DNA of 63,997 nt, the filler included, from Sphacelaria rigidula (Eukaryota): NCBI GenBank assembly GCA_964200075.2. It is 4 parts of 4 records of this genome, joined end to end, with 100 filler letters (N's around TTAATTAATTAA, not from the genome) between each part and the next. Parts side by side here need not be neighbours in the genome. Positions count along the whole stretch, not along the records: positions 32,269 to 48,293 come from CAXNAA020001512.1; 3 more parts are not named here. One strand, written 5' to 3'. This document shows, piece by piece, positions 1-63,997 of the stretch. Position 1 is the first letter of the stretch, and each line of letters opens with the position of its first letter. The notes beneath the pieces are model-generated. The model made no database searches. It was not told the DNA's origin and saw only the letters and a list, made by a program, of their open reading frames with translations. Position numbers and translations under genes: made by a program.

Positions 1-15
1 CCACCCCCCCCCCCC

Positions 16-81
16 TGCTCCGTCCCGAAAGGGATGCGTGGCCAATGGTCCCACCACCAAGGTAAGGAACCAATGAGTACG
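16..81 (-). repeat. G-tract-bounded repeat family, short module A
   Basis: Reverse complement of GTACTCAT...CACGCATCCCTTTCG.GACGGAGCA between two poly-C runs; homologous to 14125, 14383, 43222, 45222 and 48098. Confidence 0.75.
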
Positions 82-201
82 CCCCCCCCCCCCGCCCGCC
101 CTTCTCCTCTCTCCTAAAAACTCTGATTAACTACTGCACAATATCTATCCCACATTACCAACCATGGGAAAAACAAAAACAAAATAGAATAGACACTTCA
201 C

Positions 202-3200
202 CTCCCCGCTGCCGCCGTTGCTCCCTCGCCCACCACTGTAGCTCGAGTCCGTCCCGAGCTCGCTCCGGAAAATTCCAGAGCGGCGTGGGCCACCGCTGCC
301 CTCCGTTGCTCCCGAGAGGTTTCTGCGTTGTGCCACCTTGACTCCATCGCCTTGCCAACCCTTGAGAATATCTGTCACGTGAACCACACCTGCTGAGCCC
401 CCTCCCTGCATTGCCCGGCCCTGTGGAAGGGTAAAACGCGTGCATGTGTGTTTTGTAGTATACTCCATGCGTGTGTGTTTTCAAGACGAGGACAAACACT
501 TGGAGGGTGAGTCATGGTGAAAAGCACGCCCTAACCGCGAATTATTGTGTCTCTCTACATATATACGTATATTTAGATGTATGCATTCATGTATAGGGGC
601 GAACACTCAACACAAGCGGCAAGACCTGACAAAAACAGAGTTTTAAATAGATCTCACGTGACTCGCCGGCGACGACAGGTTCGTGTCACCGCCCAGGCCG
701 CTGATGACGGACTGGTCAGTACCCCAGCGGTCCTTCAAGTAGTCCTCGTCCTCGAAGTCCTCGTCTGAGGTGTCGTCCCCGTTGTCGATGGCCGAGGGGG
801 ATGAAGGGAACGCTCCATTCTGTCGCCTGTACCCGGCACCGCCGTAGGCGCTGTTATCGCTACCCGCGCTGAACAGACTGCTGTCGTCATACGTATCATC
901 CTGGATGGATGCACCACACCGTGCCGTCATGCAATGGATAATCAAAGGGTTAGCCAGGATATCATCAACTTCAACCACACACAACCTCTGCCACCTCCAC
1001 CCCCACATCAGCAGCCCCCACCATATCAACCACTACAACAAATGGACCCCGTTTTAGACGAGACGACGCGAATGCATGGAAGCATGAACGTTACACTACC
1101 TCACATGGCTCACACACACACGTGCTTACCAAACAAACGAACGCTCCTGTTCAATGATTATATGAATAAAATAGCAAACGAACGAACGTCTATCCTGTTC
1201 TCTTTTTGTCAACCGCTGAACATAAACACAGCGAAAATTCCCTGTGACACGCATTTCAAGTCACACCCTTCCAGCACATTGTGCAAAAGAATATCCCAAA
1301 AATTGGAGTTCTCGCTTGCAGCGACCATCGAAAGACGCAGGATAACACACGCATAGTCGGGCTCATTAGACCTCACACTTCCCTGCCGCTCATGCTGCTG
1401 TTTCTACTGCACATCACTTCACCTCATCCCAGTCATCATCGTCATTAGGCAGGTGCTCAACCATGCTGGGGAGATCTTCCATACTCAGGGGGCTTATGCC
1501 CACAAGGTACATGCACAAGTCTGTGAGGGCAGCCACCATTTGATACAGCCGGGTGCGCTCCGGTTGACCCCGCAAGGTCGGATCCACGTCGCCGTCTACT
1601 CCGACACACCCCGCCATGCGTTCCCCGTTTCATTCATTCGGGTCCAGCCAGTTTTATTTGGGGGGGCAAGGAAAGGAGAGAGGTGCTAGTGAAGCACTTG
1701 ATAACAAAAAAGGTTCCCTTATAACGGCCCACGTACATGAGAGGTAGATTACTTGCAACGGAACAAAAAAGGGGGTATTCACACGTGACTGGAAAACAAT
1801 ATAACCAGTGAACCTGCTTGTGTAATTGTAATGGAAGTAGAGATTTGAGTACAGCGTTGAAAGGATTTTCTGTGTTACTACCTGCCGTCAGCAAGTATCA
1901 GGCGTGAAAAAAGAGGGGTGGCAAACAAGACACTGTTTGAGTCTGTGCCGACAAGAGCCGAAACATGTGTGGAAATATATACCTTGCGGAAATATTGTGT
2001 AATGCATAACGGTGGTGTATATCAAATCAGTTTTGCACCATGTCGCAACTGCAAGTGCAGATAGACGGGAAAAGGGATGACTCGGGTACGACTGGCTGTT
2101 CGGGACTGCACCTCTAGGTGTGGTCAAACATGAAAAGGGAGGCAATAGATATGGACGGACGCTCTCAAGCTTCCTTCTCGGTTGCATTAAACCCCGAGAG
2201 CAACTTGAAAAAAAAATAGTCGAACGGAAACAAGCATCAAGAAAGATGCACAGCTTTCATTAGCGCCACCGACTGCCGGGGCGTCGAATGAGCAAAGCGT
2301 AATACTGATCCGTGCATGCGACGGACACGTCGATGATAATGCAGGTTCGTACAGCGTGTATTTCAAAGGCCGACGGAGCCAGATGTCAAGTGCAGCAGTA
2401 AGAGCAACTCGTTACAGTCATCCCTGGCACCAGAGAAGCCTGCCCTGCTCCCCCTCCTCATCTATTCCCCTACCCCGTCTTGACGGAGACCTGTAGTCAG
2501 TGATCCAATGCCTCGGGAGCGCAAAACACCCGCAGCCGCAGACATGATGTTGCGGATCGACTGACAAACCTTGTACGAGTAGGCCATTTTTAGAGTAGCG
2601 ACATGCCTATTTATAGTTTTGAGAAAATCTCACGTGCATATCCGAGCTGTTGACAAATGAATCATACTACGCCTACTGTGCGAATCTTCTGACAGCTCCC
2701 ACCGCCAAGCCAAACCGAGAAGCTGAGGCTTACCTCCTCGCGATGCTCCTCTTCCTCGCTGTTGCCGAGGGCCCAACACCTCCGCCTCCGCCTCCGCTGC
2801 CATCGATTCTCCCCAGCCAGCGAGGCTACTCGTGCCCCACCCAGTCGATGGCGTACCTTCGTCGGTGCCTATCCTCCCGGGAGCAACGTTGTCCTCGCTG
2901 GTGGTAATAGAGTTCGCAGGGGAATCGGCGGTGGCGGCAGCGGCGGTGGTACGCCCGCTCACGCGCTGGCCTGTGCCCTTCGCCCCGGCGTTGACGGCGG
3001 CATCCATCCCAGGATTAGGATATGGGAGAGGAGGACGGAGCGTCGAGGAGGCAAGATCGCTCCACGGTTGACCTTGAGATGCATCTCGCCGAGATCGCTC
3101 GCCGCCATCAGGTCGATCCTGGCTGCGCGATCTCGTCCTGCCGGTCCCTTCTTTGTGATCGGATCTCGAGGACGGTCGGGTGGACGAGACGCGCTCTCCC

Positions 3201-6200
3201 CTCGTGCCGACCTCAACAACGCGCGATCCGCGTCGCCTCCGGTTGAACTCAAACAAGTCGTCGGTCTGGCTCGCCGGGTAATCCCCGTACAGTCTTTGTT
3301 CCCGCACTCGGGCAAATGAAGAAGCATGGCCCGTCGTACCAACTACCGACCCTGGTACTCGGCTGCGGTCTCTGGCATCGACGTCCGAAGGTGTGGAGTC
3401 TCCACTGCCGTCCTTCAGTCGCTTATAGATGCCGCCATCTCGCCCGCCGGAAGGTTCCGTGTAACCCGCGGCGGGCACGGAGAAGAACCCGTGGGCAGCC
3501 GCAGCTGCGGTGGCGGCGTCGGCGGCCCCTCTTTCTATCCTCCCCGGCGACTCTACCGACCGTCCTTGTCGTGCTTTCCTGATGTCACGCACCCGCGTGA
3601 CGTCCACGCCGCCCGTGCCACCACCGCCGCTGACAGCCGAAGTAGCATCCCCTCGAACGCCCGGTCGTTGGTCTGTCACCACCTTGAATCCGCGAGTTTT
3701 GTCCTTTTCCCCACCAACCTGCTGTTGCTGCCGCCCGCCTTGGCCGCCCTGGTAACGCCGACTATCCGTAGCCATCTTGCTCTCAGCACTGGGTCGACTA
3801 CCGTCGGAAGTCTTGCGCTGAGGCAAGTCAAGGCTATCTCGCGAACGGGTAATAACGACTCTCCCGCCCCCTCCCGCGCCTCCTGCTCCCGCATTCTTGT
3901 CGCGACCTTCACTGTTCTCCTCGGCCGGAGGTGCCTTTCCCCGCTCACTCTCCGATAGAGTCTTCTTGCCAGTTTCCACAACGGGGGCCTTCTTACCGAA
4001 TAGGGACTTTCCCGCCACCCAACCCCACTGCGCCTTGCTCTTGCCGGCGCGCGCAGCGTTCTCCCCGCTGCCGGCCGCTGCTGCTCCTCCGCCCCCTCCA
4101 TCCGCATCCGCGCCGAGGTACCTCGCCCTGGCCGCACGCGCCTCCAACGCGGCGCTCGACCCCGCGCCGTCCGATTTGACGTCGCGGCGGACACCACCGC
4201 TCCCTCCACCCAATCTCCCGGGGATAGTATCGTCGTCGGCTACCGTGCTTGGCCTGCGGCCGAACGTCGGGAGCATGAGCTCGACAGGCGCATTGTTAGT
4301 GTTGAAGTGCGAGAAATGGGAGGAGACACGAGAGGTGATCGAAGAGGAGCTGAGGCTGCGAAGCAGAAGGGTGTTCGGGCTGGGTAGTGCTGGGCTCCGT
4401 GCGCCGCCGCGGATTGCGTCCATGCCACCGCGATGTACGCTTCCGCTGCCCACCGTCGTGGACATGTCGCTCCTACCGCGCACAGCACGAGCATATACCT
4501 GTTTAATTTCGGGCGGTAACAGATCGGCATAGAAGGTGACAACGGAGGCATAGCTGTCAGGAACGTATCAACGGTGACAACGGACGAAGCAATGGGCTGA
4601 TACAGCATTGGGCAAGACGGATTTGCCCCCAAGATCTACAGGGTAAATTGTTGCGGCCTCAGGGGAGATTCATGATAGCACCGTAGAGCGGCCGTAACTT
4701 TACTGCAACCACTTGTACACCTAGTAGGAACACAATGCGGGGACGACGCCAACATTCGAATTACGGAGCATTTCAAGTCCATTCCATCGACATGGTGTGT
4801 TGCGTACAAGATGCCCCATACAAATCAGACATGCACACCGGCGACGAAACATGCACAGAATAGCGCCATTCACCGTTGACAGAAAATTATCGAGGTCATC
4901 CCTTTTCACAACAGGGATTGAGTACTTTTTGGTTCTCCTCCGAAGACCTCCTTCCAGTTAGGTTTCTGGTTGGTGCTGTTCCTGCTTCCACTTCTTCTAC
5001 TCTGCTTGCCACATCTCCTTGTTTTTCCCCATTCCCCCCCCCCCTCCCCCCCCTTCGCGCGCATTTCCATTTTGATTACCATGGGTACGTACGCATATCG
5101 TGTGGATAATGACCACGCCTGGGTCTCTCGTGATCAGTTAGTGTGCGACAATCAATCCGATCAATCAATCAACGGAAGGAGTGCAATGAAGCATGCTCAT
5201 GATCCAATCAGTCTCGGGAGGGAAGGGATAGTGAAGTCACAGTTCAGAGTTTGTACTGGAGAATAATATGTGGGTAGAAATGTCAAGTGTAATGGAATTC
5301 CATTTCGATGTTCTCGACTTCTCCATGTGAAATGAAATATGGGTAGCAACTTCTAGTTCGAGATTTCCAACCCTCCTCCCCCTGTCGGGTTGGTGCCACT
5401 CGGGTTGTGTCAGTCACTGCGTACGCTAGGCAACCAGGTCACCTATTTTTTGCGTGCTTGTGTTTTCATTGCGGTAACCGTGATGGTGACCGAGCTAGAT
5501 CACAGTGGGCAGGGTGGGAGAACTTAAACTCCGCGCAAAGGGGATGATAACACTGTGCAGTGTTTAAATGGTGAGACGACCATGAGGCAGTGTGGAACTC
5601 GTGGCTGTCCCTTAGAGTGGCGATACCAAAAAAATGAAGATGAAGCAACTCATTGCTGGCTGTCGTTCGAATGCAAGATAATCAGTACGCTTCGAGCCGA
5701 ACAATCTAAGCGGGATGCAGCTCACCCTTCATGCGTGTGACTGAGCACATCACGGCGCTTCACGCTTGATGGTTGATCGCGAGATCAACGGTCTAATGAC
5801 TACGGCATGCAAGATAATGAGTAAAACCTCCCCCCCCCGCCCCCCTGCCCTCCTCCGCTGCCCCACCAGATAAAATGAACCAAATATAGTGACCGCAGTT
5901 GCACACTTACTCGCAAGTAATTGGTGCAAATAGCCTGCGGCATCCGGGTGACAAGCGTTGGGGCCTGATGCCTCCCCGCACCACCCTGCGCCGACCACGA
6001 GTACTCCACCCCCCACTCTTCGTCATCGTCCTCGTCCTCGTATTCTTCCTCTGAGCTATCATAGTGCACTCCGCGCCACGCCGTCCCCCCATCACCACGG
6101 CCGCCGCCGCGCTTGTTTCCACCATGTACGCCGCCGGAATCCACACTAGATCCGTCCGCGTTGGAGCCTCTGTCACCCGCATCGACAATGTCGCCGAGGT

Positions 6201-9200
6201 GGTGCGCAATGGCACGCAACTCGACCAGCGAAAACGCCTCGCTGTAAAGTAGTCCCAATGGCGGTGAAATCGGCGAGGAGGCGGAGGGAAAGGGACACAG
6301 CCGGGGAACACCACGGACCAAGGAATGTCAGAATAGAAAGAGCAATTTTGATATACTCAGCAGGTCATGAGAAATAATATGCACGAAGGAGAATGACTGA
6401 GCAGACTGTGGAATCTGGAACGCCGTTACGTCAACGTTGGGGTGTCCGTACGAGTAAAACGAACATTCAACATCAACATGATTTCCCGGGCACTTGACAG
6501 CAGTAGCAGCAGCAACAACAACACCGTTGGTTTCAAGAGAGGGGGACCGCGGGATTACGTTCGAGCCTAAGATGATACCGTACGCCACGCGCAGTTGCCA
6601 CGGTGTGTTCCAACACACACACACACATAGCGGTGGGGTAGAGGGTCGGGAGTACAGGGAGCGAATATATCTTCATCTCAAACCGTCGTAATGCTGGTCA
6701 ACTATCGGCATATCCGTTCACACGTTGCTAACTAACGTGATCGCACTCTCACGATAGCCGTTCGTATACGCCGCGCGCTCCGGTGGTTCAATTAGCACGC
6801 CTCACACCGCTTAGATCAGAGGTACCAGGATTAGATTCCCGGCAGATGCAAGTGTTTTGATTGCTATATAAAGTCTTGTTGCTTCTCAAACCCGCGATAC
6901 TGCTATGCAAGGCATGTACGGCGGTGGAGAAATGGCTTCATCCCTCGAGACCACGGACTCGTCCCGAGCAAAGAAGGCGGGGGTTGAAGTGTCACAGGAA
7001 GAAAAAAAAAAGGCAAGTGACTCTCGCTTGTGCGTGATGGGAAAAGACCTGCTCCCTCCCGACCTGTTTTCGTCGACGTTTGCGGTACCCGCTACACCTC
7101 ACATGATACACCAACACCAGGGCACGACCTACATAAGTACGCACCGATAAGCAGGAAAGGCCGTGCAAGCGATGCGCAACATGTCTCCAAACACACCACG
7201 CGATGTCCGGTTGGAGCTGGCCCCGATGTGGTGGGACTGGCTGCCGAGTCGCAAGTGCAGCACCCACAGTGAACTGTCCGGTTTTAGTAGAAGTGAGGCT
7301 ATCTCCAGCATCTTCAGAGTGTGCCTGGCGTGATCGCAGCAAGGAAGCACGGGTCCAAGGGATGCCGCATATTCCGTTTGCAGGACGGATGGTTAGACCG
7401 TCTGTTTCCCCCCGCATATTCGCATTTCGGAACACAGCCGTTGAACGCGAACGTTTCCGTCAAAGCACCGCTTGTGCTATTGCGGAATATTCATATGTTT
7501 CCCCCCGCTTTTCTTTTCTGCCACTCCCATTTGTTCAGTCTACTCCATGTGTTTATCCCCCAGATCGAGTTTCCGTAAAGCGCGTGTTTTCGTTCCGTAT
7601 ACCTCGGGTACGTGTATCTTACGGGTAATGACCACGTGCAACGTCCAAATACATCCCTCGGGGATCACTCCATGTGCGTCAATTGACCGAATCGATTAGT
7701 ACATTGAGCTGTTCTTGACCAAAACCATGGATTATAATAGTTTACTTGTCGCTTCGACGGCAGCAGCACGACTGTACTGTATTTGCCCCGACTCTAGATA
7801 GGTACAACGAGCACCATCACCGACACCAATAGTCCCCGAGACTCGCCTGAACATGACGTAGGTATCCTGTCCGGTGTCCGAAGACGCGGATGGGGAGCCG
7901 AGTCCTTGCGCCGACTTGCGCGAAATTGTGCGGCTTTGGGCTCGCAGGATCTGTTCGAACGACGTTACATCGTACACGACAGAAATATTAAGAGGCAACT
8001 TGTCACACGGTCCAGAGGTAGTTATATCGCAGCAGTCACGAAGACAATCTCATGTCAATATGCAAGCACATATCGTTGCTAATGTCACGGTACAGCACAG
8101 ACTTAACGGTTGTGCTCTTGCATACTTCTCTCATCTCCGACAAACGTATCCAGCATTTTCCGAACAGCCGAGGTCGTTCAAAATCAGACTTCTTCGCCCG
8201 CTTTTTGTCTCTATAAAATATTGTACAGCTGTTGTTCACTCCAGCAGATGTCAAACTTCCTCAAGCTGTGCATCCATTGACACTTGTACATCAATAATTT
8301 GCCACGTACGATCTCCACTTCTCCCCCCATCCCCCAGCGTCCACCTGCCTTCCCTCGCCGCTCACGAATCAACTGCCGGCTGCGGAATCGTGGGCGTGTC
8401 TCACATGAAAGAAGGATTTCAACACGCTAACGCAGCTCTCCCGCTCGTCCAAGCGCCACGTGGTCATGCTGCACTCGAGGAATACCTGACACGTTAAACC
8501 GCAACGTGACGGTTGTGCGAACCAAGCACCGCACACAAGACACAAGCAGTTGCGATGCTAGCTGAGGTGGTCGATCGCGACTGCACGTTGTAGGATACGC
8601 GGGAGCTTCTTTCTGCCACGCAAGCAGTACTTCCCTCACTTCTCCGACGATAAAACGCTCCCTGATTTTTCACTCACTTTTCCAGTGGTCATCACAACAA
8701 CAACACAATCATACTGACGGTGAGATGGGTCCACATCCTGTTATACTTATGAAGACGATCATACCGTTCATCAGACAGCCACAATCATTATTACAATGAT
8801 CCAATAACTGCTTCGGACCGTACCCTGGTGTTACGCGAGGTGAGATGCTTCTTCTCCATGACCTGAAGCTCCCTCACGAGTCGTGCGTTGGCGGCCGTAA
8901 GCTCCGATCTCGATCGGTACGAGCCCGCCCGCTTGCTGACCAAAGACTGCGTCGAGAAAAGTCATCAGTCACGAGACGATTTTGCGACGAATCAGCCGCT
9001 AAATTACTCACGTCACGGACGCAAAATACGGGCAAACAACACGCACACAAGAAGCGGCGCAGACAGGACAAAAAAAAAACTGGCGACAAAAGAGAAAACA
9101 AAACAAAAGAATGAAACCATACAACGCCGTAAAAAACATTTCATACATACGGAATAAAATACACAACATATAACGACGAGAACAAGTGACAGACCCGGTA

Positions 9201-12200
9201 CTTCATGTCTAACAAACACCATATATGTAACTGGGGGCAAGGAAAAATAAGCACTTTGATTATGTCGGACAAAGAATCGCTGAGCGAAACGGAACGCACG
9301 CGAAATCAGAGGTTAATCATCACGCCCACGCAGGTCGCACTAACCCCGCTTTCCCACCTGGAGGAAAACTAATTTGACGCCACACGCGCGTGGTCACTTT
9401 CTCGTCAAACCGCACCTACGCCGCACATCACGACTCACGACATCCTGCGCACAACCCTCGAAAAACAAGACACTCGCATGCCACATCACTCACCTCCAGC
9501 CACTCCATCATCCGCTGCCCATGCATCGCTCGTCCTTGCGCCTTAGAGCTGGACGACGTTGGCCCACTACCTACCGCTGGCGAAGACAGCCCCCCGACGT
9601 TGACATCGCCTCCGCTACCCGCCTTGTAATCCGGAGACGCAACTGACGATCCACCCGCCTCTTCACCGTCTGGCCCAGCGCCAACTCTCAAACAAATGAG
9701 ATGGCACGCTCGTGGGTACCTTCGTATGGTGGACAACGATGGAGGTGAAAAGAGGGTGAGGGGGGATTGCGGACAGACATACAGACATACAGACATACAG
9801 ACACACAAGCGGACAGGTGGGCAAGCAGAGGGTGAGGCAACCGAACCCACACCGCACAGTACGTTATTGCGCAGGTACACACGAAAAAGGGGTACTGCAG
9901 CATCGCCATATGTAAACGTCGTAAGACGTGAATTGCGGGGCAGAAACGAGACAAAAAAAACAAGCAGGGCAGCGGAAAACACGTTGAAAGTCAGCCAAAA
10001 AACATGATACACGGCAGCATCATATTGCGCACATCAGACACGCTACGTCCATGCGCTTGCTTGCCTTGGGCAGCGGTTGAACCCGGTGATGCACAAGAGA
10101 CTTCGCCGTGCAAACCAGAAACTTCTTTGCGCGTGTATTCTCGCAGCTTTAGGTGCTAGTGCGTGGTGACAATCCCACACAGTTCCTACACCTTCCTACA
10201 GCTTCCTACACCGCAACACAAACACCGTAGGCATACATTGCAACACTGTGACTGACGATCAGGCCGTGCGGCACTTGCTCAACAACAGGCGTTTGTGATC
10301 AAAATGAAACAACGCGTAGACGGTACAATGAATACACGATACAACTTCTACCGAATACGCGCAACCGACTCACTTCACTATAGTGACTGCGGGACCGGCC
10401 CTCCCTCCTCTCAGCATTCGACCAACGACCCGGCACTTGTCCGGAATGCCCGTTAGCGCCTCGCCTCCGCTCCTGTCGAACGCGAGTGACGGCGGAAAGG
10501 ACGGACTCTCAGCTTTTCGGTCGTGCTCACGACACAGAGGAAGTGCTGCAACGCTCACTGCGTGTTCGCAAGCTCATCACGTCGCAAGAGCTCGGGAAAT
10601 GACTCAACCAGAAAATACCACAGTCCACGTGCTGTACAGCCGGTGAAAAGGGAACCAAAATGTTCGATTGAAAAAAAGCCTAGGTTGATACTGTACGAGT
10701 TAGTGCAAGCCGGCTCTCGGTAAACCTGTGTCAGAACGTGTTTTTCAACAAACCAAACAGGATCAGAGCCAACCTCCTCGCCACCAACCCTACAACACAC
10801 GACGTCAGAGCACCACTGCGAAGGGGACGGTACGACGGTACGATCATTAACCAGAACCAAGGAAGGCTCGCCAAAGAACCGAACATCAACTGTCAGACTA
10901 AACAGGCGTCAATCATGGCCGCCAGACGGACGACTGAACATCGTGTGGCAAACTCGAGACAAGAGTACAAAAGTACAAAAGATCACGTCAAATCGTCCGA
11001 ACATGATCGTCCGTCAGACTTAGTGCTTGGGCATAACCAACAGTTTCCCCATTTCACATCGCTCCACGGTCTCAATACATGCATCACTCATAATACCTGC
11101 CCCTCCCCTTCCCCTCTCGAGCCTGGCCCGGCGAAAAGTCAGCGTGCTCCGTCCCGACTTTTCAGAGATGCGAGTTCAATGGTTTCATGACTACGGTATG
11201 CAGGATCATGATTACATGAGTACACCCCCCTCCCCTCTCCAGGTGGTGCTGCGTCTCGAAAGAAATTCATGGCCAATGGTCAAATGACCAAGGCGAGTAA
11301 CAAGTGAGCACCCTCCCCCCTCCCCTCCTGGTCCGGCAAAAACTTGGCGTGCTCCCTCCCGGCTTTGTAGGGACGGACCACGTATGAGGTGAGCGTCGGT
11401 TGGCAATGACGCTGTAAAAAACGCCACTCACTTCGTACGCTAGGCAACCAGGTTACCGATTTTTTGCGCGTGCTTGTGTTATTTTTCGCGGTAACCATGA
11501 TGGTGGCCGAGCTAGGTCATACTGTGCGGGGTGAGAAAAGATCAATTCCACGCGAAGAGGGTGACCGTACTACATAACATAGTGTTTAATTGGTGAGACA
11601 CCCATGAGGCAGTGTGGAACCCGTGGCTGTCCCTGGAACTGGCGATACCAGAAAATGAAGATGAAGCAATTCATTGCAGGCTGTCATCCGAATGCAAGAT
11701 AATCCATACGCTTCGGGCCTAACAATTCCAGCAGCATGCAGCTCACCCTTCATGCGACTCGCCGTACACATCACGGCGCTTCGCGCTTGGTGATTGACTA
11801 CGAGCCTGGTGCGGCCAAAACCCAGCGTGGTCCGTCCCGGCTTCGTAGGGATGCGAGGTCAACCGTCTCAAGACTACGGCATGCAATATAATAAGCACAC
11901 CCCCCCTTCCTCGCCCTATCCCACCACAAAACGTAACGCGCTAGACTCACCCAGTTTTTGCATCTTCTGAATCAGGCTGGCTGGTGGCACCCCCCAACAG
12001 CCCCTTCAGCCCCTTGGCTATGTTCGCGCGTTGAATATCCCTTTCCCGGGCATCGTTCGGTGAAGATTCTCCCGTCGCCCCCGCGCCGAACAACTCACGA
12101 TCCCAATCTGTGTCCACCTCGTCCGACTCGCTTCGTCCCGCCAGCGAGCTGAAAGAGCACACGAACAAATACCGTCCCGAACAAGAACGGTGAAAGTGAA

Positions 12201-14925
12201 GCAAAACATTCTTGTGTTCTCAAGCACCGTACAGGAGCCACGAACAGTTCAACGTCCCGGCTCTTTCGGGTTAAGCATATTCAGGGGTACCGACGATAGC
12301 GGTACATCATCATCTGGGCTGAAATAACACGTGGAAACGGATTTCGACGTGAAGTACGGCGAGGTTGAGAGGGGCAAGCTGGTTAGTTCCTGGGATTTCT
12401 GCCTACAGCCTACGTCAGTTGTAACGCCCCCGACTCTCGTGAGCGTGAGAAACAAACTGGTCATGGTCGAATCATCGAGGGTGAAAAAAAAAAAGGTTTA
12501 CGAGAAGGAGTGGTGAAGACAAGCATGCAGGAATGGAAGACGAACAAAATGTGGTCGATAACGGACACTGATAGGATTTCCACGAGCTTTAGGACGCTGG
12601 AGAATTCGATGCGTCCAGTACAGTGATGCACGGTTCAGCAGTCGAGCTGGCCAACCAGCATCAGGATGTATTCTGTAAGCCAGCACTTGCCAAGACGGGA
12701 AAGCACGCAGAGGTCCTGGTAAAATCGCAGCAGAATGTTGGGAGCTACGGTGCACCCAAACAGCCGCTAGGAGCGAAGGATGGATTTATCCTGCCTATCA
12801 TCACTTTCCGTGTGTTCGGTAGTCATCATAAACATGTTCGGGTATCACATAAATGTTGTATCCGCCGATAGGGACACTGACTGTACTGAACTGAAGAGCA
12901 ATGTACTTTACTGCTCAAAGACCATCTGTGCGTGCAGAAAAGAATAAACTCATGTTAAAGGCCGTGAAGTACGATACACATGGGCTGCAAATAAAATAAA
13001 AAATTATGTGTAGTGGTGGTAGAGCCCCGTTGGCTTGAAAAGGGTTGATGCGCGAAAATTGAATCAATCCATCCATCCATCAACACGGTCTTGCCTCTGT
13101 CAACATCTCGATTCCATGGTTCTCACAAAATTAGAAGAAAAAAAAAACACTCGGGCATCATCGTACCTGTACGTCGTTGGAGGCCTGACATCCGAAAATT
13201 TGTCGCTGCCAGCATCCGATGGCTGCGCCGCCTCGCTAAATGGTCCCGCGACGGTACTGACAGGAGACGGTTCCGCTCCTCCGCCCCCGGATCCCCCTCG
13301 CTGGCCTCCAGCTGGACCTCCGCCTCCGCTGGGAGGGTTGAGTCTTTGCGCTAGATCGGTGTACACTACTGGCTCCATGAGACCCATTTCCTGCAAAAAA
13401 CAAGTTCAACCTTCTTAGATTTCGTCTTGGTGGATGCTGACGGTAGTGTAGCAATGAGGTGTTGGAATAATGTTACATGAAGAACTAAAGAAAGAAATAC
13501 ATCCTCGTCGCAAAATGTACAAGAATTCGGAACAATTTCCAAACACCTGTACGGAATTCGGAAACAGTTATTTTTCTTTCATGTTTTTACACAGCAAAAG
13601 TGCTCATGGAGTAATAAATAGTATCGACGCCGTTCCTTTATTTTTCTTCCTTGACGGTAGGAGGAAACCCAACCCAACACTCAACCCGCAAGCGAGTTTC
13701 GCAAGCGAGTTCGTGTCCCGATTACCCGAAGGCTCCTTCACTGTTTCCAAATATAGCAATGACATCAATAATACAGTGGCAATCTCACAGTGTCCCAGTC
13801 GCCCTCGAGATCTGAGCCTTCGAAGTCATCCTCTTCGTCTTCCAAGGGTGCCTCCCCTTCCCCTGCCTCCCCCTCATCCTCGTCCAACCTCAGACCGAAA
13901 GCTGATTGCGACGGCGACACCACCTCCGCTCGAGTAGGTGCGACTGCAGAGTCTGGCAGACCATCTAGGAAAGGGATCTGAGGCGGCCCTTCCGAGTCAT
14001 CCTGGAAAATGTGTGCACGTAATTTATTCGGAAACATGGTCATTTTTTCCCAGGGATATTTCCATCCGATTGCAATGTTTCGGTTTTTGGAAGACAGCAT
14101 AGAAGACATAGGGAGGGGAGCGGCGTATTCATTTGTTTTTGCCTTAGTCAGTTGACCTTTGGCCACACATCCCTTTCGAGACGGAGCACGGTTCCTACTT
14201 CTAATAGGGACACCTCCAATATATAAGGGGCAGGAGGGGGGGAGGGGAGCAGTGAGAATAATTGAATGGTCATGTGGTGCCGTCATAGTTGTGAATCAAG
14301 GATTTGTGACGTACTCACTGGATCCATTTATGAAAAAAAGAGAGCGTCCGGGGCGCCTCGGGGAAGGACAGTGGAGGGGGGCGTACTCATTTGTTGCTTG
14401 CTTTAGTCAGTTGATCATTGACCACGCATCCCTCTCGAGACGAAACACCCTTCCACCTACTAATAGACATTCCCAACACTTGGACGTTCATTACTTTCTT
14501 CCAATACATGACAAAAAAACATCTCAAATGTCGTATTCGCTTGTTGTTTCGCCGTCTGTGGCCATCATCTATTCTCCTAGCATAGCGATCGTTTCGTCGC
14601 TACTATCCAATGTGTGTGTATGGGAGGGGGAGGGGGCTCATTCAAATTGAACAGAGATCTTACACTGGCGGTCCTCGGCATCTTTTGTGTAAGAGTATGA
14701 GGACTAGTATTGACATGTACCAGGAGTCACAGCAGTGGTGGCTCTTACTTACTGCGCTGCAATAATACGCACCTCTTGCTGCTCGCCTGTGCTCGTGTGC
14801 TGTTCGCTCACGGTACTCCGTCGATAAGATGGCATCCGCTTGTGCGAGGAGGAGGACGTCCGGCGATCACTGCTCCGCAAGGATTCCAATTGCGGCGCAG
14901 GGACGCTGCTGTCCGTACTGGGTAT
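202..14925 (-). CDS. Multi-exon gene for a large low-complexity protein of unknown function (partial at both ends)
   Basis: Phase-consistent exon chain: 14925-14773, 14001-13789, 13390-13167, 12148-11951, 10815-10754, 10557-10374, 9686-9494, 8946-8824, 8485-8405, 7950-7847 (GC donor), 7324-7145, 6241-5911, 4498-2734, 1595-1423, 900-658, 371-202. About 4.4 kb coding with no in-frame stop. Ser/Gly/Arg-rich with acidic tracts; a possibly ordered region runs from ELTAANARLVRELQ to FSLVELRAIAHHLGD. Individual small exons are less certain. Confidence 0.75.
5085..5172 (+). mobile_element. 3' tail of a non-LTR element with an (ATCA)n end
   Basis: GACCACG.CTGG.TCTC...GCGACAATCAATC...AATCAATC, also at 38940-39090 (-) and 51590-51808 (+). 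Confidence 0.55.
5415..5850 (-). repeat. G-tract-bounded repeat family, long module B (partial)
   Basis: Aligns by eye to 11425-11900 and to the reverse complement of 44631-45090; ends at GTAAAACCTCCCCCC. Confidence 0.8.
11120..11910 (-). repeat. G-tract-bounded repeat cluster (B-long, A, B-short)
   Basis: Three modules (11900-11327, 11310-11245, 11225-11120) separated by C-rich tracts. Confidence 0.8.
14120..14450 (+). repeat. Two copies of G-tract module A
   Basis: GTA(T/C)TCATTTGTT...TTAGTCAGTTGA...CATCCCT.TCGAGACG at about 14125 and 14383, each preceded by a G-rich tract. Confidence 0.75.
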
Positions 14926-15679
14926 CTGCAGCACAAAAAACCCGACGCAGGTAGTAGGAAAGTGCGGTCGTGGCGGAAACGGCGGATGACCATGATGATG
15001 AAGTCGTTGACTCATGACCGAAAGACAGACTACAACGGTACGTGGAAGCAAAAAACGCCGTGCAGCGAGGGCTCGACAGAATCAGAAACATGAGGTGATC
15101 GATCTGCAGCATGTAGATCATCTTGCGTTGTTACACGAGAGGCGCTACCCAGTTTCCAAGATTTAAACCAAGTTTTTTTTGGTTGAAAGCGAATATTCGC
15201 AGAAAGGTATCGCTCGTACTGGCTATCACGATGGACCAGAGATGTACATCGGTTATGAGCAGATATCGACATGTCCATACATCACAGCATCAGTTATCAT
15301 ATCACCATGACTTGAAAAAACGATATACTTCCTCTGTCCCATAAGTCTGGGTTGTTATGGACGTGTAATTGTTTGCGCACTCATACTTTTCCGATCATCC
15401 TATAGTTAGGTTCGTTGGAACGATGACGTCTCAACGAAGCTGGTGCAAAAAAAAAGAAGAAGTTGGTTGTCCACACTAAAATGAAGTCAAAATATGCCCA
15501 TTTTGGCCCATTTTTGAGAACTCGTGTTTACCACCCCTAGATCTAGCCCACAGACAACACCATACCATGGCCTTGCCCCCAAGTACCCCCCCCCCCGTTG
15601 CAAGGGCGGCGAGCTATCCGTGGGCCGCCGCATTGCTATCGCGGTGGAGGTTGCGAGGACAACTAATCGTTCGTTTTCC

Positions 15680-15974
15680 CCTGGGGACCCGCAAGTGTAT
15701 TGGTTTTAGTGTGGAACCCCCAAGTATACTGATTTTAGTGTGGAACCCCCAAGTGTACTGTTTTTAGTATAGGGGACGCGACATGGATCGTTGAGTTGGA
15801 ACGTTGAGTAGAGGGGGGGCTACTGTTGTTTGTTTTGCCCCCCAAGTGTCTTGGTTTCAGTGTGGGACCCCCAAGTGTCTTGTTTTCAGTGTGGGGTTAC
15901 TATTATACTGTTTTTAGTATGGGGGACGCGACACGGATTGTTGAGTTGGAGCGTTGAGTAAAGGGGGGGGCTAC
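15680..15974. repeat. About 29-bp minisatellite in a two-block higher-order arrangement
   Basis: Units like GTGTGGAACCCCCAAGTGTACTGTTTTTA; each block closes with GGGGACGCGACA.GGAT.GTTGAGTTGGA.CGTTGAGTA.AGGGGGGG. Confidence 0.75.
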
Positions 15975-16039
15975 TAACAGCCGATTTTATATTTTGGGGT
16001 TCAAACGAAATATGGGGCTGAAGTGGCATGATCTGTCTT

Positions 16040-16139
16040 NNNNNNNNNNNNNNNNNNNNNNNNNNNNNNNNNNNNNNNNNNNNTTAATTAATTAANNNNN
16101 NNNNNNNNNNNNNNNNNNNNNNNNNNNNNNNNNNNNNNN
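16040..16139. other. Artificial contig spacer
   Basis: 44 N + TTAATTAATTAA (stops in all six frames) + 44 N. Confidence 0.97.
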
Positions 16140-16269
16140 TAAGTCAAAATGATGCCGATTCACAAAGATTCACAAAACAAGAATCAGCACTTGAGTTCCC
16201 AAAGGGTTAAAAAAAGGTGCTTGCAAGTTTGCGCATGTTCGGGGTTTCGCGCGTTCCGTTTTTGATGAG

Positions 16270-16660
16270 TGCACAAGCGGCCATTCGGCTACCTCCATAC
16301 AAACCCTTGATCGTTTTTTTTTCATCCTCTCGAAGGTGAAATACCCTCTCGAAGGTATCTCATTCCCAGGTGCGGTCATGAACGAATCCTCTGGAGGGCA
16401 TCTGGTGCTCTTGTGACTTCCGAGGTCTACATCCCTCGAGAGTAACAACAAAGATGGTGCTCTGGAGGGCCGCGCATCCTCCGAATTCCGCCGGAGGGAT
16501 GCGCGGCCTTCCAGAGGCAAACCAAGCCTCTGGGGGCGTTTGATCCCACCCCTCCGGAGGGCTGCGCACCCTCTGGAGGCGTTTCATTCCTCTGAAAGCT
16601 CGAAAATTTGACCGGAACAGAGGATTTTCGAAGGTAGCCGAATGGTCGCGTGTGTGCGCA
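16270..16660. mobile_element. Non-autonomous DNA element with inverted ends and internal CCTCTGGAGG-like palindromic repeats
   Basis: GCGGCCATTCGGCTACCT (about 16277) is inverted relative to AGGTAGCCGAATGGTCGC (about 16632); many CCTC(T/C)GGAGG motifs lie between. Confidence 0.55.
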
Positions 16661-17541
16661 GAGTCGTGGTACGCGCTCATTCGATTGAAAGACACAGAAT
16701 AATGGCCGTTAAGAGAAATATAACCAATACTACACCCGACCCGCTATGATCAACCACCTCTTCTTGTACGATGACGAAAGATTCTCGTTACACAGCTGCA
16801 TCACCGCATGCCATCGCTGCTGTATACATCATGCATCCACTGCTGTAAACTGGAAAGTACCGTAGTAGGTTACAAAAGATACCACACCCTCAGGAGCAAT
16901 TTTCAAAGCTCGATTTCTACATAACGAAGAGGGTGCCAACATGAAACGACACGTTTTGGAACGCTCTCGACGAGATGGTTGCAACATCACCCAGTTCAGC
17001 CCCCGCGTCGTTTCTGGTGGGAAGTAAATGCGCTTTGAAAAACAGTCTAGGGGATATGGTATCGTATTGCAACCTACAATAATAGTAAGTGAGGGTACCA
17101 GTGTCCCGCTCGGTCTTGTACACTGCAGCCGTACCAAAACAGCCGTATCGTATGGATACCCGATACTCGATACTGTACGTATCGTGTCATTTTCGGAACA
17201 TCAACGAAAATATCGGTATCGCCGGTTGTGGGTCGATATTCTAAAATATCGCATCGCACTTTACTCTCGGCCCGATATGCAACCCTGGTTTGAGGCGAAA
17301 ATGTTTCATATTTGAGAGTGCTTCGAAATAAAACACAGTAGTAGTGCAAGAAGATGGGGCGCTTGCAGGTTGGGCTAAAATATTGAACACAAGACTGCTG
17401 TGCTGCTGCGGTGGGCTTGCGTATGCGTGCTGGTGCAGTCCACTTTGTTCCATCGACAAATTTCAGCCGACGTCAAAGGGTTAACGCTTAGACCGCGATG
17501 CGGGTAGTCCATCTGGATCACGCATACTTTTCCCAGTGTAA

Positions 17542-17645
17542 CCCTTTGACCACGAGGGTAGGTCAGCTGGTGAACCGGCATCAATATTTTCAAGTTAACT
17601 AGATGCCGATTCAACAGATGGTGACCTACTCTCGCAGTTCAAGGG
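17542..17645. mobile_element. About 100-bp piggyBac-like MITE
   Basis: GTAA|CCCTTTGACC...GTTCAAGGG|TTAA, nested in a related copy starting after TTAA at 17481. Relatives at 33365, 48730 and about 53754. Confidence 0.65.
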
Positions 17646-17814
17646 TTAAATACCACCGCAAAAATCAACTAATCATGACTACTTGATCAACTCACGTGGT
17701 GTTGATTACGTGATTTACATCAACTGAACATGATCAGAACAAGCCGATTTGGAGGGAAACATCAAACATCAAATCGACCCCCGGCAACATTTATGAGCAA
17801 CCCCACATATGGCT

Positions 17815-18255
17815 GAATCAGCCGTTCATCGAAAATGAGGATGGAGCTCATCATTGAGGATGAGAACCCGGAGGACTAAAATCTTGGTATCCACACCAAA
17901 TCTTCGAAATATGGTTCCATTATTTCACCTACTGGTAGCCATTGACAACTGCTACACGCCCTACAAATTAATAATTCGATTACTAATAGGTTGGGGTCCT
18001 AGATTGAGAAACAATTTCGGGGGATTTAGGTGATCCAATCGGATCCCCGAAATTCCCCGAAATTTGTTTTTCACCTAGGACCCCTACATTTCGTTTGTCG
18101 GCATCCAAGTTTGTACGACGTGTAGTACTTGTCAATAGCTACCAGTGGGTGAAGGAATATAACCATATTTCGATGATTTGGTATGGAAAAGAATTATCCT
18201 CCGGATTCTCATCCTCAATAAAAAGCTCCATACTCGATTTCGATGATCGGTTGTT
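17815..18255. mobile_element. Foldback element of about 440 bp (almost fully palindromic)
   Basis: ATTGAGGATGAGAACCCGGAGGA...TTCACCTACTGGTAGCCATTGACAA is inverted relative to TTGTCAATAGCTACCAGTGGGTGAA...TCCTCCGGATTCTCATCCTCAAT; centre near 18035. Confidence 0.8.
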
Positions 18256-20384
18256 CTGACTTGGTGAGCTTCTTCGGCTGCTCTGCGGACAGACACCCCT
18301 CTCACCCTAGAACCCCCCGCCCCAGTTACCGGAAACCCCTCAATGTCTCCGGACTGTCAGCCTGTGAACCTGTTCCGAGGCGACGCTCGCTGTTCAAGGG
18401 TAGACAGCGAAGCGTTGCTACATATACCCCGTCGCTCAGGGGACCCGCGTTGCAGAGCGTGGTGTGTACCGGAATAGACAGCATCATGGTCACTGCCTTG
18501 TGCTCTGTTTCTTCGTTATGCAGACTCTACCTTCATCGCCACATACATGCGGCCTGCCGTCTGTACATCACCTCTGCGTTTGTCTGTACATCACCTCTGC
18601 GTTTAGTATTGTGTTCGTTTACGAGTGAATATTGAATGGACACGATTCCACTTGAAACAAGAACGGGACCCGTATGACCCACCGTGTAGGCTCGACGGCG
18701 AACTTTTAGGGCTGGGCGCAGGACGAGTTCACGCTCTCCAAAGGTTTCTTGTTATCTGGTCCAAGGTGACACCCACAGATGATGCGAACATTGCGAAGGA
18801 CCGCAGTGGGAAAGACAAGACAACTCTTTATTGAACTGTACTGTTCTACATCGTGCTGCGTTGTCCTGTACCGTACTGTGCCTTGTTCGGCTTTGTCTAT
18901 CTATTATTACAACCACCTTCAGGGAGAGGAATCTGTCGTGCATTGGCATAATTTGGACTTGAAGGGTGAATGCAAGGCCCAGATGATCCTCGGTAGAGTC
19001 TCACAGGTTCAACGCTTTCCAGAGGTTTCCTGTAATCTGATCATCGGTGATACCAATAGAATAAGGGAACGGGAAGAAGCGGGGGAAAAGATAATACAAC
19101 ACTGCACTGTACCATGCAGCTTTTGGACTGCATTGTACTACTGTTGTACTCTTCGTTTTAGCAAAGCTTGGTCTGTCGTCACCCTCAGGGTGGGTCCTCT
19201 GCATCGTTTTTTTTACTTTGAACATGACATGCCTTTACAGACAGTGCGCCCATGAGCAATGTACATGCATCTTGTGAACAGCTCGCATCTCATACAGTAC
19301 CGTCCGTAACGATGGTACATACAGCAGCGCAGTTGAGCGTAATATACTTTCATCCACGCAGGGCCTGTCGTGTCACGAGACCGTCCGATCTGCACAGAGA
19401 TGGAGTTTTGTGAGTACAGTACCCTCACAAAATGGTGTGGGGGTGCAACCGACCGTATCTCCACGGACGATACATCGCAAGGTAGATCGGGTAGGGAAAC
19501 GGGCACAGCACCTCTGCATAGCGGATAGGGAAGTCTCGTGAAATGTGGAATTCAATCTATCAGAAGTCCTTCGGTGACGAATGACGGGAAGCTAACGCCT
19601 ACCAAATGCAACCTTCCTACTGCATCATGTACAGAAGAATTCTCACAGTTCTCTCGCCCAGTCAGACACACTGTGATGTAGGTACGGTACCCTGGCGGTG
19701 CAGTATAACCGCTCTATGCTGTGGGTTGATTGTGTCATCGGAGCACGGGGTCTCACCCAGACGGTCGAACGGTATATACCAGCGCTGGCTGTGTGTCTTT
19801 ACCGAGCCGTGTTCGGTATGGCCCGAATGATGGGTCTGGGGAGCACCTTGTCCGTTTTAGGGAAGACGAAACAGTCCATAAATACTGTTGTACTGTCTCT
19901 GTCGACCACACCGCGTCGAGAATGATACCATGTTGTATATTCTTCAGAGAGACTAAATCAAAAGTACAGCACCTCAGGCAATCTCAACGGACCGCCAACG
20001 GCCTTCGCAACCTCTCAAGACACCACAGAAGAGTCATAGCCACAGCGCACAACAGGACTTGAGTGTCTTGTGTGCAGCACTGTGAAATGCGACCTGTCAC
20101 ATGCTTTTGTTCTTCGCCTGATTTTCAACGGGGTTTAAGCATCGTTTACCGGGCGTCAATCTTGAACGCCGTTGCGCACCTGATATCGCACCGAGCTGTG
20201 TCTATATACATGCTAGGCCATCAAATTTTCCCTCCAAAGAGAGCGCCCGCCAGCATTTCGGCCTTCAGTCCGTGCCTCGGCGTGTTTTTGCCTAGGGCAA
20301 GGGCTGCCATATTTCCGGGCGTGGTCTGGGTTGTATCTGTTCGAAAAGGGCAAAAAAATGTTACCGATTTTTTTTTTTTAAATG

Positions 20385-20720
20385 GCGGAGTCTCTGGTCG
20401 ATCGACAAGCCCATCGATCAGTCCGTATTGTTACGGTCCCCGGCCGATGATGTCTAAAATTATGATCGTAACTGCTCCCATTCAGCCGATATATCTCCAG
20501 GGGCATCAACCATGGGAGGGGGTATGGACCCTGGACACAAATGACGTCATCCACTAGGAAAAAAAAAGGATCTCGCCTCAGTGGTCGTTCGACAAGGTCT
20601 TCGACCAGTCCGTATCGTAACGGTCCAGGGCCGACGATGCCTGAAGTTCTAGTCGTAGCTGCCCCAATGCAGCCAATATATCTCCGTGCGCATCAACCAT
20701 GGCTGGGGGTACGGGTCCTT
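20385..20720. repeat. Diverged tandem duplication, unit about 190 bp
   Basis: TGGTCG.TCGACAAG...CAGTCCGTAT...CAGCC.ATATATCTCC...GCATCAACCATGG occurs twice. Confidence 0.7.
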
Positions 20721-20872
20721 TCACGCGAGGACCCTGGGGGCACGGACTCCTTCACGCGACAAGCCTGCGATAGGATCACACCCCTTCTTGCAACGACCAC
20801 TGACGACCGAAAACCTTCTCACGAGGACCCTTTTACGACCAGATCGATTATCTTGAATCGATTTTCTCTGGT

Positions 20873-21048
20873 CGCAAGCGATACTATCGTGATACTATCG
20901 CTCTAGACAGGAATGATTCTGATGCTATCGCAATGGTATCGCGATGGGAAAAAGCAATTCCTCTCTATCGCAATGTTGTCGCGATGCTATCGCGACAGCA
21001 TCCAAGCCATCCCTGTCTATGGCGATAGTATCGCGATACCATCGCGAG
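20873..21048. mobile_element. Small palindromic MITE-like element rich in TATCG/CGATA
   Basis: GCGATACTATCGTGATACTATCGCTCTAGACAGG is inverted relative to CCTGTCTATGGCGATAGTATCGCGATACCATCGC. Confidence 0.7.
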
Positions 21049-21064
21049 GGTAAAATGAGCCTGA

Positions 21065-21363
21065 GGCCGTTTCTTCCGGTTCGTATTTTGTTTGGCTCGT
21101 ATTTTCCACTTTTAGGACATTTGATAAGGTTTTTATCCCCAAACAGGGAAAATCGCCACCACACGACTTGGACACTGTGTATCACCCCACCGAGAGGAGT
21201 CTAGCCCACTTTTCCGATTCGCTCGGGTCAGAGATTTTGAGAGCGGCCTCTGGGCAAAAATACGAGAAAAACATATATTGCACAGTGGGGGTCAAAAATC
21301 TTGTCAAATGTCCTAAAAGTGGAAAATACGAGCCAAACAAAATACGAACTGGAAGAGACGGCC
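21065..21363. mobile_element. PIF/Harbinger (Tourist-like) MITE
   Basis: About 75-bp TIRs GGCCGTTTCTTCCGGTTCGTATTTTG... with flanks TGA/TAA; a second copy at 55139-55530 has a perfect TAA TSD. Confidence 0.85.
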
Positions 21364-23314
21364 TAACCCTTTTGGAACTCACAATGGAAAATTGATCATT
21401 TGCAGTTGACGGTTTTTGAGCAAGATATGGTTGATGGTTCACAGCTTAGACGCAACAATATTCGCCCAACGCGTATTCTTCAGATCCGTGCGAGTGACAA
21501 GTGGAACAAGAAAAGGTTTCCTATTTTCTCGTTGCGGCGAGGTCCAGGACCCGTCGGTGTTTGTTTTCTACACTCGTGAGCTCCTTCCCCGGCCACAGTG
21601 CGCGGCGAGCCTCTGTGAAGCATGCTTCCCGCCTGACCTGCACGCCTTTCTCGCTGCAGTTTATACTCTTTGTAGCGTCATAGCAACAACGGCAACGCCG
21701 ATGACACACGCGCCATATTTTTAAACTGGCGGTGTAATACAATTCCAGGCAGTCACCTTCCCGTGCCGCCGAGGGTGCTGCGATACTGCCCTGTACAGAA
21801 CTGGGTGTGTTTACAGCAGTTTGAGGTAATTTCGGCCACGGACTCACGTCATGCACAACAACGCTCATGCACGTTCCGACAGCACCATCCCGCCGTTTGA
21901 AGAAATCCGTAAAGGCGACGCCGACGCCATGTGCCCTGCGGTTATGCACCGTCACTGTGGTGTAGGCTGGATCTGCCGAGTGCCGTCGCCCCAGGGGTGA
22001 TGTCTTACTGCTTGGTGTTATGTCTGTATCATACTTTGAAAATATCTCCGTAAAACGCGAGGCATGCACAGAACTGCACTCTGCCAAGCATGTGCCGACA
22101 ACATCATACTGCGGGTTGACTATTTTACAACGGCGTAGCGAAAGGCATAGTTGACCCACCACATCTATACCGCGTGTTGATCGTTCCCGACCGTTGCACA
22201 GACATACTTCATGCTGCATGAGATTCATGACGCCGGCTACAGCTGTCGTCTCGTACCATCTACGCTCGCGGCCGACCTTTCACGACATGCTCGTGTTTAT
22301 CTTACACGGAGTGTCGCCGTCAGTGAATACTGTTACTTACTGTATCTACTGACTAGTGTTCTTCATCTGGCGTGATTACGGTAGGCGGTGCCCGTTGGCT
22401 CCCTCCCGTGTGCATGTAGATCGCCTGTGCGGATGCCTGCGATTACGCCCGCCATGTACCGCCCGCATAACCCACTGTGCCTTCCACATTTAGTGACGGG
22501 ATTTCGCTAGGTTCAGCCACACTATGCTGTATGTACGATTTGGCTTGATAAACTCGCCACCTGATACTACAGCCCGTCAAAGCGGTGCTGCCCTCATCTT
22601 CAAATAAATGCTGATATACCGACGTGCCTGGTTGGACCCTGGAACCCATCTTTGTTTTTTGAATGGAATGTTTCAAAGTGGTTTTGCTGATTATTGTCGA
22701 TGGATACAATTGGACACACTTCATCCGTTGCGTGGTATGATCGCACAAACCTAATTCGACCTCTCCAGGGAGGACATTCTTCTTCGGTCTTCCATCATGA
22801 AAATGGTTGCCGTCGGCCTTTCCTGTTTCCATTTTTTCCTCTTGGTCAGGGGTTCTCATAATGAGGAGTTTGGCCGTGGGACAGGAGGGGAGGGTTCCAA
22901 AAGGGTTAAATGGGCCATGCCATAATATGTGGTATACTGTTCCACGGTGGGGGGGCATATTTTTTCTGAAGATGTGTACTGGCGGCGCATCCGAATGAAC
23001 TTTACAATAAACAGTATTTATTCAGTATTCCTCATATGCCAACCCGTATGGCCCTGGTACAATGTGCATCTTCACAGGTCCGTATGTTGACTGTTGACTG
23101 TAGCGGCTACACGAAGTGCATCAAGTCATTGGCGCTGCACACATGACGTCATGACTGACCTGTATGACCCGAGTATCCGTAAAAACCTGCCACGAGTGAT
23201 TTGTATGATGTTTGAATCCATAAATCACTTCCTTGGGCACATCTATGTAATCCGAATCAGGTGTACCCGAAACGTCAAGAGCCTGTGTATACTTATAACC
23301 CGTACAAGATACCA

Positions 23315-23810
23315 AGGTTGTGTTCTGTAAGGTGCGGGTACGTTTTGTAGGGTATGAGGTTCCTTACAGAACTTACAGAACTGTCGGGTACCGGTATGAA
23401 AGTCTCACATAAATTACAGAACTTGTCGGGTACGGTACGGGAGACCTACAGAAAACCGATACCGGCAATCGGGTAACTCTTCTAGGGATACCCGCCCCTC
23501 GGGTTAGGGTAAACGTTCTGTACAGAACTCACAGAACTGTCGGGTAAGGATATGGGAGGCTTACAGAACTCACAGTACCTCCTCGGGTGGGGTATGGAGG
23601 TTGCACAGATGACCGTGCCCGCACCCGGGTATCTTACCAAGAGCATACCCGTACCCCCCGGTAACGGTACGGGAGGCTAAAAGAACTCACAGAACTATCG
23701 GGTACGGATATGTAGGTCTTACAGAGTTCACAGAACTGTCGAGTACGGTAAATATTTGATGGGCGAAATACCCCGGGTATACAGAAACCGTACCCTACAA
23801 AACGACCTTT
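23315..23810. mobile_element. Non-autonomous element with short inverted ends and internal ACAGAACTCACAGAACTGTCGGGTA repeats
   Basis: CGTTTTGTAGGGTA (about 23341) is inverted relative to TACCCTACAAAACG (about 23791); the internal motif recurs several times; no clear TSD. Confidence 0.6.
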
Positions 23811-24711
23811 GTATTATCATCACCCCTGCAGTGGGACCTACGTCACAACAACAGAGGCAAGATACAGATGAGATTCACGAGAACTCTGAACGGCCTTCAC
23901 GGCGTTGATAGAGAAAGACTACCGGACAGTCGCAGTAGTACATGGATCAACATCTATGGGTTTCAAGTGCACACTCTCTCTCAGAGAGTACATGAAGCGT
24001 TGACAGCCGCCCGTCCTCTGAAAGCCCTTCAGCACGAGACAAAAGCGCTGACGGCCTTGGCTGACAGCTTATATACTCTTGCTGTACATGTCAAGAACGG
24101 CCTGGAGTTCGATGACCACGACTCAACCATCAACGTCGATGACGTGCGTCTTGCTACTCGACCCTTTGGTGGCGCAGATAAACCACCCCCGCTCGAGCCA
24201 CTACTCGGAAGTCTGGGGATGATCCATCCTGACGGTCTGCAGGACTGATCATGTTTTGTGTTTCCACTCAGCGGTATGTCACATGCCGTCGGATCCCGAA
24301 CTAAAGAACTTTTTAACAGTGAATGATTGTTGAACATTACATGATTGTTGGTGTGCAGTTTTGGATGAAGGAGTTGTCGACAAGCTACTGCGCTTGCCTG
24401 ACCCAAGTGATATCACAGCTGTGATGTACTGATGACATGGGTTTGCACATCAGTTGCACACGAAAAGTGTGCGTGTGAAGTGGGCCGTACTGCTCATCGC
24501 TCGGCAAACATGTACGGATGGCACTCACCTCGGAAGGATCGTGATCTTTGCCCCCAAATGAGCTGACCCCGATCTGTAACGAGCTGATCCGTTACACATG
24601 TGGTTGCTGCAGTCATCATTCGCACCAGTTGGGGGTACCGTGCTGTATCGAGGTGCGTGTCCATGGTTTGGGTACAGCTGTCAAAAGAAGCCGAATTTTC
24701 GATTTTGAAAT

Positions 24712-24735
24712 GGTGGTGTTGAGTAAACACCAGGG
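24712..24735 (-). promoter_or_regulatory. Histone 3' stem-loop-like element (H2A)
   Basis: CCCTGGTGTTTACTCAACACCACC about 78 nt after the H2A stop; identical to the element after H2B. Confidence 0.8.
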
Positions 24736-24812
24736 GTTTGTCTTGACCACCTTGCGGCGGGCATAGAAGTTCTGCTATGGGCCCAGATTTCACATGATGA
24801 TTCCAGAGAAGC

Positions 24813-25190
24813 TCAGTCCTTCTTCACGACCTTCTTCGGCAGAAGGACAGCGTGGATGTTGGGCAGCACGCCGCCCGATGCGATCGTCACTTCGCCGAGC
24901 AGTTTGTTCAGCTCTTCGTCGTTACGGACAGCCAGCTGGATGTGGCGGGGCACGATACGGGCCTTCTTGTTGTCGCGTGCGGCGTTACCAGCCAGCTCCA
25001 GGACCTCGGCAGTCAGGTACTCCAGAACAGCTGCCAGGTACACGGGGGCACCGGCGCCCACACGAGACGCGTACTTGCCCTTCTTGAGGAAACGGCCGAT
25101 ACGGCCGACCGGGAACTGCAGGCCCGCCTTAGCAGACCTGGTCACCGACTTCTTGCCCTCACCGCGTCCGCCCTTTCCCTTACCAGACAT
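24813..25190 (-). CDS. H2A: Histone H2A, canonical type, intronless, 125 aa
   Basis: [10 protein letters not shown]...[15 protein letters not shown]...[30 protein letters not shown]...[18 protein letters not shown] at 25190; no C-terminal SQ motif. Confidence 0.98.
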
Positions 25191-25556
25191 GATTGATGTT
25201 CCTGGTTGATTGCAGTGTGTCGGAGATGTGTGTTGTGGTGCTGGATGGAAGTGTGGGGAGGTGGGGAGGTCACGGGAGCACAACAGTGCAATCTGTCTGT
25301 CTGTTTATCAAAATTCAAATTTGAAAAGGTTCGAGAACGCCTCTATCGTGAAGCTTGAAAAATCGCTGATTGGCTCACATAAACGTGAGGTGCAAACAGG
25401 AACATTAAATAAACATGCTTCCTCCACTACCAATGTTGAATTTTGAACTCGATTTGCTGAACAGTGCAGTGTGCCCCTCGAGCTCCCCCCACACCCCATC
25501 ACAACCACATCTCACCGTACCCAACCTCAGCCACCGACACGTAACAAGAAGAAAAA
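25191..25556. promoter_or_regulatory. Bidirectional H2A/H2B promoter
   Basis: 366-bp divergent spacer; TTGAATTTTGA in opposite orientations at 25308-25318 and 25436-25446; CCAAT boxes at 25369-25373 (-) and 25430-25434 (+). Confidence 0.7.
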
Positions 25557-25907
25557 ATGGCCAAGACACCGTCGAAGAAGTCTGCGAAGGCCCCCAAGAA
25601 GGCCGGAGACAAGAAGAAGAAGGCCAAGAAGGTGGAGTCGTACTCGTCGTACATCTATAAGGTGCTGAAGCAGGTGCACCCCGACACGGGGATCTCCAAG
25701 CGCGGCATGTCCATCATGAACTCGTTTATCAACGACGTGTTCGAGCGTGTGGCAGGCGAGTCCGGCAAGCTGACCCGCTACAATAAGAAGTCCACCCTCT
25801 CTTCTCGCGAGGTGCAGACGGCCGTGCGCCTGATGCTCCCCGGAGAGTTGGCCAAGCACGCTGTGTCCGAGGGCACGAAGGCGGTCACCAAGTTTACTTC
25901 TTCCTAG
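25557..25907 (+). CDS. H2B: Histone H2B, intronless, 116 aa
   Basis: [38 protein letters not shown]...[32 protein letters not shown]. Confidence 0.98.
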
Positions 25908-26008
25908 ATCCGTCATCTGTAACGGTTCTTGATCCGACATCCACACGAGCAGAGGGCCTTGCGGAGCAGTAAATACTGTGACGCACCTCCCCCAGCTCTC
26001 TTGAACAA

Positions 26009-26032
26009 CCCTGGTGTTTACTCAACACCACC
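26009..26032 (+). promoter_or_regulatory. Histone 3' stem-loop-like element (H2B)
   Basis: CCCTGGTGTTTACTCAACACCACC about 101 nt after the stop; the stem is followed by ACCCA as in the canonical element. Confidence 0.8.
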
Positions 26033-26049
26033 CACAAGCAAAGAGAGAA

Positions 26050-26525
26050 GGCGCCCTTACATACAGGACCGTCCACCCCAACCATGCGGAGATGGGCTCG
26101 AAGACCCTGTCTGCCGCCATAACCGAAAGCACGAGGGGCATAAATGAGGAGTCATGGTGCAGCTCACTGGCGGGTGGGGGGCCTAGGGGTTACACAGAAG
26201 CGTCTTCGTCGGCCTTCAATACTCGTATGGTGCCGACCGTGCACCGTGACTGGTGCACCGCAGGGTGAAGTAGTCCCAACAGTCACAGCAATGTTATGGT
26301 TCAAAGTGACTGATGCAGCGATCCGCGAATGGTGCCAGCTGTGTACGTTCAAATGACGTTGCACAGGCTTCTTTCTGTTTCTGATACTGATCCGTAGGAC
26401 CCACTCGACCCGCACAGGTTGGCCGAGCGACGAGGTGCACGACCCGCTTCAAACAAACTTCCGTGTACAACTGATGTGTAGATCCGTGTCACCTGCTAAC
26501 ACGAGGTAACTCACGCCGGAGATTC
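26050..26525 (+). pseudogene. Degenerate fragment of a CRE/NeSL-like non-LTR retrotransposon (RT thumb region)
   Basis: Frameshifted motifs in the expected order: LTYRTVHP, SAAI...INEESW, RVGGLGV, ASSSAF, IRV...HAGD. Confidence 0.4.
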
Positions 26526-27526
26526 TACATACTCCTCGTCCAGAGCTGTCTCACGTGCTGTCTCCCATGTCTCGTTAATTTGTCCATGCAAGTTTCGAGT
26601 TTCGAACATCCGTTGCTCAAGTAATCATTGCCTGAAAGGCATGAAAAATGGTATCGCCAGCCAGTGTTCTGGTTCACGTTCGACAGATCTCGTACTGGTG
26701 CGGAGGTGCGAGATTGAACCTCGCCCGTCACCGGCAACGGGTGCATTTGAGCGTGTCAATCACCCACCACACACGACACTACCTAATTTACCCGCGATTC
26801 AATGAGCCAAGTTTTTCTCCTGGCTCATAGTTTAGACTGGCTGAAGAAATATTAGGGACTGAGAACTGGTTGCCCTGGCCAGTTGAGTATACACTGGCCG
26901 CGCCAGCGGCCAGTACATCGATTGTTTTCCAGGTAATCAGCTGAGACGATCACCTGGAAAAACATCGGCGGCCAGCGCCAACGCTCCCCCCGGCTGGTGA
27001 GGGGCCCCACGGGAACGCTGACGGAGGCGAGAAGAATTGCGCTGTTTGGCCTGTTTTTCTCCGAAAATGTGGAGAATTGTAGGAAATGTAACCCCTCACA
27101 TTGAGGAGCTAAAGTTTTGGATGACATGAGAGTGCCAACAAAAAATCTCCGAGGTCGAAGTAACGGCAATATTGAAATAAGCTGGAATCCTCATCATCAC
27201 CAGTTCCATTTTGACTGCCAGTACACACTTGTCTAGTTCGAAGCCCTAGAAAATACGGTTCAGCCGGGTTTCTAATTTGATAAGCACTATCCGGTGACGT
27301 TTTTTTGGGATGCACGTGCCCATCTCTAGATATGACCAACGGATTACTCAGTCAACATGCGGTAAAGTACAGGAAGCCATAGATTCTTGATGGGGAGTCG
27401 AAGGGAACAGGGATTACGTTGGGAATTAGCCACTGCGAAAGCCCCAGGAGCAAGCCCACTTCATTGAACTGCTCCGCGGATAACCGGTTGCCGTGATACG
27501 GATTGTGTGTTGTGTTGTGAATGTTG

Positions 27527-28022
27527 CATACCTCGGACGAGCAGGAGTGTGACTCGTGGCACTCGCACTCGTTGGGCTGCTCGTTAGCCGTAAAAATTAA
27601 TAGCGCGAGCACTCGAGTCAACGCTCGTTGCGTGAAAAATCAATAGGAGAAGCACTCGAGTCAGGGCTCGTTGTGGGAAATCGATAATAATAGGGCGAGC
27701 ACTGGAGTCATCTCTCGTTGTGGAAAAACGTAAATAGGGCGAGCACTCGAGTCGTTGCTCGATGTGGGAAAAAATAATAGGGCAAGCACTCGGATCATTG
27801 CTCGTTGTGGAAAAATTAATAGGGCAAGCACTCGAGTAATTGCTCGTTGTGGGAAAAAATAATAGGGCGAGCACTCGAGTCATCGCTCGTTGTGCGGAAA
27901 AAAAAGATAGCGCGGGCGCTCGAGTCATCGCTCGTTATGGGAAAAAATAATAGGGCAAGCACTCGAGTCATTGCTCGTTGTGGAGAAATTAATAGGGCGA
28001 GCACTCGAGTCAACGCTCGCTG
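27527..28022. repeat. 43-bp satellite array (10 units) with a unique header
   Basis: Unit approx. AATAGGGCGAGCACTCGAGTCATTGCTCGTTGTGGAAAAAAAT; header CATACCTCGGACGAGCAGGAGTGTGACTCGTGGCACTCG. Confidence 0.9.
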
Positions 28023-28863
28023 TTGAAAAAGTTAACCCCTTCGGGACCGGGCCTCCAGAACGACGAATGAGGCTGGTGAGGAATGACGTGCCTGGCGTCT
28101 GCACGAAATAGGGGCATGTTGCTGGAAATCCGTGTATGTAACCGCAGGGCTATGAGGAAGACCGAAAGTATCATCCTATCTATTCTCAGGTGCAGGGTGT
28201 GCATTAGATAATGAACATCTGATCTGATGTAGTGAGCAGTAGTATGTATGTGTCGCCGTACAATGGAAAACTTTCAACAGGATGAGGCGACCGGCGGGCC
28301 TCCCGCTACTTGTGACTTTGGATGATGTTTTTGTCTCCATCACCTTTCCACACAGCCCTTTGTGGTTGGGATGGGCCGCCATATCCCTCCTTCTTGAAGC
28401 GCCAATATATCTTGGAAGGGTATGGGCGTTGCGGTGCACATACGCCTCTCCGAATGCAGCAGCAGCTGCCGCTGCATACTGCCATTGCGCGTTCTGGGTA
28501 GTTCTCAGCGACGGAGATCAGCTGCCTATACACAGCTTGTTCATCCCCGCCCACTACATACATGTTCACAGTGTTCTGCAAGTCATGGGCAGAGGGATGA
28601 GCACAATTCATGACGGTAGCTGATTTTGTATTTCAACGGGCCACCTGGATTTAGTGCCTCGTGAAAGTGACCACATTGTGGCATGTACACTCCTTCCGGG
28701 TTTTTCCCACTCCACCCTGTGTTAGTGTAACTACTACGTTTTAGTATAGGCTGGCGACCCCAAGAAACTCCTGGGAAATTCCAGGAACGCTATACTGGAT
28801 GCAAGTAATACAATAAGCCATGCTCCGAGCATCCTGGATTCACTTATTAACCTGGGAAGACTT

Positions 28864-30785
28864 CATACGTCGGACAAGCACGAGTGTGACTCGTGGCACT
28901 CGCATTCGTTGGGCTGCTCGTTGACCGTGAAAATTAATAGGGCGAGCACTCGAGTCATTGCTCGTTGTGGAAAAAAATAATGGGGTGAGCACTCGAGTCA
29001 TCGCTCGTTGTGGAAAAAATTAATAGAGCGAGCACTCGAGTCATTACTCGTTGTGGAAAAAAATAATAGGGTGAGCACTCGAGTCATCGCTCGTTGTGGA
29101 AAAAATCGGGGCTCTGTACGTTACACGTTACACGTTACGTCACGAATGTGACATATGAAAAGTTATGCGTTACACTACGTCACATTTTTGTACGGGTACG
29201 TCACGTCACGTCACACTTGTGACGTATTCAAAAGTGATACGTTACGTCACGTCACAGTAACGTGTTTTTAATCGTTACACGTCACAATAAACGTCACACG
29301 TCACATTACTATACGTTTGTGACTTGGAACGTATTTTGGAACGTCATTGTGACGTGGAACGAATAACATACGTTACGTTTGTGACCTGTAACGTAGAATG
29401 AAACTTTACGCTTCGACCGTGTTGAGGGCAAATGAACGTTACGTAGGACGTTGTAAGGTTTCATGTACCGCAACTTGGTGCGGGAGGTTCACGGTGGCTG
29501 CCTTGTTCGAGCAAGAGGCGCGTTCTGCTCGCTATGTTGGCATGTAAAAACGGGTTTCAGCTAGTGTATCGCTCATGCGTCCCTGACTCACACATTGCAA
29601 TTTCGAAGAAATACATGAGTACGTTTTTGATGCAAGATAGTCAGAAAGTGAGATAGATACCAAGATGCGCGCAGGCCATGATTTACACATACAAACGCAA
29701 GTATGTCCAGATCATACGTTGGTGATACCTGGTAGTCGGTTGTCATTCCGTAGGGCACCCAACACATAGCAATCCGATTCTGTGGGTTTATAATTATTTG
29801 CTGTCTCAGCAGGGCGTGAATGCAGGAGATCTATATTCTGAAGAGGTACAAAGCCCCGCTTGCTGCACGACCCTCTCTTGCAGCACCATCTCTCTACCGT
29901 GGAAGAAGGGGAAGGAACCCAGAGCTGCGCTCATCGTTACGGTACCCTGGGCCGCGCTCATTGTTACGTTACACGCCGCTCCCGCCCCGTCTATGCTATC
30001 GAAGTTGGAAATTTGAAATTCTGAAATTCGAAACTCGCGCTTTCGGATTCCGATATTCGCTTGTTCTATGTTCTATGGTTGGGTGTGTTGTGGCAGTGCA
30101 TGCTGCCGTGGCGCTGAACTTGCGCTTACATCGCGTGCTTATTATGATGACGTATGTACACTCTTCGTAAACCCATGCATCATATCATGCGAGTATCACA
30201 TATGCTTATCCCACACTAATTGTGGTACAAGTTGAGCGTGTGACGGTTGTGACGTTCATTCACACGTCATAACCGTATGATAATGTGATAATGTGACGTG
30301 TAACGTGAATTGTGACGTGTAACGCATAATATACGTTACACATAACGTGAAACGTTTCAAAATACGTTGTTGTGACGTATTAAAAATATACGTCACGTCA
30401 CGTCACATTTGTGACATATTGGAAAATTGAACGTTACGTCACGTCACATTTTTCCACCGGTATGTTACGTTACGTCACATTTGTGACGTATTCAAAAAAC
30501 ATGCGGTACGGTACATCACACCATTGTGACGTATTCGAAAAGCATACGGTACGTTACGTCACACCATTATGACGTACGTTTGTGACGTGTAACGTGTAAC
30601 GTAAAGAGCCCTGGAAAAAATCAATAGGGCGAGCACTCGAGTCATCGCTCGTTGTGGAAATAATTAATGGAGCGAGCACTCGAGTCATTGCTCGTTGTGG
30701 AAAAAATCAATAGGGCGAGCACTCGAGTCATGCTCGTTGTGTTTTGGAAAAACACCCACGAGTGCATTCGTCTAAACAAGTAGTG
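28864..30785. repeat. Second header plus 43-bp array (4+3 units), split by a hAT insertion
   Basis: Header repeated at 28864; units at about 28942-29100 and 30622-30740; ends CACCCACGAGTGCATTCGTC. Confidence 0.88.
29107..30613. mobile_element. Non-autonomous hAT-type DNA transposon, 1507 bp
   Basis: TIRs C(G/A)GGGCTCT(G/T)TACGTTACACGTTACACG; perfect 8-bp TSD GAAAAAAT (29099-29106 and 30614-30621); long subterminal fields of GTCAC/GTTAC pentamers; no transposase ORF. Confidence 0.9.
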
Positions 30786-32168
30786 ACTCGTCCGACCTGT
30801 GGAATGCTGTCACCCAGGAACTGATCTCCGATCTGGAAAGAAGCTCTGATAGTTTCTTCAATCTGGAAAAGTGGGTTTTGGTAATCGGACAGATGAATTT
30901 TTCTAGCGACGAGGGACAAAATGGGAGAGAATAAAATAGAATAAAATTTTCGGGTCCCCCGGTCAACAATCTGTATAGTACGCATTTTTTCGCTGCTCAC
31001 CTCTCGCAAAATATCACCAATAATAACTAATATATCGTTTGATTATTTTGGGTCTTACCCTCACAAACGACCTAAACGCGTTTTGCTGGTTGATATTTTG
31101 CGTACTCAAGATGATCGCACACATGATGAAAATTAACCGGATGCGCTCAAGATCTGTGGAGAGTCTAGTCCATGCGTACAGTAAGTGCCCTGCCATCTAA
31201 AACTGAAGAATCACAGTCAAACTGCGGTAGTATTTTGTGGTTAAAACAAAAACCAATTACATAAAAAAAACAGTCGGAACTACAGTACGTTCCACACCGG
31301 GGGATAAGGCACGGTGCAGAAAGCTCGTAAACGAGTACATTCCGAAAAAGATACAAACCAAAACTCCTACAAAAACCAAAATAAAACCTGAATGCCAAAG
31401 CATTTTTGACCCTGCCCTGGCCTCTGCTTAGTTCCCCAGACGGTTGCGTTGTCGTTGCCCAGGCCGCGGTCGCCCATCTGTTTCTTCCGATGCAGCGCTG
31501 CAACACTATATTATAGTACAGTGAGTGGTGGTACAGCAGAGTACGGTACAGTAGAGTACAGTCCTATATAATATATATGCTCATCTGTATTTAACTGTCA
31601 TGGATATGCGTGGCTCTCAGCTCGAAGTCAGGGCCGCTGCGACTTGTCTTGGGGACTGGTCGTGAACCACCGGGTTACTGTGCAGTGCAGTATGTATTCC
31701 AAAAATGGGTGTCAACGGATTCATTTCATGTTCGCACCTGTTTGTGTGCAGTATTTGTTCAAGGCTTATGCCACAAATCGCGTTGCTGCCAGCCGTAGTT
31801 GGAGGGGGGGTAAGTAGGAGTGGCAACCTCTGATGCTGGTGAGTACTGCAGCCGTCGCTTATTCTCAATGATATACATGACATTCCAGCTGCTTGATGTT
31901 GGTACGTATATTGGAAGGTCTAGCTTTAATAACTTTTCTCCCAGGGGGTGGTATGCGGTGAGGCCTCTTGCCTCACCCCCTCAAGTACGGTAGCCCCCCC
32001 CCCTGGTGTTGCCCCAGAAAAAGGTTCCTGCCCCCGGTCAATATTTCATGTGTCATTTCCTGTAACTTGTAGAATGTTCAGGAGGGGCACCTACCGCCTT
32101 TAACAGCCGATTTTATATTTTGGGGTTCAAACAAAATATGGGGCTGAAGTGGCATATCTGTCTTGCAC

Positions 32169-32268
32169 NNNNNNNNNNNNNNNNNNNNNNNNNNNNNNNN
32201 NNNNNNNNNNNNTTAATTAATTAANNNNNNNNNNNNNNNNNNNNNNNNNNNNNNNNNNNNNNNNNNNN
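32169..32268. other. Artificial contig spacer
   Basis: 44 N + TTAATTAATTAA + 44 N. Confidence 0.97.
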
Positions 32269-32369
32269 GAGCTGCATCCGGGGGCGGCGTGTTTGCGCTG
32301 ACTGCAATGCGGACCAAAGAACCCTGGTATCACAAGAGAGAATAACGCTATTCAGATGACGCGAGTGTG

Positions 32370-32705
32370 CGAAGTGTTGTCGTCCCATCTATTCTGGACG
32401 CCGGTCTACACCTTTCCGTATATGTGGGTGCACCAGCCGGGGTCACACAGGAGGAAGGCCAACATATATATATTTTCTCATTTTCTGCTTCTTTTTAGTT
32501 CTCCACCTCCCTTCTGCGGTGCTTGCCTTCTATTTTTTATCGCGAGAGGGCTTTAGTAGTCCCTTTCCTTCGTCGACCGTTAAGTCGATTTTTCTCCTTT
32601 GTGTTCCCATACCATTGTCGCTCTCGAATACTGGGCATTATGTTAGTAAAAATCCCAGATCGCTCCGAGAATCGAACCCACGACCCAACCGTCAGAAGGT
32701 TTCGA
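32370..32705 (-). mobile_element. tRNA-derived SINE, family 2 (head truncated)
   Basis: Homologous to 53068-53410: B box GGGTTCGATTCT and tail TAGACCGGCGTCCAGAATAGATGGG. Confidence 0.7.
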
Positions 32706-33364
32706 GGGGCGAAGTGCAGGCAATCAAAGTTCTGGGCATCTGCAGCGCTCGGTTGGGTCGCTTCTATCATGGACGACTGCACGCCGAACACACTAACGAC
32801 GGTCAAAGATGACGACTCGCCCGGTGAAAAAAGCCACGAACTCATCTGCTTATCGCGCCCTAGATCATCGTTCTAGTTAGCTAGCTGGCAGCAACTACAG
32901 TGCATTGGTTGGCTGAGTATGACTTGCCTGCGGACATACTTCGTGTACATACAGACAATAGATCGCCGTAAGAATTTGAGATAGGGGATCATTCACACGT
33001 CTTGGTTTATACGGTGGATGTTCCAGAAAAAAACACATTGTAGATCTAGGATCCACAGGATCGTGAACTTGCTCGCAACACAGAATATGATGAAAAACAC
33101 GATGGCATTGTCCGGAATGTCATGTGCTCACGTGTCCGCTGCGCCTTAATCTTGATCCATACCCCTTTTGCCTTTTTGTACATTTTTTTAAAATGGGTTT
33201 ATTTTGACGCTAGTATGTAAAGGTGCACCTTTTCTACGATTTCTGGGCATATAGGGGGATGTGTAGGTATCTTACGAAGATCCACGCGGTTCAGTGGTGT
33301 GCTGGAAGCAGCTACTTTGACCGACTCTGAGACGTGAGGTGTTCCAGGTTGGGTCCCACCTTAA

Positions 33365-33462
33365 CCCCTAGACCGCGAATGTAGTCCGTCTGGATCGTGC
33401 ACATTTTTTTCACTTGAAATTGATGCCGATTCAACAGATGACCTACTTCCGCAGTCGAAAGG
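33365..33462. mobile_element. piggyBac-like MITE, 98 bp
   Basis: TTAA|CCCCTAGACCGCG...CGCAGTCGAAAGG|TTAA. Confidence 0.75.
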
Positions 33463-33689
33463 TTAACAGGACCACGAGAAGAAGCGAGTAACAAAGCAAG
33501 CGCCCAAAAGCAGCATGTTGATCCGTCGCAGGGCGGGGCGACCAATTAACATGCTGCTTTCGGGCGCTTGCTTTGCTCTTCGTTGTTGCTTTTGGATCCC
33601 GCTAAGGTGTGCCCGTACCAAACCGCCCTTCCTTCAAAGAGTTCTCACGCCTTTTGAGCAAAACACGAATCAGTACTCCCGGCACTGTA

Positions 33690-36600
33690 TCTACCAAGTC
33701 GTGGACGACGACCCCTTATGTGAGCAGGAGTTCTATCGCCGCATCCAATTTCGATGATATAAAAAATACGCTGAATAGGCGGTGGGGATAATTTCTTCCG
33801 TTGGCGTTTTCAAAGGTGATGTGGCGCCAGATTGTGTATTTACGTTCTCGGTCGGGCGGAGTGGATTGTGGATGGCTACTTCGGCGCAAAACCTGTTTTG
33901 CTGCACAACCCACGAGGTACAGTCAGTACGCAGAGCTATCTCTGCTCCCGGTGCCCACGAGTCGCCGTGCGCTGCGAAATCAAAGCGCGCAACCACAATT
34001 GTCAGGAAGCCGAAGCCACGTGCTGCACCAGCAACACGAAGAGATCTCCAAAACGGCCAAAAATGCGGCAGTTTTTGTGTGTCTGTGTGTTCACCCGTCG
34101 GTGATTCGAATTGTACATGATGTGTCTATCGCGAAAGGTACAAGTGTGGGTGTATGTCAATGTCTACATTCGAAACAGTTGCCAACGAGACAGTAATCCT
34201 CACTTTGCTCCACATTTCCCCTAGAGTATTGCATTGCAAGCCTTGTCCACACTGTATATCTTCTGCCACGAATACGTACATGACGCCAGGTAACACCCCC
34301 AGCAAGTTTTTCGTATCGTGATGGCGGTCGTATTACGCTATCAATGGGATTTACAATGGTTTGGCTGCTGCAGTTGTAAGCAATCTCCAGGGTTGCAAGA
34401 ATATTTCATGTACACTCCGTCACCTGCGGCACTGTTATCTGACGGCCAGCCTTAGGCCAGTCAGGACTTCAACAACCCCATCAAGAACCCACAAAACGGG
34501 TGAGAAATGTTTTCGCCGGTTGGCGCTTTGATGAATATGCTGTGTCTTAAAAAGTAGTATATCTTGTACTCGTATCGTTCCGGACTGCCTGTTTGTACTA
34601 CTGTTACTGTTGTGGTGAGAAACGCATGATTTTGCCTTGAAAACTACTCGTCATCGCAGTACGGCCATAGCCGATCATCTACAGCTTATATCTTCCTACC
34701 TGCTCTTAGTTGATCACCGTTCACGCCAGTCGCGCGAGTGGTGCATGTACCAGTACTCTACAAGTCGCAGGGGAAGCACAGCACTTTCTCGTGTCCTACG
34801 CGGTGTGTTGTTGCAGTTGAAGTTATTCAAAGTTGAACAAATTCAGAATCGCCGAGGGGGCGGAAAAAATGTTACGTTTGGTATGCTCTCCCTCTCTCCT
34901 AAACGGCAGTTCCGTGCTCGGGAGAGCAGCCTTTGAGCTCACGCCTAGTAGTTTCTTGCTGCAGTACTTTGATGATACGACTTACTACGTTGCATTTCAC
35001 TTCTCATGCTCCCCCGTACCGTCGCTATTTACGATGCTTTCTCTCCGTGCACTCCTCGTTTGCTGGTCAGTGTTCGGGGGGATATCTTCCAAGACTCCTC
35101 CGAGCGTAGCGGGAAAACGCGGCGCGTTCAAGAGAGAGCTGTCTTTACAAGCCCGACACAGCACAGCAAACAAGGCCAGCATGCACCGGCTGTACATGTG
35201 TGCGCTACCTTCCACAGTACTATAGTGCGTAGGTCGCATGGAAAAGCAATCCCGATCACAGCACTGCCGTTGACTGTGCGGTACCGTGCTGTACTGTTGT
35301 GCGGTAACTCACTGGTAGACCGTGTTGCTCATAACGAAGGGAATCCTTGCTCCGTCAACAAACACTGGTTTCCTCGACGCAGCACCGGCAGAAGTAGTAG
35401 ATAGAGCAGCACGATTGCTGCCGCCGCTGCGCGCCAGTCTAGATGTCAGTAACGCAGCTGCTCTCGTACTTTTTGCCATGTTCTCTAGGATCTAGGACTT
35501 CCTTCGATACGGTCAAGTGTAAATGTCACGAGCGGCGGCGAGCTTGCGGGATCACAATGCTACGCATTAATATTGTTTGCGCTCAGTCATGGCATTCGTC
35601 ACGATATTCGTCATATTCGTCATATTCGTCTACTTGTACTGAATATTGTCCCAACTGTACCACCGTACCCGCTGTAGTAGATTGAACCCGACTGTGTGCA
35701 AAATGACCACAGAATACCAGTAAGGACTTCAATTTGCTCGGGCTAGCCCAGGCACAGCTGCAGCATCGAGGGGGGTGGGTGGCGACTGTGCTAAATGTAC
35801 CACATCTCCCAAAACTTTAGCAGGCTAATAACAGCAGGCTCAAGTAGCCTAGGCTCCAACGTGGGATAGAGGCACTACGCGAGAATCTTGGTGGGTGTAT
35901 AGACGCTTCATCGCTGGTCGAGATCATGTGGGTATTGGCCCCTGGTATAAAGGGCACATGTGCTTTGGTGCCATCGTCGTGTGGCGGTGCCCTCGCGCCT
36001 CCCCCTTCCAGTACTTCGCCTACGTCCCTGAAGCAGCATTTCAATCGGAACTCTTCCAGGAATCGCCGTCGAAGAGGTGACTGTAAAATACTTTGTTTAT
36101 TCGGGTGGGCCTCACGACCACAATTGTGCTCTGTCATGTGCTTGCTCGCAGTGCACAGTCACGACACTACAGTACAGTAGTTGAACGATGTCAGTAAAGT
36201 TAGCACAGACGCGGTGAAGACACGCAAGTGCATCATGCACTACTTGACTCTCGTCTGTACTGTGTACCGCACTAGGAGCGGTCGTCACCGTTGTACCAGC
36301 ACTGCAGTGCATCTCTTCTGCGTGTAGTATGTCGATGATCCGTCGTGTGGGTCCGAGTTTATGAGGTTGGGCTCTAGCAGCCAGCTATCAGGTCTGCGAG
36401 TGCGTCGCAATGTGCTGCAAAAAGTGTCTGTTGCCGTCTATGCATTTTTCAACCAACTTGTACAGTATTTTCGCGCACTGGAGTCATGTGTCGGTGCTCA
36501 GGACATTTCGTACGGAGCACCTGAACAACAGCGACAACCCCATACTGAGAGCACATTGTATCTTATGATCAAAACAGAAGAGTCGGTTAGCAGAACTAGT

Positions 36601-37950
36601 TTACATGCATATTTCCGCCCACGACGATTACGTTTATCTCTCGACAGCCAACGTTTTAAACCATTTTGTACGTGACAATGATGCCACTTTCAGTAGCGGA
36701 CCAACCCGGCGGTCTATGGGTTCACCCTTGACCGCAGAGTGTTTGAATGTTTTGACGGTAGGAGAAACGACATTTACAAATCTCTAGCCAAAAGGGGTAG
36801 ACTGGCGTCCAGAATAAATGGAACGACAACACACACACACACGAAACAGTATTGCATTGGCACGCATGGACTAAAATGGGCTGCTTCGCGGTCAAGGAGT
36901 CGATCCTTTTCATATCCGGAACCTTCTGTTCCGAGAATCTGGCCTCTGACAGCCTCGTCACTCCCTGGGGGATGGCCGTAGAGCAGGCGTAGATCACTGC
37001 TAGTAGGCTGCTCGGATGCTAAACGAATTGCTGTCGCAAGCTTCAGTTCCAGGCCGCTCCTTAAGGCAGACCAGAATAAAAGTCTGGAAAAGTGCCTGAT
37101 TTGAACTTCTACGTCGTTTTACTCCGTGAGAGAGAGCTACAGTAGGCGGATTTTGACACCTTGAACTGCATTGCTGTACTCGTTGAGACGGTTCCAGCAC
37201 ACCTGCGCGTTTTTATGGTGGCCGCAGTCTCTTTTTTGCCAAGCTGGCGTTTTTCTCGGAGACCTGTCATTTGTCTTGGGGACCGGTCAAGTCCAGGCAA
37301 ATCTCGTTTTTTTTTCTGGACTTGACCAGTCTCCGAGACAAATGAGCGATCTCCGAGAAAAATGCATAGGTATGCCGGAGCCGTCTCGTCGGGTACAGTA
37401 AAACATCGGAAGGCGTCAAAATCCGCCCAGCTCTCGTTTAGGGCGTACGGCAACCGACGTAGAAGCTTCAAAAAGGCACTTTTACAGATTTTTATCCTCG
37501 TCTGCCATAAGTAGCGTCCTCATACAGGGTTGAGCGGGTGGGACCAGGAAGCGTTTTCTTGCCTACACCCTCAAGATGTAAAACCCAACCGAGGTCGCCC
37601 TCCCTCCCCCCAGTTTTCATCGCACGAGCCCTGCATCGGCGGTGGGAGTTTGTGAGGAGGACAAGCTCACCGTTGCGATTCTATGTGTGTTGCATTCGAG
37701 CGTGTTGACTTGCTGTGCCCGTTCTGCTCAGTTCGCTGTGGGTTCGGGCGTATATCTCTCCACAACCTCAGATATCATGATCGAAACACCACCCGATGAC
37801 ATCCGCACGTATCGCCTACAACGCGTACACCCCAACAAACATTATCACAACGTGGTTCAGCTGTTCAGCAACAGCTACTGTGGGTGTTGACCGAATGCAC
37901 CTGCGGCTCTTGGCGCAATCACGATTGCTGTACTGTCCCGTACTGTGTAA
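33690..37950 (+). pseudogene. Decayed, interrupted FAR1/MULE-type (Mutator) transposase
   Basis: Motifs in canonical order: YKKYAE*AVG (33758), DCVFTFSV..SGLWMAT...H (33830-33913), RAAFE...FDDTTY (34968), HVGI...GHMCFGAIVV (35925), FVYSGG (36092), AVVTVVP/STAVHLFCV*Y (36310), KWA/FAVKESILFISGTFCS (36874), SWIM-like HNVVQLFSNSY/ECTC (37893). Stops and frameshifts present. Confidence 0.6.
37065..37506. mobile_element. Foldback MITE with GG...CC ends and TTAA/ATAA flanks (Kolobok- or Sola3-like)
   Basis: GGCAGACCAGAATAAAAGTCTG is inverted relative to CAGATTTTTATCCTCGTCTGCC, and the arms meet near 37310. Related arm fragments at about 49010-49400 and 52520-52680. Confidence 0.75.
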
Positions 37951-39672
37951 AAATTCCTCATGAGACTGTCCGCGGTTTACACGAATATCTCCGACGCCCG
38001 GTATATGCGCGGCGGCGGTCTTTACTTTGTCTGCGTGTAGAACAGAGCAGCAGTACAAATCGCTCAGCACGCAGAGTCGAGAGGATACGGCATGCAATCT
38101 TGACACCATGAGAATATGCTCGAGGTGTGCCAGCACTGCTCCCAGCGGCACCCAACATTGCAAGAGCGAAGACAGAGAGTACGTCAGCGCATATTGCGCA
38201 GCAGTGGCTGCAGCCAGCATGCACCCCTTGCGACGAAGCATGACAGCATGTACCCCACAAAAATCGCTAAAAACATAAAGGGACACAGACGTGGTTGACC
38301 TATGGCTCAAAACCAATCAGGAGTTCCCCTGTCCCAATTCCCCTACGAATGCGAAACATGCACATCTTTATGTCGAAAGGTGTGTTGTGTCACTTGATGG
38401 ATGGTGTGTCACTTAATGAATGGTGGTGGAAATCTTGAAACCACAGTTGATCTTGGTCCATGTCTGCGGGGGGGGGGTCGCAGTCAAACGGTTGTCCGTT
38501 CGATGGAGGAGCGGTCAATTTGAGTCCATGTATTTCAATTCGCCGCTAGCGTATTGATTTTCGACCACGGTTACTCCCACAGTAAGGACCACAAACTCGT
38601 GGTGGTCAAGTGAGTATCTCATTAAACGCTCGGACCCCTATTCGACGCCAAACGGGCAGGCTTTGTGCGAGGGAGTCGGAGTGTTTTTTTGGGTGGAGAG
38701 AGACAACACCTGCGTAGACAGGTCGTTTGCTACGCACCTGCCGCGCGTTATGTTCGGTCATGTGTATAAGCCGCGGGCAGCAGCATATTGCTGCCTTGAT
38801 ACAGCAAAACAGCAGCGGAGATCGCCCCAGCCGAAGCATATGGCATTGACTAAGAGCAAGCATAGAAATGCAGCAGCAGCAGCAGCAGCAGCAGCAATAA
38901 CAGCTGTACATGTGGTCATGTACGAATATGCCAGGATGTTGATTGGGTCGACTGATTGATTGATTGTCGCACCTTAACTGACCACCCGTGGGTCCAGCCG
39001 TGGCCGCATGATCGACGTATCCAAGAAAAGCAAGACTGAAACACTTGCTCAAGAAAACGAAGGAGCAGAAAAAAGTCGAACAGAACATGTAGAGAAGAAT
39101 AATGCCTGTTCACAACACGAAAAACAACGCGCGCCCGCCTTCCTTCCCTCACCCATGGCAATATGCTGCTCCGCGTCTACTGGCTATTTCTTTTCATCTT
39201 GCATCACCAGTGTCAAGTGCCCAGATCCTTTCAGCGAGCCAGGGTTAGCTTTAAGTTCGTGGGTATAATGTGGGGCACACATATACCTCTCGCTGTTGAG
39301 AGATTTGCCTTTCGTGGGCACTAAGTCAGCGGGTGAGCTGCCTGGTGTTTTTGGAGATATCTACTGGAAAAGAGTTGCAGGGCGTCCAGGATCTGCATTA
39401 CCATGCCCTCCACGGGTGTCTCGTTGTCTATGCATTTGTCGTGCAACATCAACATTTCGGCTCGTGACCCTCGGAGACCGTACACACTGCCCTGAACCTC
39501 GTTTACCACAAGTACCTTTTGTTCACATTTGAAGAAAACACTGGAAGTTTCTGTTCAATATCACCCAGCTCAACGAGTCTAGAGTGGTTCAATGTACCCG
39601 GGTGAATAAATCTCAACTTGCCCCCGGCTCCTCTCTCCCCGTCTCTCCCCGCCCAACCTGCCCCCCTCCCAG

Positions 39673-40780
39673 CTCCGTTGCTCGAGAGCCTGCCGTGGGA
39701 ATCGTCCACTGCTGCTGATGCTGACCCCCCGAGGCAACGACCGCTATCCATGGGTGCATTGGGAGTCGGAGGTGGGTCCACGTCAAGACAAACGGACAAT
39801 GGAACAGCTAGCAATGTCCTCGATACGGAGAGCAGCAGCACTTCACGGCGATTAGTTCCTGCGATGGCTAGCACCAACACTGCCGCCAGCGCCGGCGGTA
39901 ACATTGCAGATATAGCGGAGCCCCAAACCTTGGACGGTGGGAATAGAGACATAGTGTCTGCGGCGGACAGTGGAATTCCTGGGCCATGGGTAAAACTGCA
40001 GTCTCTGAGCGGGGAGACGGGGGTGTCTTCCAGGAGGGAGAGATATGGTTCGCGTCAAGAGTCGGTGCTGATGCCAGCAGCAGGCGAACCAGAACTGAAC
40101 ACGCGGCGAGATCAGCAACGGTCGGTTTCGGGCGCAAATATAATTAGAAACAACCAGCAGCAACAACGGTCACGGGTGGAGGAGAGCAACGCGAGCGGTA
40201 GCGGCCGCAGCACCAGTACCACCGGCACCATCTTGTCCGCGCTGAGAAACGACGGCGACAACACGACAGCGGACGTACCCAAGGTTCAGCACCGGATTAC
40301 TGCTTCCGACGTTACCGTCGCTGCGGCTGTCGCCATCGTAGCCACTGATACACCTGCCGTTTCCGCTGATGCTCCTCAACCCTCTTCAGGCCCCGGAGCA
40401 TCGAGCTCGACAAGAGTAGCAAACGAGCGGGAAGAGCAAGCCGCGAGCTCAAGCATTTCGACCAGCACTGCGACTGCTATTCCTGCGGGGACAGCGGCGA
40501 CGGGGGCGACGGGGAGTGCGCGGGGAGTAGCGACGGAGGGGAGTGAACAGCTGCAGCAACAGGCTACGAGGATGCCGGAGGCGATGCAACAGTCGGGTGA
40601 CGAGGGTGAAGGCAGGGACAAGTGGCGGTTTGGAAAATACAAATCGGGCGAGAGCAAAGTTGAGCGTGGCGAAAAAGTGTGGTGCCCTCGTGCGGCGCTG
40701 GCGAAAGCATGTCGGAGGGAGCCTAGACTCAACAAGGCGATCGAAGCGTTTCAGCGGAAGCATCCAGACGCCACACTCAT
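39673..40780 (+). CDS. Large internal exon, low-complexity Ser/Ala/Thr/Gln-rich, unknown function
   Basis: 388-codon ORF; pyrimidine tract plus AG at 39671-72; donor AT|GTGAGT at 40781; ordered-looking end WRFGKYK...VWCPRAALAKACRREPRLNKAIEAFQRKHP. Partner exons not securely identified. Confidence 0.65.
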
Positions 40781-41769
40781 GTGAGTTTTCGGGTCTGCAC
40801 ACGTGCTATTTGTGCGTGCGGTTCGTGCGTGTTCTCACTCATGTTTTGTACTATAGAGATTTTTTGTTTCCTCCCACGCACAGTGTGGCTTCTGTGTGTT
40901 TTGTGCTCTCCGAGGTATGTCCTTCGATTTATTTTCTTCCTTCTTATGATAGCGTACGTCAGATAGCATGATGTTCGTGGCATATATATGTATATATATT
41001 TGCCGTACCTTCGACGCTGTTTTTTTCCTTAGTTTTCCACCTTTTTGACGTCTTCCGCTTCGAATGTTTCATCTCTTTGGGGGGCGATGTCGCCATCTTT
41101 TTGGAAGAATGTCGCCGGCTGCCTATTCAACGCGGCTACAGCCACCCCGACGGTCATACCTTAGCAGCTCCTCTTTTGTCTGTGAGCGCCACCCCTGATG
41201 ACGATATTCCGAAAATCCGTGGGACCCTAACCTCAAGGTTTTATGATGTTGTGACTGATAACGACGACATCGTTTTTCATGTACCTTCTTGTGTTCTTTT
41301 TCTACTAGCTGCTGACTCGAGCGCACCCCTCCCCCCGAGGTGGTGTGTATCGTCATGTGGTGCTCTTCCTGTTATGCCTAGTATATTCGTACGTAGAGCT
41401 GTCCCTCTAGAGGTACAAGGTTAGAACCCTGCGACTCGTATCGCTTTTGCTGGTGATCGTGGATCTCGAGTTTGGCTCCCTTCCTGTTTGGCCTCGCGTG
41501 TTTGAGTGGGCCAATGGGCCCTGCCTCCAGTAGCTGGAATGGTCGCATATGACATCGGAACTTAGAGGGCTAGCAGTAGTCCTTTTTCCGTCCTGTTTTT
41601 TCTTCTTTTTTAATATATATATACTTATATTTTTATTCATCTTGTAACGCGTCTGTGTGAATTGTGTCTGGGTCCGTTTTATTCTATTATTTCTCTTTTA
41701 CCCTGGCTCGGGGTAGTTAGCCTGTGACCAAGGAAGGCGTCTGATATCGGAACGGTTTTCATTGTGAAG

Positions 41770-41802
<33 letters not shown>

Positions 41803-42105
41803 GTGCGGGATCCCACCGTAGTGTGGGGTCCCACTGCAGTGCGGTCAGAATCGCTTGTCACTGGTTCGATCCGCTATACTAGCGTCAAGTGATTGCACTA
41901 CGAAATACCAGTATAGTGGGGAATTCCAGCATACTGCGGTCATGCCGGGCTGGCGACCCGTCTCACGCCGCTGGGACTCTCACTGTAGTTCCAGTGGGTG
42001 ATGTGGGGTTGATCCTAATAAATATTTTCCCCGCCCGAGAGGCTGAGGCTGCCTGTCGAAACGGGCGTTCGTCTACCCGTGTCAATCCCTACTGGTTATC
42101 CGGCA
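41770..42105 (-). mobile_element. Probable SINE or LINE 3' end with a terminal hairpin and (GTT)n tail
   Basis: (AAC)n at 41770-41802 is immediately adjacent to a hairpin GGGATCCCAC...GTGGGGTCCC. The 5' boundary is a guess. Confidence 0.45.
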
Positions 42106-43094
42106 CAGCTGCATATAATAGCAGAGGAAGGGATTGATAAAAATCGTTCTTGCACACGTACGATAGCTCGGAGGAAAACAGGACGTGATAGACTAGAACA
42201 GGTCAAATGTACCGGCGATAGTGTGTCGTTTTAGAACGCGTTGTAGAAGGATTTGCGCTGATACGGTGTCGATTTGTTTTCTCGGCGCAAGGAACACTCC
42301 CCGGATACCATATCTCGAGCATGGTGGGTGAGGGCAAATGGGGTTACTGAAACGACGAGAGATTCGCGGAGACTGCGGCGTATATCATGGACTGCTGTGA
42401 GGTGTCATACCCCGATCGGTAGCAAGCCCTTGAAGTGAATGGCTTGAATATAGACCACGCCAAATACCGACAGGATGGCTCGCACGTTCATAACATGTAC
42501 GTCAAGTGGAGAGGAGGGGGGGGGTGAGAGAGGATGGCAAGGTGCGTAAATGCCGGTGATATCGGAGTGCTCGGCGACTCACGCAACACCGATGTTGAAA
42601 GACAACGGGGGTGGATTGTAAACTCAAACCAGGTCAGTGGTAGCAGCAGCAGCAGCAGCAGCAGTATTCTCGCCTGAGGATGGGCCACCACCGCTCTACG
42701 AGCCGGCTGTATCTGCAGAGAGAGAGCCGTCTGGATGAGGAGCGGCAGCGCGGTCGAGGAGGCGGAAGGGCAGCGCTGACCCTGGAGACGCGAAGGGTTC
42801 GGAGGAACAGCCTGGGTATAAAGTGATCGATCGTGACAAGCCCGTCGTCGGGTGCGTGGGAGGATTCCATGCGACAAATGGCGTGGCAGGGAGGTCTGTG
42901 GGTGCTAAAGACGGCGTGATCGCCAGAGCAGACCCGCCCGGCGACGGGGAGGAAACCTTGACAACGTATTGAGCATCTCAACTTTGAAGCCGGCGCTGGA
43001 GCACTCCGTAGAGAATCGAGGGCGCAGTTCTCAACATGTCTCTAAATTCCTTCGGGCTGAAGTTGTGGTCTTATGAGCGCGCGCGCGCGGGGGA

Positions 43095-43830
43095 TGTACT
43101 CATGATCTTGCATGCCGTAGTCTTACGATCATTGACCTCGCACCCCTACAAGGACGGGACGCAGCACGCCGGGTTTTCGCCGGACCAGGCGAGCGCGCTC
43201 GCTCGCGGGGGGCTGGGGGGGCGTACTTATTTGTTGCTTGCCTTGGTCGTGTGACTATTAACCACGCATCCCATTAGAGACTGAGCATTGGGGGGAAGGG
43301 GTTGGCTCATGATCTTGCATTCCATAGTCACATGGCCATTGCCTTCATATCCCTACAAAGCCGCGACGGAGCACGCTGGATTCTCGCTAGACCAGGCTCG
43401 CCATCACCAAGCGCGAAGCGCCGTGATTTGTTCGGCGAGTCGCATGACGGGTGAGCTGCGTCCTGCTAAGATAAATCGACCAGAAGGGTACCGGTCATAT
43501 TACATGTGGTTCACAGCCTACAATGAGTTGCTTCATTTTCTACATCACCACTTCCAGAAACAGCCACGGTTTCCACACTGTCTCATGGGTGTCTCACCAC
43601 ATAGAATCTGCGTATACTGGCATCACCTTTGCCCAGAGGTCAAGTTCTCCACCCCGCACAATAATATCTAGGTCTACCACCATCATGGTTACCACAAGAG
43701 AGATGCCAACAAAGAAAAAAAAAGGTAAACTGGTTGCCTGGCTTGCGCAGTAAGTGGCGTGTCTTACAGCGTCGTTGCAAGCCGACGCCAACCCTTTCAC
43801 TCTTGATGGGGGAGATAGGTCCGCGCAGAA
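43095..43830 (+). repeat. G-tract-bounded repeat cluster (B-short, A, B-long)
   Basis: Modules start GTACTCAT, GTACTTAT or GGCTCAT after G-runs at about 43097, 43223 and 43304. Confidence 0.8.
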
Positions 43831-43949
43831 TACCTCCCCCTTCCCCCCCCCATGAGATCTGGTCAGGTGATCCAACCCACCGGCGATATGGCGAAATGTA
43901 GGATTTTCATTCGAGATCTCCTGCCATAAGTGTCGAAGCCCTAAATCTA

Positions 43950-44240
43950 CTGTATCATGTAGGATTTTGGCCCGTACTCCGCCGTAGATGTTCTTTCTTG
44001 CGGAAAGGCGGCGATCGAACCACGTGTGTTCTCCATAGCTGTTGTCCACGGACTGCGTCGCCTGTCCTTCTGTCAACGCCGCCAGACCTGACTCTGCTCT
44101 GCTCTGGCGGCGTTGATGGAGGGAGAGGCGAAGCATTGCATGGACAGCATCTATATAGGGAAAATATGTGGTTCGACCGTCACCTGTCTGTAAGACGAGA
44201 AGACCTACGGCAGAGTACGTGTCGAATCCTAGATGATGGA
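43950..44240. mobile_element. Foldback hairpin of about 290 bp
   Basis: Centre TCAACGCCGCCAGA...TCTGGCGGCGTTGA (44073-44116); imperfect pairing extends to ATCATGTAGGATT / AATCCTAGATGAT. Confidence 0.75.
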
Positions 44241-44584
44241 GTGCATGTAAGGCACTGATCACAAGAGTTTCTTATCACATTCCCATTGTTTGAACCTTGC
44301 GACTGCGAAACATTTAATTTGAGTCATCGCATGCCGCTGGGGACGTTTCGTGATTTGAGTTACAGGTACGGATGCCGCCGCAATATAGATCCGCCGAAAA
44401 CACGTCGCAGTCGAAATGTTGACCCACTTGATCGCTTGGCGAAGGAAGAGTATACACTCTGGTCCGACTTGTATGTCAATGCGTATTGCTTGGAGTGATG
44501 GGTTACTGGTGAAGAAAAGCAAAGATCCTCAAGTCTTCTTGGTGAAAGGATGGACCGTTCGACTCCCGACCTTGTCTCGGAGCA

Positions 44585-46082
44585 CCTTAGTCAATTGACG
44601 GTCTCACGGGAAAAGGGGGGAGGGTGGAGGGTACTCATGATCTGGCATACCGTAGCCATATGATCGTTGACCTCGCATCCCTATAAAGCCGGGACGGAGC
44701 ACGCCGAGTGTTCGCCGGACGAGGCTCGCAGTCAATCACCAAGCGCGAAGCATCGTGGTGTGTTCGGCGAGTCGCATGAAGGGTGAGCTGCACTGTGCCA
44801 AGATTGTTCGTTACGAAGCGTGCTGCGTATTTAGCTTATGGACGGCAGCCTCCAATGGGTTGCTTTTTTATTTTCTGGTATCCCCACTTCCAGAGACAGT
44901 CACGGCTTGTACACTGTCCCATGGGTGTCTCACCATGTAAACGTTACGTAGTACGATCATCCCCGTTGTGCGGAGTTGAGGTTCTCCCACGCCGCAGAAC
45001 ATGATCTAGCTGGACTACCATCATGGTTACCGCAAAAAAAAATGCAAGCGCACAAAAAGATTTGTAACCTGGTTGCCTAGCTTACGTAGTGTGCTAGGCT
45101 TGTCTTATAGCGTCATCGCCAACCGACGCCAACCCCATCGGGGGTCCGCCCCTACAAAGCCGGGATCGAGCACGCCGGGTTCTCGCCGGACCAGGGAAAG
45201 TGGGCGGGGGGGGGAGGGACGTACTCATTTGTTGCTTGCCTTAGTCGTGTGACCATTGACCACGCATCCCTTTCGAGACGGAGCACGGGAAAGGGGGGCG
45301 GGGAGGAGGAGGGTACTCATGATCATGCAGGCTATAGTCATGAGACCGTTGACCTCACATCTCCACGAAGCCGGGACAGAGCACGCCGGGTGTTCGCCGG
45401 ACGAGGCTCGCAGTCAATCGCGAAGCGCCGTGATGTGTGCGGCGAGTCGCACGAGGGGTGAGCTGCACTGTGCTAAGATTGTTCGGTACGAAGCGTGCTG
45501 ATTATCTCGTTTATGGACGGCAGCCTCCAATGGGTTGCTTCATTTCCTGGTATCACCATTCCCAGAAACAGCCACGGGTTCCACACTGTCTCATGGGTGT
45601 CTAACCCATTAGACAATACATGGCCGCTGCCGCCGCGCCTCGGTGGTGTAATGGTCCGACTGTCGCCATTAGGGTGGAGAGAACGGAGCTTCAATTCTCG
45701 ATGCGTTGTTTTTTTCCTCGTGGTGTAGGAAGCTCACCGTGGAAAGCGTGAGAACGTGAGTAGACAAAGTAGTCGACTAGGTTTGTTTGACGTGAGTTGA
45801 CGCGGTGCGGTAGTGCTGACCTAATGCGCGAGAGACCAAAATGAAAGGGGCCCCGGTAGATGGGCTGATCCCTTGAGACCACGGACTCATCCCGAGGAAG
45901 GGGAGGAGTTGAAAGTGTGAGAGGGGTAAAAAAAGCACGATTATCACCTTTGCGCAGAGTTCGGGTTCGCCATCCCGCACAATAATATCCAGCTCTAGCA
46001 CCATAATGGTTACCGCACAAAAAACGCATGCGACAGAAAAACCCGTTAGCCTCATTGCCTAGCTTACGCAGTGAGTGGCGTA
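44585..46082 (+). repeat. G-tract-bounded repeat cluster (B-long, A, B-long interrupted by a SINE)
   Basis: B-long 44631-45195, A 45222-45287, B-long from 45313 resuming at about 45935 after the SINE. Confidence 0.82.
45627..45928 (+). mobile_element. tRNA-derived SINE, family 1
   Basis: A box TGGTGTAATGG (45644-45654) and a degenerate B box GCTTCAATTCT; second copy at 49735-50039 (-). Confidence 0.78.
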
Positions 46083-47144
46083 GAAAGTAGTCGGGTACCC
46101 CAGTTTCTGGCAATAATATCACGATCGCCGGAAACCACACGCCGCTTTCGAGAGGGAACGAAATTTCACACACGTGTTCCTGGAGGTTGGAATGTCGGTC
46201 GGCCCAGTGGATTCGTTGGGGTCACAAGCCGCCGAGTGTAGCTGGGATCCGTAGAAACCAGTGAATCCGACTGGCATGCTAACCAAGGAGACATGCGACC
46301 TCGGGCTTAGCTCCAGAAACACGCAAAGGTCGTCTGGAAACTCTCAAAACCGGAGTGAGGTTTCTGCCAACAAAATTCATGTGCTGGTCTATGAATAAAC
46401 CTGTACCCCCCCCCCCCCCCCCCCCCCCCCCCCACCCCCCCCCCCCCCCCCCCCCGGCTANNNNAATGGTGTTTTGAAACCCTCAAACCCCGAGTGAGGT
46501 TTTCTCCCACACAACCCATGTGTGTGGTTTTGTAAAAACCCTTCCCCCCCCCCCCCCCCCCCTCCCCACAGATCCTGACAATCGCGTAGGGTTCGTTCGT
46601 TCGTGCAGCTTGTTGGTTTTGGTTAAATATTGATTTATTATGTGTCGCTGTTGCAGTCAGAAATGACTTGATGAGAGTGCAGGAAATGGTTCCGAAATTT
46701 ACCACCAATGAACATTGTAGTTACTTTCACTTTCGTTCTCAGACCCTGGTCCCGTAGAGGTGCAGAATATGCGGCGATATTTTGCTAGTTTTTGTAGTAG
46801 CTCTGGTACAGGCTGCTTGCTCACCTGACGCTTTGTTGGGGAAAACATGTTAGGTGTTATGCTATTACCGATGGTTTTGCGATATCGTAAAATGCTCTAA
46901 AAGGTAACGAAGTGTCTCTCAACCTTGAGAGTTCAGATGGGGTTTACATTTTTGTCGTAGATCTCCCACCCGCGACTGGGCAACGCGCCGTGATTAAAGC
47001 CGGCAGAGCCACGTTATCGGCGGGAAAAATTCTGATATGAGTTATATTCATATTTGGTTGCTTGCCCGAAACGAGTCGATATCTACGCTTTTTTTTGTTT
47101 TTCTTGTGTTGCAATTCATGTGAGCTCACACGTTCCACCTCAGG

Positions 47145-47467
47145 ATGGACAAAGGCAGGTACAGCATGAGGTCAAAGCTGAAGACGTTCACGTTCACTTT
47201 TGAAACGGAATAGTTGAAGAGGAAAACTTCCTCAGCAGATGGGAAAAAGTAGAAAACTGAAAATGCTCCATATTTACTTCTTTGTGTTTTCCGTTTTGGT
47301 CGGGTTCCCCCAACCCCCCGACCCTCCCTCCCTCTCCGCGTAGATACATCGGCTACGCTGGATCTCGCCTCTTCGGCACAAGCACGAGCGTATCCGACGT
47401 GGACCTGAAGGGCTTGTTCATCCCGAAGACGACCCCGGAAAACAAAGAACCGCGAAGAAACCTCAAG
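47145..47467 (+). CDS. 5' exons of a Pol-beta-superfamily nucleotidyltransferase, RlaP/YcgL (PF10127)-like; rest of the gene is off-contig
   Basis: Exon 47344-47467 (pyrimidine tract-TAG| ... AAG|GT) encodes YIGYAGSRLFGTSTSVSDVDLKGLFIP, the hGSxxxGxxxxxSDxDxKGhF signature. A phase-compatible start mini-exon 47145-47158 (ATG GAC AAA GGC AG|GT) gives MDKGR; this mini-exon is less certain. Confidence 0.7.
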
Positions 47468-47544
47468 GTGCCATAGGTGACGGTCTTTGCAGCCCCCCAC
47501 ACTGGTAACAAGTGTTTTTGGGGATCCGAAGATCTATCATCACC

Positions 47545-47800
47545 AAGGGTTGGTATTCAGAGAGGGGTGGTATACTGCGTACCCACAATACAGGACTCTA
47601 GATGATGACATGATGCCAAAAATAGTCAATAATTCGTGACCCAGGGTTGTTATTCAGAGAGGGGGTCGTATACCACGTATCCATAATACAATACAGTCTA
47701 TATGATGACATTATGCCACCAGTAACTGTACTTCATGACACGAGGGATTCTTATTCAAGGGGGTGATATACCGCGTATCCCCAATACAGGACTGTAGATG
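47545..47800. repeat. About 98-bp tandem repeat, 3 diverged units
   Basis: AGGG.T..TATTCA.AG.GGG.T..TATAC..CGTA.CC..AATACA at about 47546, 47643 and 47743. Confidence 0.7.
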
Positions 47801-48097
47801 TGTGATAATACGCGACAGCAGATCCCGAAGATTTCTGTGGTCTGGTCGCTATTGTCGCTGTTGCGGCAATTCTTTTACCCCCCCCCCCCCCCCCCCCCCC
47901 TCGAGGCCGGGGCGCCCGCCGCGGGCGGGGGGGGGGGGTCACGGGGGAAGGGGAGAGGAACGAGAGCACACAACCNNNNNNTACAGGACTGTAGATGTGT
48001 GATAATACGCGACAGCAGATCCCGAAGATTTCTGTGGTCTGGTCGCTTTTGTCGCTGTTGCGGCAATTTTTTTCCCCCCCCCCCCCCCCCCCTATGG

Positions 48098-48293
48098 TGA
48101 GCTCCGTCTCGAAAGGGATGCGTGGTCAATGGTCAAACGGCTAAGGCAAGCAACAAATGATTACGCCCCCCTCCCCCCCGTCACGTTAGACACCCATGAG
48201 GCAGTGTGAAGGCCGTGGCTGTCTCTGGAAGTAGCGATACCATAGAGAGGCAAGCAACTCATTGTTGGCTGTCATCCAAATGCAAGATAATCA
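48098..48293 (-). repeat. G-tract module A plus a B-core fragment at the contig end
   Basis: GCTCCGTCTCGAAAGGGATGCGTGGTCAATGGTC...GGCAAGCAACAAATGA followed by a C-run and core sequence. Confidence 0.78.
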
Positions 48294-48393
48294 NNNNNNN
48301 NNNNNNNNNNNNNNNNNNNNNNNNNNNNNNNNNNNNNTTAATTAATTAANNNNNNNNNNNNNNNNNNNNNNNNNNNNNNNNNNNNNNNNNNNN
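48294..48393. other. Artificial contig spacer
   Basis: 44 N + TTAATTAATTAA + 44 N. Confidence 0.97.
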
Positions 48394-48452
48394 TTGTTTC
48401 CTGTGTGCGCCGCCGCCCCGCCGGCCTCGTTGGTGGTGGTGTGTTGGGTGGT

Positions 48453-48484
<32 letters not shown>

Positions 48485-49734
48485 CTCGGATTACCTGTTA
48501 TGATAAGAGACACGACGCCTGGTTGGGAGGTCTGGGTCCGCCGGGTTGTTGCCACGCACATATCCATGTCATAGTCGACTCAACTAGTACAGCACAGAGT
48601 ATGGAGCCATCTCCGCGGAACACGGAGATATTTGCAAGTGTCGTGCTGTGTGTTCCAGAGGTCTCCGAAACTCCAACCCGCTTGCTCAACTATGGATATA
48701 CATAGAGAGAGAGGGTTTCTACACTTAACCCTTGGACCGCCAGGGTAGGTCAAATATCGCATGAACATCTGATTCATTGTAAAATGGAAAGTAATACCCA
48801 GATGACCAAATATGGCGGCCAAAGGGTCAACAACGACCTTTTCGCCAGATTGATTGTCCAGGGCATTCGATCAAGGGTTGAGGCCTCGAACAAACGAAAA
48901 TCCTCATCCATTTATCGACTGGTGTTTCTAGGGGGGGAATTCTTGGCCAACCCAGTCGAGGAGCGCATCAAATGCAAGCTCTTGGGCCGCTTCATATGGA
49001 AACGAAACGAAGTAAAAATCTGGAAAACTGCTTGTTTGTTTTGAGCTTTTGCGTCGTTTCACACGCCTAAATAGGGCTACTAATAGGCGAGTTTCAACAC
49101 CTTGAGATGTGAAATGCCTTGCTGTATTTTTCAAGTCGGTTCCAGGACACCCGTGGGTTTTCCTGGTGGCCGCAAATTGGTTTTTGGCCAAACCTCCAGT
49201 TTTCTCGGAGACCGGTGACGTCCAGAAAAACTTTGAAGGGGAGATATACGGATTTTGACACCTTGGAATGCCTTGCTGTACTTGTTGAGAATATTTCAGC
49301 ACACATGTGCGTTTTCCCGGTCGGCGCACTTATTTTTGGCCAGACATGCATTCTTCTCGGAGACCACTCATTTTCCTCGGAGACCGGTGAAGTCCATCTT
49401 GGTAGCCGTAATTGAGCGACACCCAAGTAGGACTGGATAAAGGTATCACGGTTCGGACGAATCATCGCCGGTTCGAATCATCAAATCCATGACTTTTCAG
49501 GGCTGCTTGTTCGAAAGAGAGAACAAAGTTGACCGCTGGTCACAGAGGTCTCCACGCAATTTTTGCGCCACACCACGTGGCTGGGCTGGGCGTACCTGGG
49601 TCGCAACGCCGACAACAAAGCCCAAGGATTAATGCGTACGGCACGAATCGAATACACTGAAATCAAGTAGTTTCCACACGAAGCACTAATCAGTCTGACT
49701 CTTGGAACGTATTATATATATATTTTTAATCATA

Positions 49735-50039
49735 TTATATTATTGATCTTCCTCGCACTTTGAACCCCTACCGTTCCTCGGAATGAGTCCGTGGTCTCAT
49801 GGGATCAACCTATCTCTCTCCCCCGGTACGTGCCTTACATTTTGGTCTCGCGGATTGGGACGGCACTCCCGCACCGCGTCAACTCACGTCACACAAATCC
49901 AGTCGACTACTTTATTTACTCCCGTTCTCACGCTTTCCGCGGTGGGAATCATACATTACCCAACGCATCGGGAATCGAACCCCCGTTCTCTCCACCCTCA
50001 TGGCGACACTCGGACCATTACACCACCGGGTCGCAGCGG
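49735..50039 (-). mobile_element. tRNA-derived SINE, family 1
   Basis: A box TGGTGTAATGG (50025-50015) and perfect B box GGTTCGATTCC (49981-49971); AT-rich tail. Confidence 0.8.
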
Positions 50040-51212
50040 TATTGCAAGGTTTGAAACAATTCTGGACTGTATATTAGATAGCACGCGAAGCACTTATACG
50101 GCAAGCGCGATTATCATCCTCCGCTGTCTGCTTCCTCGTGACCGAAACGTTCTTCTGTTTTTACCTCCAAGGTTTGCGCACAGTACCATAATACAAGTAT
50201 AACACATGTGGTGTACAACTAGTCAATATCTGTGCTCGACGGTTTACGTAACATACTCGTAATCGACAATTTTCGAAATTGTTTTCTTCTTTGTTCTCTC
50301 TTTATTTCCCCATATTCTTCCTCTATCATATGTGTTCTTTCCCGCGGGTGTGTGCCTGGGCAGTTTGGTGCTTCGCTTCCGTAGGACTCATATATCTAAT
50401 TATTTTTTGCAGATTTGATAGGTCTACCACATTTCTGTTCCAGGAAGGCTTCAACTCAAATTTATTGAAAGTGGCGCGCGGACAAAAACTATCAGAGACC
50501 AAAAAAAACTAGCACTGTCAATCGAAAACATGCGGTCGAAAGGCACGAAGCGGCACTTCACTCCCATCTCACAGACCACCGGGACAGATTACACCCGTTC
50601 ACAGAACTGTGCGAACTCCAGACAACCTTTTCTCAGCTGTCACCGCAACCCTGCGGCATAGAAAAAGAGTGAGCACAGGGATAGATACATTGCAGTGGTT
50701 GGGTATCCTCTGTTCATTCTCTGTTGGCGAAAACTTGAGCATCTTCTTGCATGGTGGGCATCGGTGAGGGAACTGCGTGGTGGGGTGGGCAACCGGCTCG
50801 CGTACACGCTCATGGACAGTGCAGGCAGTAAGTACGAAGCTGCACGCTGTACAAGTCTTTCTCACATCGCACTGTGAGCGGATAGAACAGATTGTCCCGC
50901 GCTGTCTGCACTGGACGTTGCCTGCTTCTCTTTCAAATCATTCTGGACGAAACACGCACGTACGCACACACACATACACACACGGACTGTACTGTACACA
51001 AGGGACCATGTACCGCTTCACGATTCTCGCTGCCTTTTTTCGATCGAAAGCTTGAAAATTCGCTTGGATTCAACTCGACAAAAACGAGCGAGTTTAGCTC
51101 AAAGCAGTTCCACCGCTCTTTTTTTTTCGACCGAAAAAAAAAATGTGACGACACGCCCCGAGAGGTTTCGTACCCCAAAATAATAAAGTCGTAATATAGT
51201 AGATGAGCCATA

Positions 51213-51520
51213 CAGTAGAGCTGACGATGTGTACGTGAACAATGGTTGGTACTCGGTTCTACTTGATTTTAGACCGAACAAAGTTCTGAGAAAATTCATG
51301 GCCTGGGCCAGGTGAGCAGTGGACCCAGCTCGTCCAGAACATGTTTTGGTCCAAAATCGGCTGAAAGGCGTCGATTTGAGCTCTGGCAACGCACACTATA
51401 CCTAGGGAACACTCTGCACCCCCTTGCCCGAGGGTTCTCGGTATGCCTTGGTCGGGGTTAGGGTTAGCGGCATCTCCATAGTACCAACCATTGTTTACGT
51501 ACAAATCCTCGGGTCGCCTC
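51213..51520. mobile_element. 308-bp MITE with an 8-bp TSD
   Basis: TSD GAGCCATA (51205-51212 and 51521-51528); about 40-bp TIR with core GAT(G/T)TGTACGT(G/A)AACAATGGTTGGTACT. Confidence 0.8.
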
Positions 51521-53067
51521 GAGCCATAATCTGTTCCCACGGCCATTCGTTTTTTACGATTGGGTATGAGGGTGACTTCTGCGAAGACCTTTTTGCACCG
51601 AAGCCATGTGACGGAGATCGGCCATTTCCCTCAGTGTTTCCTTCTTTGGTTTTCTCTTCTTTCATCAGTCTACTCGGTCTGCTCCACCTTTTCTGCTTAT
51701 TTTACTTTTTTACAGTGGGTGTTTCAGTTTTTTCTTGTCTCGGATACGTCAGTCATGTGACCACGGCTGGATCTCTGGGGAATCAAAGTACGACAACCAA
51801 ATCAGTCATTTTCGCGTGCCACGGTTCATCACAGTAACCGTTTGATATCAAAATGCAGGTGAATTGAAGATATTCGTAGTAGCACGATATTTCGCAAAAA
51901 AAAAAAAACGTTTCTGCGATTGATGTGGAACGACTGACGGGCTGAACTGAACGGTCCTCGGGGGTCCTGTCACTACAGGACCAGGTTTCGACTGTATGGT
52001 ATATTTTTGTTCGATCGAAATCAATCCTGATCGTTCTCATGAACGAATGTACAACATTATTTTTTGAACGTACACAAAAGATGCCAACATACAAACCTGA
52101 TTTTTGAATTATCACCTCTTCATTGGTCTAGAGCCAAGAAACTGTGCTTTCTGGATCAGTGACGGTCAATTACACCCCCTGATGAATAAGGTCTGTACTC
52201 CGTGTTAATTACCCAGACGACGACTTAGAGATGGTGTCCTGAGCATGATATATTTTTTTTCTCAGTATCCACCAACTCTCGCACTTTCGAGTGCTAACGA
52301 AACAGTGTGCGAAAAAAAAAATCTCAACACTGTACCACAGAAAACTCTACATTTCAAACCAAAAACGGCCAACAACATCTCGTGTCAATTTGCGCATTTA
52401 GATATATTTCTTCAATTTTCTCGCATTCTATTTTTTATTAGGCCCTTCCTTACAGCAAACGAGAAAAACGTCCGGTGAAAAGCCTTTTTTATCCTTCTTC
52501 GTCGTATCTGTCTTTTTCTCCTGGCATTGACCATCTCCGGACAAAGAAGCTTGCTTGGCCAAAATAACAACTGCGGCCACCGGAAAACGCGAAGATGTCT
52601 TGGGACCGCGTAAGAGAGTAAAGGAAGCCATTTCAAGGTGTCAAAATCCACCTAGCTCGCCTTTACGACGTAAAACGACTTAGGACCAGGAAAGCGTTAT
52701 TACAGGATTTTTTTTGGTTGCAAGGAGCGCGCGGCCTTGGCGCGCGAAAGTGTTGGAGTCGGCAGATTTCGAGAAAAAAAAGTGGTGATGCTCAGGGCAT
52801 AATTTCCAAGTTGGTTTTGTCGAGTAAAACGGCGTAAAGACCTTGTTCAGGGCGTGATATTGACCGTCATTGGTCACCGAACAAAACCGCCATGAACAGG
52901 TGGAAATTCAAAACATATTTTCGTAAATTTGTTCACGACAACGATCGAGAAAAAAATAAAATCGAAGAGTCAAACCCTGGCCCTGTGTAGTCGCGAGACC
53001 CCCGAGGACCAGTAAGCCCGTAGGTCATTTAATATTGATAGCAGAAATGATTTTTTTTCGAGAGATC

Positions 53068-53410
53068 GGTCGCCCCAGTGGCTCAGCTGATATCCTCAAC
53101 TCTGTGGGGCGGTTGGGACGTGGGTTCGAATCCCGATGAAGTCACACGATCTGGGAGTTTTTCTCACATCGTGACCAACAGTGGAGAGCGACTATGTCGG
53201 CGGTACACAAAACTCGACTTGACCGTGGACGAGGGAAGGAGACTGCCGAACCCTTTACGCGATGAAAAATAAGGCCAGCACCGCAGAAAGAACGCGAAGC
53301 GCTGAAAATAAACAAGACCAACACTGTGTAAGCCTTCCCCCTTTGTGAGGCTGACACGTCCAGAGACACCGCAAAGGTTAGACTGGCGTCCAGAATAGAT
53401 GGGTGTACGG
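53068..53410 (+). mobile_element. tRNA-derived SINE, family 2
   Basis: A box TGGCTCAGCTG (53079) and B box GGTTCGAATCC (53123); body shared with 32370-32705; tail fragment also at about 36796-36845. Confidence 0.78.
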
Positions 53411-54914
53411 TCAATATATGCAAACATATATAGACCAAAAATACACCGGGTAAAGTGTGAGCCTCTTGCAACCCTTGTCGGCCGACAATAGTTGCAATAG
53501 GGCCATACTCTACCCAGTGTTTTTTTCGTCTTTTGCATCTATGGACTAGATATTGTCATTGCCCAGAGTGTGCAACACATACACAAACACAACACAGAAT
53601 GTGGAGGGGATACTATTATACGATCTTCCCGATCCCCAAAATTTGGGAATAACACGTTAAAGCTCTCACTGTGATGAGCGGTGGCCCGCGAAGAAACTAT
53701 AAAAAAATAATCGTTCACCACGAGAACATTACGAACATATTGCCCTTAATCAACCCTCAGACCGCGATGCGGGTAGTCCTCCTGAATCACTCATAGTTTT
53801 TCAAGTGAAATTAATGCCCATTCAGCAGGTGACTTACCCCTCGCGCTCGAAGGGTTCAATAAGCGCGGGTATTGCCTGTAGAAAGGAACGTGGTTTTTTA
53901 ACCACGTGTTTGGAAATCTCGAGCATCTTTTTCACACGATCATGATTCTGAACCTGTTCCAAATATGGTAGGGCCGTGTTTTTCGGCTCATCTCCAACAG
54001 ATAGGGGTAACTCGAAGTGAAAAAAAAAATCTTCGCGCGAAGCGAGATCATGGCCGAGCGTTTGAAAATCGCCACTGGGCAAAAATCGAGGACGCACCTG
54101 AAATCAGGGAAAGAACCATCGAATGGGACATGTCCTGTACCACTATGCTGCAGCACAAACACACTCATGCTCTATCTTGTGTGTTGTAGGGGTCGCTGCG
54201 CTGTGGCGTCTTCAGGCCTTCGTGGAGACGGATTCATCTCCGCTGGGAGTGGTATTGTGTTTCCGTTCGTCTCTATGAAAAATAATGTTGTCGGCACGCA
54301 GTGCTCTCCACACACCGTTGAAACGTTCATATTGTGTTGGCTGTTTCGTCTCGAGTCAAAGGAATAAGGCGCTCCCCAAACCCATCATTTCTGTGCTGTA
54401 GTTCTCGCTGTGCTGTTGGGTATCTAACCACTCTCCGACGACCACGGTGCGATGTGCACTGGAGAGTGCGTACTGCTGCATGCCGTGCTTCGGGCTGCAC
54501 AAAATTGGGGTGGGATCAAGGTGCTGTCGGAACAAAGAAAGGTCGAAACAATCGTCACATGACGGCTGTACAGCTGTCTGTTGAGTCTTCTCTGGTAAGT
54601 CAACTATAGTCGGGTGCTGTGATCGGGCAAGACACGCCAGGCGGGTGCGTGCAAGTTAGGACAAACAAACTGAGCCAGCACGGAGCTGCTGTATCCTCGT
54701 TCGTTACCGGTAGCAGCTGTCTATGTCGCAGCGGCGCAATGTGTGGACCAATCAAAGCTGCTTTTCGACTCATCTCCCCCTCATCTCTCATCTGATTGAA
54801 GAAAGGTCGCCGCATTTCGGTGTATTTAGAGACTTTGATTGGTTGACAAACCTTGCCACTCATGAGTCTCGCCTCTATCCGTGGGCTCAGTGCCTGTTTT
54901 TCATTTAATAAAGA

Positions 54915-55120
54915 AACAAGAAAAGTGAGAACGCCCCGTGAGATTGAGAGTGATTCTGGCGGTTTGGGTGATTTTTTTTATTTTTTTATTTGTCCTTCCA
55001 ATTAATTGCTTGCCCATCAGCTAGCTCTCCACCAATCAGAAGGACGAATGACAAAAAAGAAGTCACCAAACCGCCAGAATCATTCCCTGTCTCACGGCGC
55101 GTTCTAGCTTTTTTTTTTCT
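54915..55120. mobile_element. Foldback hairpin of about 200 bp
   Basis: AGAACGCCCCGTGAGA...TGATTCTGGCGGTTTGG is inverted relative to CCAAACCGCCAGAATCA...TCTCACGGCGCGTTCT. Confidence 0.75.
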
Positions 55121-55138
55121 CGTTAAAACAGACCATAA

Positions 55139-55530
55139 GGCCGTTTATTCCGGTTCGTATTTTCCACTTTTAGGACATTTGACAAGGTTTCTGACCCCCG
55201 AACAGGGAAAATCGCCACCACACGTCTTGGACACTTTGTATCACGCCGCCGAGGGAAGTCTAGCCCACTTTTCTGATTCGCTTGGGCCAGAGTAAAAATA
55301 CCTACAGGCTGTGCAAAATATTTTTTCCTCGTATTTTTGTCCAGAGGCCGCTCTCAAAATCTCTGACCCAAGCGAATCGGAAAAGTGGGCTAGACTCCCC
55401 TCGGTGGGGTGATACAAAGTGTCCAAGACGTGTGGTGGCGATTTTCTCTCTTAGGGGGTCAAAAACCTTGTCAAATGTCCTAAGAGTGAAAAATACGAGC
55501 CAAACAAAATACGAACCGGATGAAACGGCC
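55139..55530. mobile_element. PIF/Harbinger (Tourist-like) MITE, near-complete palindrome
   Basis: TAA|GGCCGTTT...AAACGGCC|TAA; same family as 21065-21363. Confidence 0.88.
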
Positions 55531-56484
55531 TAATATCAGACTCGCGACCGATTCAAGGAACGTCGTCGTAGCTTGCTTACCACGGGACAAGCCCAGACTG
55601 TCCAAGAGAGGGGAAAGGACCTGAAGAATGATTGCCCATCATAGAAATTTCGGCAAACTTTGCGTCGCATGGTGAGCGGAGATCACGAGCGCCGGCCGCT
55701 CAGAACAGCAGTGGATGGACGGTACGGTACGACCATGCCGCGATATATTCATATATTAATATAAAATATGGTCGAGGGAGCCCTCGCCGTCAGCAATTGT
55801 TTTCGTAAACCTTGACTGACCAGTCAAGTCCATGCGGTACTTGTTTGAAAGAAGGGAACTTCCATCCTAGTCCACGGTTTGTGTAATTCGCCCGCATCTT
55901 GTTTTTGGAAGAGAAAAAAAAAATGAAGGTGTAGGTCTTCGACCACGGTATAACACAACCCTCACCCAGCTGTCGGCCGGACTACCTCCCAAGCACAAGA
56001 GGTTGGCTGTTGCTCGCATTAACCATTGTCCAGGTGCGGGGAGTGAGGGGGGCAGGGGGAGGGTGAGATCGCTGCCGCCGTGACGTATGTCCCGTCTCTA
56101 TGATACTGCAGCACGATGTGCATCCGCCTTGCAGTTGCAGTCGCACGTTCATCTCGGGTCCTAAACTGATCTCGTCTCCGAACACTTAGAACACTTCAAC
56201 AGGCGGTGCTCTCCTTTCCTCGGTGCATTCGGGAGGAGAGGTTATAAGGGGGGAACCACTCCCCAATATTAGTACGCCTCCCGCCATCAACGCCCAACAT
56301 AACGCAGTTCACAACATCAAGCCCGCAATAGAGAATAACCCAAGCAGCAGCAAAAAGCACGCAGATACAACTATCCAGAGCATGACAACCAGACCCCCTG
56401 AAAAAATGCGCCCCTTTAGTCCCTGCCCCCTGTGATTCCTACCCCCTTTGCCCGCCCCCTACCCCCTCCAAAATACCCACTCAC

Positions 56485-57780
56485 TCTTGCAAGAAGCTCT
56501 TGTTCATATCCTCGAACTGCTTTTGCATGCGCGCCCAATCCGATTGGTCCCCAAACGCACCATCCCCATCGTTTCCTACGCCGCCGCTGCTACCATTGCC
56601 CAAACTCCCCAAGGCGCTACTCCCGCGCGCCCCATCGGCTGCTTTCTGTCCTCCCACGTCCAGCGGCAACCCCAAGCTCGCCAAGAGGTCATTAGCGTCT
56701 GCAGCGTCACTGCCGAAAGCAGTCAGCGGGTCAAAGAGAGAGTTGGTCTTGGAGTCGGCCATGTTAAGCCCCTCCCCGGCCCCCGTGTCGGCGCCCTGCC
56801 CTGTCCTCGACCCCGTCAAGCTGCGGCTGTCACCCGCGCCGCCGCTCGCCATGGCCATCTTGAAGAAGTCCGGCAAATCGTTGTCGTCATCATTTGCGGC
56901 GCCGGTGCCGGCATCGGCTAGGGCTGCATCTTTCAAGTCCTGCATTAGGCTGTTTTGTTCAGGGGTTGATGGGGGTGAGGGGTAGGGGCAATTGAGCAAG
57001 AGGAAGGATTAGCTAGGGTACACAAACGGTGGCACGTTTGAAATTAATAGTTGAACGTGAGATCAGCTCGGGCGGCATGTTTTGTCTTCGAAGTTGCAGA
57101 TTGGTGTTCGGGTGGAGGGTTTCGGTATGTTCTGTGCGAACTTCGCTATTGAGTGAGGTGGACGGAGGGCATTTCCCTTCGTGGGCATCATAATCGCAAG
57201 AGGCTTGCATTAGTTCATCAGTACAGTACAATGGCTAGACTGCAGTAATGCGTTGAGCTGTGCCGTACTGCACATTCGCCACGCTGTCACCTTACATGTC
57301 CAACCCGTCACATGCTGTCGTGTGTACGTATGCACAACCAAGGGCCCCTCCCCTCCCCCCCTCCTACAAGCACATGATACAAACGATTCATGTGCGACAC
57401 TTTGCCTGCTTCAAACCTGGGCTGTAGTGGACGTCGATAGACGGGGCAAGACTTTTCGCCACGCTCTCATCTCAGCGCGCCCGACACCTCCCGGACAGCG
57501 CTGTGCAGCGCGGTCAGCGGTCAGCTCATTCGTACCGTCTCATGGATCAGAATAGTTACTGTCGACCCCACGAGCATAAAAACACAAAGATTTTTCCCGA
57601 GGCATCATGGTTGCGCATGCTCGACCTTTGTGTCTGTGAGTACGGACCTGTTTTTTTTGCTATTGTGGGAGCACATGTAACACACCTTGAAAATTCCTGA
57701 TCTCCGGACGTCCCGTGCCCGAAGAAATCCGGCAGGTCGCCAGCGTCATCAACGCCACCCGCAGCATCCCCGAAGGTCTC
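56485..57780 (-). CDS. Two internal exons of an acidic Gly/Ala/Asp-rich protein of unknown function
   Basis: Exons about 57780-57686 and 56949-56485 join in phase (QEFS-S-LMQDLKDAALAD); the strong donor GA|GTGAGT at 56484 implies further exons. Confidence 0.65.
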
Positions 57781-59458
57781 CTGATCAACATCTGTCGGGA
57801 ATGTACCACCACGAAAGCATCGTACGACAGTGTGTGGTTGACAGACGCAGAGGGCTACGTTATACAGTTGGCCTGTCTGAGGAGTGCTCATTGCTCTATA
57901 GTGAGAGTTGCAGTACTGTCTGTTTCGTACAAGCTCGGCCTAAATAGCTTCGATAGGGGGATTGGTCAGGTGCAGCAGTCACTGCTGTATTTGTTGGTGC
58001 TTTGTGGTTTGGAGACGCGTACTGTAACGTGATATGCCCTGATCAGCCCTACACCAACATAATTGCACTGTCGTTCAGAGCGATAGGCATAACACAACCA
58101 CTTCACGACGAGCGGTAGCTAACAGGGAACAAGCAAAACACCAAAAGGAGAGAGCAGCTGCCGCATCCCTGTTGTTACCGGGCAGGTACAAGTATAAAGC
58201 ACTACGAGTACAACATGTATCATCTACAATAACGTACTTCGAAAAGAGGTATAGATGGTTTGTTGTCGCAAGACGAGCACTGTACCGACAGGGCTTCACA
58301 TCAACTTGGGCATGGAACTTGTCTGTACATGTATGCATCACTAATTGTCGCATCGGATCTCTTTCAACACTAACGCTCGACCCTAGCTCATGTCTCGCAC
58401 ACACGTCACGCTCGTCACCCACCGTTTCCATCCATCACGACGCCCGAAACTTCTGGCATAGGTCATCGTGCGAGCCGTTTTCAAGGGCGAAATGTCTCCT
58501 ATGATTCGCTTTATTTACAAGTTTTCTCCCAATATCCCGGTGATCGGGAGTGTGGATGACCAGTACTGAAGTTGAACTTCCCATTGCTCAGTGTACCAGT
58601 GCGGGGCTCTCTTCTATAACTACAAAATGTAAGATGTGCACTATTTCAGCAGAAGAATGCCGTTCGTTCAAAACATTACCGTCTAGGCTGTCATGTTTTC
58701 TTTCCAAACGGAGCGTATCCATTATTTCAAAGTGCGGATCTGACAGAAGCACAGTCAAATGTGACAATGAGAAGCAAATACAACTGGGAACACCGGTCTC
58801 GCCCTCACGTTCACTTCCGACGTTCCAACTCCACCCACTCTTCCGTCTCCGACAACAACACCCAGATATGACCAGCATTTCACATCATGTTCATGGTAGC
58901 TGCATCACCGTCGATGGCTCGTCTATAGAGCCATCTGAAGCCTTCCGATCTGCATCAATCCCTCGATCCTTACGCGCGTCGGCATCTTGTGCCTGGAGGC
59001 GCGTGTATTGCCCGTGAGACTACCCGAGCCGCACCGTCCGATGAATATGTGACTCGACCCAATCCCTTTACATCCTTGCTGTGCCGATGGAATTGCTGGG
59101 GCAGAGGCCTCTGCCGGAAGGATACGCTGAGTTCGACAAAAGCTGTAAGTGAGGGAACGACAGTCTTTGACATACTTGAGGAAATGTGTGGCCATGCGTG
59201 CATGATCTGCGGTGACGGCCGTGTAAGAAACTACTATCCTCGTGAACGTTCTATCACGACTGCTGAGTCTCATGAGTTTCCTGAGGTGGTCACTGCACCG
59301 ATGTGTCGCCGTTACCCCTCCATCCATGGTACTATGATCACTTCGGGACAGAGTACAGACGAGAATGAATCGAGTGGATCAACACCACGTGTCCCCGAAC
59401 TTGTTGGAGGAACACAGGGTGATGCCTTGTGAATCTACATCTTGCAACACTCTCGTAA

Positions 59459-59966
59459 ATGTTCCACAGACGGTGACGGGAACTTGATGTGCACAGATCG
59501 AATTCGGCCCCGAGCTCAAACCCGACACCCGACGTGGTCAGTGACGAAAAGTTGCAAGTTTCACGACGGTCATATGAACGGCAAAAGGCCTCCCTGTGAT
59601 TATTTTGCTCATGCCAAGACTTTGTCGGGGTGTTATCGGTGCCCTCACTGCTATTATGCTAGACACGATGAGGGCAAGGCGAGAGGGTATCCGTGCGGAT
59701 TGTAATTCAGTAATGATACTACAGACGACTTGCACGTGCCCCAAACAATGTGCACACGGTGGCGAAACGTGCTGTGATGCATTGACTGCAAAACTATCGT
59801 TGATGTTCCACAGTTGATGGAAGGAACTTGATGCGCATCATGTAGAATCGCCCTTCATGTGGAATATTGAACTCAACGGAGTCAGTGACGAATTGTTGCA
59901 AGTTTCACGACGGTCATATGAACGGCAAAAGGCCTTCCTGTGATTATTTTGCTCATGCCGAGACTT
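59459..59966. repeat. Direct repeat of about 165 bp, copies about 345 bp apart
   Basis: GTCAGTGACGAA..GTTGCAAGTTTCACGACGGTCATATGAACGGCAAAAGGCCT.CCTGTGATTATTTTGCTCATGCC is near-identical at about 59537 and 59881. Confidence 0.85.
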
Positions 59967-60371
59967 CGTTGCATTTACTCTCGACTACCTGACGCTGACG
60001 AGTCCCAGACTCACGGTGCTCTCGTGTGTTTCGTGGTTTAAGATTCATCTGACCCATGAACTGATTGCTTTTCTCGCGAGAGTTTGCTTGGCTCGCCGGG
60101 CTGTCGTCCCTATCGATGATGCTGTAACTTTTATTACAGGGGCGCATAAAAGCGCACTCGAGCCTGCAACACTTGGATAAGATCTAGAATAACGCTCGAG
60201 GCATGCGCCCGAACCGCATATACCCCGTCTAACGTTTAATTGGGAAGGTCACCCTTCAGCTTCGCCTGATGTTTTCTTGAAAATGTTTCGCATCTTGGCA
60301 CAGGATACCTGGGATGATGATGGGAAGCTCTATTTCGGCCCCGATTAAGCTCTATCTCGGCCCCGATTGCA

Positions 60372-61274
60372 ATGGAGATCACGGAGCTCTACTCCGTCGC
60401 GGGAGGAGCACACTTTGAACCCGCCCCGACCGATGGTGAGTTGACATTTTTCGGTCGCAACTACAGCATTATTATCTCCACACCGTGTGTCGAAGAGTCG
60501 CTCAACCGTCTCATGAGTCTAGCCGAGTGTCGTACACTTTCCCGATTGACGTCATGCTTACCGAGTGAGGATTTGAACGACGGAAGACGAATAGGTATAC
60601 ATCTGGGCAGACGAAACGAATCCGATCACGTTTCGGCTATCATTGTCTCGGCACTCGTAAAACCCCCGAGTTGCTACTGTCGGTGATGAGATTCGTCTCA
60701 CGACACCATGACTGGTGACGCTCTACGCGACGCCATCCAAGTACGAACACACGAGTTGGTTGTGGGTCTGTCGGCATGGCTGAATCCAAATGACGAGGAA
60801 ATTTTATCTGTCAATCCACCGAGAGAACTCGATGAAGACAAAATATTCTATCACTATACTTTCCGATGGAAAGCGGCAGCCGAACTGGACCCCATGATTT
60901 GGTGAATTGATTGTCTTGACGATTTCGAACCTCCTTCATTAATCGACTTTATTTTGAAAACTCGTGTATTGTGTCCAATACCGTATGATGTGGATACATC
61001 TGAATCCCTGGGTGTTTTTACATGTGAGACAAGTGCGAAGATTCCAGCAGCCGAAACCATCAGACTATCTAGCATTGTGATTGACAAAGCCACACTGGGG
61101 TTTGACAAGGATACGATACACTGTCGGCCCCCTAATCAAAAGACACGAGAAGATATGAAGGGAGAAATAATTGATCGAATAGAAATGTGCGACGAAAGTC
61201 TGCGTAACGGACGAAATGCTGTACTGGAAAGGAGGACCCTCGGAGATGGACTGGTGGTGACCGAAAAACGCTAA
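60372..61274 (+). pseudogene. Decayed intronless reading frame of unknown origin
   Basis: ORFs 60372-60686, 60708-60905 and 60954-61274 share one frame, broken only by isolated stops; globular-type composition. Confidence 0.45.
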
Positions 61275-62360
61275 CGTGGGCTGCCATTTCAAACTTTTCA
61301 GCCCCGCCCGAAATAGCCCAGGTCGGGAGCGGTTCGGCAGTACATTGACCAACCCTCTCCACTCACCTGCGCAATTCCCATTGCTTGGAACAGGTTTGCT
61401 TCGCTTGGATCACCTTGGCGTCAGTTTGTAACACGGGAGGAGGGAATCATCTGACACCGACGAATTGGCGTCCCTTGATGGCCCGACCATCTCTTGCGAG
61501 CCCAGCTCGCCCAAGATGTTCGCACGAGACTGACGCATGAGTGGAGAGTCACCCTCCCATTATTTTTTGGTCGGAGACCCACTGGGCGAAGGCAGGAGCG
61601 TGGTGGTATAAAAACGTGAAGAGTCTAGGTTGAAATTCTGATACCCATCCTCATGCGCGGGCACATTTTCTGTGGCAACCGATCCGTAGTTGTACACGAG
61701 AGAGAAATTCACTGGTCTTTATTCGACCTCCTGCAGTAGAACGTCTTCCCAACCCTAGTCTGTTGGGCGATGTTTCATGGTCGTCAGTTTGATGAAGTCC
61801 CAGATTTCGTTGGCGTTACGACAGCTGTTCCTCTGCAATACCATGGTGACCGGTGAGCATTCGAAATGCCAACTACCTCATTCGTGACGGCTCCTCAAGG
61901 AATAACAGCAGTCAAGTAGCAAAAAGGCTGGACCAGTCACGGCTAGGGTTGGGCGATTTGGTACGAAGCCGACCCTCGTACCAAATGCATTCCCGTAGTC
62001 GTGACGGGTCAAGATGAGATGAGGAAAGCGGCCTTTTTAAATTACTAGTCACCCTTTCTGCAGGAACGTCAATCTGTGCCGCCCTGTATTGAACACTTTT
62101 CGAGAAAATGAAGAATCGAGGGTTTTCCAAAAGGGGCACACATCGGCGGAAGCGGTCAGTCGTTATGATTCTGTGTCCTCGTCTTGGAGGTTGCCATGTG
62201 TATTGACGGAATGGAACAAAGTGGTGGGGGACCCAGAGTGTGTCACTCCTCGAATCCACACTTGCGGAAGTTGGCGAGCCCAATTTTTTGCGCCAAAAGT
62301 CTTGCCTGGGTCAACTCTTACGGGAGTGGTCAAAATTGTTTCAACTGTCCCAGAGGACTT

Positions 62361-62450
62361 GGTCCGGCGAAAACCCGGCGTGCCCTGTCCCTGTTTGTAG
62401 AGATGCGATATTTACGGTCGCATGAGTACGTCATTCACCGTCATGAAAAC
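62361..62450 (-). repeat. G-tract family module B-short (diverged)
   Basis: TGGTCCGGCGAAAACCCGGCGTGC...GTAGAGATGCGA matches the B-module direct repeat. Confidence 0.65.
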
Positions 62451-62710
62451 ACGCCGCCTAGCGGAGTAATGGTCTTGCGGCATGTGTACTGCTGACGACC
62501 TCATGAACTATCTCTCGACCTTTGACGGTAACGTCCCGGGTCAGTTCTAATGTTCACCTCCTTGACAGGTGCTCCCAACTGGGTTCAACGGTGATATGAA
62601 AACGTACAAGCTGGGCCAGCCCTGAAACGGATCTTACTTGGCAAAGCCTCATCTTATTACCGCATGTGTATTGAGCCGTGGTTCGCGTGGTGTATTGATT
62701 GTTGAATCGA

Positions 62711-63992
62711 GGGGAAGGTGCCCATCTACACATTGGTTTGGGCCCATTTTCTCCAGTAATTCCTGTACCCAAGGGAGATTGATGATACGAGAATCTCTTG
62801 TGAAACTATCGATATAAGCATTTGGTCAATGGCGACGAAAATTGGGGTGGAAGACGGCGAAGGGGAGCCGAATGATACATTCGGATTTTGATTCGTTTTT
62901 TCGTTAGGCAGAGGCGTTTTTGTGAAAAAATGGTCTCCACACGAGCCCGCCCTCAACCAGTGAAGGAATGAAAAATATTGTCCACTACGCTTGTCAACTA
63001 TGTCGTGGCCGGAGCGCACACTAATCTCGGAACTCCAAAACCAAACGTGGGCTTGTGAGCGGCTTGCGAAATGTTGATCCGACTTTCTACTGAACCTGTT
63101 CTTGAGAGTCGAACTAATATATCACTATCTTATCCGCACATTAGTCTGATCCGACGAACTCGTGATCACAGACGAAAGCTCGCCTTTCCAATGCAGTCCC
63201 TGTTAATTCCTCACCAGACACATCTACAAATAAATGAGAAGCGACGCTACGAAACTTAGTGAAGAGAACGAGCTGGGCCAGCCTAGAGGCTGCATGAACG
63301 TTTGCAGGCGGATGTGCCGGCCAACCTCTGAAGTTGGGTCCTGAAATTTCGTGTGGATGACGTCAAGAAGAACTAAGGTTTTTTCTTTTTCGTGAGATGA
63401 GGGCGTGTCGCTGAAACCTAAAAACTGGTCATTGCCCTTAACTCACGAAAAAACAAAAATAACCTCAATGCGCTTCTTCGATTTTTTAATATGCCCCATG
63501 CATTATCCATACCAAATTTCAGGGTCTAACTCCAAGTATTGGCCGGCGCATTCGCCTTTTGAGAACCAGATCGGTCAAAATTCGGAACAGTATTTCCCTG
63601 GCCGCTCACCGGCCTACGTTGGGTGTTTGGGTACTGAAAGTTTGTGTGGGCCCCCGCCAGGGCATAATTAACACACTTGGTGGACCAGATTTTTTCATTC
63701 ATTTTTTCACTGGTTGAGGGCGTGTTGGTATGGTGAAGACCATTTCTTCACAAGAACGCTCCAACCTCTATGGAGTAAAAAAAATGGAGGCTCATTTTTT
63801 TTTTTTATATTCGGCACTCTTCTGCGGTTCTCCACACCAATTTTCGTCGCCCTTGGCTGAACGCATAGATCGATAGTCTCAAGAGATTCTAGTATTGGCG
63901 CTATCTCCCCTAGGTATAGGAATTACTAGACATGAGGTTTAATCAACGAGAAAATATGGGCCCAAACTTTTGAGTAGGTGGGCACCTTCTCC
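62711..63992. mobile_element. About 1.3-kb non-autonomous element with about 400-bp diverged TIRs
   Basis: GGGGAAGGTGCCCATCTAC...GGCGACGAAAATTGG...CCCTCAACCAGTGAA...GTGAGCGGC (62711-63110) is inverted at 63550-63992; flanks TCGA/TTGA. Confidence 0.8.
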
Positions 63993-63997
63993 TTGAC

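Follow-up and report, generated by a model that had tools for sequence, protein, structure and literature searches.

The question raised by this locus in Sphacelaria rigidula is whether a short exon with the signature of a Pol-beta nucleotidyltransferase marks a genuine algal gene and, if so, which enzyme it encodes, where the gene came from and what the protein might do. The exon lies near the end of one contig (C1512, CAXNAA020001512.1) in a stretch of 63,997 nucleotides, hereafter the window, which is composed of four separate contigs of about 16 kb each, taken from an assembly of 244 Mb in 27,214 contigs and joined by three identical N-linkers (Table 1). Because these contigs are unlinked, neighbourhoods across the linkers are artificial; gene linkage across them was rejected, and nothing past the third linker belongs with the RlaP-like gene. 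We are confident that the exon belongs to a nuclear, single-copy, intron-rich brown algal gene for a Pol-beta nucleotidyltransferase of family PF10127. The fuller reading, a brown algal RlaP of the NrdC.11 subtype that is derived from a prokaryote or phage, vertically kept, and a putative RNA 3'-nucleotidyltransferase, is the one that we favor, with only modest confidence.

Table 1. Positions of the gene parts, database orthologues and other features (window positions unless a contig is named).
Feature	Position or accession	Strand	Description
Contig C1512	32269-48293		carries the RlaP-like exons
Three identical linkers	16040-16139, 32169-32268, 48294-48393		44 N + 12-nt AT spacer + 44 N
Upstream coding exon	39673..40780	+	about 1,108 nt, 5' end predicted
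Intron	40781..47343	+	6,563 nt, GT..AG; interspersed repeats at about 43080-46080
Coding exon	47344..47467	+	124 nt, phase 2 to phase 0; GS..FG and SDxD with the first two catalytic Asp
Next intron, start	47468..48293	+	runs off the end of C1512; RNA loose end behind 47468
C-terminal exon	G000:C23675:5547-4909	minus	639 nt, AG/GT ends; found with an Ectocarpus fragment
Database orthologues	Ectocarpus Esi_0051_0060/CBJ26973.1, Scytosiphon CAM9132293.1, Cladosiphon g18891, Undaria g05559
Rejected mini-exon with G47144	47144-47158		15 nt, flanked by CAG and GT; no contig shows inclusion
RtcB gene	G000:C5641:8078-8655 and C5508:4895-10141		spliced, split over two contigs
Histone H2A	24816-25304	-	intronless
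H2B-like frame	about 25530-25900	+	adjoins H2A, divergent; judged by eye
Interspersed repeats	43080-46080, 5400-5800, 11100-11900, 48076-48293		70-90% identity, up to about 800 nt, both orientations
Degenerate tandem copies (three)	47537-47800		97-98-nt spacing, inside the intron just after exon 47344-47467
Duplication spanning an N gap	47785/47982		111 nt; looks like an assembly artefact
MITE-like short inverted repeats	33472-33595, 37145-37427, 44035-44154		arms 55-70 nt, 76-84% complementary
Low-complexity open frames	2633-4567, 56484-57008	-	645 aa, 175 aa

The initial annotation had described an exon with clean splice signals, and this part of it was confirmed. Translation from 47345 gives the quoted peptide, which bears the signature GS..FG/SDxD; the acceptor AG ends at 47343 behind a pyrimidine tract, and the donor GT starts at 47468. 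Both splice ends were used in all four RNA-like runs that we examined, out of eight listed; the four come from one study and their RNA nature is guessed, no run being recorded as RNA. The exon was found in each of them within a contig of 3,267-3,382 nt at a word depth of 130-198; since contig depth cannot rank expression, we claim splicing and not a high level. The exon matched one place in the genome. The algal nuclear setting assumed at the outset was also borne out, and the possibility that C1512 is a contaminant or a viral insert was rejected because of its long introns and the repeat families that it has in common with the three other contigs of the window. The interspersed repeat family listed in Table 1 occurs on several contigs, including that of the C-terminal exon, and no coding frame was recognized in it. 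The histone pair lies on one of the three other contigs, and the two low-complexity frames, which gave no match in a Pfam scan, probably represent exons belonging to other genes.

A search of 1.84 billion representatives with the exon returned five matches, two of which were real: a Scytosiphon protein and a metagenome ORF, probably the same exon read through into the intron. The other three, tandem-repeat proteins, were dropped as chance matches. In the orthologue searches, at least 11 of 12 and at least 10 of 11 of the matches listed came from Ectocarpus, Scytosiphon, Cladosiphon or Undaria, and the named eukaryotic matches among those listed were all brown algae, the sources including a broad eukaryote protein set. 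The orthologues are known among the matches listed, and other eukaryotic members may therefore exist. Full-length orthologue models measure 724-864 aa; the window exon is 53-61% identical to the brown algal orthologues, and exon borders of the gene coincide with those of partial orthologue models, both at the first motif and at the ..LK end. The N-termini of five of six orthologues contain an 11-residue window of hydropathy 1.6-2.1, and all six contain a basic, Ser/Thr-rich, acid-poor stretch, the hydrophobic stretch coming first. Such N-termini resemble an organelle presequence, which we treat as a lead from sequence features. In the databases these orthologues stand as hypothetical proteins, or are unnamed or named automatically, and already carry the Pfam label; a literature search on RlaP, the Ectocarpus accessions and brown algal RNA repair found no publication on the brown algal gene.

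The assignment of the exon to PF10127 (RlaP), proposed from its motif, was upheld. PF10127 was the best Pfam match of the exon peptide alone (E 0.042), at 14 bits and hence below the gathering cut-off of 23 bits, which was passed by six of seven brown algal orthologues (28.9-34.2 bits; Esi_0051_0060 scored 19.6). The exon matched phrog_388 at E 4.2e-7, and a brown algal protein matched it at E 7e-21 versus 1.3e-3 for the next family; 357 phage records were matched, the named ones being nrdC.11. The 41-aa exon peptide alone had no match among longer proteins, NCBIfam or PDB. The GS..[YF]G and DxD signature is present in the window exon and in all nine orthologues that contain this block, and an NTxxDxD block with the third Asp is present in 11 of 11 orthologues; the model described below suggests which of the two Asp in that block is catalytic. 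The expected distinction from eukaryotic PAP/TUTase enzymes also held, as the exon and seven orthologues gave no Pfam match to PAP, TUTase, OAS or cGAS profiles, or to the domains that accompany them, at E up to 1 or 10. In an Atlas search the Undaria core matched RlaP clusters, mostly viral ones, with scores of 0.95-0.96, and the full Cladosiphon protein scored under 0.9.

The subtype, given at first as RlaP/YcgL-like, had to be revised: the protein is like T4 NrdC.11, not like YcgL or PfRlaP. Using a comparison profile built from 161 phage, bacterial and metagenome proteins (333 positions), we found that the brown algal orthologues match in three collinear blocks, about 6-43, 52-139 and 244-326 of 333, with E values of 1e-23 to 7e-33 (Z=1e6). 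Profile positions of about 140-243 were unmatched in all five orthologues that reach the C-terminal block, and low-complexity sequence stands there instead. The KYG.KGSR, YG.RA and DW motifs of the relatives, which were taken from this alignment and are not a published definition, are missing in the algal proteins, where only KY/RF is left. Because the central subdomain and these motifs are lost, the algal protein is a variant and not a plain member of the NrdC.11 subtype, and its substrate may therefore differ.

RlaP was reportedly named by Burroughs and Aravind in 2016. In the available text of PMC12776372, two RlaPs from Pseudomonas extend an RNA 3'-OH by one or two NMPs and prefer damaged-tRNA mimics and Mn2+, RNA being the sole substrate used there; RlaP is described as consisting of an enzyme domain and a helical domain and as having three Asp, and T4 NrdC.11 is placed in cluster 5, of 'unknown function', while the assayed enzymes belong to cluster 1a. 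Given that the assayed enzymes lie apart from T4 NrdC.11, activity can only be extrapolated from the Pseudomonas enzymes in vitro, and by this analogy we consider it reasonably likely that the algal protein acts on RNA 3' ends. The enzyme would attach one or two untemplated NMPs at the 3'-OH of an RNA, most likely a tRNA, that has been cut or trimmed, and the end would then be re-ligated or marked for turnover.

An AlphaFold2 model of the Ectocarpus protein P0012 had a pLDDT of about 70-97 over the core and a disordered region at residues 225-420. The Asp pairs lie on adjacent-type strands, and helices at 423-487 correspond to the C-terminal helical domain. This domain, a feature of RlaP, was found in the C-terminal exon on contig C23675 as well as in the model helices, and its link to the exons on C1512 is a predicted one. 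The best viral fold matches were phage nucleotidyltransferases (E 1.8e-8). In the PDB, no match reached E 0.001 or better and coiled coils dominated; the top nucleotidyltransferase fold was Hailong HalB (Foldseek rank 1, E 0.12, Z 8.8, rmsd 4.5, 154 residues aligned), and kanamycin nucleotidyltransferase was also among the top ones. One could envisage from these folds that the same gene, with the same origin, serves another acceptor, making an oligonucleotide signal or nucleotidylating a protein or small molecule, for example in antiviral signaling. Such a role would be in keeping with the disordered sequence that replaces the relatives' central subdomain and several of their basic motifs, and the NrdC.11 subtype has no assay on record. 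However, these fold matches are weak, with 8-14% identity, and they had no RlaP structure to compete with, as no RlaP chain was found by profile in the PDB copy searched; moreover, the sequence is that of PF10127, whose assayed members used only RNA in the available text of PMC12776372. We therefore regard a different acceptor as unlikely and keep to RNA 3' ends as the preferred substrate.

For the phylogenetic analysis, 314 loci were reduced to 297 near-full ones (17 short loci were dropped) and then to 85 representatives at 50% identity, to which five further rows and five algal proteins were added. The resulting quick tree (195 columns, unrooted), from which the window gene was left out, contained one brown algal clade with an SH-aLRT of 100 and a stem of 1.11 changes per column. 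Its neighbors, with a support of 88, were four metagenome proteins, two of which had long branches; the contigs of these proteins carry prokaryote-type genes. When the window gene was included in a 40-row tree, on 66 columns, it fell within the algal clade (92) with an end branch of 0.86, and the grouping of the algal and metagenome proteins was supported at 95. Several Campylobacterota rows were among the top scorers on the algal profile, in a selection of loci biased by the queries. The orthologues of the four genera are thus shown to cluster in a single clade among proteins of phages and bacteria, and the affinity to bacteria and phages that the initial annotation proposed is supported by these closest relatives. 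Since the tree is unrooted, donor and direction are inferred from distribution, and on this basis the gene is probably of prokaryote or phage origin. The notion of an acquisition can be kept; its restriction to this lineage was too narrow, because at least four brown algal genera have the gene with the same intron positions, and the acquisition therefore predates their split. A single transfer, with a bacterium, plasmid or phage as donor and an ancestor of these algae as recipient, would have been followed by the gain of introns, disordered inserts and an extended N-terminus, and by vertical descent.

The long stem would also fit a gene that is older and wider in eukaryotes, either in other stramenopiles or derived from an endosymbiont, so that its limitation to brown algae would reflect sampling. 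The presequence-like N-termini point the same way, as do the orthologues being known only among the matches listed and the small number of eukaryotic PF10127 members that the 2025 preprint mentions, in its available text, with no names given (PMC12776372). We consider this improbable, because the named eukaryotic matches listed were all brown algal even with the broad eukaryote set included, no cyanobacterial row was found among 80 genome loci, and the alphaproteobacterial rows did not group with the algae in the tree. Seaweeds are chronically infected by giant viruses. Entry of the gene through an integrated giant virus (a Phaeovirus or other NCLDV) has in its favor that brown algal genomes contain many viral insertions and recruited viral genes, according to the main text of 10.1101/2024.02.19.579948, and that the fold is also found in NCLDV proteins (Klosneuvirus, E 1.3e-3; Terrestrivirus). 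These are only 13-15% identical, however, compared with 17-22% for the best phage matches; three scans of viral contigs gave nothing above about 30% over the domain, and the contig showed no viral gene around this intron-rich locus, which makes this route quite improbable. A transfer from a bacterium, plasmid or phage remains our preferred reading.

We turn to the structure of the Sphacelaria gene itself. In the spliced contigs, the sequence 5' of 47344 matches window positions 40751-40780, after which the genome continues with GT. The 3' end at 40780 is indicated both by the RNA loose end and by tblastn with orthologues (E 5e-6 to 1e-4 for five of them, 0.024 for Scytosiphon). The exon that ends there begins with Ser/Ala/Gly/Thr-rich low complexity and continues with a WCPRAA..KHPxAT helix and the first strand of the enzyme domain. 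Its predicted acceptor at 39672 has a pyrimidine tract and CAG and would agree with the 1,317-1,442 nt of transcript found upstream in the spliced contigs; if this acceptor is used, 209-334 nt extend beyond the large exon, and the excess probably represents one or more earlier exons. No first exon was singled out among 28 candidates, the best E value with a profile of orthologue N-termini being 0.16. The 40780/47344 junction keeps an open frame of 410 codons with no stop. Because 47344 is spliced to the end of a long low-complexity exon, the motif lies at least 340 residues from the start of the protein, not about 10 as had been thought, and the 46 or so residues believed to be visible grow to about 410 codons within the window, with a further exon on another contig.

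That exon, on contig C23675, encodes a Thr/Pro-rich insert and a C-terminal helical motif in 213 open codons. It is 51-55% identical to the orthologues, matches the prokaryote profile at E 4e-7, and ends where two partial Ectocarpus models end. Orthology and the single copy argue that it is probably part of the same gene as the exons on C1512. Downstream of the window exon, the spliced contigs contain 1,700-1,843 nt, enough to complete an orthologue-sized frame. The exon that follows 47467, whose first 30 bases are known from RNA, was not found in the assembly in a search with two motifs, nor was the exon of the third Asp and middle block with five queries that included protein queries. A third motif gave one match, at contig C97, which was rejected as the next exon on account of its differing flank, its lack of an acceptor and the three matches that the control gave. 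The presence of the next exon in RNA and its absence from the assembly point to an assembly gap. A degenerate or inactive copy in this species, which the long end branch (0.86 on 66 columns) and the missing third-Asp exon might suggest, is very improbable: GS, G and SDxD are intact, the 410- and 213-codon frames are open, splicing uses canonical sites, the transcript has its full size, and the exon seen in RNA points to a gap in the assembly.

The initial annotation had placed the start of a short protein at an ATG mini-exon (47145-47158), joined to 47344, with an in-frame ATG, a good AG|GT donor and 46 open codons. This model is hardly credible, since four of four spliced contigs use the 40780 donor in place of 47158, the three short contigs that alone cover the mini-exon (depth 3.8-4) run unspliced through 47158/47159, 96 of 400 random 500-nt stretches taken from the window contain such a phase-matching ATG..AG|GT mini-exon by chance, and the model drops the conserved upstream helix, scoring 45.0 bits on the brown algal profile versus 100.6 for the 40780/47344 join. 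The 6,563-nt intron contains three phase-matching ATG mini-exons. Taken with G47144, the segment would at best be a cryptic exon, in frame and seldom used, whose inclusion would break up the first strand of the enzyme domain.

An RNA ligase partner had been suggested as a further search. This genome has no operons; we saw no ligase gene on C1512, and an RtcB gene was found on other contigs (Table 1). RtcB is expected in a eukaryote. A PF09414 search of the genome gave nothing; a PF10127 search of the genome likewise gave no match although the RlaP-like gene is present, and empty family searches here, such as that with PF09414, therefore show nothing. In a survey of 83 ORFs of at least 200 aa from 29 loci of near relatives, RNA ligases occurred within 3-4 kb in three loci and were absent from the scanned ORFs of the other 26; CCA/polyA-polymerase heads occurred in three of the 29. 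Among five loci with NrdC.11-type genes near the algal clade (L008, L228, L272, L022 and L261), NAMPT was found at three, NUDIX at two and CCA/polyA-polymerase at three, a context that is a recurring phage neighborhood of NAD salvage and tRNA upkeep.

It is tempting to go further and propose that a phage-type RNA-end repair enzyme has been domesticated in brown algae alone and is imported into plastid or mitochondrion by a long N-terminal presequence, restoring tRNA or rRNA ends there; we regard this as a speculative and rather unlikely proposal. If true, an organellar RNA repair step would have been borrowed from the arms race between phages and bacteria, and this would be the first eukaryotic RlaP with a role. 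Our literature search on RlaP found no paper on a eukaryotic member. RlaP was first assayed in late 2025, for the Pseudomonas subtype only according to the available text of PMC12776372; a conserved, spliced, single-copy version that is present in the model Ectocarpus offers a eukaryotic handle for knock-out and localization, and could show whether seaweeds recruited a phage-style RNA repair step. The surprise is moderate, since horizontal acquisition is predicted for about 1% of the genes of brown algae (10.1101/2024.02.19.579948, in the main text of which the word 'nucleotidyltransferase' does not occur) and the Pfam label is already attached to the orthologues. What is new here is a spliced, extended brown algal RlaP like NrdC.11; the family itself was already known.

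The window gene agrees with its brown algal orthologues in the order of domains, in the WCPRAA helix upstream and in where the introns lie, but is more diverged, with 55-64% identity over 66 core columns. T4 NrdC.11 (PHROG 388) shares with the algal proteins the collinear GS..[YF]GT/SDxD, NTxDDxD and K..xHAxR..FPL blocks, and its type provides both their best phage sequence matches and their best viral fold matches. Whereas the NrdC.11 type is about 330 aa long and intronless, the algal proteins have 724-864 aa and come from spliced genes. They are extended at the N-terminus by 270-330 residues, contain two low-complexity inserts and lack the central subdomain and the KGSR, YG.RA and DW motifs. 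The Pseudomonas enzymes PfRlaP and PaRlaP, as described in the available text of PMC12776372, have in common with the algal proteins the Pfam family, three catalytic Asp, the third of which is known in the algae from the orthologues, and an enzyme domain followed by a C-terminal helical domain. They belong to a different sequence cluster, however, and the Pfam match of the algal proteins covers the first 50-60 of 249 positions; the Pseudomonas genes lie between rtcB and rtcA, unlike the algal gene, which has no ligase on its contig, and their activity was shown in vitro, whereas that of the algal protein is predicted. With the eukaryotic PAP, TUTase, OAS and cGAS enzymes, only the Pol-beta fold is in common, and the fold matches to them are weak (E 0.28 or worse).
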